Source: an uncultured Gemmatimonadota bacterium
GTDB taxonomy: Bacteria; Blakebacterota; Blakebacteria; Blakebacterales; Blakebacteraceae
DNA: 64,000 nucleotides
Direction: 5' to 3'
Assembly (NCBI GenBank): GCA_964576115.1
Contig: CAZNUA010000002.1
Span: 21,789-85,788 of the forward strand
Shown: positions 1 to 64,000 of the stretch, piece after piece
How the letters are laid out: each line of letters begins with the position of its first letter
Position numbering within the stretch: position 1 is the first letter of the stretch
The notes under the pieces: generated by a model
The model's input: only the letters and a program-made list of their open reading frames with translations
Databases searched by the model: none
Told to the model about the DNA's origin: nothing
Translations under genes and position numbers: made by a program

Positions 1-1024
1 TGACTGGCCCGCCGGGAGCGAGGTCGTCGGTAACGGGCCCTTCGTGCTGGACCGCTGGCGTCTGAATGACCGCCTGAGGGTCGAGCGTAGCCCGACCTAC
101 TGGAACCGCAGTGCGATCGGGGTCGAGGCGGTCACCCTCTTCGCGATCGCCGACGATACCACCGTACTCAACCTCTACCGGGCGGGGGAAATCGACTGGG
201 CCGTCACCGGCACCGTTCCCGACGATGCCGCCGGCCGTTTCGTGACCGAGCGGCGTCCCGAAGCCAGGACCGGCGGCCGCTACGCCACCTACTACCTCGA
301 ACTCAACACCCGACGGCCCCCTCTCGACGATCTCCGGGTCCGCCGGGCGCTCGAACTGACCATGCCGCGCGAGGGCATCGTCGAGGCTGTTTTCAGCGGT
401 CAGGGCCCCGCCGCCCGGACCCTGGTGGTGCCCGATATCCCCGACTGGTCCCCCCCCGAGCTGCCCGCACCCGACCCCGAGCTGGCCCGCCGCCTGCTGG
501 CTGAAGCGGGTTATCCCGGCGGCGCGGGGCTCGAACCGCTCACCTTTCTTTACAACACCGGGAGTCTGCACGGCGAGGTGGCCGAGTACCTGCAGGGTCA
601 CTGGGGCCGGGAGCTGGGCCTTGTGATCGAACCGGTTCCACTGGATTACGCAGCCATGGAGGAGCGGGGGAGGCGGGGTGATTTCGATCTGCTGCGCAGC
701 ATCTGGCTGGCCGACCTGCCCCTGCCCGACGACTTTCTCTCGGTCTTCGTAGCCCACAATCCGAACAACCTCACCGGCTGGACCGATCCGGCCTTCGACG
801 ACCTGCTCGCCCGGGCCCGGGGCACACTCGACCGGCGCGAGCGTTTCGCCCTGCTGCGCCAGGCCGAGAGCCGGCTGCTGGCCGCGGTCCCGATCATCCC
901 CCTGCTCCAGTTCAGCTACGGCACGGTGCAGCTGGTCAAACCGTACGTCGAGGGCCTGGACGTCAATCCCCTCGACGTGATCGGGTGGGCGGGGATCCGG
1001 GTCGACCCCGACTGGCGACCGTGA
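1..1024 (+). CDS. ABC transporter substrate-binding protein, family 5 (DppA/OppA-like), 5' partial (starts upstream of window)
   Basis: ORF 44..1024 is open to position 1; C-terminal part of a family-5 solute-binding protein fold; followed by permease and ATPase genes with 4-bp overlaps. Confidence 0.8.
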   Translation, partial: DWPAGSEVVGNGPFVLDRWRLNDRLRVERSPTYWNRSAIGVEAVTLFAIADDTTVLNLYRAGEIDWAVTGTVPDDAAGRFVTERRPEARTGGRYATYYLELNTRRPPLDDLRVRRALELTMPREGIVEAVFSGQGPAARTLVVPDIPDWSPPELPAPDPELARRLLAEAGYPGGAGLEPLTFLYNTGSLHGEVAEYLQGHWGRELGLVIEPVPLDYAAMEERGRRGDFDLLRSIWLADLPLPDDFLSVFVAHNPNNLTGWTDPAFDDLLARARGTLDRRERFALLRQAESRLLAAVPIIPLLQFSYGTVQLVKPYVEGLDVNPLDVIGWAGIRVDPDWRP

Positions 1025-1971
1025 GCCCCTTTGCGCGCCGGCGGCTGCTGGCCCTGCTGCCCACCCTTTTTCTCATCATCACCCTGACCTTCCTCATTTC
1101 CCGTCTGGCCCCCGGGGGCCCCTTCCACGGCGCCCGGGCCGTCCCCGAGGCGGTCCGCGCCAATATCGAGGCCCGCTATGGTCTCGATCAACCGCTCGCG
1201 GTCCAGTACCTGCGCTTCTGGGCCAATCTGGCGACCGGCCGGCTCGGACCCTCCTACCAGCAGCCCGAGACCCCGGCGGTGGAGGTCATCGCCGGCGGCT
1301 TCGGGCCCAGTCTCGCAGTCGGTCTGGCGGCTCTTGTCGTGGCTCTGCTGATCGGGCTGGGGGGCGGCACCCTGGCGGTTCTTCATCCCCGCTCGGCACC
1401 CGCGATTTCGGCTCTGGCCCTGATCTGCCTGGCCCTGCCGGTCTTCGTGCTGGGCCCTCTGCTGATCCGCTTTCTGGCCGTCGGGATGGGTCTTTTCCCG
1501 GCCGCCCTCTGGGGCACTCCCGCCCACCTGGTCCTGCCCGCCCTCACGCTGGGAATCCCGGCCGGCGGCGCCCTGGCCCGCTTCTGGCGGCCCCTGCTCC
1601 ACACCGCCATGGCCGGCGGTCCCGCCCTGGCCGCCCGGGCCCGGGGTCTGGGCGAGAGTGAGGTCCTGCGCCGGCACGCCCTGCCGCGGGCCCTGCCGGT
1701 GCTCCTGAATTACCTCGGTCCCCTGCTGGCCGGTCTGGTCACCGGGAGCGTGGTGGTCGAAACCATCTTCGGTCTGCCGGGGATGGGCCGTTATTTCATC
1801 GACAGCGCCCTGGCACGCGATTATCCCGTCGTACTCGGCGCCACGATCCTCTACGCCCTCATCCTGCTGCTGCTCCACGCCGCGATCGACCTGATCCAGA
1901 TCCGGCTCGATCCGCGCCTGGCCCGGACCGAATGCACCTCCGGGCCGTTGCTGCGAAGGCGGGCGTCGTGA
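1021..1971 (+). CDS. ABC transporter permease (DppB/OppB-like)
   Basis: Multi-TM protein with the typical DppB N-terminus (LLPTLFLIITLTFLISRLAPGGPF) and a conserved permease region; GTG at 1021 overlaps the upstream stop (GTGA). Confidence 0.85.
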   Translation: MSPFARRRLLALLPTLFLIITLTFLISRLAPGGPFHGARAVPEAVRANIEARYGLDQPLAVQYLRFWANLATGRLGPSYQQPETPAVEVIAGGFGPSLAVGLAALVVALLIGLGGGTLAVLHPRSAPAISALALICLALPVFVLGPLLIRFLAVGMGLFPAALWGTPAHLVLPALTLGIPAGGALARFWRPLLHTAMAGGPALAARARGLGESEVLRRHALPRALPVLLNYLGPLLAGLVTGSVVVETIFGLPGMGRYFIDSALARDYPVVLGATILYALILLLLHAAIDLIQIRLDPRLARTECTSGPLLRRRAS

Positions 1972-2789
1972 CGCGGCCCGGAACCGACCGCACTCTCGAC
2001 CTGCTCTTCGGAGGATTCATTCTGCTGCTGGCGGCGGTCGCCTTTGCCGGGGCGGTCCTGCTGCCCCCCGACATAGCCGGCACGGTCGAGGCCGGAGCCC
2101 ACCCCCCTTCACCCGAACACCTGCTGGGAACCGACACTCTGGGGCGGGACCTGCTGGGCCGGCTGCTCCAGGGAATGCGGACCACGATCGCAATCGGGGT
2201 GACGGCTTCGGTTCTGGCCGTGGCGGCGGGAACCCTCTACGGCGGGGTGGCGGGACTGGCCCGGCCGCGGGCTGACGAAGCCATGATGCGGGGGGTCGAT
2301 GTGGCCCTGGCCCTGCCGTACATGTTCATCGTCATCCTGCTGGTCAGCCTGGTCGACGAACGCGGTTTCTGGCTCATCGCGGTGGTCCTGGGGTGCGTGG
2401 AGTGGCTCCCCCTCTCGCGGATCATCCGGGCCGGGGTACGCGATCTGCGCCACGAGGCCTATGTCGAGTCGGCCCGCATCATGGGGGGCGGCCGGTTCTA
2501 CCTGCTGCGGGCCCACCTGATACCCCAGCTCGTGGCCCCGCTGGCGGTCTATGCCACCCTCATGCTTCCGGTCGTGATGATGCAGGAGGCTTTTCTCTCC
2601 TTCCTCGGGCTGGGGGTACCCCCGCCGACGGCCTCGTGGGGCAGTCTGATCGCCGAGGGGGTGCGGCGTCTCGAGACCGCCCCCTGGATCCTGCTCGCCG
2701 CGACCGGCTCGCTGGCGATCTGGCTGATCTGCCTGCACGCCGCCGGCGACCGCCTGGCCAGGCGGCTCGGGCTGGAGGCGGCCCGGTGA
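1932..2789 (+). CDS. ABC transporter permease (DppC/OppC-like)
   Basis: 6-TM permease with the LGTDxLGRDLL motif typical of DppC/OppC; alternative GTG start at 1968 overlapping the upstream stop. Confidence 0.85.
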   Translation: MHLRAVAAKAGVVTRPGTDRTLDLLFGGFILLLAAVAFAGAVLLPPDIAGTVEAGAHPPSPEHLLGTDTLGRDLLGRLLQGMRTTIAIGVTASVLAVAAGTLYGGVAGLARPRADEAMMRGVDVALALPYMFIVILLVSLVDERGFWLIAVVLGCVEWLPLSRIIRAGVRDLRHEAYVESARIMGGGRFYLLRAHLIPQLVAPLAVYATLMLPVVMMQEAFLSFLGLGVPPPTASWGSLIAEGVRRLETAPWILLAATGSLAIWLICLHAAGDRLARRLGLEAAR

Positions 2790-3559
2790 CCCCGGCCCCG
2801 ATCGTCTGCACCGGTCTCGAAGTCGCCTGGCCGCCGGCCGCTCCCGTCCTCGATATCCCGCACCTCGAACTCGCCCCGGGCAGCGTGACGGCGGTGGTCG
2901 GTCCCTCGGGAGCGGGCAAGAGCACCCTGGGTCACGCCCTGGCCGGGCTGCTCCCCTGGCTCGGCGCCCGGGTCGAGGGCGGGGTGGAGTACGCCGGCCG
3001 GATCCTGCATCCCGGTCGAGCCGACGAGTGGCGGGCCGTACGCGGCCGGCTGGTGCGCTGGATCCCGCAGGATCCGGCCCTCTCCTTTACCCCGACCCGG
3101 CCCCTGCTGCCGCAGATGCTCGAAGGCCCCGGGAGGGCGGGCCCTCTTCCGGAGTCTCTCGACGATCTGCTTGCGGCGGTCGGGCTCGACTCCACGGCCG
3201 ACCTGGCCGGCCGTTACCCATTCGAACTGAGCGGGGGCGAACTGCAGCGTGCCGCCGCCGTGACGGCCTTCGGCGCCGGACCGAGCCTGGTTGTGGCCGA
3301 CGAACCAACCGCCCACCTCGATCCCCCCAACGCCCTGGCCCTGGCCCGGACCGTGATTGCTCTGGTCGCCCGCACCGGCACCGGCCTGCTCTGGATTACC
3401 CACGACCTGCGTCTGGGGGCCGCAGTGGCCTCCCGTATCCTCTACCTCGACCGCGGCCGGATTGCGGCCGACGACGTACCGGCAGCTCTGCTCGATCCCG
3501 ACCGGGCGTCGGCTCTTCCCCTGGTGCGGGCCTGCGCCCGTCTGGCGGCGATGCCATGA
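2786..3559 (+). CDS. ABC transporter ATP-binding protein (DppD-like, short form)
   Basis: Walker A GPSGAGKST, signature LSGGELQR, Walker B LVVADEPT, H-loop ITHDL; GTG at 2786 overlaps the upstream stop. The track ORF 2393..3559 carries a non-coding N-terminal extension. Confidence 0.85.
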   Translation: MTPAPIVCTGLEVAWPPAAPVLDIPHLELAPGSVTAVVGPSGAGKSTLGHALAGLLPWLGARVEGGVEYAGRILHPGRADEWRAVRGRLVRWIPQDPALSFTPTRPLLPQMLEGPGRAGPLPESLDDLLAAVGLDSTADLAGRYPFELSGGELQRAAAVTAFGAGPSLVVADEPTAHLDPPNALALARTVIALVARTGTGLLWITHDLRLGAAVASRILYLDRGRIAADDVPAALLDPDRASALPLVRACARLAAMP

Positions 3560-4308
3560 CGAGCCCGGTCCGGTTCGGCCTGCGCGATGTCGTCGCTCGT
3601 CCCGGTGGAGCCGGCTCGTCGCCCGTTCTGCAGGACTGCACTCTCTCGATCGCAGAGGACGAGCGGGTGGCTGTCGCCGGACGCAGTGGAGCGGGAAAAA
3701 CAACCCTGCTGCGGGTTCTGGCCGGGCTGGTGGGAGTCGACGCCGGGCAGGTGCTGTACCCGGAGTCGATCGGCTGGCTCCCCCAACACCCCGCAACCGC
3801 CTTCGATCCCCGGTGGAGCGTCCTGCGGGCGGTCGCCGAACCGCTCCGGCTCGCGGGGACCGGACCGGACCCGGCCCGCAAGAGCGCGCTCGAGGCGATC
3901 GGTGCTCTCGGTCTCGAGCCCGCTCTGGCCCAGCGGCGGCCGCACGCTCTTTCGGGGGGGGAACTGCGCCGCGCCGCCCTGGCCCGGGCACTGATCGGCT
4001 CCCCGGCGGTTCTGCTGGCCGACGAACCCACCGCCGGACTCGACCCGGTAGCGGCCCTGGAGCTGATCGATCTGGTGCGCGATCACGTCAGGCGGTGCCG
4101 CACGGCCCTGCTCTGGGTCACGCACGATCTGGGGGTGGCGGCGGCGGTGGCCGACCGCCTGCTCATTCTCGATCGGGGGGGTATTGTCGAAGAGGGCCCG
4201 GTCCGCCAGCTTCTGAGAGCCCCGCAGAGCGAAAGCGCCCGCCGTCTGACAGACGCCTGGCTGCCTCTGGAACCGGAGCGGGCACGGGAGCTGGTGCGGC
4301 AGGAGTGA
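3556..4308 (+). CDS. ABC transporter ATP-binding protein (DppF-like, short form)
   Basis: Walker A GRSGAGKTT, LSGGELRR, LLADEPTAGLD, VTHDL; ATG at 3556 overlaps the upstream stop (ATGA). Confidence 0.85.
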   Translation: MTSPVRFGLRDVVARPGGAGSSPVLQDCTLSIAEDERVAVAGRSGAGKTTLLRVLAGLVGVDAGQVLYPESIGWLPQHPATAFDPRWSVLRAVAEPLRLAGTGPDPARKSALEAIGALGLEPALAQRRPHALSGGELRRAALARALIGSPAVLLADEPTAGLDPVAALELIDLVRDHVRRCRTALLWVTHDLGVAAAVADRLLILDRGGIVEEGPVRQLLRAPQSESARRLTDAWLPLEPERARELVRQE

Positions 4309-4314
4309 GAACCG

Positions 4315-5274
4315 TCAGATCTCGTGCACGGCTCCGCCGAGATCGTCGGGGCCGAGTACCAGCATCCGGCTCCCGATACCCTCCTCGGCCCAGCGCGTCA
4401 CGAGCGCCGAGCAGATTTCTTCGACCCGCTCGACCGCTCCGTCAACCAGCACCATCAGGGTCGGTCCGCTCCCCGAGATCCAGACGGCGTCGGCACCCTT
4501 CCCGGCGGCCCGGGCCAGCAGCTCGTCGCAGGCCGGAATCAGGCGCGAGCGGTAGGGCTGGTGTAGAACGTCCCGGGTCAGGACCGTCAGTTCTTCGGTT
4601 CGTCCCTCGACCAGAGCCCGGTAGAGAAAAAACGATCGCTGCTGGTTGGCGACCGCTTCGGCATGGGCGATCTCGGCCGGCAGAGCCTCCCGCGCGAGAC
4701 GGGTCGAGAGGGCGATATCGGGCACCACCGCCCCCATCAGGTAGGCTTCGTTCAGGCGTTCGCGGCAGACCGCAATTCCGGCCGGACCGAGCGGGGCGCT
4801 GGCCGTCAAGCCGCCATGAAGGGAGGGGGTGACGTTGTCGGGGTGTCCCTCCTCGGCGACGGCCAGTTCGAGCAGGCGTTCACGCCCCAGGTCGGCCTCG
4901 GCCAGCCGCTCGCCGGCCAGCAGACCGGCCACGATGGCGGCCCCGCTCGCTCCCAGCCCGCGGGCGGTCGGTATGTCGGATCGCCCCGCTACCAGAGCCC
5001 GGCCGTCGAGAGAGACCCCCGCCGAGTCCCAGACCCGGGTCAGGGCCCGCACGACCAGGTTGCCGGTATCGGTCGGGACGCGGTCGGGAGCCTCGCTCCC
5101 CTCACCCTCCCAGGTCACCTCCCAGGCGGTCGTGCCGGTCCCGGTCATGACGAAGGATCCCTCGATCGTTACCGTCACCCGGACATAGAGATCGACCGCC
5201 AGGCCGAAGAGATCGAAGCCGGGACCGAGATTGCTGGTCGAGCCGGGCACCACGGCCTGCACGCTCCGCTTCAT
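4315..5274 (-). CDS. thrB: homoserine kinase
   Basis: GHMP kinase; N-terminal VPGSTSNLGPGFD (homoserine-kinase type PxSSANxGPGFD) and the ARGLGASGAA phosphate-binding motif. Confidence 0.8.
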   Translation of the reverse strand: MKRSVQAVVPGSTSNLGPGFDLFGLAVDLYVRVTVTIEGSFVMTGTGTTAWEVTWEGEGSEAPDRVPTDTGNLVVRALTRVWDSAGVSLDGRALVAGRSDIPTARGLGASGAAIVAGLLAGERLAEADLGRERLLELAVAEEGHPDNVTPSLHGGLTASAPLGPAGIAVCRERLNEAYLMGAVVPDIALSTRLAREALPAEIAHAEAVANQQRSFFLYRALVEGRTEELTVLTRDVLHQPYRSRLIPACDELLARAAGKGADAVWISGSGPTLMVLVDGAVERVEEICSALVTRWAEEGIGSRMLVLGPDDLGGAVHEI

Positions 5275-6293
5275 GGCAAAACCTCTTTCAGGGCCTCTTC
5301 GGCTCCGACCGCGATCAGCGTCGCGCCCGCGGTGGCGAACCAGCGGACCAGCTCCAGGTCGGCCCCGCCGGAGAGGCAGCAGACGAAATGAAGCCTGTCG
5401 TCGGCGGCGGCTTCGCGGCAGCGTTCGAACGCCGTCAGATCGTCGCGATTGTCACCGAAGTAGTACAGCGGCCGCCCGGACAGACGCGTGACGAGGTGAA
5501 GGAGTCCGGCGGGGTCGGGTTTGGGGGGGAACCGGCCGTCATCGGTGACGATCAGCTCGGGCTCGAGCCCGCTCAGGCCGGTCAGTTCCAGAGCCAGTTC
5601 CGCCTCTTCGGGGATCCGGCCGGTCAGAATACCGAGCGGCAGCTGCAGCGCCCGCTCGCGGGTGGCGGTACTCAGGAGGGGACGTTCGTTCTCGACCGCC
5701 CCGGGACCGTGCCAATACCGGGTCGGTTCGCCGAAGACCCGCTCGAAAAGCGGTGCCCCGACATAGAGTTCCTTGAATATGCGTTCGAGTCGGGTCCGAT
5801 CGACCCGGGCGAACAGATCGGCGGCAAGCGTCACCGCTTCGCGCTCGATGACCGCCCGCAAGGCCTCGAGCCCCCCTCCGGCTTCGGCGGTCGCCGCCGC
5901 CAGGTCACTCGTGGCAGGTACCGGGGTCTCGGCAACGGTGCGCCAGAGGGCACAGAGCAGGCCGGCTTCGGCGGTATCCCAGTCGTTGTTGAATCCCCCG
6001 GCCCGCCGCCACGCTTCGCTGTCGGCGGCTTCGGTCTCCGGCGCCGGATCCTGAAGGCCGAGAACCCCTTCCATGTAGAACGACACAGAACGCGGGATTA
6101 CCTCGTCGAAGCTGCGGCGGGTATCGATCAGAACCCCGTCGATATCGAAAACGAGACTTCGGGCCGGTTCAGGAGGCGTAGCGCAGCCCGGGGCCAGAGC
6201 GCAGCTCCCGGCCAGCCGCCGCCAGCCCGATTCGCTCAGGAAGCGGTCGAGCAGATTCTGGGTGTCGCCGCGGCGACCCCCGTCTGGTTCCAT
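5271..6293 (-). CDS. HAD-superfamily hydrolase
   Basis: HAD motif I FDIDGVLIDT and a GDNRDD-type motif IV; stop overlaps the thrB start (ATGA). Start placed at the internal Met (MEPDGG); the longer track ORF extends to 6374. Confidence 0.6.
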   Translation of the reverse strand: MEPDGGRRGDTQNLLDRFLSESGWRRLAGSCALAPGCATPPEPARSLVFDIDGVLIDTRRSFDEVIPRSVSFYMEGVLGLQDPAPETEAADSEAWRRAGGFNNDWDTAEAGLLCALWRTVAETPVPATSDLAAATAEAGGGLEALRAVIEREAVTLAADLFARVDRTRLERIFKELYVGAPLFERVFGEPTRYWHGPGAVENERPLLSTATRERALQLPLGILTGRIPEEAELALELTGLSGLEPELIVTDDGRFPPKPDPAGLLHLVTRLSGRPLYYFGDNRDDLTAFERCREAAADDRLHFVCCLSGGADLELVRWFATAGATLIAVGAEEALKEVLP

Positions 6294-6433
6294 ACCGCTC
6301 TCCTCATTCCGGTATCCCGCCGGTGGCTTGCTCCGACAGGCTCCTATAGTATGGTGTGGGTCGGTGGCGGCCAACCGCGATCACCGGCAGCACCTTTCGC
6401 CCCTGACGTTCCGGGACAGGACAGACGATCCCG

Positions 6434-7000
6434 ATGGACGAGAGCACACTCATAGAGCGGGCCCGGGCCGGAGACGAAGCTGCCTTCGGCGAACTGGTCG
6501 GCCGGCATCAGGATCGTGTCTACCGTACCGCGGTCCGGCTGGTCGGGTCCGAAGATGCGTACGATGTCTCCCAGGAAGTCTTCGTCAAAGCCTGGCGCGA
6601 GCTGAAGCGGTTCCGGGGTTCGGCGGCGCTGTCCACCTGGCTGTACCGGATGACGGTCAATCTCTCGCTCAACTACCTGCGGAGCACGAAGCGGGAAACC
6701 GATCGCCGGGAGCGGTACGGTCCCGGCGTCTCGGAGAAACCCCCCGCCCCCGGGGCCGCCCTGGAAGAGGACGAGTTCAAGACAGCGGTCTGGGCCGCCA
6801 TCGATTCCCTGCCCGAACGTCAACGCACAGCCGTCATCCTGCACCGGTTCGAGGAACTCCCGGCGGCCGAGATCGCCCGGATCATGGACCTGAGCACCGG
6901 AGCGGTGGAATCGCTGCTTCACCGGGCCCGCTCGAGCCTGCTCGAGGCCTTCCGGTCCCGGGGGCTGGGACCGCCGGATAGAGCTGGCGGGGAAGGGTGA
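6434..7000 (+). CDS. ECF (sigma-70 family, RpoE-like) RNA polymerase sigma factor
   Basis: Sigma-70 region 2 (VSQEVFVKAWREL...TWLYRMTVNLSLNYLR) and region 4 (ERQRTAVILHRFEELPAAEIARIMDLSTGAVESLLHRAR). Confidence 0.9.
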   Translation: MDESTLIERARAGDEAAFGELVGRHQDRVYRTAVRLVGSEDAYDVSQEVFVKAWRELKRFRGSAALSTWLYRMTVNLSLNYLRSTKRETDRRERYGPGVSEKPPAPGAALEEDEFKTAVWAAIDSLPERQRTAVILHRFEELPAAEIARIMDLSTGAVESLLHRARSSLLEAFRSRGLGPPDRAGGEG

Positions 7001-7073
7001 AAAAAACCGCCGGAAGACGTATGGGAAAGACCGCCTGCGGGGTCAGAGAGATGAGTCAAGAGGGGTTAGCCAG

Positions 7074-7439
7074 ATGACACACGACGGAACATACGAGGAC
7101 CGCCGGGCCGAGGCGGTGTGGGAAGCGATGCCCGACCGAGCGCCGGCCGGCGCGCCGGTCGACCTCTGGCCGGGTGTGCGGGCGCGAATCGCACGGGAGA
7201 AGATCGTGCCGCTGCCCGCGCGCGAATCGCACTGGCGTATTGCGGTCTCCTTCGCGGCCGGCCTGCTGGCAGGTCTGGCGCTCTGGTTCCTGGCCACCAG
7301 CGGGGCAGTAGATCCGGTCCTGTCGACCGAGGAGATTCTGGCCCAGGAGGCTGTTTTCGAATCGCTCGATCCGATTCCTCCCGCGTCGATCGGAGGCATC
7401 TATTTCGCCACCCTGACCTTCGAGGAGGAGGGCCGATGA
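7074..7439 (+). CDS. small single-pass membrane protein, putative anti-sigma factor
   Basis: Immediately downstream of the ECF sigma gene; one TM helix (IAVSFAAGLLAGLALWFLATS); stop overlaps the next start (ATGA). Confidence 0.5.
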   Translation: MTHDGTYEDRRAEAVWEAMPDRAPAGAPVDLWPGVRARIAREKIVPLPARESHWRIAVSFAAGLLAGLALWFLATSGAVDPVLSTEEILAQEAVFESLDPIPPASIGGIYFATLTFEEEGR

Positions 7440-8101
7440 ACGGCCCGGGCACACGGCGCACCTGGAGCATCATCCTGGCCGCCTCCCTCGGCCTGAACCT
7501 GGCTCTGGGGGGTATTCTCGTTTATCAGAACGTGCGAGCGGAGAAGTCTTTCGAACGCCGGCTCGAGCAGTGGCGACGGTCGCGGGATGGACGGCCGCGG
7601 GAGTGGCAGTCACGTTCGCGGTCCGAAGGCGATACGACCAGCCGTTTCCCCCATCTCGAACGGGAACAGATCGAGCGGATCCGCGCCCTGCGGCATGGGA
7701 TGGAAGAGGACATCCAGCCGTGGCGCCGCGAAATCAATCACCTCCAGGAACTGATTCGTACCGAACTGCAGAAAGCCGAGCCCTCGACCGCCAGGCTCGA
7801 TTCCCTGGCCGACCGCACCGCCGAGCTCCAGGGCCTGATCCAGAAGCGTCTGCTGCGTCTGATGCTCGTCGAGCGCGAGATCTTCACCCCCGAACAGCTG
7901 CGCTTTTTCCTGCGCTTCATGGTTCCCGGCGAGCGCGACTACGGCAGCGGCTATCGTCGTGAAGGGGGCCCGGGGGGTTCTCCTCGCGACAGCCGGGGTG
8001 ACGAACGGGGCCGCAATCCCGACCGGAGCGGCAGGGACGTGCCGCCCGACAGCCAGCGGGATCCGCCCCCCCCACCTTCCGTCATCCAGGCCCTGAGCTA
8101 G
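7436..8101 (+). CDS. periplasmic LTXXQ-motif protein (CpxP/Spy/ZraP family-like)
   Basis: N-terminal signal anchor, helical Arg/Glu-rich repeats, and a C-proximal FTPEQLRFF (LTXXQ-type) motif; translationally coupled to the upstream gene. The track ORF 7118..8101 includes a non-coding extension. Confidence 0.6.
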   Translation: MNGPGTRRTWSIILAASLGLNLALGGILVYQNVRAEKSFERRLEQWRRSRDGRPREWQSRSRSEGDTTSRFPHLEREQIERIRALRHGMEEDIQPWRREINHLQELIRTELQKAEPSTARLDSLADRTAELQGLIQKRLLRLMLVEREIFTPEQLRFFLRFMVPGERDYGSGYRREGGPGGSPRDSRGDERGRNPDRSGRDVPPDSQRDPPPPPSVIQALS

Positions 8102-8147
8102 TTCCCGTCCGGAAACGGCTCGTTTCCGCCTCGAGAACCACGCGTTC

Positions 8148-8179
8148 TTGACGGCGGGCGGTGCGCTGCCGTTATTAAT
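8148..8179 (+). promoter_or_regulatory. putative sigma-70-type promoter of the Rrf2 regulator gene (-35 TTGACG, 18-nt spacer, -10 TTATTAAT); preceded by the GGAAACGgctcGTTTCC hairpin at about 8111-8128
   Basis: Motifs read directly in the sequence 45-75 nt upstream of ATG 8222. Confidence 0.4.
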
Positions 8180-8221
8180 CGGAGTGATTTTGTCGGATTT
8201 CCTCTGATACCGGGAAGCGCC

Positions 8222-8674
8222 ATGCTCGCCCTGACCAAGGCTACCGGGTACGCCATCCTCGCTCTCGGTTATCTCGAGTGCCAGGGCTCCGAACAGGTGA
8301 TCAGCACCCGCGAGATCGCCGAACGGTTCGCCATCCCGGGCGAACTGCTGGCCAAAGTGCTGCAGCGGCTCAGCCGTCAGGGCCTGCTCGAGGCTCACCA
8401 GGGCCGGGGGGGCGGGTACTCACTGGCCCGCTCGACCGAGGACATCAGTGTCGGGGAAGTGATCGAGGCCGTGGAGGGACCGATCGCCATCGCCGTCTGC
8501 CTCAAGGACGGCGGCCGTGATCTCTGCGAGCTGTTCGAGAACTGCACCATCCGTTCGCCGGTGGGACACATTCAGAGCAAGCTGACCGAACTCTTCGATT
8601 CGATCATGATCGCCGACATCGCCTCGGGGATACAGTTCCCCCCCTGCGCAGAACCCCTCTCGGGCACGAGGTAA
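8222..8674 (+). CDS. Rrf2-family transcriptional regulator (IscR/NsrR-like)
   Basis: N-terminal wHTH typical of Rrf2 (MLALTKATGYAILALGYL...ISTREIAERFAIPGELLAKVLQRLSRQGLLEAHQGRGGGYSLAR) and C-terminal Cys residues (C...CELFENC). Confidence 0.85.
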   Translation: MLALTKATGYAILALGYLECQGSEQVISTREIAERFAIPGELLAKVLQRLSRQGLLEAHQGRGGGYSLARSTEDISVGEVIEAVEGPIAIAVCLKDGGRDLCELFENCTIRSPVGHIQSKLTELFDSIMIADIASGIQFPPCAEPLSGTR

Positions 8675-8717
8675 CCGGCGATCGCGAGGTTTGAGCTGGC
8701 GCCGGCGCCGTTCCCCC

Positions 8718-9347
8718 TCAAACGCTATGGCAGATCTGGTTGAGCAGCAGCAGCTGCCAGCCCCGTCCCGGTGTGTGCTGCAGAACGGTCAGCGAGCTGT
8801 TGTCGACGGCGAAGCGATAGCGCTGATCAAGTCCCAGGTCGAAGAGCCGGCAGATAACACCCCGGATCGGACCGGAGTGGGTAAAGAAGGCTGCCGCCCG
8901 GCCGGCCAGGTCGGCGGCGACACGCTCGAGGTAACTCCACGAGCGTTCATGCATGTCGGCGAGGCTCTCCCCTCCACCGCGGGCGTAGATCGTTTCCCGG
9001 CGCCGCCACTCGTCCAATCCCTCCGGATCCCGTTCCCGGACTTCGTCCAGGGTCAGTCCTTCCCAGGCTCCGTAGCCGCATTCCCGCAATTCGGGCGTAG
9101 CGATGAGGGGCAGTTCCAGTTCCACCGCCGCGGCCTCGGCCATTTCCCGGGCCCGGCTCAGATCGCTGGTGTACACCGCCGCGGGCGCCCAGGGGCGCAG
9201 GGCTGCGATAACGGCGGGGATGGTGAGCCGGCCCTCGTCGCTCAACGGCGTGTCGGCATGTCCCTGGAAGCGCTGCTCGCTGTTCCACGCCGTGACCGCG
9301 TGCCGGACCAGGACGAGGCGGGTGGTTTCAGGGGACGGGTTTGCCAT
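8718..9347 (-). CDS. histidine phosphatase family protein (phosphoglycerate mutase-like)
   Basis: RHG motif LVRHAVTAWN and catalytic His later in the protein; overlaps the nth stop by 20 nt. Confidence 0.75.
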   Translation of the reverse strand: MANPSPETTRLVLVRHAVTAWNSEQRFQGHADTPLSDEGRLTIPAVIAALRPWAPAAVYTSDLSRAREMAEAAAVELELPLIATPELRECGYGAWEGLTLDEVRERDPEGLDEWRRRETIYARGGGESLADMHERSWSYLERVAADLAGRAAAFFTHSGPIRGVICRLFDLGLDQRYRFAVDNSSLTVLQHTPGRGWQLLLLNQICHSV

Positions 9348-10038
9348 CGTACTCCTCGTGGTAGTAGCGGCACAGATCGGTCAGGTTGCATTCGCTGCAG
9401 GCCGGACGGCGGGCGCTGCAGACCCGGCGCCCGTGGAAGATCATCGCCGAGGAGAACGCGAACCAGAGTTCCTCGGGGAGCAGATCGTTCAGGGCGTACT
9501 CGATCTTCACCGGATCGGCGGCCCCGGTCAAACCGAGTCGCCGCGCCAGCCGTTTGACGTGGGTATCGACGGTGATGCCCGGCTCGCCCCAGGCGCCGCC
9601 CCTGATGACGTTGGCGGTCTTCCGGCCGATTCCGGGCAGAGCCGTCAGGGCTTCCATGTCCCGCGGGACCTCCCCGCCGTGCTCGGCGACGATGACCCGA
9701 CAGGCTCCCTGGATCGCCTTCGACTTCTGACGGAAGAACCCGGTGGAGTGGATCATCTCTTCCAGCTCGTCGAGCGGGGCTTCGGCGTAATCGCTGGCGG
9801 TCCGGAAGCGGGCGAAAAGGTCGGGAGTCACCATATTGACCCTCTCGTCGGTGCACTGTGCCGACAGGATCGTCGCCACGAGAAGCTGCAGGGGATCCTC
9901 GTAATGCAATGCGATCCGGGCATCGGGGTGGCGTTCGGCCAGCCGCCGGGCGATTGTGAGGGCCCGTTCGGCCCGTTCCTCGTTGGTCTCGTCGACATAC
10001 ATGTCCTCAAGAGTACGTCTCACGGGCACAGGCGCCAA
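9328..10038 (-). CDS. nth: endonuclease III
   Basis: HhH-GPD motif (LTALPGIGRKTANVI) and a C-terminal 4Fe-4S CX6CX2CX5C cluster. Confidence 0.9.
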   Translation of the reverse strand: MAPVPVRRTLEDMYVDETNEERAERALTIARRLAERHPDARIALHYEDPLQLLVATILSAQCTDERVNMVTPDLFARFRTASDYAEAPLDELEEMIHSTGFFRQKSKAIQGACRVIVAEHGGEVPRDMEALTALPGIGRKTANVIRGGAWGEPGITVDTHVKRLARRLGLTGAADPVKIEYALNDLLPEELWFAFSSAMIFHGRRVCSARRPACSECNLTDLCRYYHEEYDGKPVP

Positions 10039-10151
10039 CTGATGATGTGTCTTGCGGATCGGGTTCCGGGGTGGGAGAATTCGGGGAGGAGAAGCGTTGC
10101 CGGAGGGTAACTAAACGAAGCGAGGCTGCTGGACGTCTTACCGGTACCATC

Positions 10152-10733
10152 ATGGCTCTGACCGACGCGAATAAGCCCGACCCCGAGCTGCGGCTCGAAA
10201 TCTCCGACGAGGAGATCATCCGCAGCTGTCTCGAGGGTGATTCTGACAGCTACCGCATCCTGGTGGAGCGGTACTGGTCCATGGTCTACAGTGTGGTCCG
10301 GCGCATCGCCGACTCCCATGACGATACCGTGGACGTCACCCAGGAAGCGTTTGTGAGGGCGTACGAGCATCTGGCCGATTTCGCCCGCGACTGCAAGTTC
10401 TCGACCTGGCTGCTGCGGGTCGCCACCAACTACGCCCTCGACCAGAAACGCCGGCGCACGGCCCGGGTGCGCCTGCGCGAATACGTGCCCGTGACCGGGT
10501 ACACCCCCTCGCCCGACACCCCCGCCATCACCCGCGAGACGGAGAGCCGCCTCTCGGAAGCCCTGCGCAGCCTGAGTCATCACCAGCGTCTGGCGCTGGT
10601 CCTGAAGGTCGTGCACGGCATGAGCACGAGCGAAGTGGCCGACATTCTGGGGTGCTCGGAGGGAACGGTCCGGGTGCACCTGCACCAGGCCCGCAAGGCA
10701 CTGCGGGACCGCTGGGAAGGATGGCGGTCGTGA
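10152..10733 (+). CDS. ECF RNA polymerase sigma factor
   Basis: Region 2 (VTQEAFVRAYEHLADF...STWLLRVATNYALD) and region 4 (LALVLKVVHGMSTSEVADILGCSEGTVRVHLHQARKAL). Start taken at the internal Met MALTDANK; the track ORF begins at 10047. Confidence 0.85.
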   Translation: MALTDANKPDPELRLEISDEEIIRSCLEGDSDSYRILVERYWSMVYSVVRRIADSHDDTVDVTQEAFVRAYEHLADFARDCKFSTWLLRVATNYALDQKRRRTARVRLREYVPVTGYTPSPDTPAITRETESRLSEALRSLSHHQRLALVLKVVHGMSTSEVADILGCSEGTVRVHLHQARKALRDRWEGWRS

Positions 10734-11290
10734 ACGCGCGCGGCTACCGCAGGCCGGGCCGCTCCGGGGCCACCTTCCTGTGCGGCTACGTTCAGCGCAC
10801 CCTCGGTCAGCTGGGTGATGACGCCCTGGCCCTGCCCCTGATCAGCCGTCATCTGGCCGACTGCCCCGCCTGCCGGGCTCACCGCCGTCGGATCGCGCTG
10901 GTGGACCGGGCTCTGCAGCGCGAATTGCTCTGGGAGACGCCGCCGGTCTTCGCCGGCCGGTGGGAAGAAATCCGCACCCGGCTCGGGTTCGATCCCGAAC
11001 CCGACCGAGTTCCCCGGCAGCGTTCCGGAATCAGGGCGGGTCTGCTGACCGTCGCCCTGTCGGCCCTTTTGCTCCTTCTCGGAGTCGCCTGGCGCGTCGA
11101 CCATGCCCCCCCCGAACCGGTCTCCGTCATCGCCGTGGCACCCGGGGTGGCGATCACCGCCGCTTCGACCGAGGGTGAAGAGGCCACCGTCAACGTCGAA
11201 TCGACAGATGCCGAGGACGGAACCGTCTACCTCTGGCTCGACGACACCGGCAGCGGCGACGACGCCGGCTTCGAAGAGGAGCAGTGGTGA
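10721..11290 (+). CDS. anti-sigma factor, zf-HC2 type (HxxxCxxC) with one TM helix
   Basis: HLADCPACRAHRR zinc-finger motif and TM helix LLTVALSALLLLLGVAW; ATG 10721 overlaps the sigma gene stop. Confidence 0.75.
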   Translation: MAVVNARGYRRPGRSGATFLCGYVQRTLGQLGDDALALPLISRHLADCPACRAHRRRIALVDRALQRELLWETPPVFAGRWEEIRTRLGFDPEPDRVPRQRSGIRAGLLTVALSALLLLLGVAWRVDHAPPEPVSVIAVAPGVAITAASTEGEEATVNVESTDAEDGTVYLWLDDTGSGDDAGFEEEQW

Positions 11291-12285
11291 TGCGGGCGCC
11301 CGATCGCATCGGTTGCCTGGGTACCTTTCTCCTGGCGCTCGCGTTGCTCATTCCCGCGCCTGCCCTGGCTGCACCGGAGAATGGCCGCGACCGAGACCGC
11401 CCCAATCCGGCCTTTACCCTCAACCGGGTCCGGCTCTACATCATTCACGCCCGTGAGGGCCAGCCGCAGGTGACCCTGCCGCCCCTGCGCGGTCACCACT
11501 CCAACGAGGTCGTGGAAGAAGCCGTCAGCAGCGCGGTCGAGGCGGTCCAGCGCATCCGCCGGCGGTATACATGGTCGGATATCGAGATCGTGGGCCAGGC
11601 CCACTACCTGCTGCAGGCGGTCCGCAACCGCGGCGGACGGTACCTGTACCGCCTGGTGGACGAACCGGGCTGGAGTCCCTGGTCGGCCGAAGAGTACACC
11701 GGCGAACTCAGGGTCAGCTCAGAGGACGGTCCCCTGGCGATGCAGGTGGATGTTTTCCGCCGCCAGGCGAGCGTCCTGCACGTCCAGATGCAGCTCGAAC
11801 CGGGCCGCCCCCTGGTCATGGGTACCAACCTCCCCGACGGCAGTGCCCTGTTCGCCGTGCTGACCGTCAATGTGCCCGATCCGTTGCTGACCGAGACCGG
11901 GAAAATCGATCACCCCGACCGTTTCGGTCCCCGGGCCACCCCCACCGAGGGCGAAAGGGATACCAATCCCACGCAGATCTACCTCAACTGGGATACCCCC
12001 CCGCGACTGGTCGAACAGCACCAGCCGGTCTACCCCGAGATCGCCATGCGGGCCGATGTCGAGGGACATGTGACCCTTCATGTTGTGGTGGGTACCGATG
12101 GTTCGGTCGAGCAGGTGCAGGTGGCCGATTCGAGTCCGAAGGGCATCTTCGATTCCGCCGCTCTGACGGCGGTGCGGACCTGGCGGTACGCTCCCGCCCG
12201 TATCAACGCCCGGCCGGTCCGGGCCCTCTTCAGCCAGACCGTCCAGTTCGTCCTGAACGACCAGAGCCGGGATCCCTACCGGTAA
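11290..12285 (+). CDS. TonB C-terminal domain protein with N-terminal signal anchor and an uncharacterised middle domain
   Basis: C-terminal 90 aa match the TonB_C fold signature (PVYPEIAMRADVEGHVTLHVVVGTDGSV...GIFDSAALTAVRTWRYAP); hydrophobic N-terminus; start overlaps the anti-sigma stop (TGATG). Confidence 0.65.
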   Translation: MRAPDRIGCLGTFLLALALLIPAPALAAPENGRDRDRPNPAFTLNRVRLYIIHAREGQPQVTLPPLRGHHSNEVVEEAVSSAVEAVQRIRRRYTWSDIEIVGQAHYLLQAVRNRGGRYLYRLVDEPGWSPWSAEEYTGELRVSSEDGPLAMQVDVFRRQASVLHVQMQLEPGRPLVMGTNLPDGSALFAVLTVNVPDPLLTETGKIDHPDRFGPRATPTEGERDTNPTQIYLNWDTPPRLVEQHQPVYPEIAMRADVEGHVTLHVVVGTDGSVEQVQVADSSPKGIFDSAALTAVRTWRYAPARINARPVRALFSQTVQFVLNDQSRDPYR

Positions 12286-13298
12286 GAATTTCCCATCGGG
12301 TATTCCCGGGCCACGATCTCGTCATCGAACGGTTCGCGCAGACTGCCCCGGACGATAAATCCGGGCAGCCGGACCCGCACCACGATCGGGCGGCGGGCCG
12401 GCTCCTGACCGATCCAGAAGGTGAGCTCGACTCCCTCCTGAATCAGGTGGCGGGTGAGATAGTCGCTTCGATGTCCGCTCTCCGTCCCGCTCCCGGACTC
12501 CGCCCCTGCGTCACTCGACGTCCCCGCATGCCCCCCACCCGACTCACCGGCGTCCCCGGTGCCGGTCGCCGGCCGCGACAGGGTACAGACGATCCGCCAG
12601 GTTGCGACCCGTCCTTCGGGGGCCCGCTGGGTTTCCTCACCCTCACGGCTAATTGTCAGGAGCCACGGGACACCCTCGGCCTGCAGATCGAGCCGGGCTT
12701 CGGTGAGCCGGTCCCAGTCCGCGTACCGCACCCACCAGAGCGCGGAAAAGAAATTGTGCCGTCCCGGCGCGGTATTTTCGAGATCGATGTTCTCGGGCCG
12801 GCCCCGGGCAACGTAGCGTTCGGGCAGGACCGGCAGGCTCTCCTCGTCATCTCCGCCGGTTGAGACCGTCCCCCCGTAGCGCTCGATACTGCGAAAGCGG
12901 AGGTTTTTCTCGTCGATCTCCCGCTCATACACCACCGGCACGCTGCCGGGCATGCGCAGCCGGGTCACATAGGCATTATGGATGTGGGTGAACTGCTCCC
13001 AGACGGCCGTTGTCCGGGCTCCCCCCCGCACGATCCACTCTCCCCCCGGTTCCGCCGGCCGGACCTCATCGAGGATCGCCCGGGCCACGGGGATGCCCAG
13101 AAAGCTCATGGTGTAGGCCAGGCGCCGGGCCCCCGTGTCCGCCTCCTGCCACAGACCGGCCGGCACCTTCTCACCCGCCGGCTGGACTCCGGTCATGACC
13201 GCCGGCACTGTCTGCGCCCGGGGCCCGATGCCGGCCGTCGGAGTGAGCACCAGCGCCAGCAGGGCGAAGGAGAAAAACAGTCGGCTTTGAATCGTCAT
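12276..13298 (-). CDS. secreted hypothetical protein (possibly DUF3108-like)
   Basis: Sec signal peptide (MTIQSRLFFSFALLALVLTPTAG); no catalytic motifs recognised; gene is convergent with the TonB_C gene. Confidence 0.5.
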   Translation of the reverse strand: MTIQSRLFFSFALLALVLTPTAGIGPRAQTVPAVMTGVQPAGEKVPAGLWQEADTGARRLAYTMSFLGIPVARAILDEVRPAEPGGEWIVRGGARTTAVWEQFTHIHNAYVTRLRMPGSVPVVYEREIDEKNLRFRSIERYGGTVSTGGDDEESLPVLPERYVARGRPENIDLENTAPGRHNFFSALWWVRYADWDRLTEARLDLQAEGVPWLLTISREGEETQRAPEGRVATWRIVCTLSRPATGTGDAGESGGGHAGTSSDAGAESGSGTESGHRSDYLTRHLIQEGVELTFWIGQEPARRPIVVRVRLPGFIVRGSLREPFDDEIVAREYPMGNSYR

Positions 13299-13364
13299 AA
13301 GGCTCGGCTCAGTTCCCTGTCCTGGTGCTCCGGCGCACGGTGGTCGTTGTATGACATGAAACGC

Positions 13365-15104
13365 CTAGAACGGGTTATAGGTCCAGCTCACGAATACCTG
13401 CCACTCCTGCCCCAGCGAAGCCGGCGGAACGGGCGAGATTCCTGTGCTGCGGTCGTGCGGCCACAGACCGGCGGGAGCGCGGAGGATCTCGGCCTTCAGA
13501 CGCCAGTGATGCTCGCCCTCGAACATCGCCCGGGCCCCGACCCAGGCCCCGAGGCGATCGGGGCCGAACATGAACTGCTTGCTGATGGGGTCAGGATACT
13601 GCTCGCTGCGGGGCGCCTCCCCGCCGGCCCGGGCGTAACGCCCCCACAGCGCGAGAGTGAGCCGGGGCGAGGCCAGCCAGGAGATCCGGCCCTGGAGGAC
13701 CTCAGAGTTCTGCCCGCTCCAGAAACCGAGCGGGCTCTCCCAGTGGGTCCAGTCGTTGACGGGAAAACGGTGCCGGAAGACATAGGGCAGGATCCGGGTG
13801 GCCTCGAACCAGAGATGCCAGCGGCCCCCGTCGACGGGGGGAACCCATGACGCTCCGAGCTGGAAAGCCATCCAGTTGTGAGCGGTCGAGTCGGCGAAGG
13901 TATCGCCGATCTGCCACTCGTCCACAGCGAAAACACCGTAGAGCGATGGTCCCCGCTGCGGCTGGAAGTTCAGATCCACCTGCATCATGGCGTTGTCGGG
14001 ATCGAAGAGATAGTGCTGGGCGTCCCAGAGGGTGACCGTAGGCACCAGGTAGAGCAGCTCGGGGAAGCGGTCGGCCGCGATGATCATCTCCTGCAGACCG
14101 AGGTGCAGGACCGGCAGGGGGTGCAGTTCGAGCCGGTGTCCGATGAGGTACTTCTGGCGTTCCAGCCAGCGCCGATCGGTATCGACCGGGGGCTGATATG
14201 AACGTAGCGAATCGATGATCCCCGACTTCAGCGTCCCGGCCAGCATGGTGAAACGCAGCCAGTTCCCGAAGGCCACCCGCCCCTGCAGGTGCCCGAAGCC
14301 GGGAGCGTGCCCGGAGAGGAGCAGATTGCGCTCGGGGCTGGGACCCCAGGCGGGGGAATCGAGACGGATGTCTGTCCCCAGATAGCGACCGTCGAAGGAC
14401 AGATGGCCGCTGCTCTCGTTGTAGGCCACCATGTCGAGGAAGGCGTTCTGCAGCGGTACGGCCTGTCCCGGATCGGTGGCCCACTTTCGGACCGTCCCCT
14501 GGCGGCTTTCGTTGCTCTGCCGGTAGCGGGCGGCATACCCGATCCCGCGTCCGGCGGTGCCGTAAACCTCGACTCCCCCCCGGCCGATCAGGGCCGCTTC
14601 ATTGTCGGGGGGGATGTCGGTCCGTCCGTCCCAGGCCAGTTCAAGGGTCATTTCGGCCGTCAGGCTCGCCTCGCCCTCGGCCCACTCCAGGCACAGCGGC
14701 GCGGGGCGCGGCTCGATCGAAGCCGGATCTCCGTCCAACTCGGCGACAAACTCGCGCAGCCTCCATTCTCCGGCCGCAGCCAGGGCCTCCAGACCGCGCT
14801 CGCGCGCCCGGGCCACACCGGTCGCCAGCGCCCGGGCCACCGCCCGTCGGGAGAGCGGCCGCACGTCGAGCCAGGCATCGGTGAGCAGTCCGGCCCCCCG
14901 GAAGAGCTCGAGCGTCGCGTAAGCGGGATGACCCTGACCGAGATAGATGGTGGCGGCCGGCGGCGCAGTGGCGGACTCCTGGGCCGAAACCGTACCTGCG
15001 GAAAAGCCGTTCGGCAACCCGGAGAGGCTGACGGCGAGTGAGACAAGAAGGGCGGCGGCACCCCGAGGGAACCGCCGCCCGAATCGTGCCCGGCGAGAGG
15101 CCAT
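13365..15104 (-). CDS. outer-membrane beta-barrel protein (C-terminal aromatic residue; possibly Wzi-like)
   Basis: Signal peptide (MASRRARFGRRFPRGAAALLVSLAVSLS), alternating amphipathic beta-strand pattern, terminal ...WTYNPF. Start at the internal Met whose ATG overlaps the upstream stop by 1 nt. Confidence 0.55.
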   Translation of the reverse strand: MASRRARFGRRFPRGAAALLVSLAVSLSGLPNGFSAGTVSAQESATAPPAATIYLGQGHPAYATLELFRGAGLLTDAWLDVRPLSRRAVARALATGVARARERGLEALAAAGEWRLREFVAELDGDPASIEPRPAPLCLEWAEGEASLTAEMTLELAWDGRTDIPPDNEAALIGRGGVEVYGTAGRGIGYAARYRQSNESRQGTVRKWATDPGQAVPLQNAFLDMVAYNESSGHLSFDGRYLGTDIRLDSPAWGPSPERNLLLSGHAPGFGHLQGRVAFGNWLRFTMLAGTLKSGIIDSLRSYQPPVDTDRRWLERQKYLIGHRLELHPLPVLHLGLQEMIIAADRFPELLYLVPTVTLWDAQHYLFDPDNAMMQVDLNFQPQRGPSLYGVFAVDEWQIGDTFADSTAHNWMAFQLGASWVPPVDGGRWHLWFEATRILPYVFRHRFPVNDWTHWESPLGFWSGQNSEVLQGRISWLASPRLTLALWGRYARAGGEAPRSEQYPDPISKQFMFGPDRLGAWVGARAMFEGEHHWRLKAEILRAPAGLWPHDRSTGISPVPPASLGQEWQVFVSWTYNPF

Positions 15105-16720
15105 CAGACCTTCTCGGAAATGCTCTTCGGCTGGGTGAAGAGGAAGAGGTAGTCGAACCCTCCCGCCTTCGAGTCGGTCCCGCTCATGTTGAAACCGCCG
15201 AAGGGGTGACCGCCCACCAGGGCGCCGGTACACTTGCGGTTCACGTACAGGTTCCCGGCATGGCAGCGGTCCTTCCCCTTCTCGATCTTCTCGCGGTTGG
15301 TGGAGTAGATCGCTCCGGTCAGGCCGTAGATCGAGTCGTTGAAAACGTCGATGGCGTCATCGAAGTCCCCGGCCTTGATGACCGCCGCGACCGGTCCGAA
15401 GATCTCCTCCTGGGCGAGGCGGTCCTTGCGATCGATGTCGGCGATGATGGTGGGCTGGATGTACCAGCCTTCTCCCGCCTCGCTGTCGCGCGCCCCGCCG
15501 GTCACGAGCCGGCCTTCCTCTTTGCCGATCTCGATGTAGGCCAGGTGATCGTTCATGGCCCCTTCGTTGATCACGGCCCCCATGTAGTTGGCCTGATCGG
15601 CGGGATCGCCGACCGCGATCTTTTCGGTCTCGGCCACGAATTTCTCGAGGAACTCGTCATAGACGTCCTCGCAGACGATGATGCGCGAGGCTGCGCTGCA
15701 CTTCTGACCCTGGAAACCGAAGGCGGAAGCGGTGCAGCCCCTGGCGGCCTCGTCCAGATCGGCCTCGGAGTCCACGATGATGGCGTCCTTGCCGCCCATC
15801 TCGAGGATGGTCCGTTTGATCCAGATCTGCCCTTCGGGGGCCTTGGCCGCTTCGGCGTTGATGTGCAGGCCGACCTCCATCGACCCCGTGAAAGCGATCA
15901 GGCGGGTCTTGGGATGCTTGACCAGGTAATCTCCGGCCGAGGCGCCCGCCCCGGGCATGAAGTTGACCACGCCCTCGGGCAGGCCGATGTCCTGCAGGAT
16001 CTTGAAGTACTGGTACCCGATTCCGGGGGAATCGCTCGAAGGTTTGAGGACGACCGTGTTCCCCGCCACCCAGGCCGCCGTGGCCATACCGCACAGGATC
16101 GCCAGCGGGAAGTTCCACGGCGGTACCACCAGAGCCACCCCGAGGGGGATGTAACGCAGTTCGTTGTCCTCGCCCGGGACCGGGGTCAGGGGCTGGGGAG
16201 CGGCGTAGCGGACCATCTCCCGGCCGTAGAAGTCGAGGAAGTCGATCGCTTCGGCCACGTCGGCGTCGGCCTCGACCCACGACTTGCTCTCCTCGAAGAC
16301 CATCCAGGCGGCCAGTTCGAGCCGGCGCTCGGTCATCAGATCGCAGGCTTTCCAGGCGTACTCGGCCCGCTCCCACGGATCGGACCACTGCCACGTCTCG
16401 AAGGCGTCCAGGGCCGCATTGATGGCGATATCGGCCTCATCCTTCTGCGCTTTCGAGAAGGATCCGATCAGTTCGTCGGGGTAGGACGGGTTGTAGCTGG
16501 GCAACTGAGCTTCGGTCCAGATTTCCTTGCCGCCCAGAATCAGCGGGTAGTCGCGGCCGAATTCGGACCGCACTTTTTCCAGGGCGGCCGTCATGGCCTG
16601 AACGTTCTCATCTTTCGAGAAGTCGGTCAGGGGGCAGTTGCGGAACTCCCCCCGCTTCTCCATTACTTCTTTGGGCCAGGTCGCCTCAACGGCCCTGGTC
16701 ATGGTTCCGCTCTCTGACAT
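15104..16720 (-). CDS. L-glutamate gamma-semialdehyde (1-pyrroline-5-carboxylate) dehydrogenase, aldehyde dehydrogenase family
   Basis: ALDH catalytic Cys (FGFQGQKCSAASR) and Glu (LEMGGKD) motifs; RocA/PruA-type N-terminus PLTDFSKDEN; start at MSESG. Confidence 0.85.
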   Translation of the reverse strand: MSESGTMTRAVEATWPKEVMEKRGEFRNCPLTDFSKDENVQAMTAALEKVRSEFGRDYPLILGGKEIWTEAQLPSYNPSYPDELIGSFSKAQKDEADIAINAALDAFETWQWSDPWERAEYAWKACDLMTERRLELAAWMVFEESKSWVEADADVAEAIDFLDFYGREMVRYAAPQPLTPVPGEDNELRYIPLGVALVVPPWNFPLAILCGMATAAWVAGNTVVLKPSSDSPGIGYQYFKILQDIGLPEGVVNFMPGAGASAGDYLVKHPKTRLIAFTGSMEVGLHINAEAAKAPEGQIWIKRTILEMGGKDAIIVDSEADLDEAARGCTASAFGFQGQKCSAASRIIVCEDVYDEFLEKFVAETEKIAVGDPADQANYMGAVINEGAMNDHLAYIEIGKEEGRLVTGGARDSEAGEGWYIQPTIIADIDRKDRLAQEEIFGPVAAVIKAGDFDDAIDVFNDSIYGLTGAIYSTNREKIEKGKDRCHAGNLYVNRKCTGALVGGHPFGGFNMSGTDSKAGGFDYLFLFTQPKSISEKV

Positions 16721-16830
16721 CCTCTGTCTCTCCTCTAGGGCTGGCGGGCGGGGACGAAAAAGTACTAAGTCAGACCTCAAGGTCCGAAATTCCCCCTCCG
16801 CAGTCCACGAAAATGTTGCCGGCTCGGCCC

Positions 16831-19212
16831 TCAGTACCCCCGGCCCTCCCCACGCGGGACCACGACCGGTTCGTCATCCACCAGATAAGCCGTGAACCAG
16901 TCAACATACTCCCTCAGGCGCCTGACCAGCAACCACGGCTCGCCCGTTCGCGACAGGCCGTGCGAGGAGTCGGGGAAGAGGACCATCTTGACCGGCACTT
17001 CGTTCTTCTGCAGGGCCCGGTACCACTGTTCCCCTTCCTCGAGGGGACAGCGGTAGTCGTTGATGGAGTGGACGATCAGGGTCGGAGTGCTGACCTGATC
17101 GGCCCAGGCGATCGGGCTGAGCATCATGGCAAGGTTCCAGCTGCCCTCCTCGTCGCTGCGGAAGGGCCAGGGGCGCCCGCCGAACTCGCGCTCGACCAGA
17201 CCCGAGGCGTCGGAGACGCCGTAGAAACTGATCCAGTTGCAGATGCTCCGGGCGGCGATAGCGCAGCGGAAGCGGTCGGAATGGGCAGTGATCCAGTTGG
17301 TCATGTAGCCGCCGTAGGAACCGCCCGTGACACCCATGAAGTCCTCGTCCACCAGCCCGCGATCCACGACCAGGTCGACCGCCTGCAGGTAATCCTTGTA
17401 GTCGTCGATCCCCCAGGCCTCCATGATCATGCCCGAGAACTCGCTGCCGTACCCGCTCGACCCGCGCGGGTTGATATAGAGCACGAATATGCCCGACGCA
17501 GCGATCATCTGGAACTCGGGGAACCAGGTTTCGGCATACATCGAGTGCGGGCCGCCGTGAATCGAGAGCACCAGCGGATACTTCTGCCCTTCGACATAGT
17601 CGAGGGGGTACATGAGCCAGCCCTCGACCTCGGGCCGCTCCCCGCGCCGTGCCTCGTGGGTCATCATGTACTCCACTCCCCGCCGGGGAAGCTGCTCGAG
17701 CCAGTCGGGATCGTGCGGGGCGCCGGTGAAGGTGATCCGCTCCACCCGCGAGAGTTTCACGTCCCCCATCCAGGCGGTATTGGCCTCGCTGATCCGGGTC
17801 TCACCGCTGCCGTCGAGGCGGGCGACATAGGCTTCCCAGGGCATTTCGGCCGTGTCCTTGACATAAGCCACTTTCGTCATGTCCCGATCGAAGGACACGC
17901 CGGACAGGCTGTGGCGGCCTTCGGTCACAGCCGAGTACTCCCCGGTCGCAAGGGTCAGCTGCATGATCTGGGTCTGGCCGCCGATGCGCGAAGTGGTGTA
18001 GAGGCAAGCGTCATCGGCCGCCCAGCTCAGGCTGCCGAAGCCATATATCCAGCCGTCCCCGAATTCGGCCACTGTCGTCCCGGACCGGTCGATGACCCGG
18101 GTGATGGTTGGGCTTTCCCGGTCGGGGCTGATCGAGTAAGCCAACCTGTCTCCATCATGAGACATGACGATTCCGCGGGGACTGCCCGTTTCGGTGACGA
18201 TATGGACCGGCTCACCGCCGGCGACCGGGAGCAGGAAGATTCCCGTCTCCCGCGAACCGCCCCGGCCCATGAACATCTCCTCCGGGGTCGGTTCTTCGCT
18301 TTCTTCCCGTTCCTCGTGCTGGAGCATGTCCTGGGTGTAGATGATCCAGCGGCCGTCGGGACTGAAGCCGGCAAAGGACTTGTTCCAGGCGTCGAAGGTG
18401 ATCTGTTCGGGTTCTTCGCCCTCGGCCAGTCCGTCGGCGGGGGTGCGGAAGAACTGGGTGTAGCGGGGCGGCCCCTCGCCCCGGCCGCCACGCTGCTCAG
18501 CGCCCGGGAACTGGCGCATCATCCCGCTCATTCCCGAACCACCGCCGGTGACGAAAGCCAGCTGGCCATCCCGCTTGTAGGTGGAATTGGTGATGACGTA
18601 TACATCGCGGTTGCGTTCGGCTTCGGTCGTGCCGGCCCATTCGGTTCCCGTCCGGCGGGTCAGGGCGGGGATACCGTCGGGCCGCGAGGGCCGCTCGCCC
18701 CGCTCGGGGCGGGCCCGTTCCTCCTCACCGGGTTCGGCGGGAGGCTCCTCACTCTCCTCGGCTACGGCTCGGGAAGTCAGGATCCAGCTGCCGTCGGGGT
18801 GGAAGGTGGGGTTGCCGCTGATCCCGTTGATCCGGTAAGCCTCGCCCCCCGGTTCGAGGAAGTTGATGAAGTGCGTACCGCTTTCTTCACCCCGGGTGGT
18901 CGAGAACCAGATCCGGCGCCCGTCGGGAGTCCAGTGGGGGCTGGTGGTATTCACCCCTGCGGTGGAGAGCCTCTGGGTGCGGCCGGTTTCCAGATCGGCC
19001 CACCACACCTCGGTCATCCGGTCGTTCTGTTCGCGCCGCACCGTCTGTACGGTATAGAGCAGGTAACGGCCGTCGGGGCTGAGCTCGGTCGAACCCACCC
19101 GCTTGACGCGGTAGTAATCATCGGGCTCGATAGCCCGTTTCTCCTGCGCTCCGGCCAGCAGAGGCAGGAGCAGGATCAGCAGGAGCGGGAGTCGCAGGGT
19201 GTGTCGTCGCAT
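16831..19212 (-). CDS. S9 family serine peptidase (prolyl oligopeptidase / acylaminoacyl-peptidase type) with N-terminal beta-propeller
   Basis: Signal peptide MRRHTLRLPLLLILLLPLLAGAQE; catalytic GGSYGG nucleophile elbow; C-terminal alpha/beta hydrolase region. Confidence 0.85.
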   Translation of the reverse strand: MRRHTLRLPLLLILLLPLLAGAQEKRAIEPDDYYRVKRVGSTELSPDGRYLLYTVQTVRREQNDRMTEVWWADLETGRTQRLSTAGVNTTSPHWTPDGRRIWFSTTRGEESGTHFINFLEPGGEAYRINGISGNPTFHPDGSWILTSRAVAEESEEPPAEPGEEERARPERGERPSRPDGIPALTRRTGTEWAGTTEAERNRDVYVITNSTYKRDGQLAFVTGGGSGMSGMMRQFPGAEQRGGRGEGPPRYTQFFRTPADGLAEGEEPEQITFDAWNKSFAGFSPDGRWIIYTQDMLQHEEREESEEPTPEEMFMGRGGSRETGIFLLPVAGGEPVHIVTETGSPRGIVMSHDGDRLAYSISPDRESPTITRVIDRSGTTVAEFGDGWIYGFGSLSWAADDACLYTTSRIGGQTQIMQLTLATGEYSAVTEGRHSLSGVSFDRDMTKVAYVKDTAEMPWEAYVARLDGSGETRISEANTAWMGDVKLSRVERITFTGAPHDPDWLEQLPRRGVEYMMTHEARRGERPEVEGWLMYPLDYVEGQKYPLVLSIHGGPHSMYAETWFPEFQMIAASGIFVLYINPRGSSGYGSEFSGMIMEAWGIDDYKDYLQAVDLVVDRGLVDEDFMGVTGGSYGGYMTNWITAHSDRFRCAIAARSICNWISFYGVSDASGLVEREFGGRPWPFRSDEEGSWNLAMMLSPIAWADQVSTPTLIVHSINDYRCPLEEGEQWYRALQKNEVPVKMVLFPDSSHGLSRTGEPWLLVRRLREYVDWFTAYLVDDEPVVVPRGEGRGY

Positions 19213-19353
19213 CACAGAAGCCTCCATATAGCGGTAATCCGGACCGGTTGCGGGGTGAGTGTATGACCGCCGCACCCCGGGCGCAACGGGCATGGCCCCA
19301 TCCCGAATACACCCGGCGGGGGGGATTCCTTGGTACGAGCCGGCGGCCTAATC

Positions 19354-19899
19354 TCAGGAGATCGTCTCTCCCTCGGCGGGGTTCGGAGAGTCTCCGGACG
19401 CCTGCTGCGCCTGCCTGATCAGACCCTCCCAGCGGGCTTTCGGTAGCTGGGAGAGCAGCACGCCGTCGGGGTGGCCGCCGTCGGGGTCGGGGGCGAGATA
19501 GATGGCGCAGCCCACCACCCCGTCGGGACCGCTCAGGGCCACATAGCCCGGCTCGATCCCGGGCCGGGTGCCGCGCAGTCCTCCACTGGCGAGCAGTGTC
19601 TCGAGCTCGGCCCGGGTCAGTTCGATCCGCGACCGTTCGAGGTAGGCACCGAGAACCTGCAGGGCCACAGTGGTGGGCTTCCAGTGCTTTCCGGCCCGGC
19701 GGAGCAGGGGCAGGCCGGTGCGTTCGACACGCAGAGCCGCCAGGGCCGTGTCGAGATGGGGCGCGTCGCGCAAGCCCCAGATGACCGAACCGGTGGTATA
19801 GAGCCGCCACTCCTCGATCACGCGGTGATCCACCCCGAAGCGGTCCGAAAAGACCTTCTGGACCGCCCGCAGTTCAGCCGATCCGCCGCAGGAGAGCAC
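19354..19899 (-). CDS. RsmF C-terminal domain fragment, in a different frame from the methyltransferase domain (probable frameshift, possible pseudogene)
   Basis: Begins 26 nt before the stop of the upstream methyltransferase ORF in another frame; its pattern resembles the RsmF C-terminal domain; a G5/C5 homopolymer lies at about 19906-19910. Confidence 0.45.
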   Translation of the reverse strand: MLSCGGSAELRAVQKVFSDRFGVDHRVIEEWRLYTTGSVIWGLRDAPHLDTALAALRVERTGLPLLRRAGKHWKPTTVALQVLGAYLERSRIELTRAELETLLASGGLRGTRPGIEPGYVALSGPDGVVGCAIYLAPDPDGGHPDGVLLSQLPKARWEGLIRQAQQASGDSPNPAEGETIS

Positions 19900-20785
19900 A
19901 GTAGAACCCCCAGGAGTTTGTGTGATGCGGCCAGAAGCGCCCGGTCAAAGCCAGTTCGGGCGGATAGTCCCGCCCTTCCCACGCCGTGATACCCGGCCGG
20001 GCGGGCAGGGTGTCGGGCAGGGGGAGCACGTCGGCTCCCCCCGCCTCGCTGAGCACCGTCGCCACGACCGCTTCGTTTTCTTCCGGGGCGTAGGTGCAGG
20101 TGGAGTAGAGCACCGTTCCGCCCGGCCGGACCACCGCCAGAGCCTTGCGCAGCAGAGCCCGCTGGGTAGCAGCCATGGCCGCAATGCCCTTCGGTCCGTC
20201 GGGCCGCCAGTTTCCCCCCCCTATCCGGAAGGTGCCTTCGCCGGTGCAGGGAGCGTCGAGAAGGACGTTGTCGAAAGAGAACCGCTCGGGGAAATTTTCG
20301 CCCCGATAGCGGGTGATCATCACGTTCGGAATGCCCAGCCGCTCCAGGTTGGCCGAGAGAATGCTCAGGCGGGTAGGGGTGACATCATTGGCGACGAGCA
20401 CGCCGTGCCCCATCATGACGCCGGCCAGGCCGGCGGTTTTGCCCCCCGGAGCGGCACAGATGTCGAGCACGTCAGATCCCGGTTCGGGGTCAAGGAGTAG
20501 GGGGGGCAGGGTCGAGGTCAGACCCTGGGGATGGTACCACCCCAGATGGTAGGCCCAGGTCAGGCCGGGACCGGGAAGCCCCGTGACGCGGTAGAGGTCG
20601 GGACTGACCGCGAAGCGCTCCCAGCCGGCGCCTGCTTCGGTGAGTCGGGCCTCGAAGCGTTCGCGGGTGACCTTGAAGGGATTCCAGCGCAGATCGACCG
20701 GCAGGGGATGCTGTAACGCCTCAACGAATGCCGCCGGATCGTCGACCAGGTCGAGATAGCGCGCGATCTGCGCCGGCAGGTCCAT
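19874..20785 (-). CDS. rsmF: 16S rRNA m5C methyltransferase, RsmB/RsmF (NOL1/NOP2/Sun) catalytic domain
   Basis: SAM-binding DICAAPGGKT, catalytic DAPCTGEG and LYSTCT motifs. Start taken at MDLPAQ; the track ORF extends to 20911. Confidence 0.8.
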   Translation of the reverse strand: MDLPAQIARYLDLVDDPAAFVEALQHPLPVDLRWNPFKVTRERFEARLTEAGAGWERFAVSPDLYRVTGLPGPGLTWAYHLGWYHPQGLTSTLPPLLLDPEPGSDVLDICAAPGGKTAGLAGVMMGHGVLVANDVTPTRLSILSANLERLGIPNVMITRYRGENFPERFSFDNVLLDAPCTGEGTFRIGGGNWRPDGPKGIAAMAATQRALLRKALAVVRPGGTVLYSTCTYAPEENEAVVATVLSEAGGADVLPLPDTLPARPGITAWEGRDYPPELALTGRFWPHHTNSWGFYCALLRRIG

Positions 20786-20795
20786 CGGGATTCCC

Positions 20796-23700
20796 TTATC
20801 TCCTCGGCGGGATGGCCAGCTGTGCGGGTATCTGGGGCCAGAGAACCCCGGCGGTCTCGAGCCGGTCCCGGAAGGCGAGGATCTTCCCGACCAGAGCGTT
20901 GTAGGCTTCAACCCCTTCGGCCACCGCCGCTTCGGCCCGCTCCATCAGGAGGCGTTCGGTGGGAGTGGGAGCGTCGAAGGTGGCACTGCCGAGAGCCCCG
21001 AAGGCGGCGTAGAGGGCATTCACGATCGCTTCGGGATCGCGGTAAATCCCCTGCACCTGCTCGGGCCCGAAGAAACGGGCTCTCAGGTCCTCGACGTCGG
21101 TCTGCAGAGCGCGGGCGGTTTCCTCGAGATCGCTCTTCAATTCTCCGGCCGTCTCCTCATCGAGTTCCCCGATCCGGCCCAGGGCGGTCTCGAGTTCGGA
21201 CCGGATCGTTGCGAGCGCCCCGCCCGCCTCGGTCATGACGTTGTTCAGGGCTTCGGCCCGCCGCAGGACGGCCTGTTTGTCCTGCATACCGGTCATCGAC
21301 GAGGTTTTGCGCGGGTCGGCGTGAACCGTCACGCTCTCCTGCGCACTCGCCTCACCCAGATGCAGCGTCACCATATACGTGCCCGGTACGACCTCGGGAC
21401 CCAGCTGGCCCGGCCCGGTTTCTGGATCGAGGGGATCTTCGTTGAGTTCCCAGACGACCCGGTTCACTCCCCGGCGAACCGGCGCGTGAATCGTCCGCAG
21501 AACCCGTTCGGTGGAATCGGAGATCTCGATCACGACCTCGTCCTCCCCCTCGCCCGGATCGGCCCAGAAACTCAGGCAGGCGCCGTAGGGCCGGTTCTCG
21601 CCGGCGAACATGTTGTGACTCGGGAAGTGATACCCGTTCATCTGACGCACGACGTGCAGCCAGGTATCGGGGATGGTGAAGAGGTGCAGGGTCCGCTCAC
21701 GCACCGTGTTCGAGAGTTCGCGCAGAGGCCGGATGTCATCCACGATCCAGGCCGCCCGTCCGTGGGTGCCGATGACCAGATCGGCGGTACGGGGATGAAT
21801 GGTCAGGGCGCGGACCGGCACAGTGGGAAAACCGGGGTAGCGCCACCACTCCTGCCCGCCGTCCAGGGTGACCCAGAGACCGAATTCAGTGCCCGCCAAG
21901 AGCAGGTCGGGATTCTCGACATCCTGGATGAGGGTGTGGACGAAACCGTCCAGCGCAGGGGTTGCGACGGCCTCCCAGCTGCGGCCCCAGTTGACGGTCT
22001 TGAAGATGTAGGGGGTCCAGTCCGAACGCCGGTGATTGTCGAAGACCACCCAGGCGGCTCCGGCGTTGAACTTCGAGGCTTCGATGTGCGGTACCCAGGT
22101 CGAATCGGGCACTCCCCTGATGTTCGCGACCACGTTCTCCCAGTTCCGGCCGCCGTCGCGGGTGAGCTGCACGTTGCCGTCGTCGGTGCCGACCCAGATC
22201 ACGCCGCGCTCCACGGGGCTGGGGGCGATCGAGAGGATGGTGGTGTGGTTCTCCGCCCCGGTGGCGTCGTAAGTCAAACCGCCGCTGGATCCGAATTTCT
22301 GCTTGAGCGGATCGTCGGTCGAGAGGTCGGGACTGATCTCCTCCCAGCTCTCGCCCCGGTCGCGGCTCCGGTGCAGGTACTGACTGCCGAGATAGATCGT
22401 GGCCGGATCGAAGGGATCGACGGCAAAGCCCGAGTTCCAGTTGAAGCGCAGGGGATCCTCTGCCGGTCCGGCCGGGCGGATGTCCTTGCGCCCGCCGGTT
22501 GCGATATCCCACCTGATCAGGTAGCCCTGCTGGCTCATGGCGTAGCCGACGGTCGCATCTTCGGGATCGGGTACGGTGTGAAAACCGTCCCCGAAGCCGA
22601 CCTCGAACCAGTGCCAGTTCCGGATCCCGTTCAGTTCCCACACCTCGCTCGGGCCGCGCCAGGAACCGTTGTCCTGCATGCCGCCGTAGATGTGGTAGGG
22701 CAGCTCGTTGTCGACCGCGACGTGGTAGAACTGGGCCAGGGGCAGGTTGTCTATGAAGGTCCAGGTCCGGCCGCGGTCGCGGCTGATGGCCACCCCGCCG
22801 TCATTGCCGTCGATGATGTAGCGGCCGTCACCCGGATCGATCCACATGGCATGGTGATCGGCGTGCACCCCGGCGAAGGGAACCAGGACCTCGAAGCTGC
22901 GTCCGCCGTCATCGGAAACCGAAACCAGCGAGTAGAGCATGTACACCCGGTTGTGATTGTCGGGGTCGACCCGGATCTCGGAATAGTAGAAAGGCCGGTC
23001 GTGGATCCCGGGGGTGCGGTTGACGGTCTCGAACGAACGCCCGCCGTCCTCGCTCCTGAGCAGTACGCTCCGCTCGGCCTCGACCAGGGCGTAGATCACC
23101 TCGGGCCGCGAGGGGGCGATCGCCAGCCCGATCCGCCCCAGCTCCCCCGCCGGCAGACCCTGTTCGGGACCCAGTCTGGTCCAGTTCTCCCCTCCGTCGC
23201 GGCTAACCCACAGTCCGCTCCCCGGTCCCCCCGATTCAAAAAACCACGGCCAGCGGCGATGCTCCCACATGGCCGCGAAGAGAGTGTGCGGGTTGCGGGG
23301 ATCGATGACGAGGTCGGCCGCCCCGGTGCGCTCGTCGACGTAGAGCACTCTGGTCCAGCTCTGTCCGCCGTCCCCGGTCTTGAAGACCCCCCGTTCGGTC
23401 CCGTCTCCCCACAGGCGTCCGGTGGCCGCCACCCAGGCAATATCGGGGTCGGAGGGGTGGAGGACGATACGGGAAATGTGTTCGGTCTCCTCCAGACCCA
23501 TCAGCTGCCAGGTATCGCCCCCATCCATCGATTTGTACATCCCCCGGCCCACACCCACCGAGTTGCGCACGTTGTCTTCACCCGACCCGGCCCAGACGAT
23601 GTCGGGGTGGTTCTGGTTCACCGCCACCGCGCCGAAGCTCGAGACGGGCAGCTCGTCGGTCAGGGGGCGCCAGGTCGTGCCCCCGTCGGTCGACTTCCAC

Positions 23701-23921
23701 AGGCCCCCGGTGGCTGCCCCGACATAGATGACATACGGATCCGAGGCCAGGGCGTCGATGGCCCCGATCCGGCCGCTCATACCGGCCGGTCCGATCGAAC
23801 GGGGATGCAGGGAACGGAAGAGGTCGGGATCGGTCTGGGCGCGGGCTGACGGGCCCGTAGCGGCCCCCAGCATTACCACCAGAGCGATCAGTGATACCAG
23901 GACGGAAAACGTGCGGCGCAT
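20796..23921 (-). CDS. secreted BNR/Asp-box repeat protein (sortilin/VPS10-like beta-propeller) with C-terminal coiled-coil region
   Basis: Signal peptide; multiple SxDxGxTW Asp-box repeats (STDGGTTW, SMDGGDTW, TGDGGQSW, SRDGGENW, SEDGGRSF, SDDGGRSF, TRDGGRNW); about 1040 aa. Confidence 0.75.
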   Translation of the reverse strand: MRRTFSVLVSLIALVVMLGAATGPSARAQTDPDLFRSLHPRSIGPAGMSGRIGAIDALASDPYVIYVGAATGGLWKSTDGGTTWRPLTDELPVSSFGAVAVNQNHPDIVWAGSGEDNVRNSVGVGRGMYKSMDGGDTWQLMGLEETEHISRIVLHPSDPDIAWVAATGRLWGDGTERGVFKTGDGGQSWTRVLYVDERTGAADLVIDPRNPHTLFAAMWEHRRWPWFFESGGPGSGLWVSRDGGENWTRLGPEQGLPAGELGRIGLAIAPSRPEVIYALVEAERSVLLRSEDGGRSFETVNRTPGIHDRPFYYSEIRVDPDNHNRVYMLYSLVSVSDDGGRSFEVLVPFAGVHADHHAMWIDPGDGRYIIDGNDGGVAISRDRGRTWTFIDNLPLAQFYHVAVDNELPYHIYGGMQDNGSWRGPSEVWELNGIRNWHWFEVGFGDGFHTVPDPEDATVGYAMSQQGYLIRWDIATGGRKDIRPAGPAEDPLRFNWNSGFAVDPFDPATIYLGSQYLHRSRDRGESWEEISPDLSTDDPLKQKFGSSGGLTYDATGAENHTTILSIAPSPVERGVIWVGTDDGNVQLTRDGGRNWENVVANIRGVPDSTWVPHIEASKFNAGAAWVVFDNHRRSDWTPYIFKTVNWGRSWEAVATPALDGFVHTLIQDVENPDLLLAGTEFGLWVTLDGGQEWWRYPGFPTVPVRALTIHPRTADLVIGTHGRAAWIVDDIRPLRELSNTVRERTLHLFTIPDTWLHVVRQMNGYHFPSHNMFAGENRPYGACLSFWADPGEGEDEVVIEISDSTERVLRTIHAPVRRGVNRVVWELNEDPLDPETGPGQLGPEVVPGTYMVTLHLGEASAQESVTVHADPRKTSSMTGMQDKQAVLRRAEALNNVMTEAGGALATIRSELETALGRIGELDEETAGELKSDLEETARALQTDVEDLRARFFGPEQVQGIYRDPEAIVNALYAAFGALGSATFDAPTPTERLLMERAEAAVAEGVEAYNALVGKILAFRDRLETAGVLWPQIPAQLAIPPRR

Positions 23922-24099
23922 AACGGCTTCTCCTCTACGGTCGGGGCGGGTGGACAGTCTCTGTAACGTACGCCGGGCCGGATAGGTTCTTCAAGGCGGC
24001 GAGTGTTTGCGTTCGGGTCTGAGGCGGTACATCATTCACCGGTTCGTCCCCGGAGCCCGAAACCGATTCGCCGGCCGCCGGCCGGAGGTAAAGGAGACC

Positions 24100-25926
24100 A
24101 TGGAACGAATTGTCGAGTGCGTGCCCAACTTCTCGGAAGGCCGCAACGAAGCCGTCATCACCGAGATCACCGATGCCATCGAGAGTGTGGCCGGTATCCG
24201 CCTGCTCGATGTCGACCCCGGTGCCAACACCAACCGCACGGTGGTGACTTTTGTCGGCGAGCCCTCAGCCGTCGCCGAAGCCGCTTTCGCGGCCGTCAAA
24301 CGCGCCTCGGAGATCATCGACATGAGCACCCACAGCGGCGAGCACCCGCGTATGGGCGCCACCGACGTGGTGCCCTTCGTACCGGTGGCGGGGGTGACGA
24401 TGGCCGACTGCGTCGAGATGGCCCGCGCCGTTGGCCGGCGGATCGGAGACGAGCTCGGTATCCCGGTCTATCTCTACGAGCACGCCGCCTCCACACCGGA
24501 ACGGCGCAACCTGGCCCGGGTGCGAACCGGCGAATACGAAGGTCTCAAGGACCGTTTCGGCGATCCGGAGTGGACCCCCGATTTCGGTCCGGCCGAGTTC
24601 AACTCCCGCTCGGGCGCCACCGCGGTCGGCGCCCGCGAGTTCCTGATCGCCTACAACATCAACCTGAACACCATCGACCGCCGCTACGCCAACGAACTGG
24701 CTTACGAAATCCGCGAGCGGGGACGCTGGAAGCGGGCCGGGAATACCGAACCCTTCTACTACAAGGGCGAGGTGGTGCGCTTTGCCGGCGACGGTTCTTA
24801 TCCCTGCGGTAACTGCGATTTCATCGGCGCCTCGTTCGCAGAACTCGCCGATCACTACCGCGATGTGCACGGCGGCGATCTCGCTCGTCGTTTCGCCGAC
24901 CTCGACATCGATCCCGGGAATCCCTCCGGGCCGGTCTTCAAGGACGGCCGGTTCAGTCATGTCAAGGGAATCGGCTGGGTCATCGACGACTACGGCTGCG
25001 CCCAGATCAGCATGAACCTGACCGACTACCACGTCAGCCCGCCGCACGAAGTGCTCGAGGCCACCCGCGCCGAAGCCCTGAAACGGGGTATCGGCATCAC
25101 CGGTTCGGAGATCGTCGGGGTCATCCCGTATGAAGCCATGCGCCAGGCCGGCAGATACTACCGCCGCAAGATGATGAAATCGACCGGCATCCCCATCCCC
25201 GACCTGATGGAAACGGCGGTACGTTCGATGGGCCTGCGGGACGTGGCCCCTTTCGATATCCCCGAGAAAGTCCTCGCCCTGCCGCAGATCGAAGGTCCCC
25301 TGGTCAAGCGGCCGACCTTCGACTTCGTCGACGAGGTCTCCCGCGACACGCCCGCGCCGGGGGGAGGCTCGGTAGCCGCCCTGGCCGGCGCTCTCGGGGC
25401 CGCCCTGGCTTCGATGGTGGCCAACCTCTCGGTCGGCAAGGGGGAGTTCGACGAACGCTACGACGAACTCTGCTCGATCGCCGAACGGGCCCAGGAACTC
25501 AAGGACGCCCTGGTGCGCGCTGTGGACGAGGATACCACCGCCTTCGATTCGGTCCTCGAAGCGATGCGCATGCCCAAGGACACCGAAGCCGAGCGGGCCG
25601 AGCGGGCCACGGCCATACAGGCGGGTTACGAAGCAGCCACCCGGGTGCCCCTGCGCACGGTCGAACTCTGCCGCGAGGCGCTCGGACTGCTCAAGACGAT
25701 GGCCGGGATGGCCGATCCGAACATGATCAGCGATGTGGGGTCGGGGGCCCTGCTGGCCCGCGCCGGAGCCCGTGCGGCGGCCTACAACGTGCGCATCAAC
25801 CTGCCGCACATCAAAGACGAGGCCCTGTGCTCGGAACTCTCAGGCGGTCTCGACGAGGAGCTCGCCGCCTGCGCCAGGCTGGAAAAAGCTGTCACGAAGA
25901 ACGTCGAGAAAGCCCTGGCTGACTGA
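24100..25926 (+). CDS. bifunctional formimidoyltransferase-cyclodeaminase (glutamate formimidoyltransferase + formimidoyl-THF cyclodeaminase)
   Basis: N-terminal formiminotransferase signature (ECVPNFSEGRN) and C-terminal cyclodeaminase signature (PAPGGGSVAALAGALGAALASMV); AAGGAG RBS 7 nt upstream of ATG 24100. Confidence 0.8.
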   Translation: MERIVECVPNFSEGRNEAVITEITDAIESVAGIRLLDVDPGANTNRTVVTFVGEPSAVAEAAFAAVKRASEIIDMSTHSGEHPRMGATDVVPFVPVAGVTMADCVEMARAVGRRIGDELGIPVYLYEHAASTPERRNLARVRTGEYEGLKDRFGDPEWTPDFGPAEFNSRSGATAVGAREFLIAYNINLNTIDRRYANELAYEIRERGRWKRAGNTEPFYYKGEVVRFAGDGSYPCGNCDFIGASFAELADHYRDVHGGDLARRFADLDIDPGNPSGPVFKDGRFSHVKGIGWVIDDYGCAQISMNLTDYHVSPPHEVLEATRAEALKRGIGITGSEIVGVIPYEAMRQAGRYYRRKMMKSTGIPIPDLMETAVRSMGLRDVAPFDIPEKVLALPQIEGPLVKRPTFDFVDEVSRDTPAPGGGSVAALAGALGAALASMVANLSVGKGEFDERYDELCSIAERAQELKDALVRAVDEDTTAFDSVLEAMRMPKDTEAERAERATAIQAGYEAATRVPLRTVELCREALGLLKTMAGMADPNMISDVGSGALLARAGARAAAYNVRINLPHIKDEALCSELSGGLDEELAACARLEKAVTKNVEKALAD

Positions 25927-25947
25927 GTCAATCCGGTCACTGCGCTT

Positions 25948-25982
25948 CCCCGCGGTCACCCCGATACCGGGTGACCGCGGGG
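25948..25982. terminator. perfect 13-bp stem hairpin (CCCCGCGGTCACC-loop-GGTGACCGCGGGG) between convergent genes; likely bidirectional terminator
   Basis: Inverted repeat read directly in the sequence; no strong U-tract. Confidence 0.45.
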
Positions 25983-25997
25983 AGTTCTCTCACGGTT

Positions 25998-27011
25998 CTA
26001 TAATTTGGTCGAGCAGCTCGGACAGTAGTGCCAGCCCAGGCTGACCGTCTGCCCGCAGGTGGGGCAGGTGCCCCGCAGTTCGGTCTGACAGTAGGGACAG
26101 ACCACGAACCGCTTCGAGATCCGCTCCCCGCACTCGGGACACACCGGCCCCGACTCGCGGGTGACCAGGGCGTAGATCAGCAGCCCGATCAGACTGGTGA
26201 AGAGGGTAAAGAGGGCCCAGAGCACGGCCGGCAGGCGCCGCTTCTTCGCATCGAGATAGACCCAGACCGGCGGGGTGAGAATCAACAGGATGATCCCCAG
26301 CTGGCCCAGGCGCTGCAGGATCACGGCCAGGACCTGATAGAACGAACCGGGCAGTTCGGTTTCAGGCCGAAAGACAACAACCCGCAGGCCTCCGGACAGA
26401 CCTATCGGGACTTCATTTCCGGCAATATCCTGGGCTGTCAGGTAATCACCGGGGAAGTACTGACGCAGGACATCTGCATACTGATACCGATTTCGTCCCT
26501 GCCTGGAATAGAGGTGCAGGTCCCTGATCATAAATCCGTGCGTATTCCAGATCCGGTTCCGGTCGGGATCGGCGATCTCGGCCGGGGAGAAACCCTCGTC
26601 GGCGGAGACCCATTCCTGCAGATTGCGACCTTCAGCGGTTCTCAGCTCACCTTTCACGATGAGCGGCACGTCCTGATAAGCTGAGCCGATCTCCCGGTGA
26701 AACGCCTCTACCGTTCGCTGCACCAGAGCGGCAAAGGTCGAGTCGACCGCGAATCTCGGTCCCGCGGCCGTCAGTTCCGGGATCGTGAAGGTGAGCTGAC
26801 CAATATCGCCGAGCTGACGCTCGAAGATCTCTTTGACTTGCCGGGTGATGGCTTCACGCTCGCCGTATTCCTCGTTGTGCTGCCGGTTGATGTATTCCCC
26901 GTGTTTGTCTTTCATCCAGCCCGAACTCAGCATCGCCAGCAGTGGCATCACCACTCCCACCAGCACGATACCGATGACCCAGTTCCATTTTGTCTCCGAT
27001 AGTCCCTTCAT
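25998..27011 (-). CDS. membrane protein with extracytoplasmic domain and C-terminal double zinc-ribbon (4x CxxC)
   Basis: N-terminal TM, about 200-aa soluble domain, two more TM helices, then CPECG...CPYCQ...CPTCG...CPSC; start ATG overlaps the anti-sigma stop (ATGA). Confidence 0.6.
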   Translation of the reverse strand: MKGLSETKWNWVIGIVLVGVVMPLLAMLSSGWMKDKHGEYINRQHNEEYGEREAITRQVKEIFERQLGDIGQLTFTIPELTAAGPRFAVDSTFAALVQRTVEAFHREIGSAYQDVPLIVKGELRTAEGRNLQEWVSADEGFSPAEIADPDRNRIWNTHGFMIRDLHLYSRQGRNRYQYADVLRQYFPGDYLTAQDIAGNEVPIGLSGGLRVVVFRPETELPGSFYQVLAVILQRLGQLGIILLILTPPVWVYLDAKKRRLPAVLWALFTLFTSLIGLLIYALVTRESGPVCPECGERISKRFVVCPYCQTELRGTCPTCGQTVSLGWHYCPSCSTKL

Positions 27012-27493
27012 GACACATCCTCCATTCGACGCCGTGCGGTGGCAAAGAGCAGGGGTGAGGAGAGAAGCAGGAGTCCGGTCGTACCGGCCAGGACGTGCAG
27101 CGGGTAGGTTGTCAGACCCTGCACGATCCAGAGAACGGCCTCGGATACCGGCGGGAAGAGGCCGCCGAAGAGAGCCACGACGAGAGCCGCGACGCCCGCC
27201 ACCCGCACGACCAGGCGCCGGACCGTGTGCTGCGGATCGGCCCGGTGCCCGGCTGCGGCCATCACCCCCGCCATCCGCCGCTCGAACCCGAGTCGGCCGC
27301 CGGCTTCGCGCCCGGGCACGGCCCCCTCGATGGCACGCAGGAAGTCCGCCCACTCCCGGCAGTCGGCGCATGTGTCGAGATGCCGCGCGATCGTATCGTG
27401 CCGGCGGCCCGATTCTCCCCGCAGGTGATCGATCAGCAGGGGCCGGATTTCGGTGCACCCCGGGCGGTTCAGGGTGCCGTTCTCATTCCTCAT
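27008..27493 (-). CDS. anti-sigma factor, zf-HC2 type
   Basis: HLDTCADCREWADF zinc motif plus TM helix; alternative start at 27514 would overlap the sigma gene. Confidence 0.7.
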   Translation of the reverse strand: MRNENGTLNRPGCTEIRPLLIDHLRGESGRRHDTIARHLDTCADCREWADFLRAIEGAVPGREAGGRLGFERRMAGVMAAAGHRADPQHTVRRLVVRVAGVAALVVALFGGLFPPVSEAVLWIVQGLTTYPLHVLAGTTGLLLLSSPLLFATARRRMEDVS

Positions 27494-27500
27494 CGTGTTC

Positions 27501-28118
27501 TCACTCCCCTTCATGTCGCTTCAACTCCTCACCGAATTCAATCCCATCCCTGTCTTCGGAGAGCAGAGCCGACCGCATTTTTTCCAGCGCTTTGAAGCGC
27601 CGGACCCGGACGGTGGCCCGCGAGCACTCCTGCAGCTCCGCGATCTGAGCCGTGTTCCAGCCGCTGAAGAAGGTCAGCCGGACGGTTTCCTGTTCCAGGG
27701 TCGAAAGGGTGCTCAGGGCCGCCTCGAGCATCGCCGGCGAGAGGCTCTCGAGTCCCGCATCGGGCTCGGCCGGAGCCTGGCCCATGGTGGTCTCGACCAG
27801 CCCCTGCTCCCGTCCCTCCCATAATCGCCGGCGGGTCTTCAGGACTTTGAGCCGGTCGAAACACAGGTTGCGGGCGATGGTGTAGATCCAGGTGGAGAAG
27901 CGGGCCGAGGCCCGGTAGGAATCCGCCGAACGGATCGCTTTCATGAAGGTCTCCTGCACCAGATCTTCCGCCTCGTCTTCCGAAGGAACAAAACCACGGC
28001 AGTAGCGGAGCAGCCGTACCGCATAGCGGTCCATCAGCTCCCCGAAGGCGTCGGTGTCGCCCCGGGAGTAGCGGATGAAGAGTCGTTCATCGCTTATGCG
28101 GTTCGGTTCACGTCCCAT
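27501..28118 (-). CDS. ECF RNA polymerase sigma factor
   Basis: Region 2 (LVQETFMKAIRSADSY...STWIYTIARNLCFD) and region 4 (ETVRLTFFSGWNTAQIAELQECSRATVRVRRFKALEKM). Confidence 0.85.
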   Translation of the reverse strand: MGREPNRISDERLFIRYSRGDTDAFGELMDRYAVRLLRYCRGFVPSEDEAEDLVQETFMKAIRSADSYRASARFSTWIYTIARNLCFDRLKVLKTRRRLWEGREQGLVETTMGQAPAEPDAGLESLSPAMLEAALSTLSTLEQETVRLTFFSGWNTAQIAELQECSRATVRVRRFKALEKMRSALLSEDRDGIEFGEELKRHEGE

Positions 28119-28166
28119 GCAGTTCCGTATACCGGTCCGGCTCACCGGACGTTTATCGGGATCGGT

Positions 28167-28427
28167 TCAGACCAGGCCCATCTCGCGCCGCAGCCCGTCG
28201 AGGGTGGTCGTACCCTGTTCCAGGGCCGACCCCAGAGCCGAGCGCAGAGACTCGATATCGAACTGCTGTTCCAGGGTTTCGAGCAGAACCAGGTCCACGA
28301 TCCCCACCACCGCGGCCACCTCACGGCCGTGACGGCGCAGGACCGCCCGCTCCCCGGCGTACCCGACCCGGTTGACGATCTCGGAAATGTCCTTGCGGGC
28401 CTCCGAGACGGAGATATCGATCATCAT
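28167..28427 (-). CDS. Phd/YefM-family antitoxin-like protein (no cognate toxin gene adjacent)
   Basis: N-terminal YefM/Phd fold signature (ISVSEARKDISEIVNRVGYAGERAVLRRHGREVAAVVGIVDL); AAGGAG RBS upstream of ATG 28427. Confidence 0.7.
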   Translation of the reverse strand: MMIDISVSEARKDISEIVNRVGYAGERAVLRRHGREVAAVVGIVDLVLLETLEQQFDIESLRSALGSALEQGTTTLDGLRREMGLV

Positions 28428-28530
28428 TTTCTCCTTTGTACGTTTCGTCTGTTTTGTACGATTCTATATCACTATACGGGAAGACCGCGACATGGCCACA
28501 TCGCGGCAATATCAGGCTGCAGAAGACGTG

Positions 28531-29739
28531 TCAGGCGCCGAATTTCTGCAACCGATCGGCGTGCCCGAGAGCCAGCCCCATGAGATGCATCATGGGGAAG
28601 GTGCCCAGGGTGCCCCGGTGGGCGCAGGCGATCTCGGAAAAAGTCTCGACCCCGCTCCAGCGGGCAACGGGCGAGTGCAGCAGGACCGGAACCGAGTGAC
28701 CGGAGTGGGCCCGGACCAGGGCCGGGGTGGAGTGATCGCCGGTCACGACCACCACCCCGGGGCCCAGTTCGAGGAAACCGGGCAGGGCGGCGTCGGCTTC
28801 TTCGATGGCGGCCACTTTGGCGTCGAAGTCGCCATCTTCGCCGCGGGCATCGGTGGCCTTGAAGTGCACGAAGAAGAAATCGTGGCTCGACCAGTAGCCG
28901 GTAACCGCCTCGAGCTGCCCGGCCAGGTCGGTGGCTCCTTCGTGGACATCCATGCCGAGCAGGCGGCTGATGCCCTTGTACATCGGGTAGGTGGCCACCG
29001 CCACCGCCCGCAGACCGAAGCGCTCCTGCAGGCTCGGGTAGCGCCGGAAGCGGGCGATCCCCCGCAGCAGGGGATAGTAAGCCGGTTCGCCGGCTGCCGC
29101 CAGAGGACCGGTCACCTGTTCGAGCAGGGTGCGCAGCAGTTCGGATGCCGGCTCGGCCTCGGGTCGCAGGGCCTCGACCGGCAGGGGCGGTACGCCGGTA
29201 GCCTGGGGATCGGTGTCGGCGATACCGTCGGCCAGTTCGATGCCGTCGGGGCGTAGAACGACCGCCGCCCGGTGTTCCTTGACCGGTTCGACGAAGACCT
29301 CTACCCCCTCAAGCCCGATGGCGTCACGCATGATAGCGCACAGACGCCCGCATTCTTCGGTCCGGATCCGCCCGGCGCGCCGGTCGATGATTCGACCTTC
29401 GGCGTCGACGGTGGCGAAATTGACCCGGATGGCCAGATCCCCCTCGGCCAGCCCGAAACCGATCCCGGCCGCTTCGAGCACCCCCCGGCCGATGTTGTTC
29501 TCGACCGGATCGTATCCGAAGAGCGCAAAATGCCCCGGCCCGCTCCCGGGGGCGATTCCGGGCAAAACCGGTACCGTGAGTCCCGTCTCGGATCGGGCCG
29601 CCAGCTCGTCGAGGACCGGGGTGCGGGCCGCCTCGAGTTCGGTCTGCCGCCGGTCCGGATCGGTCGTCCCGCCCAGACCGTCGAGGATGTAATAGAGGAT
29701 ACGGCAGTCGTTCTGTCGAACGAGTTCATCGGGCAGCAT
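28531..29739 (-). CDS. cofactor-independent phosphoglycerate mutase, archaeal type (ApgM) / metalloenzyme-superfamily phosphomutase
   Basis: Alkaline-phosphatase-like metal-binding motifs (YILDGLGG..., VVVTGDHSTP, HSGHSVP); start at MLPDEL with GGAGAG RBS; the track ORF extends to 29880. Confidence 0.7.
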   Translation of the reverse strand: MLPDELVRQNDCRILYYILDGLGGTTDPDRRQTELEAARTPVLDELAARSETGLTVPVLPGIAPGSGPGHFALFGYDPVENNIGRGVLEAAGIGFGLAEGDLAIRVNFATVDAEGRIIDRRAGRIRTEECGRLCAIMRDAIGLEGVEVFVEPVKEHRAAVVLRPDGIELADGIADTDPQATGVPPLPVEALRPEAEPASELLRTLLEQVTGPLAAAGEPAYYPLLRGIARFRRYPSLQERFGLRAVAVATYPMYKGISRLLGMDVHEGATDLAGQLEAVTGYWSSHDFFFVHFKATDARGEDGDFDAKVAAIEEADAALPGFLELGPGVVVVTGDHSTPALVRAHSGHSVPVLLHSPVARWSGVETFSEIACAHRGTLGTFPMMHLMGLALGHADRLQKFGA

Positions 29740-29860
29740 CGTACAACTCTCCTGGAACGGGTGGGGAACCTGTCCTACATTACAGGTGTGCCCGGACCCG
29801 GTCAGTAGAAAAGGCCGGACCGGAACAATGCTCGCCGCCCTGTCGTATAGCAGAGGTGCC

Positions 29861-30694
29861 ATGACCGACGACGACCGCACCGGTACCGGACCCGAATCCG
29901 GCGACGATCTTCCCCGCGAGGAGTACTACTACGACCTGCCCGGTTCCGAGGGAGACCGGCGGGACGCTTCGCAGGACGGGGGATCGGGCTCGAGCCGCAC
30001 GCCGGGAAACGGCAGGAGGGGCAACAGTCACCAGTACGATCTGGGGACCTGGATCGTGGACGGCTGGCACGTGATCCGCGATGAGCTCGTCGGTTACATG
30101 ATCGCCGCTTTCATCCTGGCCCTGATTCTGGTCATCGCCCTGAGGATCCACGTCCTGATCTATATTGCGATCGGCGGCCCCCTGAAGGCCGGCTTTTTTC
30201 TGATGACCATCAACCACATGCGCACCGGCAAGCCGCCGCACATCGGCGATCTCTTCCAGCCGTACAACCGGTACGTGCCGATAACTCTCGCTTTCCTGCT
30301 CATGAGCGCCTTTTCGGCCATCGGATTCGTCCTCTGTCTGGTTCCCGGCATCATCGTGCTGGGAATCTACCTCTTCACCTTCCTGTTCATCATCGACAAG
30401 GGCTACGATTTCTGGGAAGCAATGGAAGCCAGCCGCCGGGTGGTTTCGCGCGACTACATGCTCTTTTTCCTCTTCGCTCTGGTGCTGCTGGTACTCAACT
30501 TCGCAGGCCTGATCTTCTTCATAATCGGTCTGCTCATCACTCTGCCGCTGCAGTTCGCCGCGATCGCCTGCGCCTACCGGCAGATCGTGGGTCTGGAGCC
30601 CGAGCCGGCCGTGCGCCCCTATGAGCCGCGTCCCCGGCCCTACCCGGGCACAACCGGTCCAGAAGACAGCGACTACCCCGATATCATTTCATAG
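29861..30694 (+). CDS. integral membrane protein of unknown function (about 6 TM) with acidic N-terminus and Pro-rich C-terminal tail
   Basis: Hydropathy pattern only; start uncertain (track ORF starts 29786; Met at 29828 or 29861). Confidence 0.45.
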   Translation: MTDDDRTGTGPESGDDLPREEYYYDLPGSEGDRRDASQDGGSGSSRTPGNGRRGNSHQYDLGTWIVDGWHVIRDELVGYMIAAFILALILVIALRIHVLIYIAIGGPLKAGFFLMTINHMRTGKPPHIGDLFQPYNRYVPITLAFLLMSAFSAIGFVLCLVPGIIVLGIYLFTFLFIIDKGYDFWEAMEASRRVVSRDYMLFFLFALVLLVLNFAGLIFFIIGLLITLPLQFAAIACAYRQIVGLEPEPAVRPYEPRPRPYPGTTGPEDSDYPDIIS

Positions 30695-30761
30695 GAGCCT
30701 GTCGGAGTAATCCGCCGGCTGCGGTCTGCGCTGGCATCCGGCCGGGCAGGGGTGTTGTTTT

Positions 30762-32012
30762 CTATGGCGCAAGCCTGAGAGCCAGCTCGTCGGCCAGGAG
30801 CATTCCCGCATCGGTCAGCACGATTCTTTCTGCTTCACGTCGGGCCAGGCCCCGGGCGATGGTTGCCTCAGAGCGGGCGAGGATGCCCTCCCGATAGACC
30901 TCCGGAATACGGTCCAGGTTCAGACCCGCAGCCGTGCGCAGCCCCAGGAGGACCCGCTCCCGGCACCGTGCCAGTTCATCGGGTTCCTCGACTTCGGCCC
31001 AGGGCAGACGTCCCCCCTCGAGCAGCGAGGATTGCCAGGCCTCGAGTTCGCGCTGGTTGGCGATCCGCAGACCGGCCAGGTGGCTGTGGGCCGAGGGTCC
31101 GAGACCGAGCCAGGAGGCGCCGGTCCAGTAGGCCCGGTTGTGCACCGCCTCGGCCCCCGGACGGGCGAAGTTGCTGACCTCGTAGCGTTCATGGCCGGCC
31201 GGGCGCAGGGCCGCGACCGCACTCTCATACGCTGCGGCCAGCCACTCCTGGTCGCGTTCGGTCAGCCGCCCGCGGTCGCGCCAGCGCGTAAAGAGCGTGC
31301 CCTCCTCCCAGGTCAGGCCGTAGAGAGAAAGATGGTCGGGACGAAGGGCCAGGGCGCGTTCGATATCCGCCTCCCAGTCGGCCCGGGTCTGCTCCGGGGC
31401 ACCGAAGATCAGATCGAGACTGAGGGCAAAGCCCGCTCCGGTGATGCGGCCGGCTGCCGTGTCGATATCGGCCGGGGTGTGCACCCGCCCCAGGCGCCGC
31501 AGCACCGGCGCCGAAAAACTCTGCGCTCCGAGGCTGATCCGGGTGATCCCCCCGGAGCGGAGCACCGCCAGGCGTTCGGGATCGGCGTGCTCGGGATTGA
31601 CCTCGCAGGTGGCTTCGGTCCACTCCGACCCCCAGGTGCGGCCGATCCAGGCCAGCAGGCGCTCCAGGTCGGCCGGGGAAAGCCAGGAGGGGGTGCCGCC
31701 GCCCAGGTAGAGGGTTCGCACCGCCGATCCGCCGTCGGCCGGGGAATCGTCGGCCGGCGGAGACACTGCTGCCGTACTTCTGGCCGCCGTGCCATCGACC
31801 GGCGAGGACGTCCCGAGCCGGACGCCCGCCCCGGCCCACAGATCGGCCTCACGCTCCAGCGCGGCGATGAAGGCATCGGTGTCGGCCCCGCGGCCCACGA
31901 CCACGGCGAAATCGCAGTAGGGGCAGCGGCGCTCGCAGAAGGGCAGGTGCAGGTAGAGATGGTCGACGAGAACGCTCCGGCCGGCCAGGCGGGCGACCGC
32001 ATCGGCCGTCAT
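30762..32012 (-). CDS. hemW: radical SAM heme chaperone HemW (HemN-like, oxygen-independent coproporphyrinogen oxidase family)
   Basis: CxxxCxxC radical-SAM motif (CERRCPYCDF) and HemN C-terminal domain. Confidence 0.8.
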   Translation of the reverse strand: MTADAVARLAGRSVLVDHLYLHLPFCERRCPYCDFAVVVGRGADTDAFIAALEREADLWAGAGVRLGTSSPVDGTAARSTAAVSPPADDSPADGGSAVRTLYLGGGTPSWLSPADLERLLAWIGRTWGSEWTEATCEVNPEHADPERLAVLRSGGITRISLGAQSFSAPVLRRLGRVHTPADIDTAAGRITGAGFALSLDLIFGAPEQTRADWEADIERALALRPDHLSLYGLTWEEGTLFTRWRDRGRLTERDQEWLAAAYESAVAALRPAGHERYEVSNFARPGAEAVHNRAYWTGASWLGLGPSAHSHLAGLRIANQRELEAWQSSLLEGGRLPWAEVEEPDELARCRERVLLGLRTAAGLNLDRIPEVYREGILARSEATIARGLARREAERIVLTDAGMLLADELALRLAP

Positions 32013-32013
32013 G

Positions 32014-33816
32014 CTAATCCTCGTCTGTGATCGAGAGGAAGGCCAGAAAGGCTTCCTGGGGGATCTCGACCTGTCCCACCGCCTTCATCCGTTTCTTGCC
32101 CTCCTTCTGCCGTTCCAGAAGCTTGCGCTTGCGGGTCACATCGCCGCCGTAGCATTTGGCGGTCACGTTCTTGCGCAGGGCGCTCACGGTTTCCCGGGCG
32201 ATGATCCGGTTGCCCACCGCGGCCTGAATGGCCACGGCGAAGAGCTGACGGGGGATGAGTTCCTTCAGGCGCCGGGTGAGTTTGCGCCCCCACTCATAGG
32301 CCTTGCCGGCATGCACGATCATGCTCAGGGTGTCGACCGGCTCGCCGTTGAGCATGATATCGAGTTTCTGCACCGCTCCGGGCCGCCAGCCGCTGAACTC
32401 GTAATCGAGGCTGGCGTAACCGCGGCTGACCGATTTCAGTTTGTCGTAAAAGTCGAACACGATCTCGGCCAGGGGCAGGCCGAGGGTGATCATGACCCGC
32501 TCTCCGCCCAGATACTCCATGGTGCGGTGTTCGGCCCGCCGCTCCTGACAGAGGGTCATGAGGTTGCCGATGTAGGCCTGGGGGGTGGTGATGTGGGCTT
32601 CGACCCACGGTTCCTCGATCCGTTCGATGCGCTGCGGTTCGGGGAGCAGGGCCGGGTTGTCGACCGCCAGGGTTTCGCCGTCGGTGGTAAGCACGCGGTA
32701 TTCCACGCTCGGCACGGTGGCGATGATCCCCAGACCGTGCTCGCGACTCAACCGCTCCTGGACGATTTCCATGTGGAGCAGGCCGAGGAAGCCGCAGCGG
32801 AACCCGAAGCCCAGGGCGGCGCTCGATTCCGGCTCGAAACTGAGGGCGGCGTCGTTGAGCTGCAACCGTTCCAGGGCATCCTTGAGGTTGCCGTGATCCT
32901 CACTCTCCATCGGGTAGATACCGCTGAAGACCATCGACTTGGCCCGCTGGTAGCGGGTCAGGGGTTCTGCGGCCGGAGTGCGGGCGTCGGTGATGGTGTC
33001 ACCGACCTGGGCGTCACGGATCGTCTTGATCGAGGCGCACAGGTAGCCGACCTCGCCGGCGGTCAGTTCATCGCGCTGCTCGCGGCGCAGGCGGAAGATG
33101 CCGACCTCGTCGATCTCGAACGTCTTGCCCGAGCCCATGAGATGGATGTCCTGCCCCGGCCGGAGCGAACCGTCGACCACCCGCAGATGGGGCACCGCCC
33201 CGCGGTAGGTATCGAAAACCGAATCGAAGATCAACGCCCGGAGCGGGGCGCTCGCTTCGCCCGCCGGGGCCGGGATACGGTCTATGACCGCTTCGAGCAC
33301 CGCGGCGATATTGGTCCCCTCCTTGGCCGAGACCGGGATGACGTCCTCGGGCGCGACGCCGATCAGATCGCACAGTTCGGCCGTCACGTCGTCGGGGCGG
33401 GCGCTCGGCAGGTCGATCTTGTTCACCACCGGAATGATCTCGAGATCGTTTTCGATCGCCAGGTAGAGATTGCTGAGGGTCTGGGCCTCGATCCCCTGAC
33501 TGGCGTCGACCACCAGCACGGCCCCCTCACAGGCGGCCAGCGAGCGGGAGACCTCGTAGGTGAAGTCGACGTGGCCGGGGGTGTCGATGAGGTTGAGAAT
33601 GTAGTTCTCACCCCCCCGCTCCCAGGCCATACGGACCGGGTGCATCTTGATGGTGATGCCCCGCTCCCGCTCCAGATCCATGTCGTCGAGAACCTGGTCG
33701 ACCATCTTCAAGCGTTCGAGGGTGCCGGTTGCTTCGAGCAGGCGATCGGCCAGGGTCGACTTGCCGTGATCGATGTGGGCGACGATGCAGAAATTGCGGA
33801 TGAGGGTCTGATCCAT
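32014..33816 (-). CDS. lepA: translation elongation factor 4
   Basis: N-terminus [27 protein letters not shown] and all GTPase G motifs; 600 aa; characteristic LepA C-terminal domain. Confidence 0.95.
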
Positions 33817-33857
33817 CGGATCTCAGTCGGAGAGCGGACCGCGGTCGGAGCGGATAC

Positions 33858-35465
33858 TCACCGGCCTCCTTCCACCCGCTCGACATATTTCACGATCGCC
33901 TCGTGCAGGGCTTCGGCGACCCGGTTCTTGAAACTGTTCTGGCGCAGGTAGTTCTCCTCGGCCCGGTTGGTGATGAAGGCCATCTCGACCAGCACCCCCG
34001 GCATGCTGGCGCCGTTCAGGACCAGGAACCCCGCCTGATCGAGCCGCCGGGGCTGCACCTGATGCCGGATCCGGCCGATGAGTTCGTCCTGGATCAGGCC
34101 GGCCAGGACCTGACTCTCCTCCAGGAATTTGGTACTGTAGAGTTCCCCCAGGATCCCGCGCAGCATCGGCTCGCCGGCGTTGAGCTGCAGAGCCCGGGAG
34201 TTTTCCTCGTACCTGATGACCGAGTTCTCGTAGGTGGCGACCTGACGGGATTCGTCGTTTTTCGCCTCGGAGAGAAAGAAGGTCATGAAGCCGTTGGCCG
34301 AGGGATCGTCGAACCCGTTGGCGTGGATGGAGATGAAGAGATCTCCCTGCCGCTCGTTGGCGATCGCGTAGCGTTCGGCGAGTTCGGGGAAGACATCGCT
34401 CTCCCGGGTCATGACGACTTCGATGTCGCTGGTGCGCGGGTCGCGCCCGAACAATTCGCGCAGACGCAGAGCCACGTCGAGAACAACCTCTTTCTCCTGC
34501 AGCCCGGTGGGGCCGATGCTGCCCGGATCGCGCCCGCCGTGGCCGGGATCGATGACCACGGTCTGGATGCCGCGCCGGGGCACGGCGGGATTGGGGGCCG
34601 AGGTGTCGACCCGCTCCCCGGCCGCCGAACGCCGCAGGGTCAGCAGGAGCCCGTCCCGGGTGGGGTAGAACTCGGGTTGCTCGGTGTAGCGCCGCGAGAG
34701 CTTGAAACTGATCTGCAGGACGTCTTCTTCCTCGTATACCTCGAGCCCCCGGACCAGCCCGATGCAGCGGGTCCGTTTCAGGGCCGCCACGTCGGCCCGG
34801 GCACCGAGAAAACTGATATGGAGCCAGCCTTCACCCTCGGAAAAGGAATCATAGGTCAGCGGCTCGGTCAGCAGGATCTCCACCTCGGTGCCCTGTTCGG
34901 GCCGGTCGGTCATGCGGATGCCCAGGATATTCAGTCCGGAGCCGCCGTAGTTGAGCCAGCCCTGCTGGGGCAGGTACTCGCACTCCCGCCCGGTATACTC
35001 GCTCAAGAGGTGGGCCACTCCGGCCGCCGGAGCGTAGGGCAGGCCGTCGCGCAGCAGTACCGGCCGGGGCAGGTTCACGGCCCGGTTGGGTTGCTTGTCC
35101 ACGACCACGGTCGGCGATCCGAGGGTGAAGATCAGGTGCCGCGTGCCCGTGAACAGCTCGTACTTGTTCTTGATATCCCAGCGATCCTGGGCCCCGAGAT
35201 AGCTCGCCAGATCGGTGAGTCGAAGAAAGATCTCGCCCCCCTCGAGCCGGATCCCCCGCAAGCGGTCCTGGGTCGGGGTGCCGTTACGGGCGATCACAAC
35301 CATCGGTTCGGCGAATCCGATCGGGTCGGGTTCCTGCAGCACGGGCTGAGACGCTGCGGCGACCGCCCACGGCGGCGCCAGAACGGTCAGGAGCAGAATT
35401 GCCGCCGTTGAGCAACGACGCCCTCGGGTAGCGGCCGGGGTATATCTGGATTGCAGCATCATCAT
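33858..35465 (-). CDS. N-acetylmuramoyl-L-alanine amidase (Amidase_3) with N-terminal AMIN domain
   Basis: VVIDPGHGGRDPG zinc-amidase motif; signal peptide. Confidence 0.8.
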   Translation of the reverse strand: MMMLQSRYTPAATRGRRCSTAAILLLTVLAPPWAVAAASQPVLQEPDPIGFAEPMVVIARNGTPTQDRLRGIRLEGGEIFLRLTDLASYLGAQDRWDIKNKYELFTGTRHLIFTLGSPTVVVDKQPNRAVNLPRPVLLRDGLPYAPAAGVAHLLSEYTGRECEYLPQQGWLNYGGSGLNILGIRMTDRPEQGTEVEILLTEPLTYDSFSEGEGWLHISFLGARADVAALKRTRCIGLVRGLEVYEEEDVLQISFKLSRRYTEQPEFYPTRDGLLLTLRRSAAGERVDTSAPNPAVPRRGIQTVVIDPGHGGRDPGSIGPTGLQEKEVVLDVALRLRELFGRDPRTSDIEVVMTRESDVFPELAERYAIANERQGDLFISIHANGFDDPSANGFMTFFLSEAKNDESRQVATYENSVIRYEENSRALQLNAGEPMLRGILGELYSTKFLEESQVLAGLIQDELIGRIRHQVQPRRLDQAGFLVLNGASMPGVLVEMAFITNRAEENYLRQNSFKNRVAEALHEAIVKYVERVEGGR

Positions 35466-35499
35466 GATCTCAGAACGATCCGGGGTCCTGAAGGGTTCC

Positions 35500-35955
35500 T
35501 TACCCTTTGAGCGAACGCAGGGCCTTTTTCATCTCCCGCCTGGCTTCATCATCCTCTATCCGGCGCCGTTTGTCACCCTTGCCGCGCCCGCGGGCCACGG
35601 CCAGGAGGATTTTGGCATACCCCCCCTGAAAATACAGTCTGACCGGCACGAGGGTCAGACCCTTCTGAGAGACCCGGCCGATAAGCCGCCGGATCTGGTG
35701 ACGATGGAGCAGCAGCTTGCGCGGGCGTTTCGGCTCGTGGTTGCTGTAACCGCCCTGCTCGTAAGGCGGTATATGGCAGTCGATCAGCCAGACCTCGCCG
35801 CCCTCGATGCGTGCGAAACTGCCGCTCAGATCGGCCCGCCCGGCCCGCAGGCTCTTGACCTCGGTGCCGGTCAGAACCAGACCGGCTTCGACGGTTTCGA
35901 TGATCTCGTAGTCGCGCCGGATCCGTTTGTTCGAGGCCACCAGGCGCTCTGCCAT
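35500..35955 (-). CDS. smpB: SsrA-binding protein
   Basis: Conserved SmpB core (NKRIRRDYEI...GTEVKSLR...WLIDCHIPPY) and basic C-terminal tail; start at MAERLV. Confidence 0.9.
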   Translation of the reverse strand: MAERLVASNKRIRRDYEIIETVEAGLVLTGTEVKSLRAGRADLSGSFARIEGGEVWLIDCHIPPYEQGGYSNHEPKRPRKLLLHRHQIRRLIGRVSQKGLTLVPVRLYFQGGYAKILLAVARGRGKGDKRRRIEDDEARREMKKALRSLKG

Positions 35956-36098
35956 GACGATCACCCGCCGGGTTTTCTGTCCGGGAACTGAACTGGCGTG
36001 CATCCGGAGTTTCCGGATGGGCACAAACTACGCCGAGCAGGGCAGGCGGAATAGGGAAAAGGCATGGTGCCGCCGGTGCGCCACCCCCTTCCCGGATC

Positions 36099-36127
36099 TT
36101 GACGAACGTGCACCTGGACCGTAGGTT
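36099..36127 (+). promoter_or_regulatory. putative sigma-70 promoter for tRNA-Leu (-35 TTGACG, 17-nt spacer, -10 TAGGTT)
   Basis: Motifs 10-40 nt upstream of the tRNA 5' end. Confidence 0.4.
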
Positions 36128-36138
36128 TGTCTGTCGCT

Positions 36139-36225
36139 GCCGAAGTGGTGGAATTGGTAGACACGCTGCGTTCAGGACGCAGTGGGCGCAAGCCCGTGTG
36201 GGTTCAAATCCCTCCTTCGGCACCA
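36139..36225 (+). tRNA. tRNA-Leu (anticodon CAG), class II tRNA with long variable arm, CCA encoded
   Basis: Acceptor GCCGAAG/CTTCGGC, D-loop AATTGGTAGA, anticodon stem-loop CTGCG-TTCAGGA-CGCAG, variable stem GGGC/GCCC, T-loop GGTTCAAATCC, 3' ACCA. Confidence 0.85.
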
Positions 36226-36279
36226 GTTCGTTACAGGCCCCCGGCGGTGACCGCCGTCCGGGGGCTTGACGTAAAGAAG

Positions 36280-36308
36280 TTGCCGCCTCAGGAAAAGCGC
36301 GGTATAAG
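36280..36308 (+). promoter_or_regulatory. putative sigma-70 promoter for the response-regulator gene (-35 TTGCCG, 17-nt spacer, -10 TATAAG)
   Basis: Motifs 40-65 nt upstream of ATG 36347. Confidence 0.35.
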
Positions 36309-36346
36309 GCAGGTACTATGGTAACCTTCCAGCATGGGGAAGGCAT

Positions 36347-36715
36347 ATGGCACGCATTCTGGTAGTAGATGACGAGATTGCTATCGTCGATGTCCTCAAG
36401 ACGTTCCTCGAGGAGAACGAACACAAGGTCTTCACCGCCTACGACGGGCTCGAGGCGATCGAGGTCACCAAGCGGGAACGGCCGCACATCATTCTGCTCG
36501 ATATCTACCTGCCGAAGTTGGACGGCATCGAGGTTTTAAAGACGATTCGCGAGTTCGATGACTCGATCGGGGTGATCATGATCACCGCTTTCCGTGAAGA
36601 GGACGTCGCCAAGCACGCCCTCGAACTGGGGGCTTTCGATTACATCAACAAACCGTTCGATTTCGACTACCTGGAACGGTCCCTGGAAACCAAGCTGCAA
36701 CTCATGCTGATGTAG
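36347..36715 (+). CDS. single-domain response regulator (CheY-like receiver)
   Basis: Receiver motifs: DD pair (VVDDE), phospho-acceptor Asp in LLDIYLP, conserved T (ITAF) and K (INKP). Confidence 0.9.
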   Translation: MARILVVDDEIAIVDVLKTFLEENEHKVFTAYDGLEAIEVTKRERPHIILLDIYLPKLDGIEVLKTIREFDDSIGVIMITAFREEDVAKHALELGAFDYINKPFDFDYLERSLETKLQLMLM

Positions 36716-36723
36716 GAGCTGTT

Positions 36724-38451
36724 GTGGACGCCGCCCCGACCCGTTCCCGCCGATCCGCTCCCTTCACACCCGCCGCCTTGGCCCTGCTGGTCGCGGTCGT
36801 TGTGCAATGTCCGTCTGCAGCGACCGCTCAGGTCGCAGTCCCCGCCGGCATGCACGGCGGCGCTCTGGTGGCTTCGGGTCACACCCTCCCCCGGGGCGCC
36901 CTGGCGATCGGTTTCTACGGCGGGCTGACACGTGACGGCATCACCAACCGGGCGGTGGGTGTCGGATCGCTGGCCTACGGTCTCTCCAATGTCTTTCAGC
37001 TGAGCGCCGCCGGCAGTTTCACCAATGCCGGCACCGGTAGTCAGGCCACGAGCTTCGACGGGGCCACCCCCGGCTATGCCGTCGGCCCCATCGCCCTGAC
37101 CGCCCGTCTCCCCGGACCGATCGAACGCCCCTTCCAGATCTCCGCCACCGCCTTTCTGACCCCGGGTGTCGGTTCCGAACCCATGACCGGTCACCATCAT
37201 CCCTGGGCACGCGACAGTTTCGACCTCGGTTTCGTGCTCTCCCAGGGACTCGGGCTGGGTACGTTCCAGCTGAGGGCCATCGAAGGGTACGTGATCACCG
37301 GAGATAAGCCCGTCAACATCCCCAGCCACCTTCTGCTCGGAGGCGGTCTGACCTGGATGGTGATGCCCGCGATCGGTGTGGAGGGCGAGGTCCTGAGCCG
37401 GCTGGAGACGGAAGCTCCGATCAGCATCATGGAGGATTATATCGGCGCCAGCGGTGGTTTCATCTTCACGCTGGGTCAGCGTCTCACCGGCCGGGGCGGG
37501 TTCCTGCTGGGTCGTTCCGAAACGCGATCCGACGGCACCAGCCGGGCCGAAGAGTGGGGTCTGTACGGACAGTTGAGCTGGACTATCGGAGGCACTCTCG
37601 CCGAACGGCAGCCGCGCGAAAGGCGCCGTCCGCGGCCCGAACCGGTCGAAACCCCCGAGACGACGGCGGTCGACACCGATGGCGACGGCGTGCCCGACAC
37701 AGACGACCTCGAACCCGACACCCCGGCCGGAGCGCGCGTGAACGAGTCCGGGCAGGCACTCGACGCAGACGGTGACGGAGTACCTGACGGGATCGACCTC
37801 GAGGAGGCCACCCCGTCAGGTGCGATGGTCGATCACACCGGCCGGGCGCTCGACTCCGACGGCGACAGCGTACCCGACGGGATCGATGTCGAACCCGATA
37901 CTCCCCGGGGTGCCGTGGTGGATGCCGGCGGCAAGGCGATTGATTCAGACGCCGACGGAGTACCCGACGGGATTGACGTCGAGCCCGATACCCCGCCGGG
38001 CGTGCCCACCGATGCCGAAGGACACGGGCTCTACGGGATGGAGGCTGAACTCATCACCCGGGGCCTGCTCACCCTCAATACGATCTACTTCGATTACAAC
38101 TCGGCCGACCTGAAGCCGGAGTCGTTCCAGACCCTGCGGGAGGTCGGCCTGATCCTGGTCAAGTACCGCGATCTGAAGATCGAGATCGGCGGCCACACCG
38201 ACAGTGTCGGCAGTGACGAATACAACCGCCGGCTCAGCCGCGTGCGGGCCGAGTCGGTACTGAACTGGCTCCTGGCCAATGTGCCCGATCTCACCCTGGC
38301 GCAGTTCACCGTCCGGGGGTACGGAGAGTCACAACCGGTAGCCGGCAACGACACCGAGGCGGGACGTACGCTGAACCGTCGGGTGGAATTCAAGGTACTG
38401 AACACCGACCAGCTCGACCGCTACCGGGCCAAGCCACCCCCCCGACTCTGA
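36724..38451 (+). CDS. OmpA-family outer-membrane protein with thrombospondin type-3 (Ca-binding DxDxDGxxD) repeats
   Basis: GTG start with AGGAG RBS; N-terminal beta-barrel-like region; 5 TSP3 repeats (DTDGDGVPD etc.); C-terminal OmpA domain (NTIYFDYNSADL...IGGHTDSVGSDEYNRRLSRVRAESV). Confidence 0.85.
   Translation: MDAAPTRSRRSAPFTPAALALLVAVVVQCPSAATAQVAVPAGMHGGALVASGHTLPRGALAIGFYGGLTRDGITNRAVGVGSLAYGLSNVFQLSAAGSFTNAGTGSQATSFDGATPGYAVGPIALTARLPGPIERPFQISATAFLTPGVGSEPMTGHHHPWARDSFDLGFVLSQGLGLGTFQLRAIEGYVITGDKPVNIPSHLLLGGGLTWMVMPAIGVEGEVLSRLETEAPISIMEDYIGASGGFIFTLGQRLTGRGGFLLGRSETRSDGTSRAEEWGLYGQLSWTIGGTLAERQPRERRRPRPEPVETPETTAVDTDGDGVPDTDDLEPDTPAGARVNESGQALDADGDGVPDGIDLEEATPSGAMVDHTGRALDSDGDSVPDGIDVEPDTPRGAVVDAGGKAIDSDADGVPDGIDVEPDTPPGVPTDAEGHGLYGMEAELITRGLLTLNTIYFDYNSADLKPESFQTLREVGLILVKYRDLKIEIGGHTDSVGSDEYNRRLSRVRAESVLNWLLANVPDLTLAQFTVRGYGESQPVAGNDTEAGRTLNRRVEFKVLNTDQLDRYRAKPPPRL
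37672..38010 (+). repeat. intragenic tandem repeats (about 66-69 nt units, 5 copies) encoding the TSP3 calcium-binding repeats
   Basis: Recurring gacggcgacggcgtgcccgac...gaacccgacaccccg units. Confidence 0.7.
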
Positions 38452-38525
38452 TCACGGCGCGGTTTCGATCGGACAGGGCCCGGCTTTCGTGATGCGCCGG
38501 GCCCTTTTCTTTCAGACGAACTGAT

Positions 38526-41189
38526 TCAGAAACCCGGTCCCAGAATCAGCGCGTTGAGGACGAACTGATGCTGTCCCTCGACGAACATCCGGAAGAGGGG
38601 ATCGTCGGCGAAAAGCACGGCCTGGCCGCGTCCGACGTTCTCGACGATCAGCCACGACCGCTTTGAGAGTTCCTCGGTATACTCCGTCGGGGCGTACCCG
38701 CAAAGCAGTGGTTCGGGACTGAACACGGCGACGTTCACCCCCCGCTCCGCCACCGCGAAACTGGTCCGGCTCCGCTTGAGAACAGCCATCTTCTCGGGCA
38801 TACCGAAGGCGAGCCAGTGGTCGGGATCGAGGACCACGCCGTACATCCCGCCGGGAGTGCGGCGCAACCGGCCCTCCTGCTCGCGTTCGGCCAGGGTGCG
38901 CCGGGCATCCACGGCCAGCTCATCGCCGCCACCACCGCCGCCACCACTCCCACGCTGGCCCGCCGCGGGGGGAGCCCCCCCACCGCTCATGCGCTGACCG
39001 CGGTCCGATCCGCCCCCCGTGCCACCGGTCGAGACGCTGGTGAGCTGCGAGCCTTCCTGACTCGCGAAGCGCGCCGCGGCATCCCAGGCGATCAGAACCC
39101 CTCCGCCCTGCAGCCAGCTCCGCAGAGCTGCAACCCCGCTCTCGCCCAGAGAGCCCGCATACGATCCCCCGGGGAGTACCAGCACGTCGTAGGCGTCCAG
39201 ATCGGTCCGCCCCAGTCGGTCGGCTTCGATATGGGTGACGTCGAACCAGGGGTAGTGCCGGTCGAAGAAGTGCCAGGCCTCCCCGAAACCGCCTCCGCCC
39301 GCCGCCACGGCGATCCGCGGCCGGCGCAGCTGGTTGTAGCTTCCCGCTCCCAGGTCGTCCCCTTCTTCCACCAGGCCGGTCTCGATAGGCCAGGCGGTCA
39401 CTTCCCACTCTTCGGTCACTCCGGCGATGATCTGCACCAGATCGTCGGGATTACGGTAGTTGGGCAGGATGAAGGTGCCCGGGGCGTAGGAGCGCCCGCC
39501 GGAAGTGAAACCCTCCGAAGCGCAGAGCACCCGCAGATCCCGGTTCAACAGCTCCATCACCGCTCCCAGGGCATGCGTGCCTTCATAGGGGATCGCCCAG
39601 CCGTACCCCGCGGTGGTGCCCTCGATAGCGCCGGTGCGCTCGGGGGGTGAGTCGACCCCCACGGCGTCGACTCCCGGTGCCTCGGTCAGGGTGTACGCCT
39701 CGACGTTGTAAGCCAGCGGCAGGGTCCAGCCGGAGAGGTCGTAGAAACTGGTGTCCTCGAGGGTGGGATTGGGCTCGAGCAGCATCTGGACCGCCACCCC
39801 CCTGGGCTGCCCCGCCGCCACCAGATAGGTACCGGCCGGGAAGTCGTGGTTGGCGCCGGCCGGGTGAAGACCGTACCCCGAACCGGTCCGGGCCCGGAAA
39901 GGAGCCCGGGCCATGGTCACCTCGATGCCGTTGCGCAGCAGCAGCTGAACCAGGCGGTCGGCGTTCCAGGGATCGGCTCCCGGGACCAGGGCGTACCCTT
40001 TGACGTCGCCCTCATCCCGTGACAGGGCGTGCCGGAAAAACGCCAGGAAGTCGGTGAGTCGCTCTGAACGCCGTTCGGCGGTCGTGGTCAGGGTCGCCAT
40101 CGAGGTGGTGAAGTGGCCGTGAGCGCGCTGGGTCAGGGAGTGAACCGTGCCGTCGTCGCGACGCAGGACGATGGCCACTCCACCGCCCCCTCCCTGCTCG
40201 TAGGTCATTCCTATGGCGCCCATCATGCTCGGCCACGAATCGCCGTAAGCCGGGTAGTACATATCGAAGCCGATCTTCGTGTAGTAGGGCCAGCCGTAGG
40301 CGTCGAAAGCGGCGGCATTGCCTTCGCCGTAGATGCGCTGCCACTTGAGCACCACCTCGGGCATGGCATCGTGGACCGGTTTGGCAGCGGGAAAGAAGAA
40401 GTAGGAATCCCCGCCCATCTCGTGGAAATCGACATGGACGACCGGATTCCAGAGCAGGTATGTCTCCAGCCGCTGGCGGGTCTCGACCTGGGTCTGCCAG
40501 GCCCAGTCCCGGTTGAGATCGAAGTAATAGTGATTCGAACGTCCTCCCGGCAGATCGCCCGACCGTTCCCAGGCCTCGGGCGCGTCATCGGGCTCGGCGC
40601 CCCGGCGGATCCGGTAGTCGTGCACGAAACGGTCGCGGCCGTCGGGATTCAGCAGCGGGTCGAGGAGCACGACCAGTTCGTCGAGGATGATGCGGGTGGC
40701 CGAATCGGTGCCTGCCGCGAGCTGATAGACGGTCAGCAGGGCCGCCTCGGTCCCGGCCGATTCCGAACCGTGGACGTTATAGGACAGCCAGGCGGTGGCC
40801 GGGCTCGAGGCGATGATCTCATCCAGTCGGGCCCGGGGAGCTCCGCGCGGATCGGCCAGGGTGGCCATGTTCGTCCTGATTTCCTCCAGACGGGCGTGAT
40901 TGGCGGGACTGGTAATGGTGAGCAGCAGCAGGTCCCGCCCCTCGTAGGTCTGGCCGTAGGTTGCCATTGTAACCCGGTCGCTGGCGGCGGCGACCGCCTC
41001 CAGGTAGGCCTGCATTTCGTGGTGGAAGGTGTAGTTGGTGCCGATCTCGTAGCCGAGGAACTCCGCCGGGGTCGGAATGGCGGGATCGTAGGTTCCCCCG
41101 GGGAACCAGGCGAAAGCGGTCTCCTGCTGCGCCGCCAGCGGCGCGGTGCAGAAGAGAACGGCACAGAGCACGATACTCGAGCGCTTCAT
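38526..41189 (-). CDS. M14-family zinc carboxypeptidase, large secreted form with Gly-rich linker and C-terminal extension
   Basis: Signal peptide MKRSSIVLCAVLFCTAPLAAQQ; M14 zinc-binding region (NVHGSE...HEMG); Gly-rich stretch GGTGGGSDRGQRMSGGGAPPAAGQRGSGGGGGGGDE. Confidence 0.75.
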   Translation of the reverse strand: MKRSSIVLCAVLFCTAPLAAQQETAFAWFPGGTYDPAIPTPAEFLGYEIGTNYTFHHEMQAYLEAVAAASDRVTMATYGQTYEGRDLLLLTITSPANHARLEEIRTNMATLADPRGAPRARLDEIIASSPATAWLSYNVHGSESAGTEAALLTVYQLAAGTDSATRIILDELVVLLDPLLNPDGRDRFVHDYRIRRGAEPDDAPEAWERSGDLPGGRSNHYYFDLNRDWAWQTQVETRQRLETYLLWNPVVHVDFHEMGGDSYFFFPAAKPVHDAMPEVVLKWQRIYGEGNAAAFDAYGWPYYTKIGFDMYYPAYGDSWPSMMGAIGMTYEQGGGGGVAIVLRRDDGTVHSLTQRAHGHFTTSMATLTTTAERRSERLTDFLAFFRHALSRDEGDVKGYALVPGADPWNADRLVQLLLRNGIEVTMARAPFRARTGSGYGLHPAGANHDFPAGTYLVAAGQPRGVAVQMLLEPNPTLEDTSFYDLSGWTLPLAYNVEAYTLTEAPGVDAVGVDSPPERTGAIEGTTAGYGWAIPYEGTHALGAVMELLNRDLRVLCASEGFTSGGRSYAPGTFILPNYRNPDDLVQIIAGVTEEWEVTAWPIETGLVEEGDDLGAGSYNQLRRPRIAVAAGGGGFGEAWHFFDRHYPWFDVTHIEADRLGRTDLDAYDVLVLPGGSYAGSLGESGVAALRSWLQGGGVLIAWDAAARFASQEGSQLTSVSTGGTGGGSDRGQRMSGGGAPPAAGQRGSGGGGGGGDELAVDARRTLAEREQEGRLRRTPGGMYGVVLDPDHWLAFGMPEKMAVLKRSRTSFAVAERGVNVAVFSPEPLLCGYAPTEYTEELSKRSWLIVENVGRGQAVLFADDPLFRMFVEGQHQFVLNALILGPGF

Positions 41190-41358
41190 GGGGAACTCCT
41201 CAGTAAAAGATCGCGGTTCGTGGCCGGGGCGGACCACGGCCCTAACCCGGTCTTGCCATTCTGCCACCAAGTTCGTACTTTATCTACAGCAGACAGGGGT
41301 CTGCAATTCAAGCCGCGTCCGCGAACGACCGCCGGCGGACACGGCTTTTTCTATGAGG

Positions 41359-41384
41359 CCGGGTTTTTGTGAGCGAAAAACCGG
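41359..41384. other. hairpin with A/T-run arms (CCGGGTTTTTG-tgagcg-AAAAACCGG) in a divergent intergenic region
   Basis: Inverted repeat read directly in the sequence. Confidence 0.4.
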
Positions 41385-41605
41385 CCCGGGAGGTGAACGC
41401 GCGAGTCCAACCCGCGTTACACATCTGAAACCACCTGACAGTAAATACGGTTAACGACCTGTACGGACATCCAAACGCAGGTGTTCGTTTTGTGTCGGAA
41501 TCCGGGGGTATCGTACCAATGGTGACAACGACAAGAGGCCGGCGGACGTCCGACCGGGCGCTCCGCACGGCCTTTGCTGTACTAAAAGAGGTGATCCGCG
41601 AGATC

Positions 41606-42208
41606 ATGACTGCGACGCATCTTGATCGTCTCTCGCTGAGGGGGACCGCGCTGCTGCTCGTCCTCGGCGTCATGACGGTCGGGTTGGTGATCCAGCACCA
41701 GGAGATCAGACGCCTGCGTGACTTCTCGCTGATTCAGACCGACATGCTGGGACGCCAGCAGGAATGGGCTACCCGGGCGGCTACCCACCTCGATCTCATC
41801 GGCCGGTACGGCATCCCGTATGCCTACCTCGAGGTTCTGGCCCGGCAGTGCACGATCCACGATCTCGACCTGGAGTTCATGGTCGGATTGATGCAGATCG
41901 AGAGCAATTTCAACCCCAACGCCCAGAGCAACCGGAACGCCTACGGACTCATGCAGGTCAGGTTCCCCACCGCCCGCGAACTCGACCCGAGCCTGACGTC
42001 TTTCTGGCAGCTCTACGATCCGGTCCGGAATATCCGCCTGGGAGCGGAGTACTTCCGCGGGCTGCTCGATCGCTATCACGGCAATTACCGCATGGCCGCT
42101 CTGGCGTACAATCGGGGTCCGACCCGGCTCGATGACGAGATCCTCGTCGAGGCCGACATCTCCGACCGTTACTACCGCCTCATCCGTCAGGCCGGTATCG
42201 TCGACTGA
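41606..42208 (+). CDS. lytic transglycosylase (SLT domain) with N-terminal TM anchor
   Basis: SLT catalytic motif (LMQIESNFNPNAQSNRNAYGLMQV); start taken at MTATHLDRL; the track ORF starts at 41492. Confidence 0.75.
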   Translation: MTATHLDRLSLRGTALLLVLGVMTVGLVIQHQEIRRLRDFSLIQTDMLGRQQEWATRAATHLDLIGRYGIPYAYLEVLARQCTIHDLDLEFMVGLMQIESNFNPNAQSNRNAYGLMQVRFPTARELDPSLTSFWQLYDPVRNIRLGAEYFRGLLDRYHGNYRMAALAYNRGPTRLDDEILVEADISDRYYRLIRQAGIVD

Positions 42209-42268
42209 ATTGCCTTCAACGGTAGAATCTCTCTTCGCCCCGACGGAGCACGGCGGGCACTAAAGGCA

Positions 42269-43252
42269 CTAAAGCCAGCCGTGCTCCCGGTACCATGCGG
42301 TCGTGGTCCTGATCCCCTGCGCAATATCGATCGCCGGTTTCCAGTCCAGGTCGCGGATCGCGGCCGAAGGATCGGCTGTCCAGAAGCGGTGCCGGTAATC
42401 GTGCAGGCGGGAACGCGTGAGAACCGGCAAACCCCCTCCGACGCGCAGCAGCAGCTCGTTGATCAGCGCCAGAGGGTAGAGGCAGACGGGGATGACGGGG
42501 AAGAAGCGGACCCGCCGTTTCACTGCCCGCCCCATCAGACGGACAATGTCCCGCATCCAGTACGGTTCGGGATCGGCCGCGAAATACACCCGTCCGGCGG
42601 CGACGGGGAAACGCCCCGCCCGCTCGATCAGATCGACCAGATCGGTGACGTGGATCATGCTGGCACAGATATCCCCCGGAACGGTCGGCGCCAGACCCCG
42701 GCGGGCCGTCCGATAGAGAACGAGCAGGTCGTCATCGTACGGTCCGTACACGATCGCCGGTCTGATGATAGTCACGCGCATCGACCCGGGGGCTTCGTTC
42801 AGACAGACGATTTCACCCTCCCGTTTGCTCTGACCGTACATTCCCACCGGCCGGGGATCATCCGTTTCGGTCCGGGGTGCGCCCTCGCTAGCCGGACCGG
42901 CGGCGGCCAGGCTCGAGACGAGCACGAAACGCTCGAGTCCCTCCGCAGCCGCTGCCCGGACAAGGTTCCGCGTGCCGGTGACGTTGACGCGATCATACTC
43001 CTCCCTGGTCACGGCCCGGGTCACCCCCGCCAGGTGAAAGACAGTCGTCGCTCCCCGCAGGGCGGGGAGCAGGGTGTCGGCCCCGGTCACATCGCCGTAG
43101 ACCAGTTCGACCGCCGCTCCGTTCAGGGCCTGCAGGTCTGAAGTGCGGCGCACCAGAGCCCGGACCCGGTAATCCCGCGCGGCAAGGGCACGACAGAGAT
43201 GGGCGCCGATGAAACCGTTGGCGCCGGTAACGAGAACCGTCTTCACAGTCAC
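42269..43252 (-). CDS. NAD(P)-dependent epimerase/dehydratase-family (extended SDR) oxidoreductase
   Basis: Rossmann motif VLVTGANGFIGAHL at the N-terminus; 327 aa. Confidence 0.8.
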   Translation of the reverse strand: MTVKTVLVTGANGFIGAHLCRALAARDYRVRALVRRTSDLQALNGAAVELVYGDVTGADTLLPALRGATTVFHLAGVTRAVTREEYDRVNVTGTRNLVRAAAAEGLERFVLVSSLAAAGPASEGAPRTETDDPRPVGMYGQSKREGEIVCLNEAPGSMRVTIIRPAIVYGPYDDDLLVLYRTARRGLAPTVPGDICASMIHVTDLVDLIERAGRFPVAAGRVYFAADPEPYWMRDIVRLMGRAVKRRVRFFPVIPVCLYPLALINELLLRVGGGLPVLTRSRLHDYRHRFWTADPSAAIRDLDWKPAIDIAQGIRTTTAWYREHGWL

Positions 43253-43401
43253 AATCCTGCTTCGCTCCAGACCCGCTATTCTCTACAATCCGGGGGTATC
43301 CCTTTCCAACGGGAACTCTGTCAGTGTAGCGTGCCGGACAACGTCGCGACCACACCCAACCCGACCGGGGTTGAAACCGAGTGGGAGTTGAGCAACGGAC
43401 G

Positions 43402-44583
43402 ATGGACCTCTTTACCAAGTGCTATGAAGCAAAAGAATGGAAGCAGGCCCAGCGCTTCGGGTACTACCCGTATTTCACGCCGATAGAGAGCGAGGCCGGC
43501 GCTGTTGTAACCATCGGGGACGAGCGCAAGATCATGCTCGGTTCCAACAACTATATGGGTCTGACGAACCATCCCGACGTGAAAGCTGCGGCCGTCGAAG
43601 CTGTCGAGCGATACGGGTCGGGCTGTACGGGATCGCGGTTCCTCAACGGCACCCTCGACCTGCACATCGCTCTCGAGGCCGAGCTGGCCGACTGGCTCGG
43701 CAAGGAAGCGGCGCTGGTCTTCTCGACCGGATTTTTCGTCAATCAGGGGGTTATCTCCTCCCTGGTCGGTAAGAATGATATTTGCCTTTCCGACCGCCTC
43801 AATCACGCCAGCATCGTGGAAGGCAGCCGGCTGGCGGCGGGAGAGACGATCCGCTACCGGCACAACAATCTGGCTGAACTGGAACACCAGCTGCAGAAAG
43901 CCCGGGACACGGCCGGCCGGTTGATCGTCTCCGACGGCGTCTTCAGCGCCGAGGGCACGGTGGCCGATGTGACCGGACTCTGCACGCTGGCCCGGCGTTA
44001 CGACGCCCGGATCATGATCGACGAAGCTCATGCGATCGGGGTCTACGGTCCCGAAGGCCGGGGGGCGGCGGCCGCTCAGGGCCAGCTCGACCGGGTCGAC
44101 CTGCTCATGGCGACTTTTTCGAAGTCGTTCGGCGGGGTCGGGGGATTCGTGGCCGGGCCGCTCGAGGTCATCATGTGGATCCGCCACACCGCCCGGACGA
44201 TGATCTTCTCGGCCAGTCTGCCGCCTGCTTCGGTCGCCAGCGCCCGGGCCGCCCTGGCGATCATCCGTACCGCCGACGATCGCCGCGAGGCTCTCTGGCG
44301 CAATGTCACGCACTGGCGCGACGGTCTTCAGCGTCTGGGTTTCGACACGCGGCAGTCCACCAGCCAGATCGTGCCGGTCTTCATCGGCGACGATATGACC
44401 TGCGTCAAGTTCTGGAAGGCGCTTTTCGCCTCAGGAGTCTTCACCAACGCTTTCATCCATCCCGCCACCCCTCCGCACGGCGCTCTGATCCGGACGTCGC
44501 TGATGCCGACTCACACGACCGAGATGCTTGATGAAGCTCTCGACATCTTCGCTCGCGTCGGCCGGAAGATGAAAATTATCTGA
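43402..44583 (+). CDS. alpha-oxoamine synthase closely resembling bacterial serine palmitoyltransferase (class II PLP aminotransferase)
   Basis: Strong recalled similarity to Sphingomonas SPT: YNYMGL, GSGCTGSRFLNGT, FSTGFFVNQGVIS, DEAHAIGVYGPEGRG, PLP-Lys in TFSKSFGGVGGFV, FSASLPP; alternative start at 43381. Confidence 0.8.
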   Translation: MDLFTKCYEAKEWKQAQRFGYYPYFTPIESEAGAVVTIGDERKIMLGSNNYMGLTNHPDVKAAAVEAVERYGSGCTGSRFLNGTLDLHIALEAELADWLGKEAALVFSTGFFVNQGVISSLVGKNDICLSDRLNHASIVEGSRLAAGETIRYRHNNLAELEHQLQKARDTAGRLIVSDGVFSAEGTVADVTGLCTLARRYDARIMIDEAHAIGVYGPEGRGAAAAQGQLDRVDLLMATFSKSFGGVGGFVAGPLEVIMWIRHTARTMIFSASLPPASVASARAALAIIRTADDRREALWRNVTHWRDGLQRLGFDTRQSTSQIVPVFIGDDMTCVKFWKALFASGVFTNAFIHPATPPHGALIRTSLMPTHTTEMLDEALDIFARVGRKMKII

Positions 44584-44589
44584 AGCGGC

Positions 44590-45729
44590 TTAGTCCGGGC
44601 TTTCTTCGGTGACGGGGGGAGGCGCTCCCTTCTCGATGGCAGCCGGAGCAGGGCCCTCCTCGATGGCGTGCAGACGGATATCGAGACCGCTCAGCTTGCG
44701 TTCGGCCCGTTCGTAGGCCTTGCCGGCGTTGCTCAGATGGGTTCCCAGAACGGAGTATTCTTCGCTGAAGGCGTCCAGCTCGCCCTGCATCCGGCGCAGG
44801 CGGGCCATGATCTCGCTCCCCCGCCGCTCCAGTTCAAGGCCCCGCAGACCGTAGAGAATCACCTGCAGGTAGGCGTAGAAGGTGTTGGGGCTGACCGGTA
44901 TGACCCGGCGGTTGATGGCGTATTCGAGCAGGCTGTCCGATTCGCTGTCCCCCCCCCCCGCCCCCTCCTCGCGCACGATGGTCTCGTAGTAGACGTTCTC
45001 GGCGGGAATGTACATCATCGCGAAGGTGAAGGTGCCTTCGTCGGGGAGGATATATTTGGCGGCGATGTCGTCGATCTTCTTCTTCACATTGCTCAGGAAT
45101 TTGCGCCGCGCCTTCGAGCGCTCCGCCTCACCGGCTTCGAGGACCCGTTTGAAGTCCTCGATCGGGAACTTGGAGTCGATCGGTACCAGCTGCGAGCCGA
45201 TCCGGATCACGGCGTCGACCGTGACTCCGCTCGCAAAGGTGTACTGCATGTCGTAGAAGGCGCTCGGGAAGGTATCGGCCAGCAGTTTCTCCAGGAAGAT
45301 TTCCCCTACTCCGCCGCGCAGTTTCGGGCTCGTCAGGATACTCTCGAGCCCGGCGATGTTTTTACCCAGGTCGAAGATCTGCCCGGTCGCCTCGGAGAGC
45401 GATCCGAGCTCTTTCTTCAGATCAGCCACCGTCCGGCCCGAGGCCGAGAGCTGTTCGGCAAGCAGGCGCTGCTGCCCCGTGAGCCGTTCGTCGAGGGCGG
45501 CCTGCACTTCCTGCAGCCGCCGGGCAAGGCGCTCGGACTGATCCCGGGCCTGCTCGAGACCGGCCAGCCGGCTCTGCTGCAGCCCCTCGTTGATGTCCTT
45601 TCCGGTCGTCCGGACCGCCTCCCCCAGATCGCGCAGGCGGCTCAGGGAGTGCAGGACGAGAGCGAAAAGGGCGAAGAGGGCTGTCACGAGTACGATGACG
45701 AGCGGCCAGAAGAATTCGGGCAGGTTCAT
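44590..45729 (-). CDS. rmuC: DNA recombination protein RmuC
   Basis: N-terminal TM, coiled coil, RmuC-domain motifs (GxxGEIFLEKLL, PIDSKFP, FAMMYIPAE, VIPVSPNTF). Confidence 0.8.
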   Translation of the reverse strand: MNLPEFFWPLVIVLVTALFALFALVLHSLSRLRDLGEAVRTTGKDINEGLQQSRLAGLEQARDQSERLARRLQEVQAALDERLTGQQRLLAEQLSASGRTVADLKKELGSLSEATGQIFDLGKNIAGLESILTSPKLRGGVGEIFLEKLLADTFPSAFYDMQYTFASGVTVDAVIRIGSQLVPIDSKFPIEDFKRVLEAGEAERSKARRKFLSNVKKKIDDIAAKYILPDEGTFTFAMMYIPAENVYYETIVREEGAGGGDSESDSLLEYAINRRVIPVSPNTFYAYLQVILYGLRGLELERRGSEIMARLRRMQGELDAFSEEYSVLGTHLSNAGKAYERAERKLSGLDIRLHAIEEGPAPAAIEKGAPPPVTEESPD

Positions 45730-45810
45730 GGATTCACAGTACAGCGGGGCGGGTGGAGGAGCAACGCCGCACTCCACCCGCCCCGTTTCCCCGCCCCGGC
45801 CGCCGGAGCG

Positions 45811-48800
45811 TCATTTCAACAGCAGGATTTTCCGCGTCATCCGGCGACGGTCCAGTTCCAGCACCACCAGGTACACCCCGGCGGCGACCCGCCGGCCGTC
45901 ATTGTCGGTGCCGTCCCAGCGGACCTGGTAGTCGCCGCCGGCGGTAGCCCGGTCGATGAGCAGCCGCACGCATCGGCCGCGCACATCCCTGATCTCGAGC
46001 CGGAGTCGATCGGATCCGCCTGCCGGCACCCGGTAGCGCAGACAGGTCTCGGGATTGAAGGGGTTCGGCACGGCCGGCAGCAGAGCCGCCTCCGGCGCTG
46101 TCTGAGGCACCGTCAGCGCAGCCGGGCCGAGCCAGAGAACCGGCCGGCCGGGCCGCACGATACGGACCGCCACAGCCTCGGGTGCCGCCTGCCCCTGCGG
46201 ACCGGGCTCGAGTTCGAGTTCCCAGGCGCACCCCGGCGGGGCAGGAGGCGAAAAACTCTCCCCGATACCGGTCGGCAACCAGAGCCGGTCGTCACCGGGG
46301 GGGCCACCGCCTCCCCGCGGAGCCCCGTAGCCGGCGTAGAGAGCACTCTCGATCCCCTCGCCGCCGGCCAGGACCTGCCAGCGCACCTCGACGAGCAGGG
46401 GTCCGCGCCGGGTGGTTTCGAGACCGCTCACGGCCAGTCCGGGGCCCGCCGCTTCGGCCCGGAGCAGTCGCGTGCGATCGGCGTGGATGTCCAGGGGGGT
46501 GCAGCGCCAGCCTCCGTCGGGAGCCAGTTCGCGCAGATCCACAGCCATTTGACCGCTCCCGCTTCCCGACAGCAGCACAGCCAGGTCGGCGTACCAGGTG
46601 AGGCCCGCTGTCCGGGCCCTGACCGTCGTGCCCCCGGCAGTCAGCAACAGGGGTCGATCGGGATGCGGCGCCGCGCCCCGGCACCAGCGGGGCATGGCGG
46701 GCAGGGCCGGTGCCGCTACCGTCACGGCCCGCGTCCAGCGGCGTTCTCCATCGGCTGTCTGCCGGGTGAGTTCGACCCGCCACCGGCCCGCCTCCAGGCC
46801 GCTGATCCGGTGTGAGTGCCACGACCGGTCGCCGCCGAGAGCCGCACTCCAGCGGGGCTGCCCTCCCGCGGAGATGAGCCGCACCTGCCCGGGACCGGAA
46901 CCCGCCCAGAGCAGCTCGAGGGTACCCGGCCCGGCAGCCCAGACCTCGAGCGCGGGCCGATCGACCGGCTCGCTCGATCCCCCGCCGTCACCTCCCACCC
47001 GGCCGAGAGCGATTCCAGCCGTCCCGGCCGGCTGCCAGGTGAGCAACGAGTCGATGTCGATCGCCACGGCGTCTCCCCAGCCGATGGTGAAGTCCTCTCC
47101 GATCAGCTCGCCTTCCGAGGTGCGGAAGCACCCCCGCCAGGCCTGGCGGTACCCATCCCAGGAGCTGACGCTTAGCACAGCCGGGTCGTCCAGAACCGCG
47201 GCTGCCGTGCGCACCCGGGTGGAATCGCACACCCCGACCAGGGCCAGACCGCCGCCCCTCGCGAGTGACGGAGGGTCATAACGCCGGGGACCGTGCCAGG
47301 TCAGGGTGCAGGGAGCCGTACTCACGACAGCGTACCCGGCGCCGGGTACGAGGGTGAAATCGTCGCCGGCCGTACTTCCGTCGGTCAGGCGCAGAGCCGA
47401 GCACCAGGCCGCCGAGAGCTGATCCCACCGGGCTACTTCCCCCGCCGCCGGCAGAGCCGACAGCAGAGAAAAGGCCCCGGTGCAGGCCGGATCGTCGAGA
47501 GTGGGAGTGATCAGGGTCACCCCGGGGGAGAGAACGCAGGCCCGGTCGGCCCGGTGAGCGATACGGATCGCAGCGGGTGAGGTCACCGTCGCCGGGGGGT
47601 TCAGACCGTCCTCGACACGGGCCGCGAGCCGCCAGAGCGTTCCTTCGGGCAGGTCGAAGAGTTCGACCGCCACCGTACCCCGGTCAGTGCGATCGAGAAC
47701 CTGCGGCACGGTCAGGGCGGGCGCCGTCCGGCTTCCCCCTTCCTCTTGCAGGGTCAGGGTGGCCCAGGCCTGGCCCGGATCGGCGAGACTGTATTCGAGC
47801 AGAAGCACCGAATCGACCGCGGCTCCGACGGGGAAGTCGAGCCAGGTGAAAATCGGCGGCGGATCGGTGGCCAGGGCCGGCAGGATGACCTCCTGCGGCG
47901 AGTCCCCGCTCACCGTGACGAGCCCCGAGGCGACCCCCGCAGCGGCCCCGTCGGCCTCGATTGTCAGGGTATCGCCGGCCGCCCAGGAGCAGGCCGATCC
48001 CCCGATGGTCCGCAGGTTGCCCAGGTTCAGGGCCCAGCAGCCGGTCGAGTCGCTGCGCGTGGCGAGCCAGCCCGAACGGGGTGTGGCGCCCCCCAGTCTC
48101 AGGAATACCTGGGCTCCCCCCACCGCCTCGCCGCTTACCGATCCGACGAGGCATCCGTACACGGTGCGGGGCACAGAGGTGACGACCGTCCCTGTTGTCA
48201 ACGAGGTGAACGTATCAGCCGGAGCGGGAGTACCCGCGCTCACGACCCGCCAGGTCACGGTAGTGCCGGGGTTGAGACCGTAGTGTTCGACCAGGTGGAG
48301 CAGTCCGGCGGGGTTGCCGTCCCAGGTGCGGCGCAGGTGTGATCCGGAGAGGATTTCGAGCCGTCCGTCAGCGGCCGTGCTGCTCCGCCAGGCGACACCG
48401 AATCCGGCGCTGGTCAGATTGACGATCCTGGTCCGGTACAGCATCGGCGCGCTTGTGTCGGGACCCCCGTCCGGAGTCGCGGGCCCGGCCGGACTGAAGG
48501 CCGCCGCGAACCGGGTGGCATGATCGCAGAAATCGCCCGCCCCTTCCGGATCGCGGACCCAGGCGGCATCGGTGTCCCAGCCGGCATAGGTGATATCCTG
48601 CAGGGTGTCGGGACCGGCGGGATCGATCAGAAGCAATCGTCCGGCGGTATTGCTCAACCCCGATCCCAGCCGGCCGTCATCCACGAAGCATCGGCCCGGT
48701 AGAGTGGTCGGCTCCCCACCGCCGAAAAGGGTGACATACTCGCCCGGAGCCAGCCTGGTTCCGGGCGGGAAGGTGAAGGGATCGGCTCCGGCCGGGCCGA

Positions 48801-49047
48801 GTATCCAGCCTGACACGTCCACCGGCCCGGCGCTCCGGTTGACCAGTTCGATGAACTCGTCGGCATACGTATCCCGGACGCCGTCGCCGTTGGCGTCGCC
48901 GGCCAGATCGGCGGGGGGATCGGCGAGCACCTCGTTGATGACGACCGGAGGATCTGTCTCCTGAGCCCACAGAGACAGGGGCAGGGTCGCGACAGTCAGC
49001 AGTACTGTCGCCGCTCCCGCCCGCAGAAGCAGGTTCGCAGGTTGCAT
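45811..49047 (-). CDS. large secreted protein with lamin-tail domain (LTD) and C-terminal type IX secretion (Por) sorting domain
   Basis: Signal peptide; LTD signature (VVINEVLADP...DEFIELVNRS...VDVSGWIL); C-terminal about 80 aa with a T9SS CTD pattern (LEIRDVRGRCVRLL...GVYLVVLELDRRRMTRKILLLK). Confidence 0.75.
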   Translation of the reverse strand: MQPANLLLRAGAATVLLTVATLPLSLWAQETDPPVVINEVLADPPADLAGDANGDGVRDTYADEFIELVNRSAGPVDVSGWILGPAGADPFTFPPGTRLAPGEYVTLFGGGEPTTLPGRCFVDDGRLGSGLSNTAGRLLLIDPAGPDTLQDITYAGWDTDAAWVRDPEGAGDFCDHATRFAAAFSPAGPATPDGGPDTSAPMLYRTRIVNLTSAGFGVAWRSSTAADGRLEILSGSHLRRTWDGNPAGLLHLVEHYGLNPGTTVTWRVVSAGTPAPADTFTSLTTGTVVTSVPRTVYGCLVGSVSGEAVGGAQVFLRLGGATPRSGWLATRSDSTGCWALNLGNLRTIGGSACSWAAGDTLTIEADGAAAGVASGLVTVSGDSPQEVILPALATDPPPIFTWLDFPVGAAVDSVLLLEYSLADPGQAWATLTLQEEGGSRTAPALTVPQVLDRTDRGTVAVELFDLPEGTLWRLAARVEDGLNPPATVTSPAAIRIAHRADRACVLSPGVTLITPTLDDPACTGAFSLLSALPAAGEVARWDQLSAAWCSALRLTDGSTAGDDFTLVPGAGYAVVSTAPCTLTWHGPRRYDPPSLARGGGLALVGVCDSTRVRTAAAVLDDPAVLSVSSWDGYRQAWRGCFRTSEGELIGEDFTIGWGDAVAIDIDSLLTWQPAGTAGIALGRVGGDGGGSSEPVDRPALEVWAAGPGTLELLWAGSGPGQVRLISAGGQPRWSAALGGDRSWHSHRISGLEAGRWRVELTRQTADGERRWTRAVTVAAPALPAMPRWCRGAAPHPDRPLLLTAGGTTVRARTAGLTWYADLAVLLSGSGSGQMAVDLRELAPDGGWRCTPLDIHADRTRLLRAEAAGPGLAVSGLETTRRGPLLVEVRWQVLAGGEGIESALYAGYGAPRGGGGPPGDDRLWLPTGIGESFSPPAPPGCAWELELEPGPQGQAAPEAVAVRIVRPGRPVLWLGPAALTVPQTAPEAALLPAVPNPFNPETCLRYRVPAGGSDRLRLEIRDVRGRCVRLLIDRATAGGDYQVRWDGTDNDGRRVAAGVYLVVLELDRRRMTRKILLLK

Positions 49048-49192
49048 ACGGATCTCCCGAAAGCCTGATGCCGGGGGGTCGGCAGGTTTATTGGGGGAGC
49101 CTGTGGGGGGGGAAATGGTGCGGTGGGGGTAACCGAACGGGAGTATACTTCCCGGGGGGAAAGAGCACAAGGACCGGTCGCCCGGAAGCTCC

Positions 49193-49222
49193 TTGACCTG
49201 CTTTTATCGTCCCGCGTAATTG
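49193..49222 (+). promoter_or_regulatory. putative promoter of the ECF sigma gene (TTGACC, 18-nt spacer, TAATTG; overlapping ECF-like GGAAGC...CGTC)
   Basis: Motifs 50-80 nt upstream of ATG 49274. Confidence 0.3.
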
Positions 49223-49273
49223 ATTCGCGCTCACCGCCCGGGCTCCGCCCCCGGCCGCGGGACGCAGGAGAAC

Positions 49274-49840
49274 ATGACCAGGTCCGACACGAACCAGCTC
49301 ATCGACCGCGCCCAGAGAGGCGACGAGGAGGCTTTCACCTCCCTGGTGCGTCTCTACGAGGCTCAGGTGCAGGCTGTCTGCCTGAAGATGGTCCATAACA
49401 CCGAGACGGCGCGCGACCTGGCTCAGGAAACGTTCGTGAAAGCCTTCAGCGCCCTGGCATCCTTCGATCGTTCCTTCACTTTCTCCACCTGGCTGTACAA
49501 GATCGCCCGCAATACCTGCATCGATCACTTCCGCCGGCAGAAACTCGAAACCTACTCCCTCGATGCGCCGATGCGGACCCGCGAGGGACAGATCGAGCGC
49601 GATTTCCCCTCGCCTATCAATACCCCGGAGCGCTTCCTCATCCTGAAGGAACGGGGCCGCCTGATCGAGGAGGCGATCGAGAGTCTACCCGACAAGTACC
49701 GGGAGGTCATCGGGCTCCGGCACAAGCAGGAACTGCCGTACGAGGAGATTGCCAACATCCTCGGTGTACCGCTCGGAACCGTGAAAGCCCGTCTCTTCAG
49801 GGCCCGCGAACTCCTCAAGAAACGGCTCAAGTCCCTGTGA
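49274..49840 (+). CDS. ECF RNA polymerase sigma factor
   Basis: Region 2 (LAQETFVKAFSALASF...STWLYKIARNTCID) and region 4 (YREVIGLRHKQELPYEEIANILGVPLGTVKARLFRAREL); GGAGA RBS. The track ORF begins at a TTG at 49220. Confidence 0.85.
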   Translation: MTRSDTNQLIDRAQRGDEEAFTSLVRLYEAQVQAVCLKMVHNTETARDLAQETFVKAFSALASFDRSFTFSTWLYKIARNTCIDHFRRQKLETYSLDAPMRTREGQIERDFPSPINTPERFLILKERGRLIEEAIESLPDKYREVIGLRHKQELPYEEIANILGVPLGTVKARLFRARELLKKRLKSL

Positions 49841-49937
49841 TCGCTCGATCCCGGTGCCTTACCCGGCCGGGGGCCGCTTCTGAAACCACCCTCCGGGCCG
49901 CTGCGTATCTAATAGGTGGCCCGAAAGGAGTCTGACC

Positions 49938-51278
49938 ATGGCCGTACGCAAAGCTGACATCCGCGCCCACGGCCGGCCCGGCCCGGTTCTGCTGGCGGCG
50001 TTCTGCCTGCTCGCCGCCCTGCCGGCAACGGCTGTGGCAGATTCCTGCCTCACCCCCGTGGATCAGGAATTCGAGCAAGAGTACGAGCAGGAAGAAATCC
50101 AGCAGTTCTACCGGGAAATCGAACGCCTGTCCGGCGACCTCCAGGAGGCGGTCGACACCATCGAGAGCGGCCGGCGCGAACTCGACGCCGTCAAGGAAGC
50201 CCTGCGCCGCCTCGAGGAAGATCTCTCGGAACTCGACGAATCGCCCGACACCCTGCGTCTCAAGGCGCAGCTGACCGAACTGCGCGGCCGGTATATGTCC
50301 GCCAACCTGCGGCGGGCGATGGGGGGCATGCCCGACGCGCGCGAGCTGCTCGACGACGAGCTCTGGCGGCGCTTTGCGCCCGACATCGAAGTCATGCGCG
50401 GCACCACCTCGCGCCATAACATCTTCCGGATCGGGGAAGACGTCGAGATCGGGCTCTATGAGCGGGTGCGTGGCGACGTGGTCGTCATCGGTGGCGAGAT
50501 CACCGTGCGCGGCTCGGTCACCGGGTCGGTGGTGGCGATCTTCGACGACATCCACATCACCGGCACCGGGCGGGTGGACGGCGACGCCGTCACGATCGGC
50601 GGGATGATCCGGCAGGATCCGGGGGGTACAGTTCGCGGCGATTTCGTCGACACCCGGTTCAGCTGGCCGCAGAGCTGGCACTGGATCCAGGCTCCGGCCC
50701 TGCCGTTTTTCTTCGGACTGGGGGGATTCGTCTTCATTCTGCTGGTGAGCCTGATGGTGGGCCTGATCGCGCCGCGCGGGGTCGATCGGGTCGAGTATAC
50801 CGTTCGCAACCGCTTCGGGGCTTCCTTCCTGGTGGGCCTGCTGACCGAGCTGCTGCTGCCGATCGTCTTCATCCTGCTGCTCATCACCATCATCGGGATC
50901 CCGGTGGCAATCATCGTGGTACCCCTGGCAATGGCCTGGCTGCTGATCCTCGGTTTTACGGGAGTAGCGCGGGCGGTCGGCCGCGGCGCCGATCAGCGGG
51001 GTTTGAAGATCGGGGATTCTCCGGTCGGCCTGATCGCGGTCGGGGTTGTTCTACTCGAGATTATCTACCTTATCGGCGGCGGACTCGGAATCGCCCCCGG
51101 CGTGCTGGTCCCCTTCGCCTTTGCCACCCGGCTGGTAGGGGGACTGATCCTTTTCCTGGCCTGGACGACCGGCCTGGGGGCGGCTCTGATGACCCGCTTC
51201 GGCACCCGCATCCCCGGCGAGACCCCGGCCGTACCCAAACCGGCGCCTCCCCCCGCAGGAGCCGAAACTCCGGCCTGA
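49938..51278 (+). CDS. secreted/membrane protein: signal peptide, acidic coiled coil, bactofilin-like beta-helical repeats, C-terminal multi-TM region (candidate noncanonical ECF partner)
   Basis: Signal peptide; repeats (GDVVVIGGEITVRGSVTGSVVAIFDDIHITGTGRVDGDAVTIGG); 4-5 C-terminal TM helices. Confidence 0.6.
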   Translation: MAVRKADIRAHGRPGPVLLAAFCLLAALPATAVADSCLTPVDQEFEQEYEQEEIQQFYREIERLSGDLQEAVDTIESGRRELDAVKEALRRLEEDLSELDESPDTLRLKAQLTELRGRYMSANLRRAMGGMPDARELLDDELWRRFAPDIEVMRGTTSRHNIFRIGEDVEIGLYERVRGDVVVIGGEITVRGSVTGSVVAIFDDIHITGTGRVDGDAVTIGGMIRQDPGGTVRGDFVDTRFSWPQSWHWIQAPALPFFFGLGGFVFILLVSLMVGLIAPRGVDRVEYTVRNRFGASFLVGLLTELLLPIVFILLLITIIGIPVAIIVVPLAMAWLLILGFTGVARAVGRGADQRGLKIGDSPVGLIAVGVVLLEIIYLIGGGLGIAPGVLVPFAFATRLVGGLILFLAWTTGLGAALMTRFGTRIPGETPAVPKPAPPPAGAETPA

Positions 51279-51314
51279 GTCCGGTCTGAACGGCAGCCGA
51301 GAGAACGTTCACGG

Positions 51315-51347
51315 AAAAGCCCGTCCGGTCACCCGGGCGGGCTTTTT
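51315..51347. terminator. rho-independent terminator-like hairpin flanked by A- and T-runs (AAAAGCCCGTCCGG-tcac-CCGGGCGGGCTTTTT), bidirectional between convergent genes
   Basis: GC-rich stem followed by TTTTT, preceded by AAAA. Confidence 0.6.
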
Positions 51348-51369
51348 CCCCGGATACTGCTCGGACAGG

Positions 51370-51930
51370 TCAGCGACCGATGGCGAGCCGCACGCCCAGC
51401 CAGCAGGTCGGAGCGCCGGTGGCATCCGGAGGGGGAACCGGGGTGATCTCGAAGCGCGGTTCTTCACGGTCGAAATCGGCCAGGTGGGCGTCCACGAAGG
51501 CGTCGGCCAGATTGTAGAGCCAGAGACCGACCGTCCAGAGGATCCAGCGCCGGCGACGGGTGCGCCAGTGCTCGATATCGGTTTCCAGCGTCGCCCGTTC
51601 GAGCGCGGTCAAACCCGGATCGCGCCGGCCGGCCAGGTCGCGCACCTGACTGTCACAGTAGAAGGTGAGCCCCAGCAGGCTCGCCGCCCCGGTCGCGAAG
51701 ACCACCCCTTTGACCGGCTTGCCGACGTAAAACTGCCCCCAACCGGGCAGCAGGGCCGAGCGCAGCAGGGCCCGTCCGGGATCGATCGAGCGGACCGAAT
51801 CGGTCAGGGCCGCGGTCGGGGCCGGTTCCTGCTCGAGCCCGGGGTCGGTCCCCGCCTGCGCGCTGGCGCCCTTCGGCGCCCACAGGAGAAGAACCAGCAG
51901 CAGAGAGCCGATCGGGACCGGGCGCGACAC
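51370..51930 (-). CDS. DUF5683-family membrane-associated protein
   Basis: Signature SALLPGWGQFYVGK (SxxxPGxGQxY of DUF5683); probable GTG start 12 nt after the upstream stop. The track ORF is longer and overlaps the neighbouring gene. Confidence 0.6.
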   Translation of the reverse strand: MSRPVPIGSLLLVLLLWAPKGASAQAGTDPGLEQEPAPTAALTDSVRSIDPGRALLRSALLPGWGQFYVGKPVKGVVFATGAASLLGLTFYCDSQVRDLAGRRDPGLTALERATLETDIEHWRTRRRRWILWTVGLWLYNLADAFVDAHLADFDREEPRFEITPVPPPDATGAPTCWLGVRLAIGR

Positions 51931-51941
51931 GCCGGCCCCTT

Positions 51942-52901
51942 TCAGGGCGCCCGGAAGCGCAGGGCCCGCGGCGCGCAGGTGAACTCGATCTCGGTGACGC
52001 CGGTTTCGGTGATCTGGCCGTCGGCGTGGAGCAGGATCGGTTCTTCCCCCTCGACCGTCAGGCTGGGTTTTCGGAGCATGGTGACGTGATGCAGGTGCGT
52101 ATGCTTGCCTGTAGTCGCCCGGGGGAGCAGACGCAACACGGTCGGGACGGGGATGTCGTGTACCAGACAGCAGTCGAAGAGGCCGTCGTCCCATTCGGCG
52201 TCGGGCAGCAGCGTGAAGCCGCCCCCCTCGCGGGTGCCGATACCGATCGTGAGCAGATATACCAGGTCGTCATACCTGTATTCGGGAGCGGTCAGGACCA
52301 TCGGGATCGAGCGGTACTTGTAGAGCGATTCGAGCACCGTCACCAGGTACATGACATACCCGCGCAGGCGGGTATGGCGCAGGCTGTAGGCCGTCACGGC
52401 GGCACTGAAACCCAGGCCGATCGTATTGAAGAAGGGTCGGCCGTTGAAGAATCCGACATCGGTGCAATACACGTTCCGGGAGGTGAGCGCCGCAATGGCG
52501 CCGTCGAGGTCCTCGGGGATACCCCGGCAACCGGTGAAATCGTTACCTGAACCCATCGGGATGGCGCCGAGAACGGCCTCGGAGTCCCACATGCCCCGGG
52601 CCACCTCGTGCACCGTACCGTCGCCCCCCACCGCCACGACCGTGTCCGCCCCCTGCTCGACGGCCTCGCGCGCCAGCTCGGTGGCATGACCCTCCGCTTT
52701 GGTGACGACCGGCGTGAACTCCAGGCCGGCTTCGACCAGGGCGCCCAGGATCTCCCGCTCCCGCCTGGCCACCAGCCCACGGCCGGCAATCGGGTTCATG
52801 ATCACCACGGTGGTCCCCAGAGGTACTGTCTCGGCGGATGCGCGCCGGGTGGCGCGGTCGGCCGCGGGTCCGGTTCGCTCTTTCACACCGGCTCCTCTCA
52901 T
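51942..52901 (-). CDS. YegS/BmrU-family lipid kinase (diacylglycerol kinase catalytic domain)
   Basis: Motifs VVIMNPIAGRG, VVAVGGDGTVHEV, IPMGSGNDF; start taken at Met 52901 so the gene does not run through the tRNA-like element. Confidence 0.75.
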   Translation of the reverse strand: MRGAGVKERTGPAADRATRRASAETVPLGTTVVIMNPIAGRGLVARREREILGALVEAGLEFTPVVTKAEGHATELAREAVEQGADTVVAVGGDGTVHEVARGMWDSEAVLGAIPMGSGNDFTGCRGIPEDLDGAIAALTSRNVYCTDVGFFNGRPFFNTIGLGFSAAVTAYSLRHTRLRGYVMYLVTVLESLYKYRSIPMVLTAPEYRYDDLVYLLTIGIGTREGGGFTLLPDAEWDDGLFDCCLVHDIPVPTVLRLLPRATTGKHTHLHHVTMLRKPSLTVEGEEPILLHADGQITETGVTEIEFTCAPRALRFRAP

Positions 52902-52940
52902 CACCCGGCCGGCCGGGGGCCGATCGGGATAAGACGTAAA

Positions 52941-53040
52941 TGGCGGGGAAGGGTGGGAATCGAACCCACCCCGGACGCTACGAACGCCCGGCAGAAGGCT
53001 TTGAAGGCCTCGGGGGCCACCAGACCCCATCAATCCCCGC
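52941..53040 (-). tRNA. tRNA-like gene, probable selenocysteine tRNA (anticodon UCA), non-canonical geometry
   Basis: Minus-strand sequence GCGGGGATTGATGGGGTCTGGTGGCCCCCGAGGCCTTCAAAGCCTTCTGCCGGGCGTTCGTAGCGTCCGGGGTGGGTTCGATTCCCACCCTTCCCCGCCA: 7-bp acceptor, 6-bp D-stem GGGGTC/GGCCCC with 4-nt loop, anticodon loop CUUCAAA (UCA), 7-bp extra arm, T-loop GGTTCGATTCC. Confidence 0.5.
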
Positions 53041-53188
53041 AGTATTCGTTCCCGGCCTCGGTCCGGTCGGCTCGCGCCTGGCATCACCCGGCCGGGAGCG
53101 GTGTGACATCATACCACACCCCGCCTCCCCGTTCAGCCCTCTCGGGAGGGCCGCCGGTGCCCGGCGGTAAAGTCGCCGGTCGACCTGC

Positions 53189-53590
53189 TCAGCCGCCCGT
53201 GACGGCTATGAGTTCGATGGCGATCCGCGCCCCGAGCGGCAGGGCGGCCGCTTCCAGAGCCGCCCGGGCGGGGGGTGTGTTCCCCACCCGGCGGCCGTAG
53301 ATCTCGTTGAAGGGCGCGAAATCGGCCAGGTCGGCGAAGTAGACGGTCGCTTTGACCACCTCATCCCACCCGGTCCCGCCGGTTTCCAGGATCGCCGTCA
53401 GGTTGTCGAGCACCCGTTCGGTCTCGGCCTCGATCCCCCCCGACACCAGTTCCCCGCTCCCGGGATCGAGCGCAATCTGCATGGCCGTGAAGAGCAGCCT
53501 GCGCCCACCCCCCAGGTCGGCGGCGATGCCCTGGCTGTAGGGGCCGATCGCGCCCGGGGCGTCCGGGGTTTCAATGGCTCGGTGTGCCAT
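53189..53590 (-). CDS. ridA: RidA/YjgF-family reactive intermediate deaminase
   Basis: GPYSQG motif and conserved C-terminal core; only the last 133 codons of the long track ORF are protein-like. Confidence 0.8.
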   Translation of the reverse strand: MAHRAIETPDAPGAIGPYSQGIAADLGGGRRLLFTAMQIALDPGSGELVSGGIEAETERVLDNLTAILETGGTGWDEVVKATVYFADLADFAPFNEIYGRRVGNTPPARAALEAAALPLGARIAIELIAVTGG

Positions 53591-54594
53591 CAGCACGCCT
53601 CTCCTTCTTCGGTTTCTTCGAGATAGGCCGGCGGGCGCCCGTCGAGGAGCTCGCGCAGGGGCCGCTCGCGCCCCCCCTGGTCCAGGATCCGCCGGGCTTC
53701 GTCGAGTTCGAGCCCGCCCCGCAGGGTCAGGATGGCGAGCCGGACGTCCTCGCCGGCCGCGGTCAGGGCCGCGTGGGCGGTGTCGAAGTCGACTCCGCAG
53801 GCCAGTCTGACGATCGAGCGGGCCCGGGCCCGCAGTTTGTCGCTCACCGGCCGCACCTCGACCATCAGGTGCCCGTAGGCCCGGCCCAGACGGATGAAAG
53901 CGGCGGTGGTGAGCATGTTCAGGATCATCTTGGTGGCTGTCCCCGCTTTGAGTCGGGTCGAGCCGGCGATCAGTTCGGGTCCCACGACGGCGCTGATCGT
54001 CACATCGGCCTCGACCCCCCGAGCGGGGTGTGGATTGCAGGTCAGGTAGACGGTGCCCAGGCCCTCGGTGCGGGCCCGTTCGAGGGCCCCGATGACATAG
54101 GGGGTGCGGGTACTCATGGTGATGCCCACCACCACGTCCCCCCGCCGGGCTCCCGCTGCTTCGAGATCGCGCCAACCCTGCCCGGCGTCGTCCTCGAGCC
54201 CCTCGCTGGACCGCACCAGCGCCGCCGCTCCCCCCGCAATCACACCGGTCACCAGGTCGGGCTCGGAGCCGAAGGTGGGGGGGCACTCGCTGGCGTCGAG
54301 CACTCCCAGGCGACCGCTGGTCCCGGCCCCGATATAGAACAGGCGACCCCCCTCCGAGAGCGCGGCGGCGATCAGTTCGACCGCGGCGGCCACCTCGTCG
54401 AGCACCGCCCCGACCGCGGCGGCCACGGCGCTGTCGGCCTCGTTGAGGCGGTGCAGCAGCTCGGGGGTGCTCAGGGTATCGAGAGCTTCGCTGCCGGCGG
54501 GCAGGGATTCTGTGATCAGGGCATCGAGCTGTTCTGTCAGAGCGCGCAGGCGCGCCAGCTCGCGGTCGCGGGAATCGGGTGTCCGGGCGCTCAT
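53590..54594 (-). CDS. murQ: N-acetylmuramic acid 6-phosphate etherase
   Basis: SIS domain with MurQ signatures (GRLFYIGAGTSGRLGVLDASECPPTFG, catalytic region VGITMSTRTPY); start at MSARTP. Confidence 0.8.
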   Translation of the reverse strand: MSARTPDSRDRELARLRALTEQLDALITESLPAGSEALDTLSTPELLHRLNEADSAVAAAVGAVLDEVAAAVELIAAALSEGGRLFYIGAGTSGRLGVLDASECPPTFGSEPDLVTGVIAGGAAALVRSSEGLEDDAGQGWRDLEAAGARRGDVVVGITMSTRTPYVIGALERARTEGLGTVYLTCNPHPARGVEADVTISAVVGPELIAGSTRLKAGTATKMILNMLTTAAFIRLGRAYGHLMVEVRPVSDKLRARARSIVRLACGVDFDTAHAALTAAGEDVRLAILTLRGGLELDEARRILDQGGRERPLRELLDGRPPAYLEETEEGEAC

Positions 54595-54656
54595 TCTCTC
54601 CCCGGGGCCCGCTCCCGCCGCCGGCCGGACGGCCGGGAGCGCACCCGGATGAAGGT

Positions 54657-55574
54657 CTACTTCTTCTTGGTGCGCACCTGCGGGGAGCGCAGGTTCCACT
54701 CCACCAGCAGGGGCGAGGCCACGAAGATCGAGGAATAGGTACCGATCAGAACCCCTGCCATCAGGGCGAAGGCGAAATCGTGGATGACCGGCCCGCCCAG
54801 CAGCCAGAGGACGGTCACCACGATGAAGGTCGTCACCGAGGTCACCACCGTGCGGCTGAGGGTTTCGTTGATGGCCTTGTTGATGATCCAGTCGAATTTC
54901 TCCTGGCGGTAGCGCTTCAGGTCCTCGCGGATGCGGTCGAGTACGACGATGGTGTCGTTCAGCGAGTACCCGATGATGGTCAGTACCGCCGCCACGATCG
55001 GCAGGCTGATTTCGATATTGAGCAGGCTGAACAGGCCCAGGACCATGAGCACGTCGTGGGTCAGGGTGGCCACGCTGACGACCGCGAAGCGGAACTCGAA
55101 CCGCCATGAAATGTAGATCAGGATCCCCAGCAGGGCCCAGAAGACGGCCCAGACGGTCTTGGTCCGCAGTTCGCGGCCGACCTTGGGTCCGACCTCCTCC
55201 ACGCTCCTGATCCGGACCGGGTTGCCGGGGAAGGCGGCTCCGAGAGCGTCTTCGATCTGCCGGGCCGCGGCCTCGACCTCGGCCTGCTCGAGCCGCTCCA
55301 TGCGGATGATATAGTTGCCCTCCTCGTCGACATCGCGGGTCACCTCGGGGCTGCCCCCGGTCGCTTCACCGGTCACGTTACGCAGCTGGCCGATGTCGAC
55401 CGGTTCCTCGAAAGCGATCCGCATCATCAGACCGCCCTCGAAGTCGATCGAGTAGTTGGGACCGCCGTGAAGCACCAGGCTCGCAATTCCGATGAGGATC
55501 AGCACGGCCGAGATGACATAGGCGGTGCGCCTGACGGTCAGGAAGTTGTAGTCGGCGTTGACGAACAGATCCAC
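54657..55574 (-). CDS. secF: protein translocase subunit SecF
   Basis: Typical SecF N-terminus MDLFVNADYNFLTVRRTAYVISAVLILIGIASL and 6-TM topology. Confidence 0.9.
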   Translation of the reverse strand: MDLFVNADYNFLTVRRTAYVISAVLILIGIASLVLHGGPNYSIDFEGGLMMRIAFEEPVDIGQLRNVTGEATGGSPEVTRDVDEEGNYIIRMERLEQAEVEAAARQIEDALGAAFPGNPVRIRSVEEVGPKVGRELRTKTVWAVFWALLGILIYISWRFEFRFAVVSVATLTHDVLMVLGLFSLLNIEISLPIVAAVLTIIGYSLNDTIVVLDRIREDLKRYRQEKFDWIINKAINETLSRTVVTSVTTFIVVTVLWLLGGPVIHDFAFALMAGVLIGTYSSIFVASPLLVEWNLRSPQVRTKKK

Positions 55575-55586
55575 GGGTCGCGCTCC

Positions 55587-57266
55587 TTAGATGCTCAGTT
55601 CCTGTACGGCGGGCCGGTTCAATCGGGAGTCGAACATGAGCCGCGTCACGATCAGAGCGGTGAAGACCGATGAGATGATGCCGATCGAGAGGGTCAGGGC
55701 GAAACCCCGGATCGGGCCGGTGCCGAACTGATAGAGGACCAGGGCCGTGATGAGGGTGGTGATGTTGGCGTCGAGGATGGCGCTGGTCGCGTTGGCATAG
55801 CCGGCCTCGACCGCTGCCCGGATGGTCTTGCCCGAACGCAGTTCCTCCTTGATGCGGTCGTAGATCAGCACGTTGGCATCCACGGCCATACCCACCGTGA
55901 GCAGAATGCCGGCGATGCCGGGCAGGGTCAGGGTGAAACCGAAGCCGGCCAGCACCGCCAGGACGAAGAGGATGTTCAGGAACAGCGCCGTATCGGCGAT
56001 CAGCCCCGAACCGCGGTAGTAGGCGATCATGAAGAAGATGACCGCGATCAGTCCGATCAGGGTGCTCATGGTGCCCGAGCGCACGCTGTCGGCCCCCAGG
56101 CTGGGTCCGACGGTGCGGTTCTCGACGATCCGGGCGTCAGCGGGCAGAGCCCCCGAACGCAGGGTGATCGAGATGTTGCGGGCTTCGTCCATGTCGCCGA
56201 TACCGGTGATGCGCGCATCGCGACCCAGAGCGTCCTCGATGACCGGGGCCACCGCCACCCGGCTGTCGAGCACGATCGCCATCCGCTGCCCGACGTTGAC
56301 GCGGGTCACGCGCATAAGCTTCCGACCCCCCTCGGTGTTGAGCCGGAAGTTGACCACCGGCTGACCGGCGGCCCGCGGATCGGAGGGCGCGCCGATGGTG
56401 ACCTGGGCGTCTTCCAGGTCGTCCCCGGTCACGATCGGCGAGGCTTCGAGCAGGTAGAGCTCGCGGTAATTTACATCGGTAGTCGAGAACCTTTCGTCGG
56501 CCCACATGGCCCAGTTGACGGTGGCGTCTTCGGGGACGAGCCGGGCGATCTCGGGCAGGGCCAGGATCGAGTCGATCCAGGCCATCTTCCTTTCCTCGGC
56601 CCAGACCACCTCGGGGGAGCGGGGATCCTGCAGCAGGTAGTAGTTGAGGGGCTGCTCGGGAATCGCGGTGGAGTCGGCCGCCGTCGAATCGAGGCCGGCG
56701 ATGCCGGAGAAGAGGTCCTCGTCCTGACTGACCACATGCCAGCCGATGCGCTCGCGGTCGATCGAGCCCGCCAGGAGACCCTCGCGCAGGGTGCGGTTCA
56801 TCCGGTGCAGCAGGTCGGCCAGGATCTCCTCCGATTTCAGGAGGTTGTACGTCAGCACCGCCGTGCGCCCCACCAGATCGCGGGCGGCCTCGGGGTTAGA
56901 AACCCCGGCCAGCTCGATGATCACCCGGTCGCGCCCCTGGGTCTGAATGATCGGTTCGGCGATGCCGTACTGGTCGATCCGGTTCCGGATGATCCTGGCA
57001 AATCGTTCCTGGGCGTCGCTGCGGGCGTCGGGGGGCAGCGATTCGAGATCGATCTCCATGACCAGGTGCATTCCCCCGCGCAGGTCGAGACCCAGCTGAA
57101 TGGCCCTGTCTTCCAGGTCGCGCCACCGGTCGGGATGCAGCTCCTGCATGTCCTGACGATCCTGAGGATCCATCAGCGACATGCGAACCGTCGGCCAGAG
57201 CGACCAGAAGGAACCGATGATGAGGACGATGACGAGTCCGATGCGGAAGCGATTGTCCCGTTTCAC
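55587..57266 (-). CDS. secD: protein translocase subunit SecD
   Basis: SecD periplasmic and TM domains (LGLDLRGGMHLVMEID...). Start set at GTG (VKRDNRF) before the first TM; the track ORF extends to 57368 with a non-protein-like extension. Confidence 0.85.
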   Translation of the reverse strand: MKRDNRFRIGLVIVLIIGSFWSLWPTVRMSLMDPQDRQDMQELHPDRWRDLEDRAIQLGLDLRGGMHLVMEIDLESLPPDARSDAQERFARIIRNRIDQYGIAEPIIQTQGRDRVIIELAGVSNPEAARDLVGRTAVLTYNLLKSEEILADLLHRMNRTLREGLLAGSIDRERIGWHVVSQDEDLFSGIAGLDSTAADSTAIPEQPLNYYLLQDPRSPEVVWAEERKMAWIDSILALPEIARLVPEDATVNWAMWADERFSTTDVNYRELYLLEASPIVTGDDLEDAQVTIGAPSDPRAAGQPVVNFRLNTEGGRKLMRVTRVNVGQRMAIVLDSRVAVAPVIEDALGRDARITGIGDMDEARNISITLRSGALPADARIVENRTVGPSLGADSVRSGTMSTLIGLIAVIFFMIAYYRGSGLIADTALFLNILFVLAVLAGFGFTLTLPGIAGILLTVGMAVDANVLIYDRIKEELRSGKTIRAAVEAGYANATSAILDANITTLITALVLYQFGTGPIRGFALTLSIGIISSVFTALIVTRLMFDSRLNRPAVQELSI

Positions 57267-57499
57267 GCTCTTTTCCGCCTCACTGAAGGAGAGATAGGCA
57301 GCGGGGATAGCACATTCCCCTGTGAAGCCGTGAAAAGTACGGGCGGGCAGGTGAGGTGTCAACCTCACCCCTCAGCCAGGCCCCGCCGAAAGCGGGTGGG
57401 CCGCCGGCTGTTTCCACCCGTCAGGCTCCCGGTGTCGGGGTGCAGATCGGCTGACACTGCCGATTGTGTCCCCGGCCCCGACCGGGCTATGCTCGACCC

Positions 57500-58663
57500 A
57501 TGTCCGGATCCCGCCCATACCGCATGCCCCTGCTCTACCGGATCGTGCGCGGACTCATCCGCCCCCTGCTGCGGGCCTGGTGCGGCCTGCGGCACCCCCC
57601 GTCCGATTCCATCCCCGCCTCGGGACCACTGGTGGTCGTGGCCAATCACCGCTCCTATCTCGACGCCTTCCTGCTGGCCGCCGCCTTTCCCCGGCCGGTT
57701 CATTTCATCGCTTCGGCCGAGGCCTTCCGTCCCGGCCTCCAGCGTCTCTTCATGCGTCGCCTGGGTTGCATCCGGCTCCGGCGGTGGGTGCCCGATCCGC
57801 AGGCGATCCGGAACGTCCTCACGATCCTGAAAGCGGGGGGCGTGGTGGGGATTTTTCCCGAGGGCGAGCGGAGCTGGGACGGCAGTCCCGCTCCCATCCT
57901 GCCCGGGGTTCCCCGCCTCATCGCCCTGGCCGGAGCGCCGGTCGTGGCTGTCCGGCTGAAAGGTTCCTACCGGCTCTGGCCTCGCTGGGGCCGTTCCCTG
58001 CGGCATGCCGCGGTCGACGTGGAGTGGGGTGCGCCACAGGCGCCCGGAAGCGAGGCCGAGGTCAGGATCGCTCTGGTCGAGGCGCTGGCCACCCATCCGG
58101 GTGCCCCGTCCGACCGGCGCCGGAGTGCCGAGGACGTCGGTCGCCTGCTCTGGCGCTGTCCGAGCTGCGGGGGAATCAACGGTGTCCGGGGGGAGCGGGA
58201 CGGGAGAGTCTACTGCCTGCACTGCGGCGCCCGCGGTACTCTCCTGGACGGATCGCATCTGGTCTGGTCCGGGGAGGGGCCGCATTCCCTGCGCCACTGG
58301 GCCCGCCGGGTGGCGCTCACCGTCGACGAGCGGCAGCGGCTGGCACCACCCGGTCCCGAACCGGTCCGCCGCTGGCCGTTCCTGAGACTGGCTTCGGGAT
58401 CGGGGGACGCGCCGCTGCGCCGGCGGGGCCGCGGCGAAGCGCTCCTTACTCCGCGGGCCCTGATCCTGCGTTCGGAGGGCTGGCGGGCGTTCGTGCCCGC
58501 CGAGACGATCCGCTCGGTCACCGTGGAGGGCTCGCACAAGATCCAGCTCGCCACCCCCGACCGGATCTACGAGCTGCGTTACCGCCGGGGCAGCCCCCGG
58601 GGCCCCCGCGCCCATCTCGAAGCGTGGCTCGACAGCCGGGATATCCTCTACCGCCGGGCCTGA
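57500..58663 (+). CDS. lysophospholipid acyltransferase (PlsC/LPLAT family) fused to a C-terminal zinc-ribbon-containing domain
   Basis: Acyltransferase HxxxxD motif (ANHRSYLD) and FPEGER motif; C-terminal CPSCGG...CLHCG ribbon plus about 150 aa of unknown function. Confidence 0.7.
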   Translation: MSGSRPYRMPLLYRIVRGLIRPLLRAWCGLRHPPSDSIPASGPLVVVANHRSYLDAFLLAAAFPRPVHFIASAEAFRPGLQRLFMRRLGCIRLRRWVPDPQAIRNVLTILKAGGVVGIFPEGERSWDGSPAPILPGVPRLIALAGAPVVAVRLKGSYRLWPRWGRSLRHAAVDVEWGAPQAPGSEAEVRIALVEALATHPGAPSDRRRSAEDVGRLLWRCPSCGGINGVRGERDGRVYCLHCGARGTLLDGSHLVWSGEGPHSLRHWARRVALTVDERQRLAPPGPEPVRRWPFLRLASGSGDAPLRRRGRGEALLTPRALILRSEGWRAFVPAETIRSVTVEGSHKIQLATPDRIYELRYRRGSPRGPRAHLEAWLDSRDILYRRA

Positions 58664-58680
58664 AGCCGTCCGGATCCCTC

Positions 58681-60255
58681 TCAGGGATAGAGCAGTGTCT
58701 TCACCCCCACCGGGGCCATGAGCCGCCAGATCGGCAGGACCGAGCCGGGCATTTCGCGCTCGCCCCGCACCGTTGACCCGCGCAGGGTCAGGTGATCGAG
58801 GAAGTTCCAGGCCACCAGGCTGTCTTCGGTGTCGGGCTCGAGCAGGTAGGCGGCCAGGGTGCCGGCGTTCTGTCCGGTGCGCACGACATAGGTGCCCGCC
58901 GGAAGTTCGATCTCGGCCTCCTCGACCTCGACCTCGACCGTAGCCATGAGGTGGTTCTGATAGGGCCGGGTCTCCCATTCGGCGTTCACGACCCGGTACT
59001 GCTCGACCGCCACCGTGATCGGCTCCTGCAGACTCTCCACTTCGACGGCATGGCGCCGCAGGTGATCGGCCATCTCGTGCAGGGTACCGTCGAAGGCATA
59101 GGCCCACGGGCGGGCGCGGGTAACCGAGGCCACGTAGCGGGTGCCGAGCCGGCCCTCGACCAGTCGGGTTTCGCCGCTCTGACGGTCGCGGACGTAAAAC
59201 TCGACCGTGCCGGGATACGTCGTCTGCTCCCAGCCGATCACGACCTCGCCGCGCTCGCGCTCGAGGGTCCGGCGGCGGGCCTGCCGGATGGTATCGCGGA
59301 CCAGATCGGCATTCTCGGCCACATACCGCAGCAGGGCCTCCTGCCCTTCGCGCTGGGAGCGAGCCTGCAGTTCCAGGTCTCCGCCGGGGCACTCGTAGAG
59401 CAAAGCAATCATGTTCTGAAAGCCGCTGTAGGAGTGCTGCTTGCGCAGCCACGGAACGGTCGTCTGCCAGACCCACTCACCGCTCTCAGGATCCTGCCGG
59501 GGGCCGGAGTAGTAAAAGAGCATCAGGTCCTCGGTCTCCATGTGAGCCCTGACGGCCTCGAACATGGGGCCGTTGGCCAGGGCCACCAGGTCGGGATCGG
59601 CAGCCGGGTGCAGGGTGGTCTGGTAGGTCAGGTTATAGGGCCGCGAGCCGCCGTTGTGCGAATCGAGATGTACGTCGGGCCACCACTCGGTCAGGACCTG
59701 CTCGACCACGGCGCTGATCTCGGGCGTTTCCAGAGCCACGTAGTCGCGGTTCATGTCATAGCCCAGCGCGTTGGTGCGCGAGGGGCGGGGCCGGCGGTTG
59801 GCGCCGTCGGGATTGATGCTGGGGATGATCAGAACGTTGATCTGCTCGAGCAGGGGCTGCAGCTCGCCCAGGGCGAGCTCGCGCAGCAGTTGCAGGCCCC
59901 CCTCGCGCCCCGAGAGTTCGCCCCCGTGCACGTTCTGCACCAGCAGCACGGTCGGCTTGCCCGAGAGCCAGGCCGTGCCTGGAGTTGCGGTGGGCGGGTC
60001 GCCGAGCGAAACCAGATACACCTTCCGCCCTTCGGCGGTGGTGGTCAAATGCCGGATCAGCATCCGATCGGTCAGGGCCTGCACCGCGAAGAGGAAGTCC
60101 ACCAGTTCTTCGTGGTTGGTGTGCCGCTCCCAGTTGGCCTGCTCGGCTCCGGTCTGCGGCCAGGCCTGAGCCCGGGCCGGGGGACCGGAGGGCAGGGTCA
60201 GGACCAGCGCGAGCGCGAGCGCAACCGCGCCGGGCACAGATAGGCTCTTGGGCAT
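58681..60255 (-). CDS. M14-family zinc carboxypeptidase, secreted
   Basis: Signal peptide; M14 motifs (LVQNVHGGE, DSHNGGS). Confidence 0.75.
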   Translation of the reverse strand: MPKSLSVPGAVALALALVLTLPSGPPARAQAWPQTGAEQANWERHTNHEELVDFLFAVQALTDRMLIRHLTTTAEGRKVYLVSLGDPPTATPGTAWLSGKPTVLLVQNVHGGELSGREGGLQLLRELALGELQPLLEQINVLIIPSINPDGANRRPRPSRTNALGYDMNRDYVALETPEISAVVEQVLTEWWPDVHLDSHNGGSRPYNLTYQTTLHPAADPDLVALANGPMFEAVRAHMETEDLMLFYYSGPRQDPESGEWVWQTTVPWLRKQHSYSGFQNMIALLYECPGGDLELQARSQREGQEALLRYVAENADLVRDTIRQARRRTLERERGEVVIGWEQTTYPGTVEFYVRDRQSGETRLVEGRLGTRYVASVTRARPWAYAFDGTLHEMADHLRRHAVEVESLQEPITVAVEQYRVVNAEWETRPYQNHLMATVEVEVEEAEIELPAGTYVVRTGQNAGTLAAYLLEPDTEDSLVAWNFLDHLTLRGSTVRGEREMPGSVLPIWRLMAPVGVKTLLYP

Positions 60256-60286
60256 GAGTATCGTCCTCTCTCGGGATTCCCGGTTC

Positions 60287-61009
60287 TCAGAGCGCAGTCC
60301 GGATCAGCTCGATCATGTCCCGGACCGCCTGTTCCATACCGACCATCATCGAACGGGCCATGATCGAGTGGCCGATGTTGAGTTCCTCGACTTCGGGTAT
60401 GGCGGCCACCGGCTGGACATTGTGGTAGGTCAGGCCGTGTCCGGCGCTGACCCCCAGCCCGAGCTTGGCCGATGCCTGGGCCGCCCGTTCGAGCTTCTCG
60501 AGTTCGATGGCTTCGTCGACGGCGTTTTTCGCTCCGGCATAGGTCCCGGTGTGCAGTTCCACGAAGTCGGCGCCGGTCCGGGCCGACTCCTTGATCTGGA
60601 CCACATCGGGATCGATGAACAGGCTCACCACGATGCCGGCGCTTTTCAGCGAACTGACCGTCGAGGTGACCCGCTGTACGGCGGTGCGTACATCGAGCCC
60701 GCCCTCGGTGGTGAGCTCCTCTCTCTTCTCCGGTACCAGCGTGACCATGTCGGGCTTCACCTTCAGGGCGGTCTGAACCATCGCCTCCACAGCCGCCATC
60801 TCGAGGTTGAGGTGGCTGGTGACGGTATGCCGCAGCAGGGTGAGATCGCGATCCTGGATGTGTCGACGGTCCTCGCGCAGGTGACAGACGATCCCGTCGG
60901 CACCGCCCATATCGGCCAGCAAGGCGGCCTGTACCGGATCGGGTTCGACGGTCTTGCGGGCCTGCCGCACGGTGGCGACATGATCGATGTTCACACCGAG
61001 TCGGGTCAT
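60287..61009 (-). CDS. pdxJ: pyridoxine 5'-phosphate synthase
   Basis: [19 protein letters not shown]-terminus and full-length PdxJ TIM-barrel pattern. Confidence 0.9.
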
Positions 61010-62238
61010 GGTCTCCTCCCCGGCCGGTTGAGTAACCGGTCGACGGTAACGAATTCGAAACCTGCTTCGCGCGCTTGCGGAATCCGGCGTTGCAGCACCG
61101 TCAGGGTGTTGGCCCGGGGGTGGCCGATGACAACGGCCCGTCCCGTGCGCCGGGCCCGGTCGAGAGCGCTGGCGAACTGCCGTTCGATGATCTCCGGATC
61201 ATCTTCGGGATCGAGAAAGACATCCCGTTCGGCCCAGGGAATGGCCGCCCGCTCGGCCTCGGCGGCGGCCACCGAAGAGGCGATCGTGCGGGAGTCGAGA
61301 AAGAAGAGTCCGCGGTCGGCCAGGGCGCGCATGAGCGCCCGCATCAGGTCGGGATCGGCGGTGGCCGCCGAACCCATATGGTTGTTCAGTCCCCGGGCCC
61401 CGGGAACCTCGGACAGGGCCGCCGCGACCAGGGCATCGACGTCGTCGCGGGCGGTGGTGGTGTAAAGCGCCCCCTCACCCAGTTCCCACTCTTCCCCCGC
61501 TTCCGGTTCCATCGGCATGTGGACCAGGAGGCAGACACCGCGGGCCGAGAACCAGCGGGCCTGCCGGGTCGCTGAGGGGGTGCCCGGTATGACGGTGGCG
61601 GTCCAGGGGATACCGAGACCGACGAAGGCGTCCAGAGTGGCCTGCGAAGCGCGTCCGAAATCGTCGATGACCAGGGCCAGACGGCCGGCGTGCCGGCGGT
61701 AGCCCGAGTAACGCTGCAGCACAAAGCGGTGGGTCATGACCCCCCGCCGGGCCACCTCGAGTTCGACCCGGGCGGCACTGTGCTCGACCCCCCGGACGAT
61801 GCCGCCCCCCAGAGATTCGACCGCCCGCGTCATGGCCAGGTTGAGAACCTCCTTGTGCAGATCGCCGGGGAAGCGGAATTCCATAACGGTCAGGACCGAG
61901 TCACCCCCGGTGCTCCCCGGTTCGAAGCGCATGATCCAGCTTTCCCGCAGCCCGAGGGCGGCGGCGGCGTCACGGGCAGCGAGTTCGACTTCGACGCACC
62001 AGGCCGCCAGGTCTTCGTCGACCGCCCCCTCCCCCCCTTCGGGCAGCCCCCCCCTGCCGCCGAGCAGGTGAGCCAGCACCGCCACCACGATGACCACGCC
62101 GAGGGCTCCACCGAGCAGCCGCAGCGCCGTCCCGGAGAGGGCGGGCAGGCGCAACGCGGGACGCGCCGCAGGGCGCCGGCGGCCGCTGACTTTAGCCCGG
62201 TCCTCCCGGCTCAGCCGGTGGCGCAGTCCCGGTTTCAT
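61006..62238 (-). CDS. divergent polysaccharide deacetylase family protein (YibQ-like) with N-terminal membrane anchor
   Basis: PF04748-like core (LALVIDDFG...[11 protein letters not shown]...GLNNHMGS...VVIGHP); stop overlaps the pdxJ start. Confidence 0.65.
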
Positions 62239-62249
62239 GCGGCGGCGGC

Positions 62250-63869
62250 TCACACCCAGACCCCCTGCAGGAGGACGTCGTGCTCGGGAAAAGCCTCGAT
62301 GTGACCGAAGGCGGCCGGCAGGTACTCGGAAATATCCCCCGCCATGAGGCTCCACTCCCCGACGTCGCAGGCCGCCAGATCGGCGGCCAGGGAGTGCAGG
62401 TACACTCCCAGAGCCGCTGCTTCGAAGGGTTCGAGCCCCTGTCCCAGCAGGGCGGCGATCACGCCGGTGAGGACGTCCCCGGTCCCCCCCGATCCCATCC
62501 CCGGATTGCCGAGAGGACAGAGGGCAACCTTCCGGCCCCCGTCGGCGATAACGGTCGGCGCTCCCTTGAGTACCGCCACCGCCCGGTAGCGACGGGCCAG
62601 CTCGACGGCGGCCGCGAGCCGGTCCCCGGCGATCTGTCCGGTTGCAGAACCGAGCAGGCGGGCGGCTTCGCCGGGATGGGGGGTCAGCACGGCCGGGCCC
62701 GCCCACGCCGCGCGCCGCTCGGGGTCGGCGGCCAGGAGATTGAGCCCGTCGGCATCCACCACCAGGGTATGATTTTCATCGGCGGATTCGATCGCCTCGG
62801 CGAAGAAGGCGTCCGTTTCGGCGGCCGTTCCCAGCCCCGGGCCGAGAGCCACCACGTCGGACCAGGCATAGACTTCCTCGAGTGCACGCAGGTCGCCGGG
62901 CACGAACCGGCCGGCGCCGTCATCGGGGATCGGGGTGACCATGATCTCGTCCCGCCCGGAGTGAGCCACCGCGAGCAGGCTTTCGGGGGCAACGTAACGC
63001 ACCAGCCCCGCGCCGGCGCGGTAAGCCGCCGTGCAGGCCAGCCGTCCCGCCCCCATCATGCCCGCCGATCCGGCCACGATCGCCACCCGCCCGAAATGGC
63101 CCTTGTGCGCGTCGAGCGGCCGGGGGGGCAGGTGCAGGAGCGCCCAGCGGTGGTCGAGACAGAAGAGTTCGCGTTCGCGCTCGCGCCCTGTCACCGCCGT
63201 GGGGGGGATCCCGATATCGGCCACCCGGATGGCTCCGCAGTGTGCCCGCCCGGGGTGGAGCAGGAGACCGAGCTTGGGGTAGGCCATGGTGACCGTCTCG
63301 ACCGCCAGGACCGCTTCCCCGTCCACCCGACCGTCGTCGGAACCGACCCCCGAGGGTATGTCAACCGCCACCACGGGGCGTCCCGAGAGGTTCATGGCGG
63401 CGATCAGAGAGGCTCCCGGCTCGCGGGGCGCCCCGGTCATGCCGGTCCCGAAGAGGGCGTCCACCACCACTCCGGCCGGCCGCCACGCCTCGGCCAGCGC
63501 CCCCGGACTCACCCGGCCGGAACCGAGTTCGTGGATCGCGACTTCTCCGGCCAGCTCGGGCGCCTCATCGAGCAGGCGCTGCCAGTTCGTCCCGGCGTCT
63601 CCGGTCAGCTCGTCGGTTTCGGCCGCCAGCCAGACGTCGACCGCATGGCCGCCGGCGGCCAGCAGACGGGCGGCCACGAGGCCGTCACCACCGTTGTTGC
63701 CCTTGCCGCAGAGGATGACGACCGGTCCGGTTTCTTCGGCCAGATGCTCTTCGACCGCGGCAGCCACTCCCTGTCCGGCTCTCTCCATGAGTTGCAGCGA
63801 GGGGATCTCGAGCTCCTCTATGGCCCGGCGATCGGCAGCCTGCATCTCGGTACGGGTCAACAACAGCAT
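62250..63869 (-). CDS. nnr: bifunctional NAD(P)H-hydrate repair enzyme (epimerase + ADP-dependent dehydratase)
   Basis: N-terminal YjeF_N (ILCGKGNNGGDGLVAARLL) and C-terminal carbohydrate-kinase-like domain (GSGGTGDVLTGVIAALL). Confidence 0.85.
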   Translation of the reverse strand: MLLLTRTEMQAADRRAIEELEIPSLQLMERAGQGVAAAVEEHLAEETGPVVILCGKGNNGGDGLVAARLLAAGGHAVDVWLAAETDELTGDAGTNWQRLLDEAPELAGEVAIHELGSGRVSPGALAEAWRPAGVVVDALFGTGMTGAPREPGASLIAAMNLSGRPVVAVDIPSGVGSDDGRVDGEAVLAVETVTMAYPKLGLLLHPGRAHCGAIRVADIGIPPTAVTGRERERELFCLDHRWALLHLPPRPLDAHKGHFGRVAIVAGSAGMMGAGRLACTAAYRAGAGLVRYVAPESLLAVAHSGRDEIMVTPIPDDGAGRFVPGDLRALEEVYAWSDVVALGPGLGTAAETDAFFAEAIESADENHTLVVDADGLNLLAADPERRAAWAGPAVLTPHPGEAARLLGSATGQIAGDRLAAAVELARRYRAVAVLKGAPTVIADGGRKVALCPLGNPGMGSGGTGDVLTGVIAALLGQGLEPFEAAALGVYLHSLAADLAACDVGEWSLMAGDISEYLPAAFGHIEAFPEHDVLLQGVWV

Positions 63870-64000
63870 CTCTTCACTCTCCCGGTTCCTGCATGATGGC
63901 CACGGCCCCGGCCAGGCCGCGGGTGTGGGTCAGACTGACGTGGAAACGGGCCGCTCCCGCCCGTGCGGCAGCCGTGCCGTGCAGGCGGATCGAGGGCGCA

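Follow-up and report, generated by a model that had tools for sequence, protein, structure and literature searches.

Bacterial serine palmitoyltransferases (Spts) have been described in different genetic contexts. In the cluster of Caulobacter, Sphingomonas and E. coli B, Spt (CC_1162) adjoins an extended-SDR (NDUFA9/epimerase-like) reductase, CerR (CC_1164), and the cluster also holds AcpR, AasR and the bacterial ceramide synthase bCerS (CC_1154, the homologue of E. coli YghO; PMC9386255). The dedicated AcpR/AasR partners are a trait of the alpha/beta/gamma-proteobacterial Spt subgroup (PMC9386255), and the Bacteroidota-type Spt has no dedicated ACP partner. In those Bacteroidota that produce sphingolipids, the genes spt, cerR and bcerS do not form a cluster (PMC11334938). 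A Black Sea study (ISME J 2024) added an ‘Spt-like’ clade B of environmental MAGs, placed outside the earlier known Spt clade, and reported that Spt-like genes often lie near CerR and bCerS homologues, in 38 bacterial phyla (PMC11334938). The name Zixibacteria is absent from both the main text and the supplement of that study.

Here we describe a divergent gene pair (Table 1) in a 64-kb stretch of DNA, hereafter the window, whose lineage has the Candidatus Zixiibacteriota, of the FCB group, as its nearest named relative; the guess of an FCB-like lineage in the original prediction was therefore close. Our results suggested that this pair probably encodes the enzymes for the initial condensation and the keto reduction in the bacterial sphingolipid (ceramide-backbone) pathway, a role that we propose from the sequences, the active-site residues, the tree and the conserved neighbourhood. 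It would be a new member of an already known pathway, the Spt-reductase pairing having been predicted before in many bacterial phyla. Note that the locus had been proposed to be a head-group module; the role that we favour is that of a backbone (long-chain-base) module instead.

Table 1. Features of the divergent locus (positions of the window)
Feature	Position	Strand	Remarks
Extended-SDR reductase ORF	42269..43252	minus	GTG start, 327 codons
Divergent intergenic region	43253..43401	.	149 bp, read from sequence
Spt-like alpha-oxoamine synthase	43402..44583	plus	ATG start, 393 aa

Both ORFs of the pair are real, as had been predicted, and identical SDR and synthase proteins are present as calls on several public contigs. 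The public gene calls place the SDR start at 43246, two codons downstream of the one in Table 1, which gives a protein of 325 aa (P0121). The longest synthase ORF starts at a GTG at 43381, and the N-terminus of the family, MDLFxKC, runs from 43402. Two antisense ORFs, at 42281..43141 (plus strand) and 43321..44313 (minus strand), were rejected as genes: they are shadow ORFs, typical at 64% G+C, and related loci repeat antisense ORFs over the synthase gene as shadow clusters. The intergenic region presumably carries the promoters of both genes; this we only infer, because an Rfam scan of positions 43150-43500 at E <= 1 returned zero families and a sigma-70/terminator scan found no sigma-70-like consensus site between the two ORFs. 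The window as a whole is rich in cell-envelope genes, encoding for example SLT, amidase and OmpA proteins.

The synthase matched the Pfam family Aminotran_1_2 (E 6.4e-52), and its top NCBIfam model was NF047600, which represents the Bacteroidota-type Spt. With 465 bits against a cut-off of 640, it is no equivalog of this type by the NCBI criterion, and on the remaining Spt equivalog models it scored 372 against 500 (NF047599) and 319 against 670 (NF047603). Since it lies below the NCBIfam cut-off for all the Spt models, it receives no automatic Spt name; the reference Spts pass these cut-offs (B. finegoldii 700, E. coli 600 and Sphingomonas 833 bits). The KBL equivalog models gave 388 bits against a cut-off of 460 and 339 against 493, and the BioF equivalog model 369 against 426. 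These 369-388 bits, together with the JGI annotation of many family members as 8-amino-7-oxononanoate synthase, could favour the view that the two genes are unrelated neighbours, namely a housekeeping KBL or BioF next to a chance sugar-nucleotide epimerase or HpnA-type SDR. We consider this very improbable: neither KBL nor BioF reaches its own cut-off, and both score lower than Spt, the NF047600 score exceeding that of KBL by 77 bits. In addition, no tdh lies near the synthase, in contrast to the Bacillus KBL reference locus, and no bioA, bioB or bioD is found nearby, in contrast to the Alicyclobacillus BioF reference locus.

Among solved structures, the top match of the synthase was the S. 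multivorum Spt (SmSpt; 3a2b), with 355 bits. The two proteins are about 44% identical over their full length in a gap-free HMMER alignment (PDB 3a2b/8guh). The other references scored 288 (E. coli KBL), 277 (Sphingomonas Spt) and 218 bits (BioF), and the solved cysteate-C-fatty acyltransferase 217. The original prediction had the synthase matching the Sphingomonas Spt motif by motif, more closely than BioF or KBL. The assignment to the Spt type over BioF/KBL stands, but the choice of Sphingomonas does not, since that enzyme scores slightly below KBL when the whole sequence is compared and the S. multivorum Spt is the nearest. The proteobacterial Spts form another subgroup and are 37-39% identical to the window synthase.

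The active-site residues that determine substrate specificity, whose examination had been suggested, point in the same direction. All of K241, H135, D207, H210 and R364 are present in the synthase and invariant across an 18-member alignment of the family; Lys241, in the motif TFSKS, is the PLP Schiff-base lysine, His135 is the stacking residue, Asp207 faces N1, His210 faces O3', Arg364 binds the carboxylate, and Asn49, Asn82 (in GSRFLNGT) and Ala271 (in IFSAS) are the other key residues. When the 24 active-site and acyl-wall residues defined for SmSpt (PMC10196870) were compared, the synthase was identical at 22. The two differing positions are Thr76, where SmSpt has Ala79 but the E. coli B Spt, an enzyme verified by biochemistry, likewise has Thr, and Ile268, a residue that recurs in the Spts of B. 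finegoldii, S. paucimobilis and E. coli. The Spt-specific residues Y25, Y27, F28, S81, N85 and A274 of SmSpt are all kept, as Y22, Y24, F25, S78, N82 and A271 of the synthase. At these six positions E. coli KBL and the BioF reference differ where aligned, with the exception of a BioF Ser at S81. The residues that a KBL or BioF would carry (Val at 78; Cys, Ala or Thr at 82; Asn or Thr at 271) are missing, which also argues against the unrelated neighbours. Three motifs of the synthase, GSRFLNGT, TFSKS and IFSAS, also mark it as Spt-like, their KBL counterparts being RFICGT, TLGKA and FSNS, and it has GSRFLNGT, TFSKS and FSAS in common with the Bacteroidota-type Spts (S. multivorum Spt and the Bacteroides BT_0870-type enzymes of NF047600), which fall in the same tree group.

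This tree, which takes up the phylogenetic placement among Spt, BioF and KBL that the original prediction had asked for, was built by neighbour joining from 34 sequences and 391 columns, with ALAS, CqsA and SulA sequences left out. Its Spt references were those of S. multivorum, S. paucimobilis, S. parapaucimobilis, E. coli and B. finegoldii, the last three passing the NCBIfam Spt cut-offs. Of 300 bootstraps, 99% separated the Spts and the window family from KBL/BioF, and the Bacteroidota Spts nested within the window synthase family. From its sequence, the synthase is most likely of the Spt type, in the Bacteroidota/deltaproteobacterial subgroup.

The same residues bear on the amino acid that would be condensed. 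It could be that the pair performs the same chemistry with alanine, glycine or another amino acid, producing 1-deoxy-sphingoid or other long-chain amino-alcohol lipids. Bacterial Spts do use L-Ala and Gly, although inefficiently (PMC10196870), environmental Spt-like proteins have been discussed in connection with 1-deoxyceramides and possible lysine-derived ceramides (PMC11334938), the synthase lies under the Spt equivalog cut-off, and Thr76 replaces SmSpt Ala79, a residue that contacts the substrate side chain via water. However, Asn49, which in SmSpt reaches the serine hydroxyl via water, is kept, as are Gly77 and Ser240, whose main-chain atoms likewise reach this hydroxyl via water in SmSpt; the E. 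coli B Spt, although a producer of 3-oxo-sphinganine, has the same Thr; and not one residue change indicates a different substrate. We regard another amino acid as unlikely, and L-serine as the probable substrate.

A sulfonolipid (capnine) module, in which the synthase would be SulA/CapB and the SDR a 3-ketocapnine reductase, had been offered as an option in the original prediction. Both pathways have in common the PLP fold and the logic of condensation followed by reduction, the enzymes belong to a common superfamily, the lineage is in the FCB group, and the cysteate acyltransferases are structurally close to the Bacteroidota Spt (PMC9304779). Nevertheless, the diagnostic Lys281 of SulA is replaced by Ala271 (IFSASLPP) in the synthase, an Ala that is invariant in the 18 aligned family members (KBL has Asn), and this largely refutes the option. 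It is also disfavoured by the bit scores, which drop from 355 with Spt to 217 with the cysteate acyltransferase of known structure. Moreover, those 3-ketocapnine reductases that have been validated so far were recognised by their homology to KDSR/Tsc10, whereas the window reductase is an extended SDR. KDSR and Tsc10 are classical short SDRs. We judge a capnine module extremely improbable, and continue with the sphingoid backbone as the preferred product.

The partner had been recognised as an extended-SDR reductase of the epimerase family by its GANGFIGAHL motif, and this holds: the motif spans residues 10-19, YGQSK occupies residues 139-143, and Pfam matched both Epimerase (E 9.6e-36) and 3Beta_HSD (E 3e-28). 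The Rossmann motif G10-A-N-G-F-I-G16 (GxxGxxG) and the catalytic set Ser113/114, Tyr139 and Lys143 are those of an extended SDR, and Arg34-Arg35 after beta-2 suggests NADPH as the cofactor. Since the Rossmann motif begins at residue 10, the stretch ahead of it, as judged by eye from the sequence, is too short for an N-terminal signal peptide. In this the protein would differ from the Caulobacter CerR, which has been reported as periplasmic (PMC11087976).

The top NCBIfam models for the SDR were lipid-linked (HpnA 131, OleD 110 and SdmB 101 bits). The best of them, HpnA (TIGR03466), could be taken as support for an HpnA-type SDR among unrelated neighbours, as could the abundance of cell-envelope genes in the window; yet its 131 bits fall far short of the cut-off of 368, the known CerRs likewise have HpnA as their top NCBIfam match because no CerR model exists, and zero hopanoid genes were found among the Pfam-scanned window proteins. 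The sugar-nucleotide enzyme models, for their part, gave only about 50 bits (GalE 54, RmlD 53). We compared the SDR with CerR references, which were the synteny-defined Sphingomonas and E. coli proteins and not the Caulobacter sequence. By BLASTP, it was 34% identical to the synteny-defined Sphingomonas parapaucimobilis CerR (E 3e-40) and 32% identical to the hopanoid-associated HpnA (E 4e-33), both over the full length. An HMM built solely from SDRs adjoining Spt-like genes in other phyla gave 349 bits with the window SDR, 204-219 with the proteobacterial CerRs (Sphingomonas CerR 219, E. coli epi protein 218) and 201 with HpnA. By profile score, then, the SDR is no closer to CerR than to HpnA, and its sequence by itself gives no specific tie to CerR over other extended SDRs. 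It is most likely a CerR-like partner, a member of the reductase family that accompanies Spt-like genes.

We then considered the neighbourhood of Spt-like genes in 59 loci of GTDB species representatives, from more than 10 phyla and with at least 2.5 kb on either side. The SDR family adjoins the Spt-like gene in 35 of them, a linkage that speaks against a chance pairing; the median distance between the two genes is 38 bp. A tandem-GNAT protein is encoded directly downstream of the Spt-like gene in 34 loci, 28 of the 59 have both partners, and a PAP2_3 membrane protein lies near the Spt-like gene in 13. The neighbouring tandem-GNAT shares 37% identity with E. coli YghO and 34% (E 7e-80) with the N-acetyltransferase encoded in the Sphingomonas cerR-acpR-spt...lptFG...bcerS cluster; on these comparisons, it is homologous to bCerS/YghO, the bacterial ceramide synthase. 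Thus, the GTDB genomes give the same Spt-CerR-bCerS pattern as the Black Sea clade B, and in the sister lineages of the window family the bCerS/YghO homologue completes the triad known from Caulobacter, Sphingomonas and E. coli B. In other lineages the module thus has a bCerS/YghO homologue as its third conserved gene, a further argument against a sulfonolipid module.

The window lineage differs from this pattern, as its Spt-reductase pair is conserved without an adjacent bCerS. The SDR-Spt pair and its flanks are kept in relatives whose Spt is 68-73% identical to that of the window, and in these relatives (L003, L008 and L099) the order is SDR-Spt-RmuC, with the GNAT absent. It had been remarked that no bCerS or ACP gene is visible in the window, and a six-frame search agreed. 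For bCerS/YghO, the 64-kb six-frame translation gave no match at E <= 1-10 with three query sets, namely an HMM of 32 Spt-adjacent GNATs and, as single sequences, the Sphingomonas bCerS and E. coli YghO; the gene must be encoded elsewhere in the genome or have been lost. The same search of the window returned no credible PAP2-type head-group transferase (PAP2_3), specialised ACP, fatty acyl-AMP ligase or sphingolipid desaturase, the single match to a KDSR-like classical SDR was the SDR itself (E 0.003), and a response-regulator domain that matched a Sphingomonas ‘ATP-binding protein’ is not a credible pathway match. The window has no AcpR, AasR or bCerS, unlike the Caulobacter-type cluster. 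As expected, an ACP gene is missing, since AcpR/AasR belong with the alpha/beta/gamma-proteobacterial Spts; in having no dedicated ACP partner the window synthase resembles the Bacteroidota-type Spt. We also examined a DAGK/YegS kinase encoded 7.4 kb downstream, which is 30% identical to the Spt-adjacent kinase of Bacteroides, and left it out of the module because it is a generic YegS-family protein. Note that the neighbour of the B. finegoldii Spt is a DAGK-family kinase, whereas that of the window Spt is a reductase.

In the pathway that we propose, PLP would be bound by Lys241 of the synthase, and L-serine would displace the lysine as the external aldimine. Condensation of L-serine with a long-chain acyl thioester would then give 3-ketodihydrosphingosine, with loss of CO2. 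The acyl donor is probably acyl-CoA, because the gene comes without a dedicated ACP or acyl-ACP synthetase. The divergent extended SDR would reduce the 3-keto group, probably with NADPH. Its substrate would be the free base if the order of steps is eukaryote-like, and the N-acylated ‘oxidised ceramide’ if it is the one proposed for Caulobacter. N-acylation would be expected from a tandem-GNAT of the bCerS/YghO type, whose gene lies directly 3' of Spt in most related lineages. The substrates, the cofactor, the step order and the final lipid are all what we infer from these comparisons. If the window lineage has instead lost its ceramide synthase, which we hold to be rather unlikely, its sphingoid bases may stay free, be modified in some other way or be acylated by an unrelated N-acyltransferase, and the SDR would reduce 3-ketodihydrosphingosine directly.

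If the paired role in sphingoid-backbone synthesis is correct, a Zixibacteria-like lineage joins the bacteria predicted to make sphingolipids, lipids that affect outer-membrane structure and are used as environmental biomarkers. It would also mean that Spt and its reductase can remain paired where no ceramide synthase gene lies beside them, and such a pair bears on the order of the bacterial pathway, that is, on whether reduction comes before or after N-acylation. A literature search found no lipid analysis for any Zixibacteria-like organism, and none of the window-type synthase loci from the genome scan was of cultured origin. Finally, a homologous Spt-GNAT-SDR triad is present in the cultured Rubrobacter radiotolerans (NZ_CP007515.1), Aureispira anguillae (NZ_AP026868.1) and a Streptomyces strain, with Spts that are 46-47% identical to that of the window, and these cultured carriers make the prediction directly testable.

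ORF calls, Pfam matches and identical public proteins bore out the original prediction of an extended-SDR reductase (SDR) gene and an Spt-like alpha-oxoamine synthase (AOS) gene; the two are divergent, with 149 bp between them, and several public contigs carry both proteins with identical sequence. The SDR matched the Pfam families Epimerase (E 9.6e-36) and 3Beta_HSD (E 3e-28), and the synthase Aminotran_1_2 (E 6.4e-52). In public gene calls the SDR starts two codons later (325 aa). The longest synthase ORF opens at GTG 43381; since the conserved family N-terminus, MDLFxKC, begins only at 43402, the ATG at this position was taken as the start. The pair is a further member of the kind reported in PMC11334938, which describes 'Spt-like' proteins in MAGs from 38 phyla; homologues of CerR and bCerS are frequently encoded close by, a co-location that is not universal.

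Features of the window around the synthase gene
Feature	Position	Strand	Remarks
Extended SDR	42269..43252	-	327 residues from the longest ORF, VTVKTVLVTGANGFIGAHL...
Alpha-oxoamine synthase	43402..44583	+	393 aa from ATG 43402
RmuC	44590-45777	-	adjoins the Spt-like gene
1119-aa protein	45811-49170	-	lamin-tail domain and C-terminal FlgD_ig-like domain
ECF sigma factor	49220-49840	+	after the lamin-tail/FlgD_ig-like gene
DUF8173 gene (public calls)	49938-51278	+	after the ECF sigma factor
DUF5683 gene	within ORF 51370-52194	-	just downstream of the YegS-family kinase
YegS/Rv2252/BmrU-family lipid kinase	51942-52889	-	DAGK_cat and YegS_C; TIGR00147 158 bits, above cut-off
PlsC/LPLAT-type acyltransferase	57464-58663	+	399 aa; PF01553, E 5e-24

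Model scores, residues and phylogeny place the window synthase among enzymes of the Spt type, as a close relative of the Bacteroidota Spt. The best NCBIfam model was NF047600, Bacteroidota-type serine palmitoyltransferase (465 bits), followed by KBL (388), betaproteobacterial Spt (372), BioF (369) and alphaproteobacterial Spt (319 bits), the synthase lying below the curated cut-off on every model scored. The best solved structure was Sphingobacterium multivorum Spt (355 bits, gap-free alignment over residues 14-389). E. coli KBL (288 bits) came before Sphingomonas paucimobilis Spt (277 bits), so the closer match to Sphingomonas Spt than to KBL claimed originally did not hold over the whole sequence; BioF (218) and cysteate-C-fatty acyltransferase (217 bits) followed. 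For the S. multivorum enzyme, the residues that surround PLP, serine and the acyl pocket have been described (PMC10196870), and checking them, as had been proposed, revealed Spt-type residues: 22 of 24 mapped active-site and acyl-pocket residues are identical in the window synthase. The two that differ (Ala79 to Thr76 and Met271 to Ile268, S. multivorum to window) are variants seen in reference Spts, Thr in E. coli B and Ile in B. finegoldii, S. paucimobilis and E. coli. KBL and BioF depart from Spt at acyl-wall residues and at positions 78, 82 and 271.

The references for a neighbour-joining tree were verified by their gene context: tdh-linked Bacillus KBL, E. coli KBL and bioBAFD-linked BioF on one side, and on the other the Spts of S. 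multivorum and S. paucimobilis, plus those of B. finegoldii, S. parapaucimobilis and E. coli passing NCBIfam cut-offs. Of 300 bootstraps, 99% separate all Spts and the window family from KBL/BioF, which puts the synthase with the Spts, in line with the original prediction. The Bacteroidota Spts fall within the window family. A KBL or BioF enzyme beside an unrelated epimerase is very unlikely; the Spt model scores above KBL and BioF, the residues speak against it, there are no tdh or bio neighbours, and the linkage of SDR and synthase across phyla (see below) argues against it too. The prediction had also allowed for a sulfonolipid. Cysteate acyltransferases carry Lys281 where Spts have Ala (PMC9304779); the window synthase has Ala271 at this position, and KBL has Asn. 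A sulfonolipid module fails this test, and its validated reductases were found as KDSR/Tsc10 homologues, making this reading exceedingly improbable. KDSR and Tsc10 are classical SDRs.

Sequence alone puts the window reductase with the extended SDRs of the 3beta-HSD/NDUFA9/HpnA kind; it has the Rossmann motif and a Tyr139/Lys143 pair. Its best NCBIfam matches are lipid-pathway enzymes, HpnA (131 bits), OleD (2-alkyl-3-oxoalkanoate reductase, 110 bits) and SdmB (sterol demethylase, 101 bits); sugar-nucleotide enzyme models score it at ~50 bits. A weak point is that its sequence does not by itself set it nearer to proteobacterial CerR than to HpnA. Note that HpnA is likewise the best NCBIfam match of the known CerRs, and thus there is no CerR-specific model to compare it against. 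On an HMM of Spt-adjacent SDRs, built without the window lineage, it scored 349 bits.

Genomic context is the decisive evidence for the SDR-synthase association. Scanning one genome per GTDB species with the synthase-family alignment yielded 80 loci, all 80 from MAGs and labelled with more than 20 phylum-level groups. The identity of their synthases to the query is 47-54%, apart from one close relative (73%). ORFs were called in all loci and clustered, and only the 59 that had 2.5 kb or more on both sides entered the counts. A window-type SDR adjoins the synthase in 35 of the 59 (median gap 38 bp, often on the same strand), and a tandem-GNAT protein of ~375 aa lies directly downstream of the Spt-like gene in 34; 28 loci have both and 18, mostly Chloroflexota, have neither. 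A PAP2_3 (PF14378) integral membrane protein is encoded nearby in 13/59 loci, from Gemmatimonadota, Eisenbacteria, Acidobacteriota and others, within ~2 kb of the Spt-GNAT-SDR triad (for example L064, 13187-14167, +). Since this family includes phospho-head-group transferases acting on ceramide, the protein is a candidate for the head-group step.

The GNAT protein gave weak GNAT matches in both halves with Pfam and no match in NCBIfam or PDB. By tblastn against plasmid records it was found in Sphingomonas parapaucimobilis, E. coli (YghO), Pseudomonas veronii, Rubrobacter, Streptomyces and Aureispira. It clusters with an Spt-like gene and an SDR in the inspected records of all these except Streptomyces, where the matches to the three are contiguous. 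Gene order in the Sphingomonas locus is the canonical one, with cerR-acpR-spt followed by lptF/lptG paralogues, a desaturase and the N-acetyltransferase, in agreement with the Caulobacter cluster (PMC11324152). In E. coli BL21, yghO is a homologue of CC_1154, the N-acyltransferase required for dihydroceramide, the epimerase gene beside it is a CC_1164 homologue, and E. coli B Spt makes 3-oxo-sphinganine (PMC9386255). A Binatia MAG GNAT is 34% identical to the Sphingomonas N-acetyltransferase over its full length (E 7e-80) and 37% to YghO. This homology and the shared clustering indicate a conserved module homologous to CerR-Spt-bCerS.

Thus, the window pair probably represents an Spt and a 3-keto reductase making a sphingoid backbone. 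From the observed homology, residue conservation and linkage we infer substrates, cofactor, order and product as follows. The synthase, a PLP enzyme (Lys241), would convert L-serine and long-chain acyl-CoA to 3-ketodihydrosphingosine, and its use of a different amino-acid substrate is unlikely. The SDR would reduce the 3-keto group, and Arg34-Arg35 after the second beta-strand suggests NADPH as cofactor. Reduction may precede or follow N-acylation, an order debated even for Caulobacter (PMC11087976, PMC11324152), and the N-acyltransferase would be encoded elsewhere or be absent.

As predicted, no bCerS or ACP gene was found in the window: in six-frame translation of the whole 64 kb, a bCerS HMM, Sphingomonas bCerS and E. 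coli YghO gave nothing credible, nor did the PAP2_3 HMM, three specialised ACPs, fatty acyl-AMP ligase or a KDSR-type SDR model. The lack of an ACP gene is to be expected, because dedicated AcpR and AasR partners go with the alpha/beta/gamma-proteobacterial Spt subgroup and Bacteroidetes Spts use acyl-CoA (PMC11324152, PMC9386255). Only one point is unusual locally: the window lineage consistently lacks an adjacent bCerS; relatives with 68-73% Spt identity keep the order SDR-Spt-RmuC without GNAT. Other Zixibacteria MAGs (L044, L056) have GNAT downstream of the Spt-like gene. The window arrangement may have arisen from an ancestral cluster through GNAT loss or relocation. RmuC also adjoins the Spt locus in Coatesbacteria (L007/L010, RmuC 16503-17672), in the order Spt-GNAT-TPR-SDR-CoA_binding-RmuC.

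The suggested FCB-like lineage was a reasonable guess: the nearest named relative is the Candidatus Zixiibacteriota MAG GCA_042562185.1 (synthase 71% identical), collinear over 20 kb around the pair (LepA, amidase, SmpB, response regulator, OmpA, M14 peptidase, SLT, SDR, AOS, RmuC, LTD protein, ECF sigma factor, DUF5683, DAGK-family kinase). Our literature search turned up no paper that connects Zixibacteria with sphingolipids. The window has a G+C of 63-72%, and its remaining genes have housekeeping and envelope functions, including three further ECF-type sigma factors (6434-7000, 10047-10733 and 27501-28145; four in total). Only one acyltransferase was seen in the window, the PlsC/LPLAT-type protein; it is longer than typical PlsC, its gene lies 13 kb downstream from that of the synthase, and no link to the SDR-Spt pair was seen. 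Related Zixibacteria loci also keep the YegS-family kinase, whose gene is 7.4 kb away from the Spt-like gene in the window. The Spt gene of Bacteroides finegoldii has a DAGK-family kinase gene as its divergent neighbour; since the two kinases are only 30% identical, we do not tie the window kinase to sphingolipid phosphorylation.

Other family members have different neighbours. In Chloroflexota MAGs (L066, 9140-9997, +; L061, L080, L085) the Spt-like gene, without extended SDR and GNAT, adjoins a classical short-chain SDR resembling eukaryotic 3-ketodihydrosphingosine reductase, with Tsc10 (8jat) as third-best PDB match (95 bits, longest alignment). The resemblance suggests that these monoderm lineages use a eukaryote-like reductase. 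An AOS 73% identical to the window enzyme (GCA_964576265.1, CAZNVB010000035.1, 10001-21188) has a quite different context: two PMT_2 membrane glycosyltransferase-like genes follow it, and the same region also encodes a second AOS, an AMP-binding enzyme, a phosphopantetheinyl transferase, a short and an extended SDR, and an 84-aa ORF at the ACP position with no Pfam match. On the Priestia megaterium plasmid NZ_CP137804.1 (3628-7215; mobilizable, Bacillota), a member 47% identical to the window enzyme neighbours 'acyltransferase family' and methyltransferase genes, not SDR and GNAT. Finally, cultured carriers of a homologous AOS-GNAT-SDR triad are Rubrobacter radiotolerans (NZ_CP007515.1), Aureispira anguillae (NZ_AP026868.1) and Streptomyces sp. 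NBC_01001 (NZ_CP108712.1), all on plasmid records, with synthases 44-47% identical to the window enzyme; they offer practical hosts for testing the predicted lipids, and in Aureispira the SDR and AOS genes are divergent, as they are in the window.

Follow-up and report, generated by a model that had tools for sequence, protein, structure and literature searches.

The sigma factor gene and its partner

The window (the whole stretch of DNA analyzed, 64 kb in length) contains an ECF sigma factor gene directly upstream of a gene for a 446-aa membrane protein, here called the partner (49938-51278, +). The features of the locus are as follows.

49193..49222, +, putative sigma-70-like promoter of the sigma gene (read from the sequence)
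49274..49840, +, ECF sigma factor gene, sigmaW/RpoE-like, 188 aa (Pfam and NCBIfam)
49881..49909, +, putative ECF (sigmaW-type) promoter in the sigma-partner spacer (spacer alignment and motif counts)
49923..49930, +, partner ribosome-binding site, GAAAGGAG (read from the sequence; conserved in the spacer alignment)
49938..50039, +, predicted signal peptide, partner residues 1-34 (hydropathy and charge counts)
50058..50321, +, acidic helical hairpin (coiled coil), partner residues 41-128 (AlphaFold2)
50406..50651, +, bactofilin-fold beta-helix, partner residues 157-238 (predicted periplasmic)
50697..51200, +, five TM helices, partner residues 254-421 (AlphaFold2, hydropathy, positive-inside pattern, and conserved columns)
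51201..51278, +, predicted C-terminal cytoplasmic tail (..GTRIPGE..PKPAPPPAGAETPA) and stop codon (clade-conserved motif)
51315..51347, +, intrinsic terminator hairpin (RNA fold, dG -30.3 kcal/mol, z -3.63)

The sigma ORF is preceded by AGGAG 5 nt ahead of its ATG. In Pfam, its product matches Sigma70_r2 (2e-20) and r4_2 (5.5e-16), with no r3 match, and it reaches 121.4 bits (cutoff, 42.9) with the NCBIfam model TIGR02937 (sigma70-ECF), as expected of an ECF (group 4) sigma factor. The top NCBIfam equivalog is SigW (PRK09641 / TIGR02948), the cutoffs of which are missed (173.1 vs 209 bits and 154.5 vs 243.1 bits); judged by these scores, the protein is SigW-like and not SigW. It shares 45-49% identity with the sigmas of related operons (class A), for which it is the best match. 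Upstream of the gene lie TTGACC (49193-49198) and, after an 18-nt spacer, TAATTG (49217-49222). A generic consensus promoter scan did not call this pair, but the CTTGAC core and a T-ATT element are invariant across the aligned loci (n = 6) of the clade to which the window belongs (window clade). The first-pass annotation had also pointed to GGAAGC-N18-CGTC in this region; as an ECF promoter this motif was rejected, being unconserved and not kept even in the closest relative.

The ribosome-binding site GAAAGGAG lies 7 nt ahead of the partner ATG, and a start farther upstream is impossible because a stop codon bounds the ORF. The predicted signal peptide consists of MAVRKADIRAHGRPG, a hydrophobic core, and AVA|DSC, with four K/R in residues 1-34; signal-like N termini ending in AxA are found family-wide. 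In the AlphaFold2 model, this segment is followed by a hairpin of two helices (41-98 and 103-128; pLDDT mostly 85-91, with 67 at the N-terminal end and 76 at the C-terminal end), which is predicted to be periplasmic. The acidic hairpin is restricted to the window's clade; in other clades its place is taken by a dissimilar region rich in strands. Next comes a right-handed triangular beta-helix of the bactofilin type, the ends of which are capped in the structure model by other domains of the partner. The five TM helices span residues 254-277, 293-316, 320-353, 362-383, and 391-421, with a short helix modeled on the cytoplasmic side at 279-291. The TM region contains the family-wide motifs ITIIGIPVA and WTTGLGAA; a YccF-like reading of IIGIPVA, prompted by the source name of homolog P0100, was dropped for want of Pfam support. 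The tail motif RFGTRxPGE..PKPAPPPxGAE is kept within the window's clade. With the protein exported N-out, the hairpin and beta-helix would be periplasmic, a placement that the signal peptide and positive-inside pattern also predict for the beta-helix, and the cytoplasm would be faced by short loops (~16 and 19 aa) and the tail (25-29 aa) alone. Much of this architecture had been anticipated by the first-pass annotation: the ECF sigma gene, the TTGACC-N18-TAATTG element, an acidic coiled coil, bactofilin-type repeats, four to five C-terminal TM helices (five in the model and by hydropathy), and the terminator hairpin were all borne out, as was, at the level of prediction, the Sec-type signal peptide.

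The window protein has no match to Pfam Bactofilin (PF04519) even at E <= 10; homologs P0039 and P0055 score below threshold, and the distant members P0084 and P0087 pass (28.3 and 28.0 bits vs a gathering cutoff of 27.9). Full-length Foldseek against the PDB was uninformative on the multidomain model. Precomputed matches to PF26514/DUF8173, marked weak, are found on P0001 (99% identical to the partner) and on most close homologs. A profile of the DUF8173 family retrieved 12,132 cluster representatives at E <= 1e-10, and no paper mentioning DUF8173 was found in the literature; likewise, none was found linking ECF, anti-sigma, and DUF4097. We note that remote short members of the family, such as P0084, have no sigma gene nearby.

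Transcription signals between and around the genes

The spacer between the two genes contains TGAAAC (49881-49886), a 17-nt gap, and CGTATC (49904-49909), ~30 nt upstream of the partner ATG; this TGAAAC-N17-CGTA element had been overlooked in the first-pass annotation. In an alignment of spacers from eight loci, GAAAC and CGTA are the sole invariant blocks, and all 12 spacers read contain the motif. GAAAC-N16/17-CGTA follows the sigma stop in 9/10 loci of the window clade; no locus outside this clade has it there. The opposite distribution is seen upstream of the sigma gene, where the motif is absent from the window clade (0/10) and present in class A (17/18), Zixibacteria/Ignavibacteria-type (15/19), class B (6/8), and class D (3/4) loci. 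The window has two matches to the motif in total. The second, GAAAC-N15-CGTA at 24535 (-), was set aside as chance because it seemingly lies inside coding sequence (by eye) and has a shorter spacer.

Promoters of the Bacillus subtilis sigmaW type combine TGAAAC with a CGTA -10 element (PMC5758882). From its conservation and its likeness to these promoters, we infer that GAAAC-N17-CGTA is the promoter recognized by the window sigma. The motif counts further suggest that, in the window clade, the sigma-type promoter has moved from the sigma gene to the partner. Because a promoter so placed would drive the partner and not the sigma gene, it marks the partner as a target.

No structured terminator or attenuator was found in the sigma-partner spacer (fold no better than shuffles; z 0.48), and Rfam gave no matches over 48900-51500. 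As no terminator intervenes, read-through from the sigma gene may add to partner transcription. The hairpin at 51315-51347 separates the convergent partner and DUF5683 genes; it may work bidirectionally, given an A-tract on its 5' side and a T-tract on its 3' side.

The pairing across relatives and the search for an anti-sigma factor

Of the 66 related loci, drawn from several phyla, whose upstream region is fully visible, ~64 have the sigma gene directly upstream of the partner gene and on the same strand. In the window, too, the orthologous sigma and the DUF8173 partner (partner profile E 6e-163) are adjacent on one strand. The whole neighborhood is syntenic in the closest relatives, and the pairing persists across several phyla while every flanking gene changes. 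At least 18 loci have a sigma-DUF4097-zfHC2-partner-Omp85 operon, in which the anti-sigma stop overlaps the partner start. A small membrane anti-sigma is found between sigma and partner in relatives from the Krumholzibacteriota, Eisenbacteria, Acidobacteriota, and Opitutaceae; in most relatives it is a zf-HC2 protein, often translationally coupled to the partner. This placement indicates that, in the ancestral state, the partner belonged to a classical sigma/anti-sigma module. Toastrack domains appear in relatives either as a DUF4097 gene before the partner or as a Toast_rack_N plus LiaF-like_C gene after it.

The sigma-partner operon of basal lineages includes a zf-HC2 anti-sigma, Toastrack/DUF4097, and Omp85. 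In a neighbor-joining tree of the sigmas, built without support values, all anti-sigma-less loci form one derived clade, which suggests a single loss. Zixibacteria/Ignavibacteria-type relatives have the promoter motif upstream of the sigma gene and no recognizable anti-sigma. Clades that keep the motif in that position each retain zf-HC2 and/or Toastrack, and the window clade retains neither; the module's zf-HC2, Toastrack, and Omp85 genes are absent from the window operon and from the window as a whole.

The first-pass annotation held that the partner lacks an anti-sigma domain and a zf-HC2 motif, and searches for a domain hidden in the protein agree. No zf-HC2 or other anti-sigma domain was retrieved from the partner by Pfam (to E 10), NCBIfam, or a PDB profile search, and it has no H-x3-C-x2-C, with two cysteines in all (C23 and C37). 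The stretch ahead of the hydrophobic signal segment, where a class I anti-sigma would carry its N-terminal cytoplasmic domain, is only 15 residues long. The rest of the operon is equally devoid of an anti-sigma domain, and no two-component system or transcription factor gene lies next to the locus. The other ECF sigmas in the window (n = 3) are each followed by an adjacent anti-sigma-type membrane protein, two of which contain H-x3-C-x2-C; in a regex search of the window, these two were the sole membrane proteins with the motif. Searches of the window by tblastn and profile HMMs gave no homolog of the class A anti-sigma, Toastrack, or Omp85.

Other hiding places were also considered. A hidden N-terminal anti-sigma domain in the partners of other two-gene loci was rejected, as all have signal-peptide-like N termini, and sigma-partner gaps of ~20-180 nt leave no room for an extra gene in these loci. 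Fusion of an anti-sigma domain to class B DUF4097 proteins was rejected as well; these proteins have signal peptides at their N termini and lack a zinc motif. A profile of the class A anti-sigma was run against 5.8 billion proteins in pursuit of a relocated ortholog in window-clade genomes and gave 34 matches, none named as a window-clade MAG; the named ones were from Krumholzibacteriota or Eisenbacteria. The same database holds ~29 window-clade partners, but the search was word seeded, which makes this weak negative evidence.

A proposed reduced envelope-stress module and its relation to known systems

We propose with moderate confidence that FCB-type phyla share a conserved envelope-stress module, that this locus is its most reduced form, and that its invariant core is an ECF sigma (sigmaW/RpoE-like) with a DUF8173-family inner-membrane protein. 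On the best reading, the partner is a conserved direct target of the sigma and the periplasmic component of the reduced module, and it is probably not an anti-sigma on its own. The partner would be the module's periplasmic scaffold or sensor subunit and would ancestrally have acted with a sensorless two-TM anti-sigma and a Toastrack protein. After loss of the anti-sigma and Toastrack, the partner here may have become mainly an output of the sigma. The window-clade sigma would be made from the housekeeping-type TTGACC-N18-TAATTG promoter, free of autoregulation, and would directly transcribe the partner from the spacer promoter. The sigma would now be controlled through transcription of its gene or by an unlinked factor.

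A point against this explanation is that Zixibacteria/Ignavibacteria-type operons need a restraint on the sigma, and the partner could be it. The partner might thus be a noncanonical anti-sigma or negative regulator, holding the sigma at the membrane through helix 279-291, the TM3/TM5 extensions, and the conserved C-terminal tail and releasing it upon envelope damage sensed by the periplasmic hairpin and beta-helix; a sigma-driven partner would then close a negative feedback loop. We regard this as unlikely, although several observations are in its favor. The partner, at +1, is the sole universally conserved neighbor of the sigma, and ECF classification regards TM proteins in this position as putative anti-sigmas (PMC7826278). 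A feedback inhibitor would be expected to lie under a sigma-dependent promoter, as the partner seems to, and a brake is needed where, as in Zixibacteria/Ignavibacteria-type and class B loci, the motif precedes a sigma gene that has no recognizable anti-sigma. The tail motif and two residues near the cytoplasm, T419 and R424, occur in the anti-sigma-less clade alone. However, clade-specific residues may merely mirror phylogeny, and for this reason G211, P329, T410, T419, and R424 were discarded as a signature of new function. Loss of zf-HC2 brought no cytoplasmic domain to the partner, the small loops and tail of which are equally long with or without an anti-sigma, and none of the profile searches found anti-sigma similarity. 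Moreover, a partner able to restrain the sigma by itself would have let the window clade keep the motif upstream of its sigma gene, and that clade lacks the upstream motif as well as zf-HC2 and Toastrack. It is doubtful that, across the large zf-HC2-less clade, the DUF8173 protein constitutes a new class of ECF sigma regulator devoid of an anti-sigma domain. Such a regulator may act alone or with a secreted Toastrack where one is present; that its periplasmic bactofilin fold, set on a five-TM bundle, senses the envelope and its very short cytoplasmic segments control the sigma is a tentative proposal.

The first-pass annotation had offered either a new regulator class or an anti-sigma elsewhere. 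This interpretation is borne out in part: the operon has no anti-sigma and the pairing is conserved, but the partner's ancestral company with an anti-sigma counts against its being a replacement class of anti-sigma. A classical anti-sigma encoded elsewhere in the genome, with the partner a periplasmic co-sensor as in sister lineages and gene order alone changed, is a credible but improbable alternative. It draws on the ancestral coupling of the partner to a small membrane anti-sigma, on the fast divergence of such proteins, which may let them escape searches, and on the 64 kb being all that is visible of the genome. It is opposed by the searches of the window, where the two H-x3-C-x2-C membrane proteins adjoin sigmas of their own, and, weakly given its word seeding, by the database search. 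The absence of an anti-sigma from the operon is also old and stable across one large clade, and sigma/anti-sigma pairs are normally cotranscribed (PMC7826278). Finally, sigma and partner could be unrelated neighbors in one lineage, their adjacency meaningless. The closest relatives, syntenic throughout, prove nothing by themselves, and sigma-less remote members of the P0084 kind fit this idea, but it is highly improbable and already contradicted by the comparative sequence data: the pairing survives the change of all flanking genes across several phyla, and a conserved sigma-type promoter links both genes.

ECF sigmas are the largest alternative sigma factor family, and their regulators are the variable part. 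The locus defines an association between ECF sigmas and DUF8173 membrane proteins that is widespread and unstudied; relatives of the locus form a natural series, from the full module through modules without an anti-sigma to the bare two-gene unit. This series would reveal which components are dispensable and how the circuit is rewired upon loss of the anti-sigma. A bactofilin-fold domain predicted outside the cytoplasm is unusual for the fold. The value of the locus lies in the precise predictions it allows for a family of such size, with ~12,000 cluster representatives at E <= 1e-10.

Some ECF sigmas, such as those of Streptomyces sigE-cseABC and HrpL, have no anti-sigma and are controlled through their own synthesis. 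The window operon resembles these: it lacks an anti-sigma, and its sigma gene is not preceded by a sigma-type promoter. ECF classification describes 16 groups without a known regulator, ties missing autoregulation to external transcriptional control, and reports nonstandard anti-sigma placements (PMC7826278). In contrast to sigE and HrpL, the window sigma has no adjacent two-component system or transcription factor, and its ancestral lineage clearly had an anti-sigma.

Classical bactofilins (BacA, CcmA, and the Thermus bactofilin; PF04519) are cytoplasmic polymers. Preceded by a signal peptide and joined to five TM helices, the partner's beta-helix is instead predicted to be periplasmic. In Lia/Vra modules (LiaF, LiaG, VraT, and YvlB), beta-helical membrane-anchored proteins are likewise encoded with an envelope-stress regulator. 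Toastrack domains of these systems are predicted to be intracellular and their signaling is two component, and a survey of PSP systems noted Toastrack contexts in which a sigma factor is linked through the operon (PMC11237479). Unlike Lia/Vra, the present system has an ECF sigma as its regulator and signal peptides on its beta-helix proteins, and the window operon is without a Toastrack gene.

In Escherichia coli rpoE-rseA-rseB-rseC and B. subtilis sigM-yhdL-yhdK, an anti-sigma and accessory envelope proteins share one operon. Nothing in sequence or fold was found to relate the locus to RseB, RseC, or YhdK, and the window keeps the accessory-type protein alone, its anti-sigma absent. Operons of the sister lineages follow the same logic, with sigma, membrane anti-sigma, and accessory periplasmic/membrane proteins cotranscribed and the accessory gene translationally coupled to the anti-sigma.

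B. subtilis sigmaW-RsiW pairs an ECF sigma with a zf-HC2 membrane anti-sigma and releases the sigma by regulated proteolysis. The locus differs in having no RsiW-like gene in its operon or elsewhere in the window, in a sigma that scores under the SigW cutoff and is apparently not autoregulated, and in a +1 gene for an unrelated DUF8173 protein. Nonetheless, the window sigma matches SigW best in NCBIfam, the TGAAAC-N16/17-CGTA motif is of the sigmaW type, and operons of the sister lineages encode a zf-HC2 membrane anti-sigma in the +1 position or close to it.

Anatomy of the sigma-partner locus

The focal sigma gene encodes a 188-amino-acid ECF sigma factor with Pfam Sigma70_r2 and r4_2 matches. 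The protein passes the NCBIfam sigma70-ECF cutoff, and its top equivalog is SigW (173 bits versus a cutoff of 209), with RpoE next. The partner ORF follows after a spacer of 97 nt and is bounded by an upstream stop codon; thus, a longer N terminus is impossible. Because the flanking genes are divergent and convergent, sigma and partner stand alone as two genes. The coordinates in the first-pass annotation were borne out by ORF calls and domain matches, as was its terminator hairpin (fold, -30 kcal/mol; z, -3.6). GC content at the locus showed nothing unusual.

Features of the locus (window coordinates)
45811-49170, minus strand: 1119-amino-acid ORF, Lamin Tail Domain (LTD) plus C-terminal FlgD_ig
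49139-49153: near-palindrome GGGAGTATACTTCCC, between the LTD gene and sigma
49274-49840, plus strand: focal ECF sigma factor
49881-49886 and 49904-49907, plus strand: TGAAAC and CGTA in the sigma-partner spacer, 30 nt before the partner ATG
49938-51278, plus strand: partner ORF, 446 amino acids, ribosome-binding site GAAAGGAG
51315-51347: hairpin
51370-52194, minus strand: convergent DUF5683 ORF, 274 amino acids as listed

The divergent arrangement of the LTD gene is kept in the window's clade (the relatives with a bare sigma-partner pair), and FlgD_ig or Por_Secre_tail proteins also occur near loci of the Krumholzibacteriota type (class A). The LTD protein has a subthreshold match to CHU_C, a type IX secretion signal, and may be a cargo of that system. 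Its gene probably starts at an ATG near 49047 (MQPANLL.., signal peptide) and not at TTG 49170. The near-palindrome is conserved as GGGAGTATACTCCC in the closest relative (locus L011) and may serve as an operator or as the -10 element of the LTD gene. The DUF5683 ORF overlaps the next gene, and its syntenic homologs are called at 151 to 194 amino acids; the true start probably lies downstream of the listed one.

Homologs of the partner carry precomputed matches to PF26514 (DUF8173), a family that no paper found in the literature names. A profile search for the family retrieved 18,658 cluster representatives with a threshold of E ≤ 0.001, of which 12,132 also pass E ≤ 1e-10. An AlphaFold2 model built from 35 homologs (pLDDT, 83.6) places a hydrophobic helix at the N terminus, a long helical hairpin (residues 41-98 and 103-128), a beta-helix (157-238; pLDDT, 93-97), and five transmembrane (TM) helices (254-277, 293-316, 320-353, 362-383, and 391-421); residues 279-291 form a further, short helix. 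The bactofilin-type beta-helix and four to five C-terminal TM helices proposed from sequence alone were upheld. So was the N terminus resembling a Sec signal peptide (four K/R, a hydrophobic core, and AVA|DSC): equivalent segments ending in AxA are found family-wide, and cleavage is a prediction. Given a signal peptide, the K/R-rich loops (278-293 and 342-360) and the tail are predicted to be cytoplasmic; the hairpin and beta-helix would then be periplasmic, and no cytoplasmic segment would exceed ~29 residues. The predicted tail (residues 422-446; window 51201-51275) carries the motif RFGTRxPGE..PKPAPPPxGAE, which is strongly kept in the window's clade and absent outside it. Profile searches of Pfam, NCBIfam, and the PDB gave no anti-sigma signal in the partner, and the H-x3-C-x2-C motif is absent, in agreement with the earlier claim that the protein lacks an anti-sigma domain and zinc motif.

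Conservation of the pairing and anti-sigma genes in relatives

The nearest relatives (~50% identity) share the entire neighborhood, so pairing there proves nothing alone and distant relatives decide. One genome per species yielded 80 loci, annotated with purpose-built profiles, from metagenome-assembled genomes labeled Gemmatimonadota, Zixibacteria, Ignavibacteria, Krumholzibacteriota, Eisenbacteria, Acidobacteriota, and Opitutaceae. Among the 66 loci whose upstream side is fully visible, ~64 have a same-strand sigma gene just 5' of the partner; the pairing, whose conservation the first-pass annotation had proposed to check, therefore holds across several phyla.

Operon types among the relatives' loci
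Sigma-partner: 34 loci
Sigma-DUF4097-zf-HC2 anti-sigma-partner, then usually Omp85: 18 loci (class A)
Sigma-DUF4097-partner: 9 loci (class B)
Sigma-small anti-sigma-like membrane protein-partner: remaining loci

Every partner in the two-gene loci begins with a signal peptide, and the gaps leave no room for an additional gene. In two-gene loci of the Zixibacteria/Ignavibacteria type, a Toast_rack_N plus LiaF-like_C gene follows the partner by 7 to 27 nt; these are thus sigma-partner-Toastrack operons, and the bare pair is confined to the window's clade. The Toastrack protein, ~296 amino acids with a signal peptide, was seen at L028 (8995-9885) and 11 further loci of this type. In class B, each DUF4097 protein starts with a signal peptide and lacks an anti-sigma domain. 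Remote short DUF8173-family members (e.g., homolog P0084) show no sigma linkage.

Class A loci encode a tightly conserved anti-sigma of 215 amino acids, with an N-terminal zf-HC2 domain and two TM segments; the 3' end of its gene overlaps the partner start by 17 nt. This anti-sigma was seen at L006 (4370-5017), L009 (3875-4522), and ~25 other loci; most copies share a C-terminal ..KGETHVGIF motif, with H211 in at least 90% of aligned sequences. Other lineages carry a small membrane protein (155 to 173 amino acids) before the partner, at L091 (3498-4004), L093 (3483-4004), and L086 (3538-4011), the first two overlapping the partner start by 4 nt. These proteins have no recorded Pfam match and, by eye, no zinc motif; they are possibly a second, zinc-free anti-sigma type of this module.

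In a neighbor-joining sigma tree without support values, rooted with the window's other ECF sigmas, anti-sigma-bearing loci are basal and all loci without an anti-sigma fall in one derived clade that includes the window's clade. The topology is consistent with the operon having lost its anti-sigma gene a single time, long ago. For the three other ECF sigmas in the window, the next gene downstream encodes an anti-sigma-type membrane protein in every case, with H-x3-C-x2-C in two; the focal sigma is the exception.

Other ECF sigma-membrane protein pairs in the window
6434-7439, plus strand: sigma 6434-7000; protein of 121 amino acids, single TM helix, no zinc motif (7074-7439)
10152-11290, plus strand: sigma ~10152-10733; HLADCPAC in 10652-11290
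27008-28145, minus strand: sigma 27501-28145; HLDTCADC in 27008-27514

After 7074-7439, an ORF in another frame is, by eye, a candidate CpxP/Spy-type periplasmic protein.

Probable promoter relocation and competing explanations

GAAAC-N16/17-CGTA lies ~40 to 60 nt 5' of sigma in 17/18 class A, 15/19 Zixibacteria/Ignavibacteria-type, 6/8 class B, and 3/4 class D loci, as would be expected if these ECF sigma genes were autoregulated. Bacillus subtilis sigmaW promoters are of this type, with TGAAAC and a CGTA -10. In the window's clade, the motif precedes sigma in 0/10 loci and instead occupies the sigma-partner spacer (9/10 scanned loci; 12/12 spacers read directly), and GAAAC and CGTA are the sole invariant blocks in an alignment of eight spacers. 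The whole window holds only two matches to the motif. Upstream of sigma, the clade conserves CTTGAC-N18-T(A/T)ATTG, which corresponds to the promoter-like TTGACC-N18-TAATTG first noted there; the accompanying GGAAGC-N18-CGTC is not conserved. As the spacer contains no significant hairpin or Rfam match, read-through from the sigma promoter is also likely. At L001 (4594-5001), an insertion of ~300 nt lies between GAAAC-N17-CGTA and the partner start; its hairpin-forming repeats, which resemble a hairpin of the L012 spacer, may mark it as a small mobile or repetitive element.

The analysis shows the anatomy of the locus, the partner fold, the pairing's conservation, the occurrence of a classical anti-sigma in sister lineages, and a placement of the promoter motif peculiar to the window's clade; the mechanism is inferred. 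We favor, at roughly even confidence, the partner as a target of the sigma factor and a periplasmic component. The sigma factor would recognize GAAAC-N17-CGTA; in the window's clade, it would be made from a housekeeping-type promoter, without autoregulation, and would transcribe the partner directly. The partner may be a scaffold or sensor subunit in the periplasm, within an envelope-stress module that would once have comprised a Toastrack protein and an anti-sigma lacking a sensor, and would here be mainly output.

A classical anti-sigma encoded elsewhere in the genome is rather unlikely; the visible sequence covers 64 kb, which leaves room for one, yet class A anti-sigma, Toastrack, and Omp85 homologs are absent from it, and named sources of the anti-sigma family in a large protein collection are only of the Krumholzibacteriota/Eisenbacteria type (a weak negative from a word-seeded search). 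It is unlikely that the partner is itself a noncanonical anti-sigma. Relatives with the motif before sigma but without zf-HC2 need a brake, possibly involving the partner, which counts against the favored reading; against the partner's sufficiency, however, clades with the motif there all retain a Toastrack gene, a zf-HC2 anti-sigma, or both, the sole clade without either also lacks the motif before sigma, and no cytoplasmic domain was gained upon anti-sigma loss. With pairing retained in distant relatives, coincidental adjacency is very improbable. As a whole, the first-pass observation of a sigma factor paired with a secreted beta-helix membrane protein is confirmed, and its interpretation, a new class of regulator or an anti-sigma elsewhere, is partly supported.

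Relation to known systems

The focal sigma and its promoter motif resemble those of B. subtilis sigmaW, although the SigW equivalog cutoff is not reached and there is no RsiW. The sister-lineage operons are similar in logic to rpoE-rseABC and sigM-yhdLK, without homology, and the partner beta-helix shares the fold of bactofilins, but its predicted location and its context differ from the classical ones. The Toastrack association in relatives' loci is reminiscent of Lia/Vra-type envelope modules; a survey of these systems describes Toastrack neighborhoods in which a sigma factor gene belongs to the same operon and predicts Toastrack domains to be intracellular (PMC11237479). A putative anti-sigma is assigned to 114 of 157 ECF groups, and 16 groups lack any known regulator (PMC7826278); thus, an ECF sigma without an anti-sigma has precedents. 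The novelty lies in the conserved DUF8173 partner with a predicted periplasmic bactofilin-fold domain, together with an evolutionary series that includes relocation of the promoter motif.

Follow-up and report, generated by a model that had tools for sequence, protein, structure and literature searches.

The window, the whole 64-kb stretch of DNA that was analyzed, comes from an uncultured FCB-superphylum bacterium with a G+C content of ~67%. Relatives of its LepA (74–80% identity) are labelled "Candidatus Zixiibacteriota" and "Gemmatimonadota" at NCBI, and one SelD of the clade bears the NCBI label Gemmatimonadota. Two RNA genes and no others were detected in the 64 kb: a selenocysteine tRNA gene (tRNA-Sec, selC) on the minus strand and a tRNA-Leu(CAG) gene at 36139–36225 on the plus strand. 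The earlier note on this DNA had described a minus-strand class-II tRNA with selC hallmarks, proposed a check with ARAGORN and allowed that a Sec covariance model might score it below threshold. ARAGORN called tRNA-SeC(tca) on the minus strand at 52941..53039. The Rfam covariance model RF01852 matched 52945..53038 on the same strand with 66.2 bits (E 2.9e-11) against a gathering score of 47, and all 91 model positions (1–91) are covered. Related tRNA-Sec genes pass the same threshold in eight of eight cases tested, at 64.7–73.3 bits. Judged by sequence and model score, the gene is a genuine bacterial tRNA-Sec of the known family, and the hallmarks described in the note are borne out.

The gene order is SecD, SecF, MurQ-like, RidA, tRNA-Sec, YegS-like kinase and DUF5683. 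The upstream neighbor ridA (53189–53590, minus strand, 133 aa) matches Pfam Ribonuc_L-PSP and NCBIfam TIGR00004, and the exact RidA protein of the window is also present on JGI and Logan contigs. A 150-nt spacer (53039..53188, minus strand) separates the ridA stop from the tRNA. Downstream, the gene for a 314-aa lipid kinase of the YegS/Rv2252/BmrU family (51942–52886, minus strand) begins 54 nt after the tRNA and is a conserved neighbor. Its matches to Pfam DAGK_cat and YegS_C and to NCBIfam TIGR00147, with those of RidA, uphold the two neighbors named earlier. The window also encodes smpB (35500–36027, minus strand) and lepA (32014–33822, minus strand). A protein of ~1,100 aa with LTD and FlgD_ig domains is encoded at 45811–49170 on the minus strand, adjoining ECF sigma factor and DUF8173 genes, and is conserved downstream in all syntenic relatives. 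Two coding-looking open reading frames, at 13365–15356 (minus strand, 663 aa) and 29696–30694 (plus strand, 332 aa), had no Pfam match at E ≤ 1e-5.

The mature tRNA-Sec is 98 nt in length (52941..53038, minus strand), compared to 95 nt in E. coli; on the evidence of the ARAGORN and Rfam calls, it runs from G1 at 53038 to the last A of the encoded CCA at 52941. All of its elements are read on the minus strand. The 5′ strand of the acceptor stem, GGGGAUUG, occupies positions 1–8 (53031..53038), as read from the sequence, alignments and pair counts, and is followed by the 2-nt linker AU at positions 9–10. In the RF01852 alignment, the D arm (53013..53028) has a 6-bp stem, GGGGUC/GGCCCC, that includes one U·G, and a 4-nt loop, UGGU. 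C27 stands between the D arm and the anticodon arm (52994..53011), which was defined by ARAGORN and RF01852. The anticodon stem has 5 bp, formed by 28:45 and by 29:43 to 32:40 with position 44 bulged, and its 7-nt loop CUUCAAA presents the anticodon UCA at 53004–53002. The long variable (extra) arm spans positions 48–68 (52971..52991), with a stem of 7–9 bp between 48–56 and 60–68, and G69 stands between it and the T arm (52953..52969). The T arm has a 5-bp stem, GUGGG/CCCAC, and the loop UUCGAUU (GGUUCGAUUCC), both invariant in 20 aligned sequences. The 3′ strand of the acceptor stem, CCUUCCCC, occupies positions 87–94 (52945..52952) by sequence reading and pair counts. The RNA ends in the discriminator G73 (52944) and an encoded CCA (52943–52941; 52941..52944 together), identified from the alignment. 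The serine-tRNA synthetase (SerRS) identity elements, a long extra arm and G73, are thus present with the CCA end, as is the SelA recognition element, a 6-bp D stem with a 4-nt D loop. The D-arm dimensions, the CUUCAAA loop giving UCA and the T-loop sequence are as the earlier note had read them. Its 7-bp extra arm holds as a long arm; the stem is 7–9 bp and not exactly 7.

The note's reading of the RNA ends did not stand. It had reported a 7-bp acceptor stem, a 7-bp T stem, one unpaired U between them and no clearly encoded CCA, and had proposed a possible variant tRNA-Sec architecture on that basis; this geometry is due to a wrong 5′ end. The 3′ end ...CCCC-G-CCA is encoded at 52948–52941, and all 20 aligned relatives, like E. 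coli selC, have the same G73 and CCA. The minimum-free-energy fold of 52941–53040 does reproduce the 7/7 geometry with the unpaired U, because the leader bases G 53040 and C 53039 pair with C74 and G73. This leader pairing is not conserved: the locus L014 has GG at the two bases. Five of six window-type genes, and about half of the wider relatives, have G-C immediately before G1 (53039–53040 in the window); these bases can pair with G73 and C74 and so misled the energy fold. With G1 at 53038, the 5′ side consists of 8 nt, a 2-nt linker and a 6/4/6 D arm, and the 3′ side of a 5-bp T stem, 8 nt, G73 and CCA, both as in E. coli selC. The nucleotide counts are the canonical bacterial 8 + 5.

Orthologs were obtained by following the adjoining YegS-like kinase gene into public assemblies and by a metagenome scan. 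The window-type set comprises six tRNAs (the window and loci L013, L009, L011, L014, and L129), and 14 more distant tRNA-Sec of the same broad clade complete an alignment of 20 sequences with a mean column identity of 87%. Over these 20 sequences, 95.5% of the cloverleaf cells are paired, and eight pairs show double (compensatory) changes. None of 500 shuffles reached the observed pairing or covariation score, and controls with slid pairings were 42–57% paired. Covariation is present in four helices. The D stem is paired in 100% of cells, with compensatory changes at three pairs, and the anticodon stem covaries at 29:43 and 32:40. In the extra arm, the six window-type sequences have C-G at pair 48:68; 13 relatives have U-A there, and one has U·G. 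The UCA anticodon is invariant in all 20.

Three further assemblies of the same population have an identical tRNA-Sec, and across the five related window-type lineages its identity is 97–99%. In the same comparison, the upstream spacer is 3–58% identical and the downstream spacer 28–60%, and the YegS proteins are 49–83% identical to that of the window. No substitution in a stem disrupts its pairing (G-C becomes G·U, and U·G becomes C-G). In L013, which belongs to the same sub-clade (YegS 83%), the tRNA is 98% identical and both differences maintain D-stem pairing, with flanking spacers at 58–60%. Conservation of 97–99% in the tRNA against 3–60% in its flanks points to strong purifying selection and not decay. 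Together with the pairing-preserving substitutions, it contradicts the alternative of a decayed or opal-suppressor-like gene that had been left standing earlier. From these comparisons, the tRNA-Sec gene is almost certainly functional.

Wherever the RidA-YegS locus of a related lineage was retrieved, it contained a syntenic selC ortholog. L014 and L129 share the tRNA type of the window, and their RidA and YegS genes enclose a selD immediately upstream of the tRNA, at the site of the 150-nt spacer of the window; selD sits there in many other relatives as well. The selD product of L014 and L129 is a SelD equivalog (TIGR00476, 342 bits). Both genes have an in-frame TGA at the catalytic position (..CAG-U-ASKLGP..), then a conserved hairpin; in selD of the clade, a GGGUCC-GGN-GGACC hairpin begins ~14 nt past the UGA. 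At least 120 metagenomic loci match the SelD UGA/SECIS DNA pattern, and in the 120 listed, RidA adjoins selD in 30 and tRNA-Sec accompanies selD in 18. Of the relatives with RidA-selD-selC, the closest have YegS downstream, and some sister lineages have RidA-selD-selC-DUF5683. RidA-selD-selC is therefore the widespread and probably the ancestral arrangement. At the RidA-selC site, selD is absent from the window, L013, L009, and L011. The organism of L011, which has RidA-selC-YegS without selD there, encodes a Sec-containing selD elsewhere, between peptidase S9 and UPF0182 genes, on a locus from the same two JGI samples and with the same G+C as its selC locus. The isolation of selC in the window arises because selD is missing from the RidA-selD-selC site in this sub-lineage. 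It is a rearrangement of the cluster and not evidence against function. Since the SelD of the clade itself requires UGA decoding, a tRNA with the pyrimidine·pyrimidine mismatches described below would work in Sec insertion, at least in the organisms of L014, L129, and L011.

All SelDs of the clade are selenoproteins, and their active-site motif is [ST]C[AS]G-U-ASKLGP; Sec occupies the position of E. coli Cys17, and Ala-Ser replaces the E. coli Gly-Cys. UGA-containing selD genes lie at 8813–9865 in L014, 9860–10897 in L017 and 3573–4607 in L129, and in L021, L024, and L025 the UGA-containing part lies upstream of the called selD. Gene callers start selD of the clade 17–52 codons past the UGA, so that products of 298–326 aa, shortened, stand in databases. 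In L017, L018, L021, L146, and L148, selD has moved, usually to the order NTP_transferase, peptidase S9, selD, UPF0182, and selC has remained beside ridA. A UPF0182 gene is lacking from the window, whose peptidase S9 (16831–19347) is only 29% identical to that of the relocated-selD locus. In the wider relatives, lepA is found just downstream of selC-DUF5683; lepA of the window is ~20 kb away from the tRNA. A scan for consensus promoters and terminators found no full sigma-70 site and no terminator around the tRNA. A −10-like element, TGgTATGAT, is found upstream of the window tRNA at 53116–53108 (minus strand), and −10-like elements in the other selD-less lineages L013, L009, and L011 are TATCAT, TACGAT, and TAAGAT. 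The distance from this element to the tRNA is 27–69 nt in the window, L009, and L011. The element may be a dedicated selC promoter that replaces co-transcription with selD.

The window was searched for the remaining Sec machinery by tblastn with SelA, SelB, and SelD of E. coli and with SelD of the clade; UPF0182 and peptidase S9 proteins of the clade served as further queries. No SelA, SelB, or SelD was found in the 64 kb, in agreement with the earlier statement that selA, selB, and selD are not beside the tRNA. A SelB-like match at 33112–33792 is LepA and was rejected as SelB. A GTPase adjoining selC in wider relatives was also rejected as SelB and identified as LepA. Pfam annotation of ~30 window open reading frames contained nothing selenium-related, and a scan of the 64-kb window for in-frame TGA between coding-like segments revealed no selenoprotein-like gene. 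Three candidate SelDs of the clade (P0160, P0280, and P0308) were rejected, as they come from other samples or have a G+C of ~0.60–0.64 against 0.67–0.68 in the host contigs. SelDs of the P0172 type were absent from the fetched loci, and the metagenomic SelD-pattern loci listed (at least 120) held no match from sample 3300029258. A scan of genome-collection contigs with YegS returned only distant relatives (27–32% identity) and no representative genome of the lineage. The failure to find the host's own sel genes is a weak negative because its own YegS, ThrB, and LepA are also missing from the searched collections. A literature search returned nothing specific on tRNA-Sec in Gemmatimonadetes/Gemmatimonadota.

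The tRNA differs from canonical bacterial tRNA-Sec within the acceptor stem. In the 8/5 register, pairs 1–5 of the window tRNA are four G-C and one A-U and pair 8:87 is G-C, with 6:89 as U·U and 7:88 as U·C (U6 at 53033, U7 at 53032, C88 at 52951, and U89 at 52950), so that six of eight acceptor pairs are standard. Positions 6, 7, 88, and 89 are always pyrimidines in the five other window-type lineages, in the combinations U·U/U·U, U·U/C·U, and U·C/U·U. The 14 more distant relatives have covarying C-G or U-A at 6:89 and G-C at 7:88. The eighth acceptor position is a conserved purine·purine (A·G or G·A) in 14 sister sequences (L027, L028, L040, L063, and others). Sister tRNA-Sec thus have effectively seven Watson-Crick acceptor pairs and one non-canonical layer. 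The real peculiarity of the window tRNA is modest: a clade-conserved tandem pyrimidine·pyrimidine mismatch at acceptor pairs 6 and 7, closed by G8-C87.

C87 of the window tRNA can pair with G8 or with G69, which permits a functional tRNA with a remodelled junction: a 5-bp acceptor stem, a T stem of 6–7 bp (G69-C87, with or without G68-Y88), one or two bulged nucleotides on the 3′ strand and a 5-nt linker on the 5′ side. Such a junction would be a new bacterial tRNA-Sec architecture and close to the impression given in the earlier note. Minimum-free-energy folding yields it for the precursor as well as for the mature RNA. Nearest-neighbor energies are −50.7 to −50.8 for the extended T stem (G69-C87, with or without G68-C88) and −47.6 for the 8/5 fold with mismatches, a difference of ~3 kcal/mol in a model that takes no account of tertiary contacts or of the non-canonical pairs U·U and U·C. 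G69-C87 and G68-C/U88 can also form in six of six window-type sequences, where the change from C88 to U88 retains a G·U. Against this, G68 covaries with position 48 and is therefore part of the extra arm. The 14 sister sequences have Watson-Crick pairs at 6:89 and 7:88, with C-G to U-A covariation at 6:89, and their T stem is not extendable, as 68:88 and 69:87 are unpaired in 13–14 of the 20 sequences. An acceptor/T helix of 11–12 bp with a bulge would furthermore shorten the 13-bp helix described in reviews as the SelB determinant (PMC7609411). The remodelled junction is accordingly considered unlikely. The comparisons favor the 8/5 register with tandem pyrimidine·pyrimidine non-canonical pairs over the extended T stem, because 48:68 covaries and the T-stem extension is impossible in sister lineages.

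A different alternative concerns function: the host may have lost its Sec machinery with the adjacent selD, leaving the tRNA as a relic, a serine-inserting opal suppressor or an RNA with another role. The missing selD at its usual place beside selC, the lack of any sel gene or selenoprotein candidate within the 64 kb and the lack of a clade-type SelD assignable to the host would all fit such a loss, although database coverage of the host is patchy. A relic would drift like its flanks, yet the L013 comparison shows the tRNA far better conserved than either spacer. The features related to SelA, SerRS, and SelB are all retained, and the L011 organism, whose selC site is likewise without selD, nevertheless has a gene for a Sec-containing SelD elsewhere. 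Loss of Sec decoding is therefore regarded as highly improbable. That the locus is a chance tRNA-like sequence or an annotation artifact has a negligible probability: the high regional G+C and nothing else speaks for it, against the full-length RF01852 match with its low E value, the syntenic orthologs and covariation in four helices. The account preferred with good confidence is that of a functional selC with 8 + 5 counts, a tandem pyrimidine·pyrimidine mismatch specific to the sub-clade and selD absent from a cluster of the ancestral type.

For this preferred account, the established bacterial pathway suggests how the tRNA would be made and used. RNase P would cut the transcript at G1 (53038), and the 3′ end would be the encoded G73-CCA. 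SerRS would charge the tRNA with serine via G73 and the long extra arm. SelA would read the D arm of 6 bp and 4 nt and convert Ser to Sec with selenophosphate from SelD. SelB would then deliver Sec-tRNA to UGA codons that precede a SECIS hairpin. The Sec-decoding trait is marked by the signature genes selC and selB (PMC1273633). The conserved selC makes it likely, on sequence grounds, that the host makes selenoproteins.

Canonical bacterial tRNA-Sec (RF01852; 8/5, as in E. coli and Aquifex aeolicus) shares with the window tRNA the UCA anticodon in CUUCAAA, the 6-bp/4-nt D arm, the 2-nt linker after 8 acceptor nucleotides, the long extra arm, the 5-bp T stem, the following 8 nt, G73, and CCA. 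The window tRNA differs from it in pairs 6 and 7, which are not Watson-Crick, and in its location, as selC is not beside selA or selB and retains the ridA-adjacent place of the RidA-selD-selC cluster. Soil and sediment sister tRNA-Sec (L027, L028, L040, and others) have the same overall length, D arm, T arm, and G73-CCA, and lie in the same neighborhood, RidA-selD-selC-DUF5683. Their acceptor stems have seven Watson-Crick pairs and a purine·purine eighth, whereas the window type has five Watson-Crick pairs, two pyrimidine·pyrimidine pairs and a G-C eighth. Allo-tRNAs have a 12-bp acceptor branch (8/4 or 9/3) and mostly sense anticodons. This class was rejected, as the window tRNA counts 8 + 5, has the anticodon UCA and is syntenic with selD in relatives. 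The selC∗ tRNA-Cys has U73 and an 8/4 structure and is associated with selB∗/cysS∗ (PMC5389517); it was rejected on the discriminator G (52944) and the 5-bp T stem of the window tRNA.

Functional bacterial tRNA-Sec with 12-bp acceptor/T helices include 7/5 forms with bulges (Cloacimonetes type, Epsilonproteobacteria) and 8/4 forms with A51a (PMC5330540, PMC5389517). Their genes coexist with selA, selB, and selD, so an irregular acceptor/T helix is tolerated (PMC5330540, PMC5389517). The window tRNA is not a variant of this kind: it has 8 residues (52952–52945) between the T stem and G73 and an invariant 5-bp T stem, and its irregularities are mismatches and not bulges or deletions. Eukaryotic tRNA-Sec (9/4) has conserved non-Watson-Crick U6:U67 and 5a:67b in the acceptor stem (PMC7609411). 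What the two share is conserved non-Watson-Crick oppositions, U·U among them, next to the G-C pair that closes the acceptor stem at its inner end. The eukaryotic RNA belongs to another domain, has a 9/4 fold and works with PSTK, SepSecS, and eEFSec, and the resemblance is by analogy only. By that analogy, the mismatch and the C87 that can switch between G8 and G69 might be a lineage-specific structural determinant and not neutral drift, forming a distorted or switchable acceptor/T junction that SelB of the clade needs or that blocks EF-Tu. This idea is put forward as unlikely.

For annotation, the locus illustrates that leader bases included in a fold can yield a false "non-canonical geometry", and that rearrangement of a selD-selC cluster can account for a selC without neighboring sel genes, which then need not be read as a sign of decay. 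The selC of the window marks an uncultured lineage of the FCB group as a probable selenocysteine user. If the mismatch were a structural determinant, it would represent a tRNA-Sec architecture not described before in bacteria. Within the clade, the acceptor stems form a natural series, from seven Watson-Crick pairs with a purine·purine to five Watson-Crick pairs with two pyrimidine·pyrimidine pairs and a G-C, that would allow a test of what SelB and EF-Tu of bacteria read in the region of the "8th base pair".
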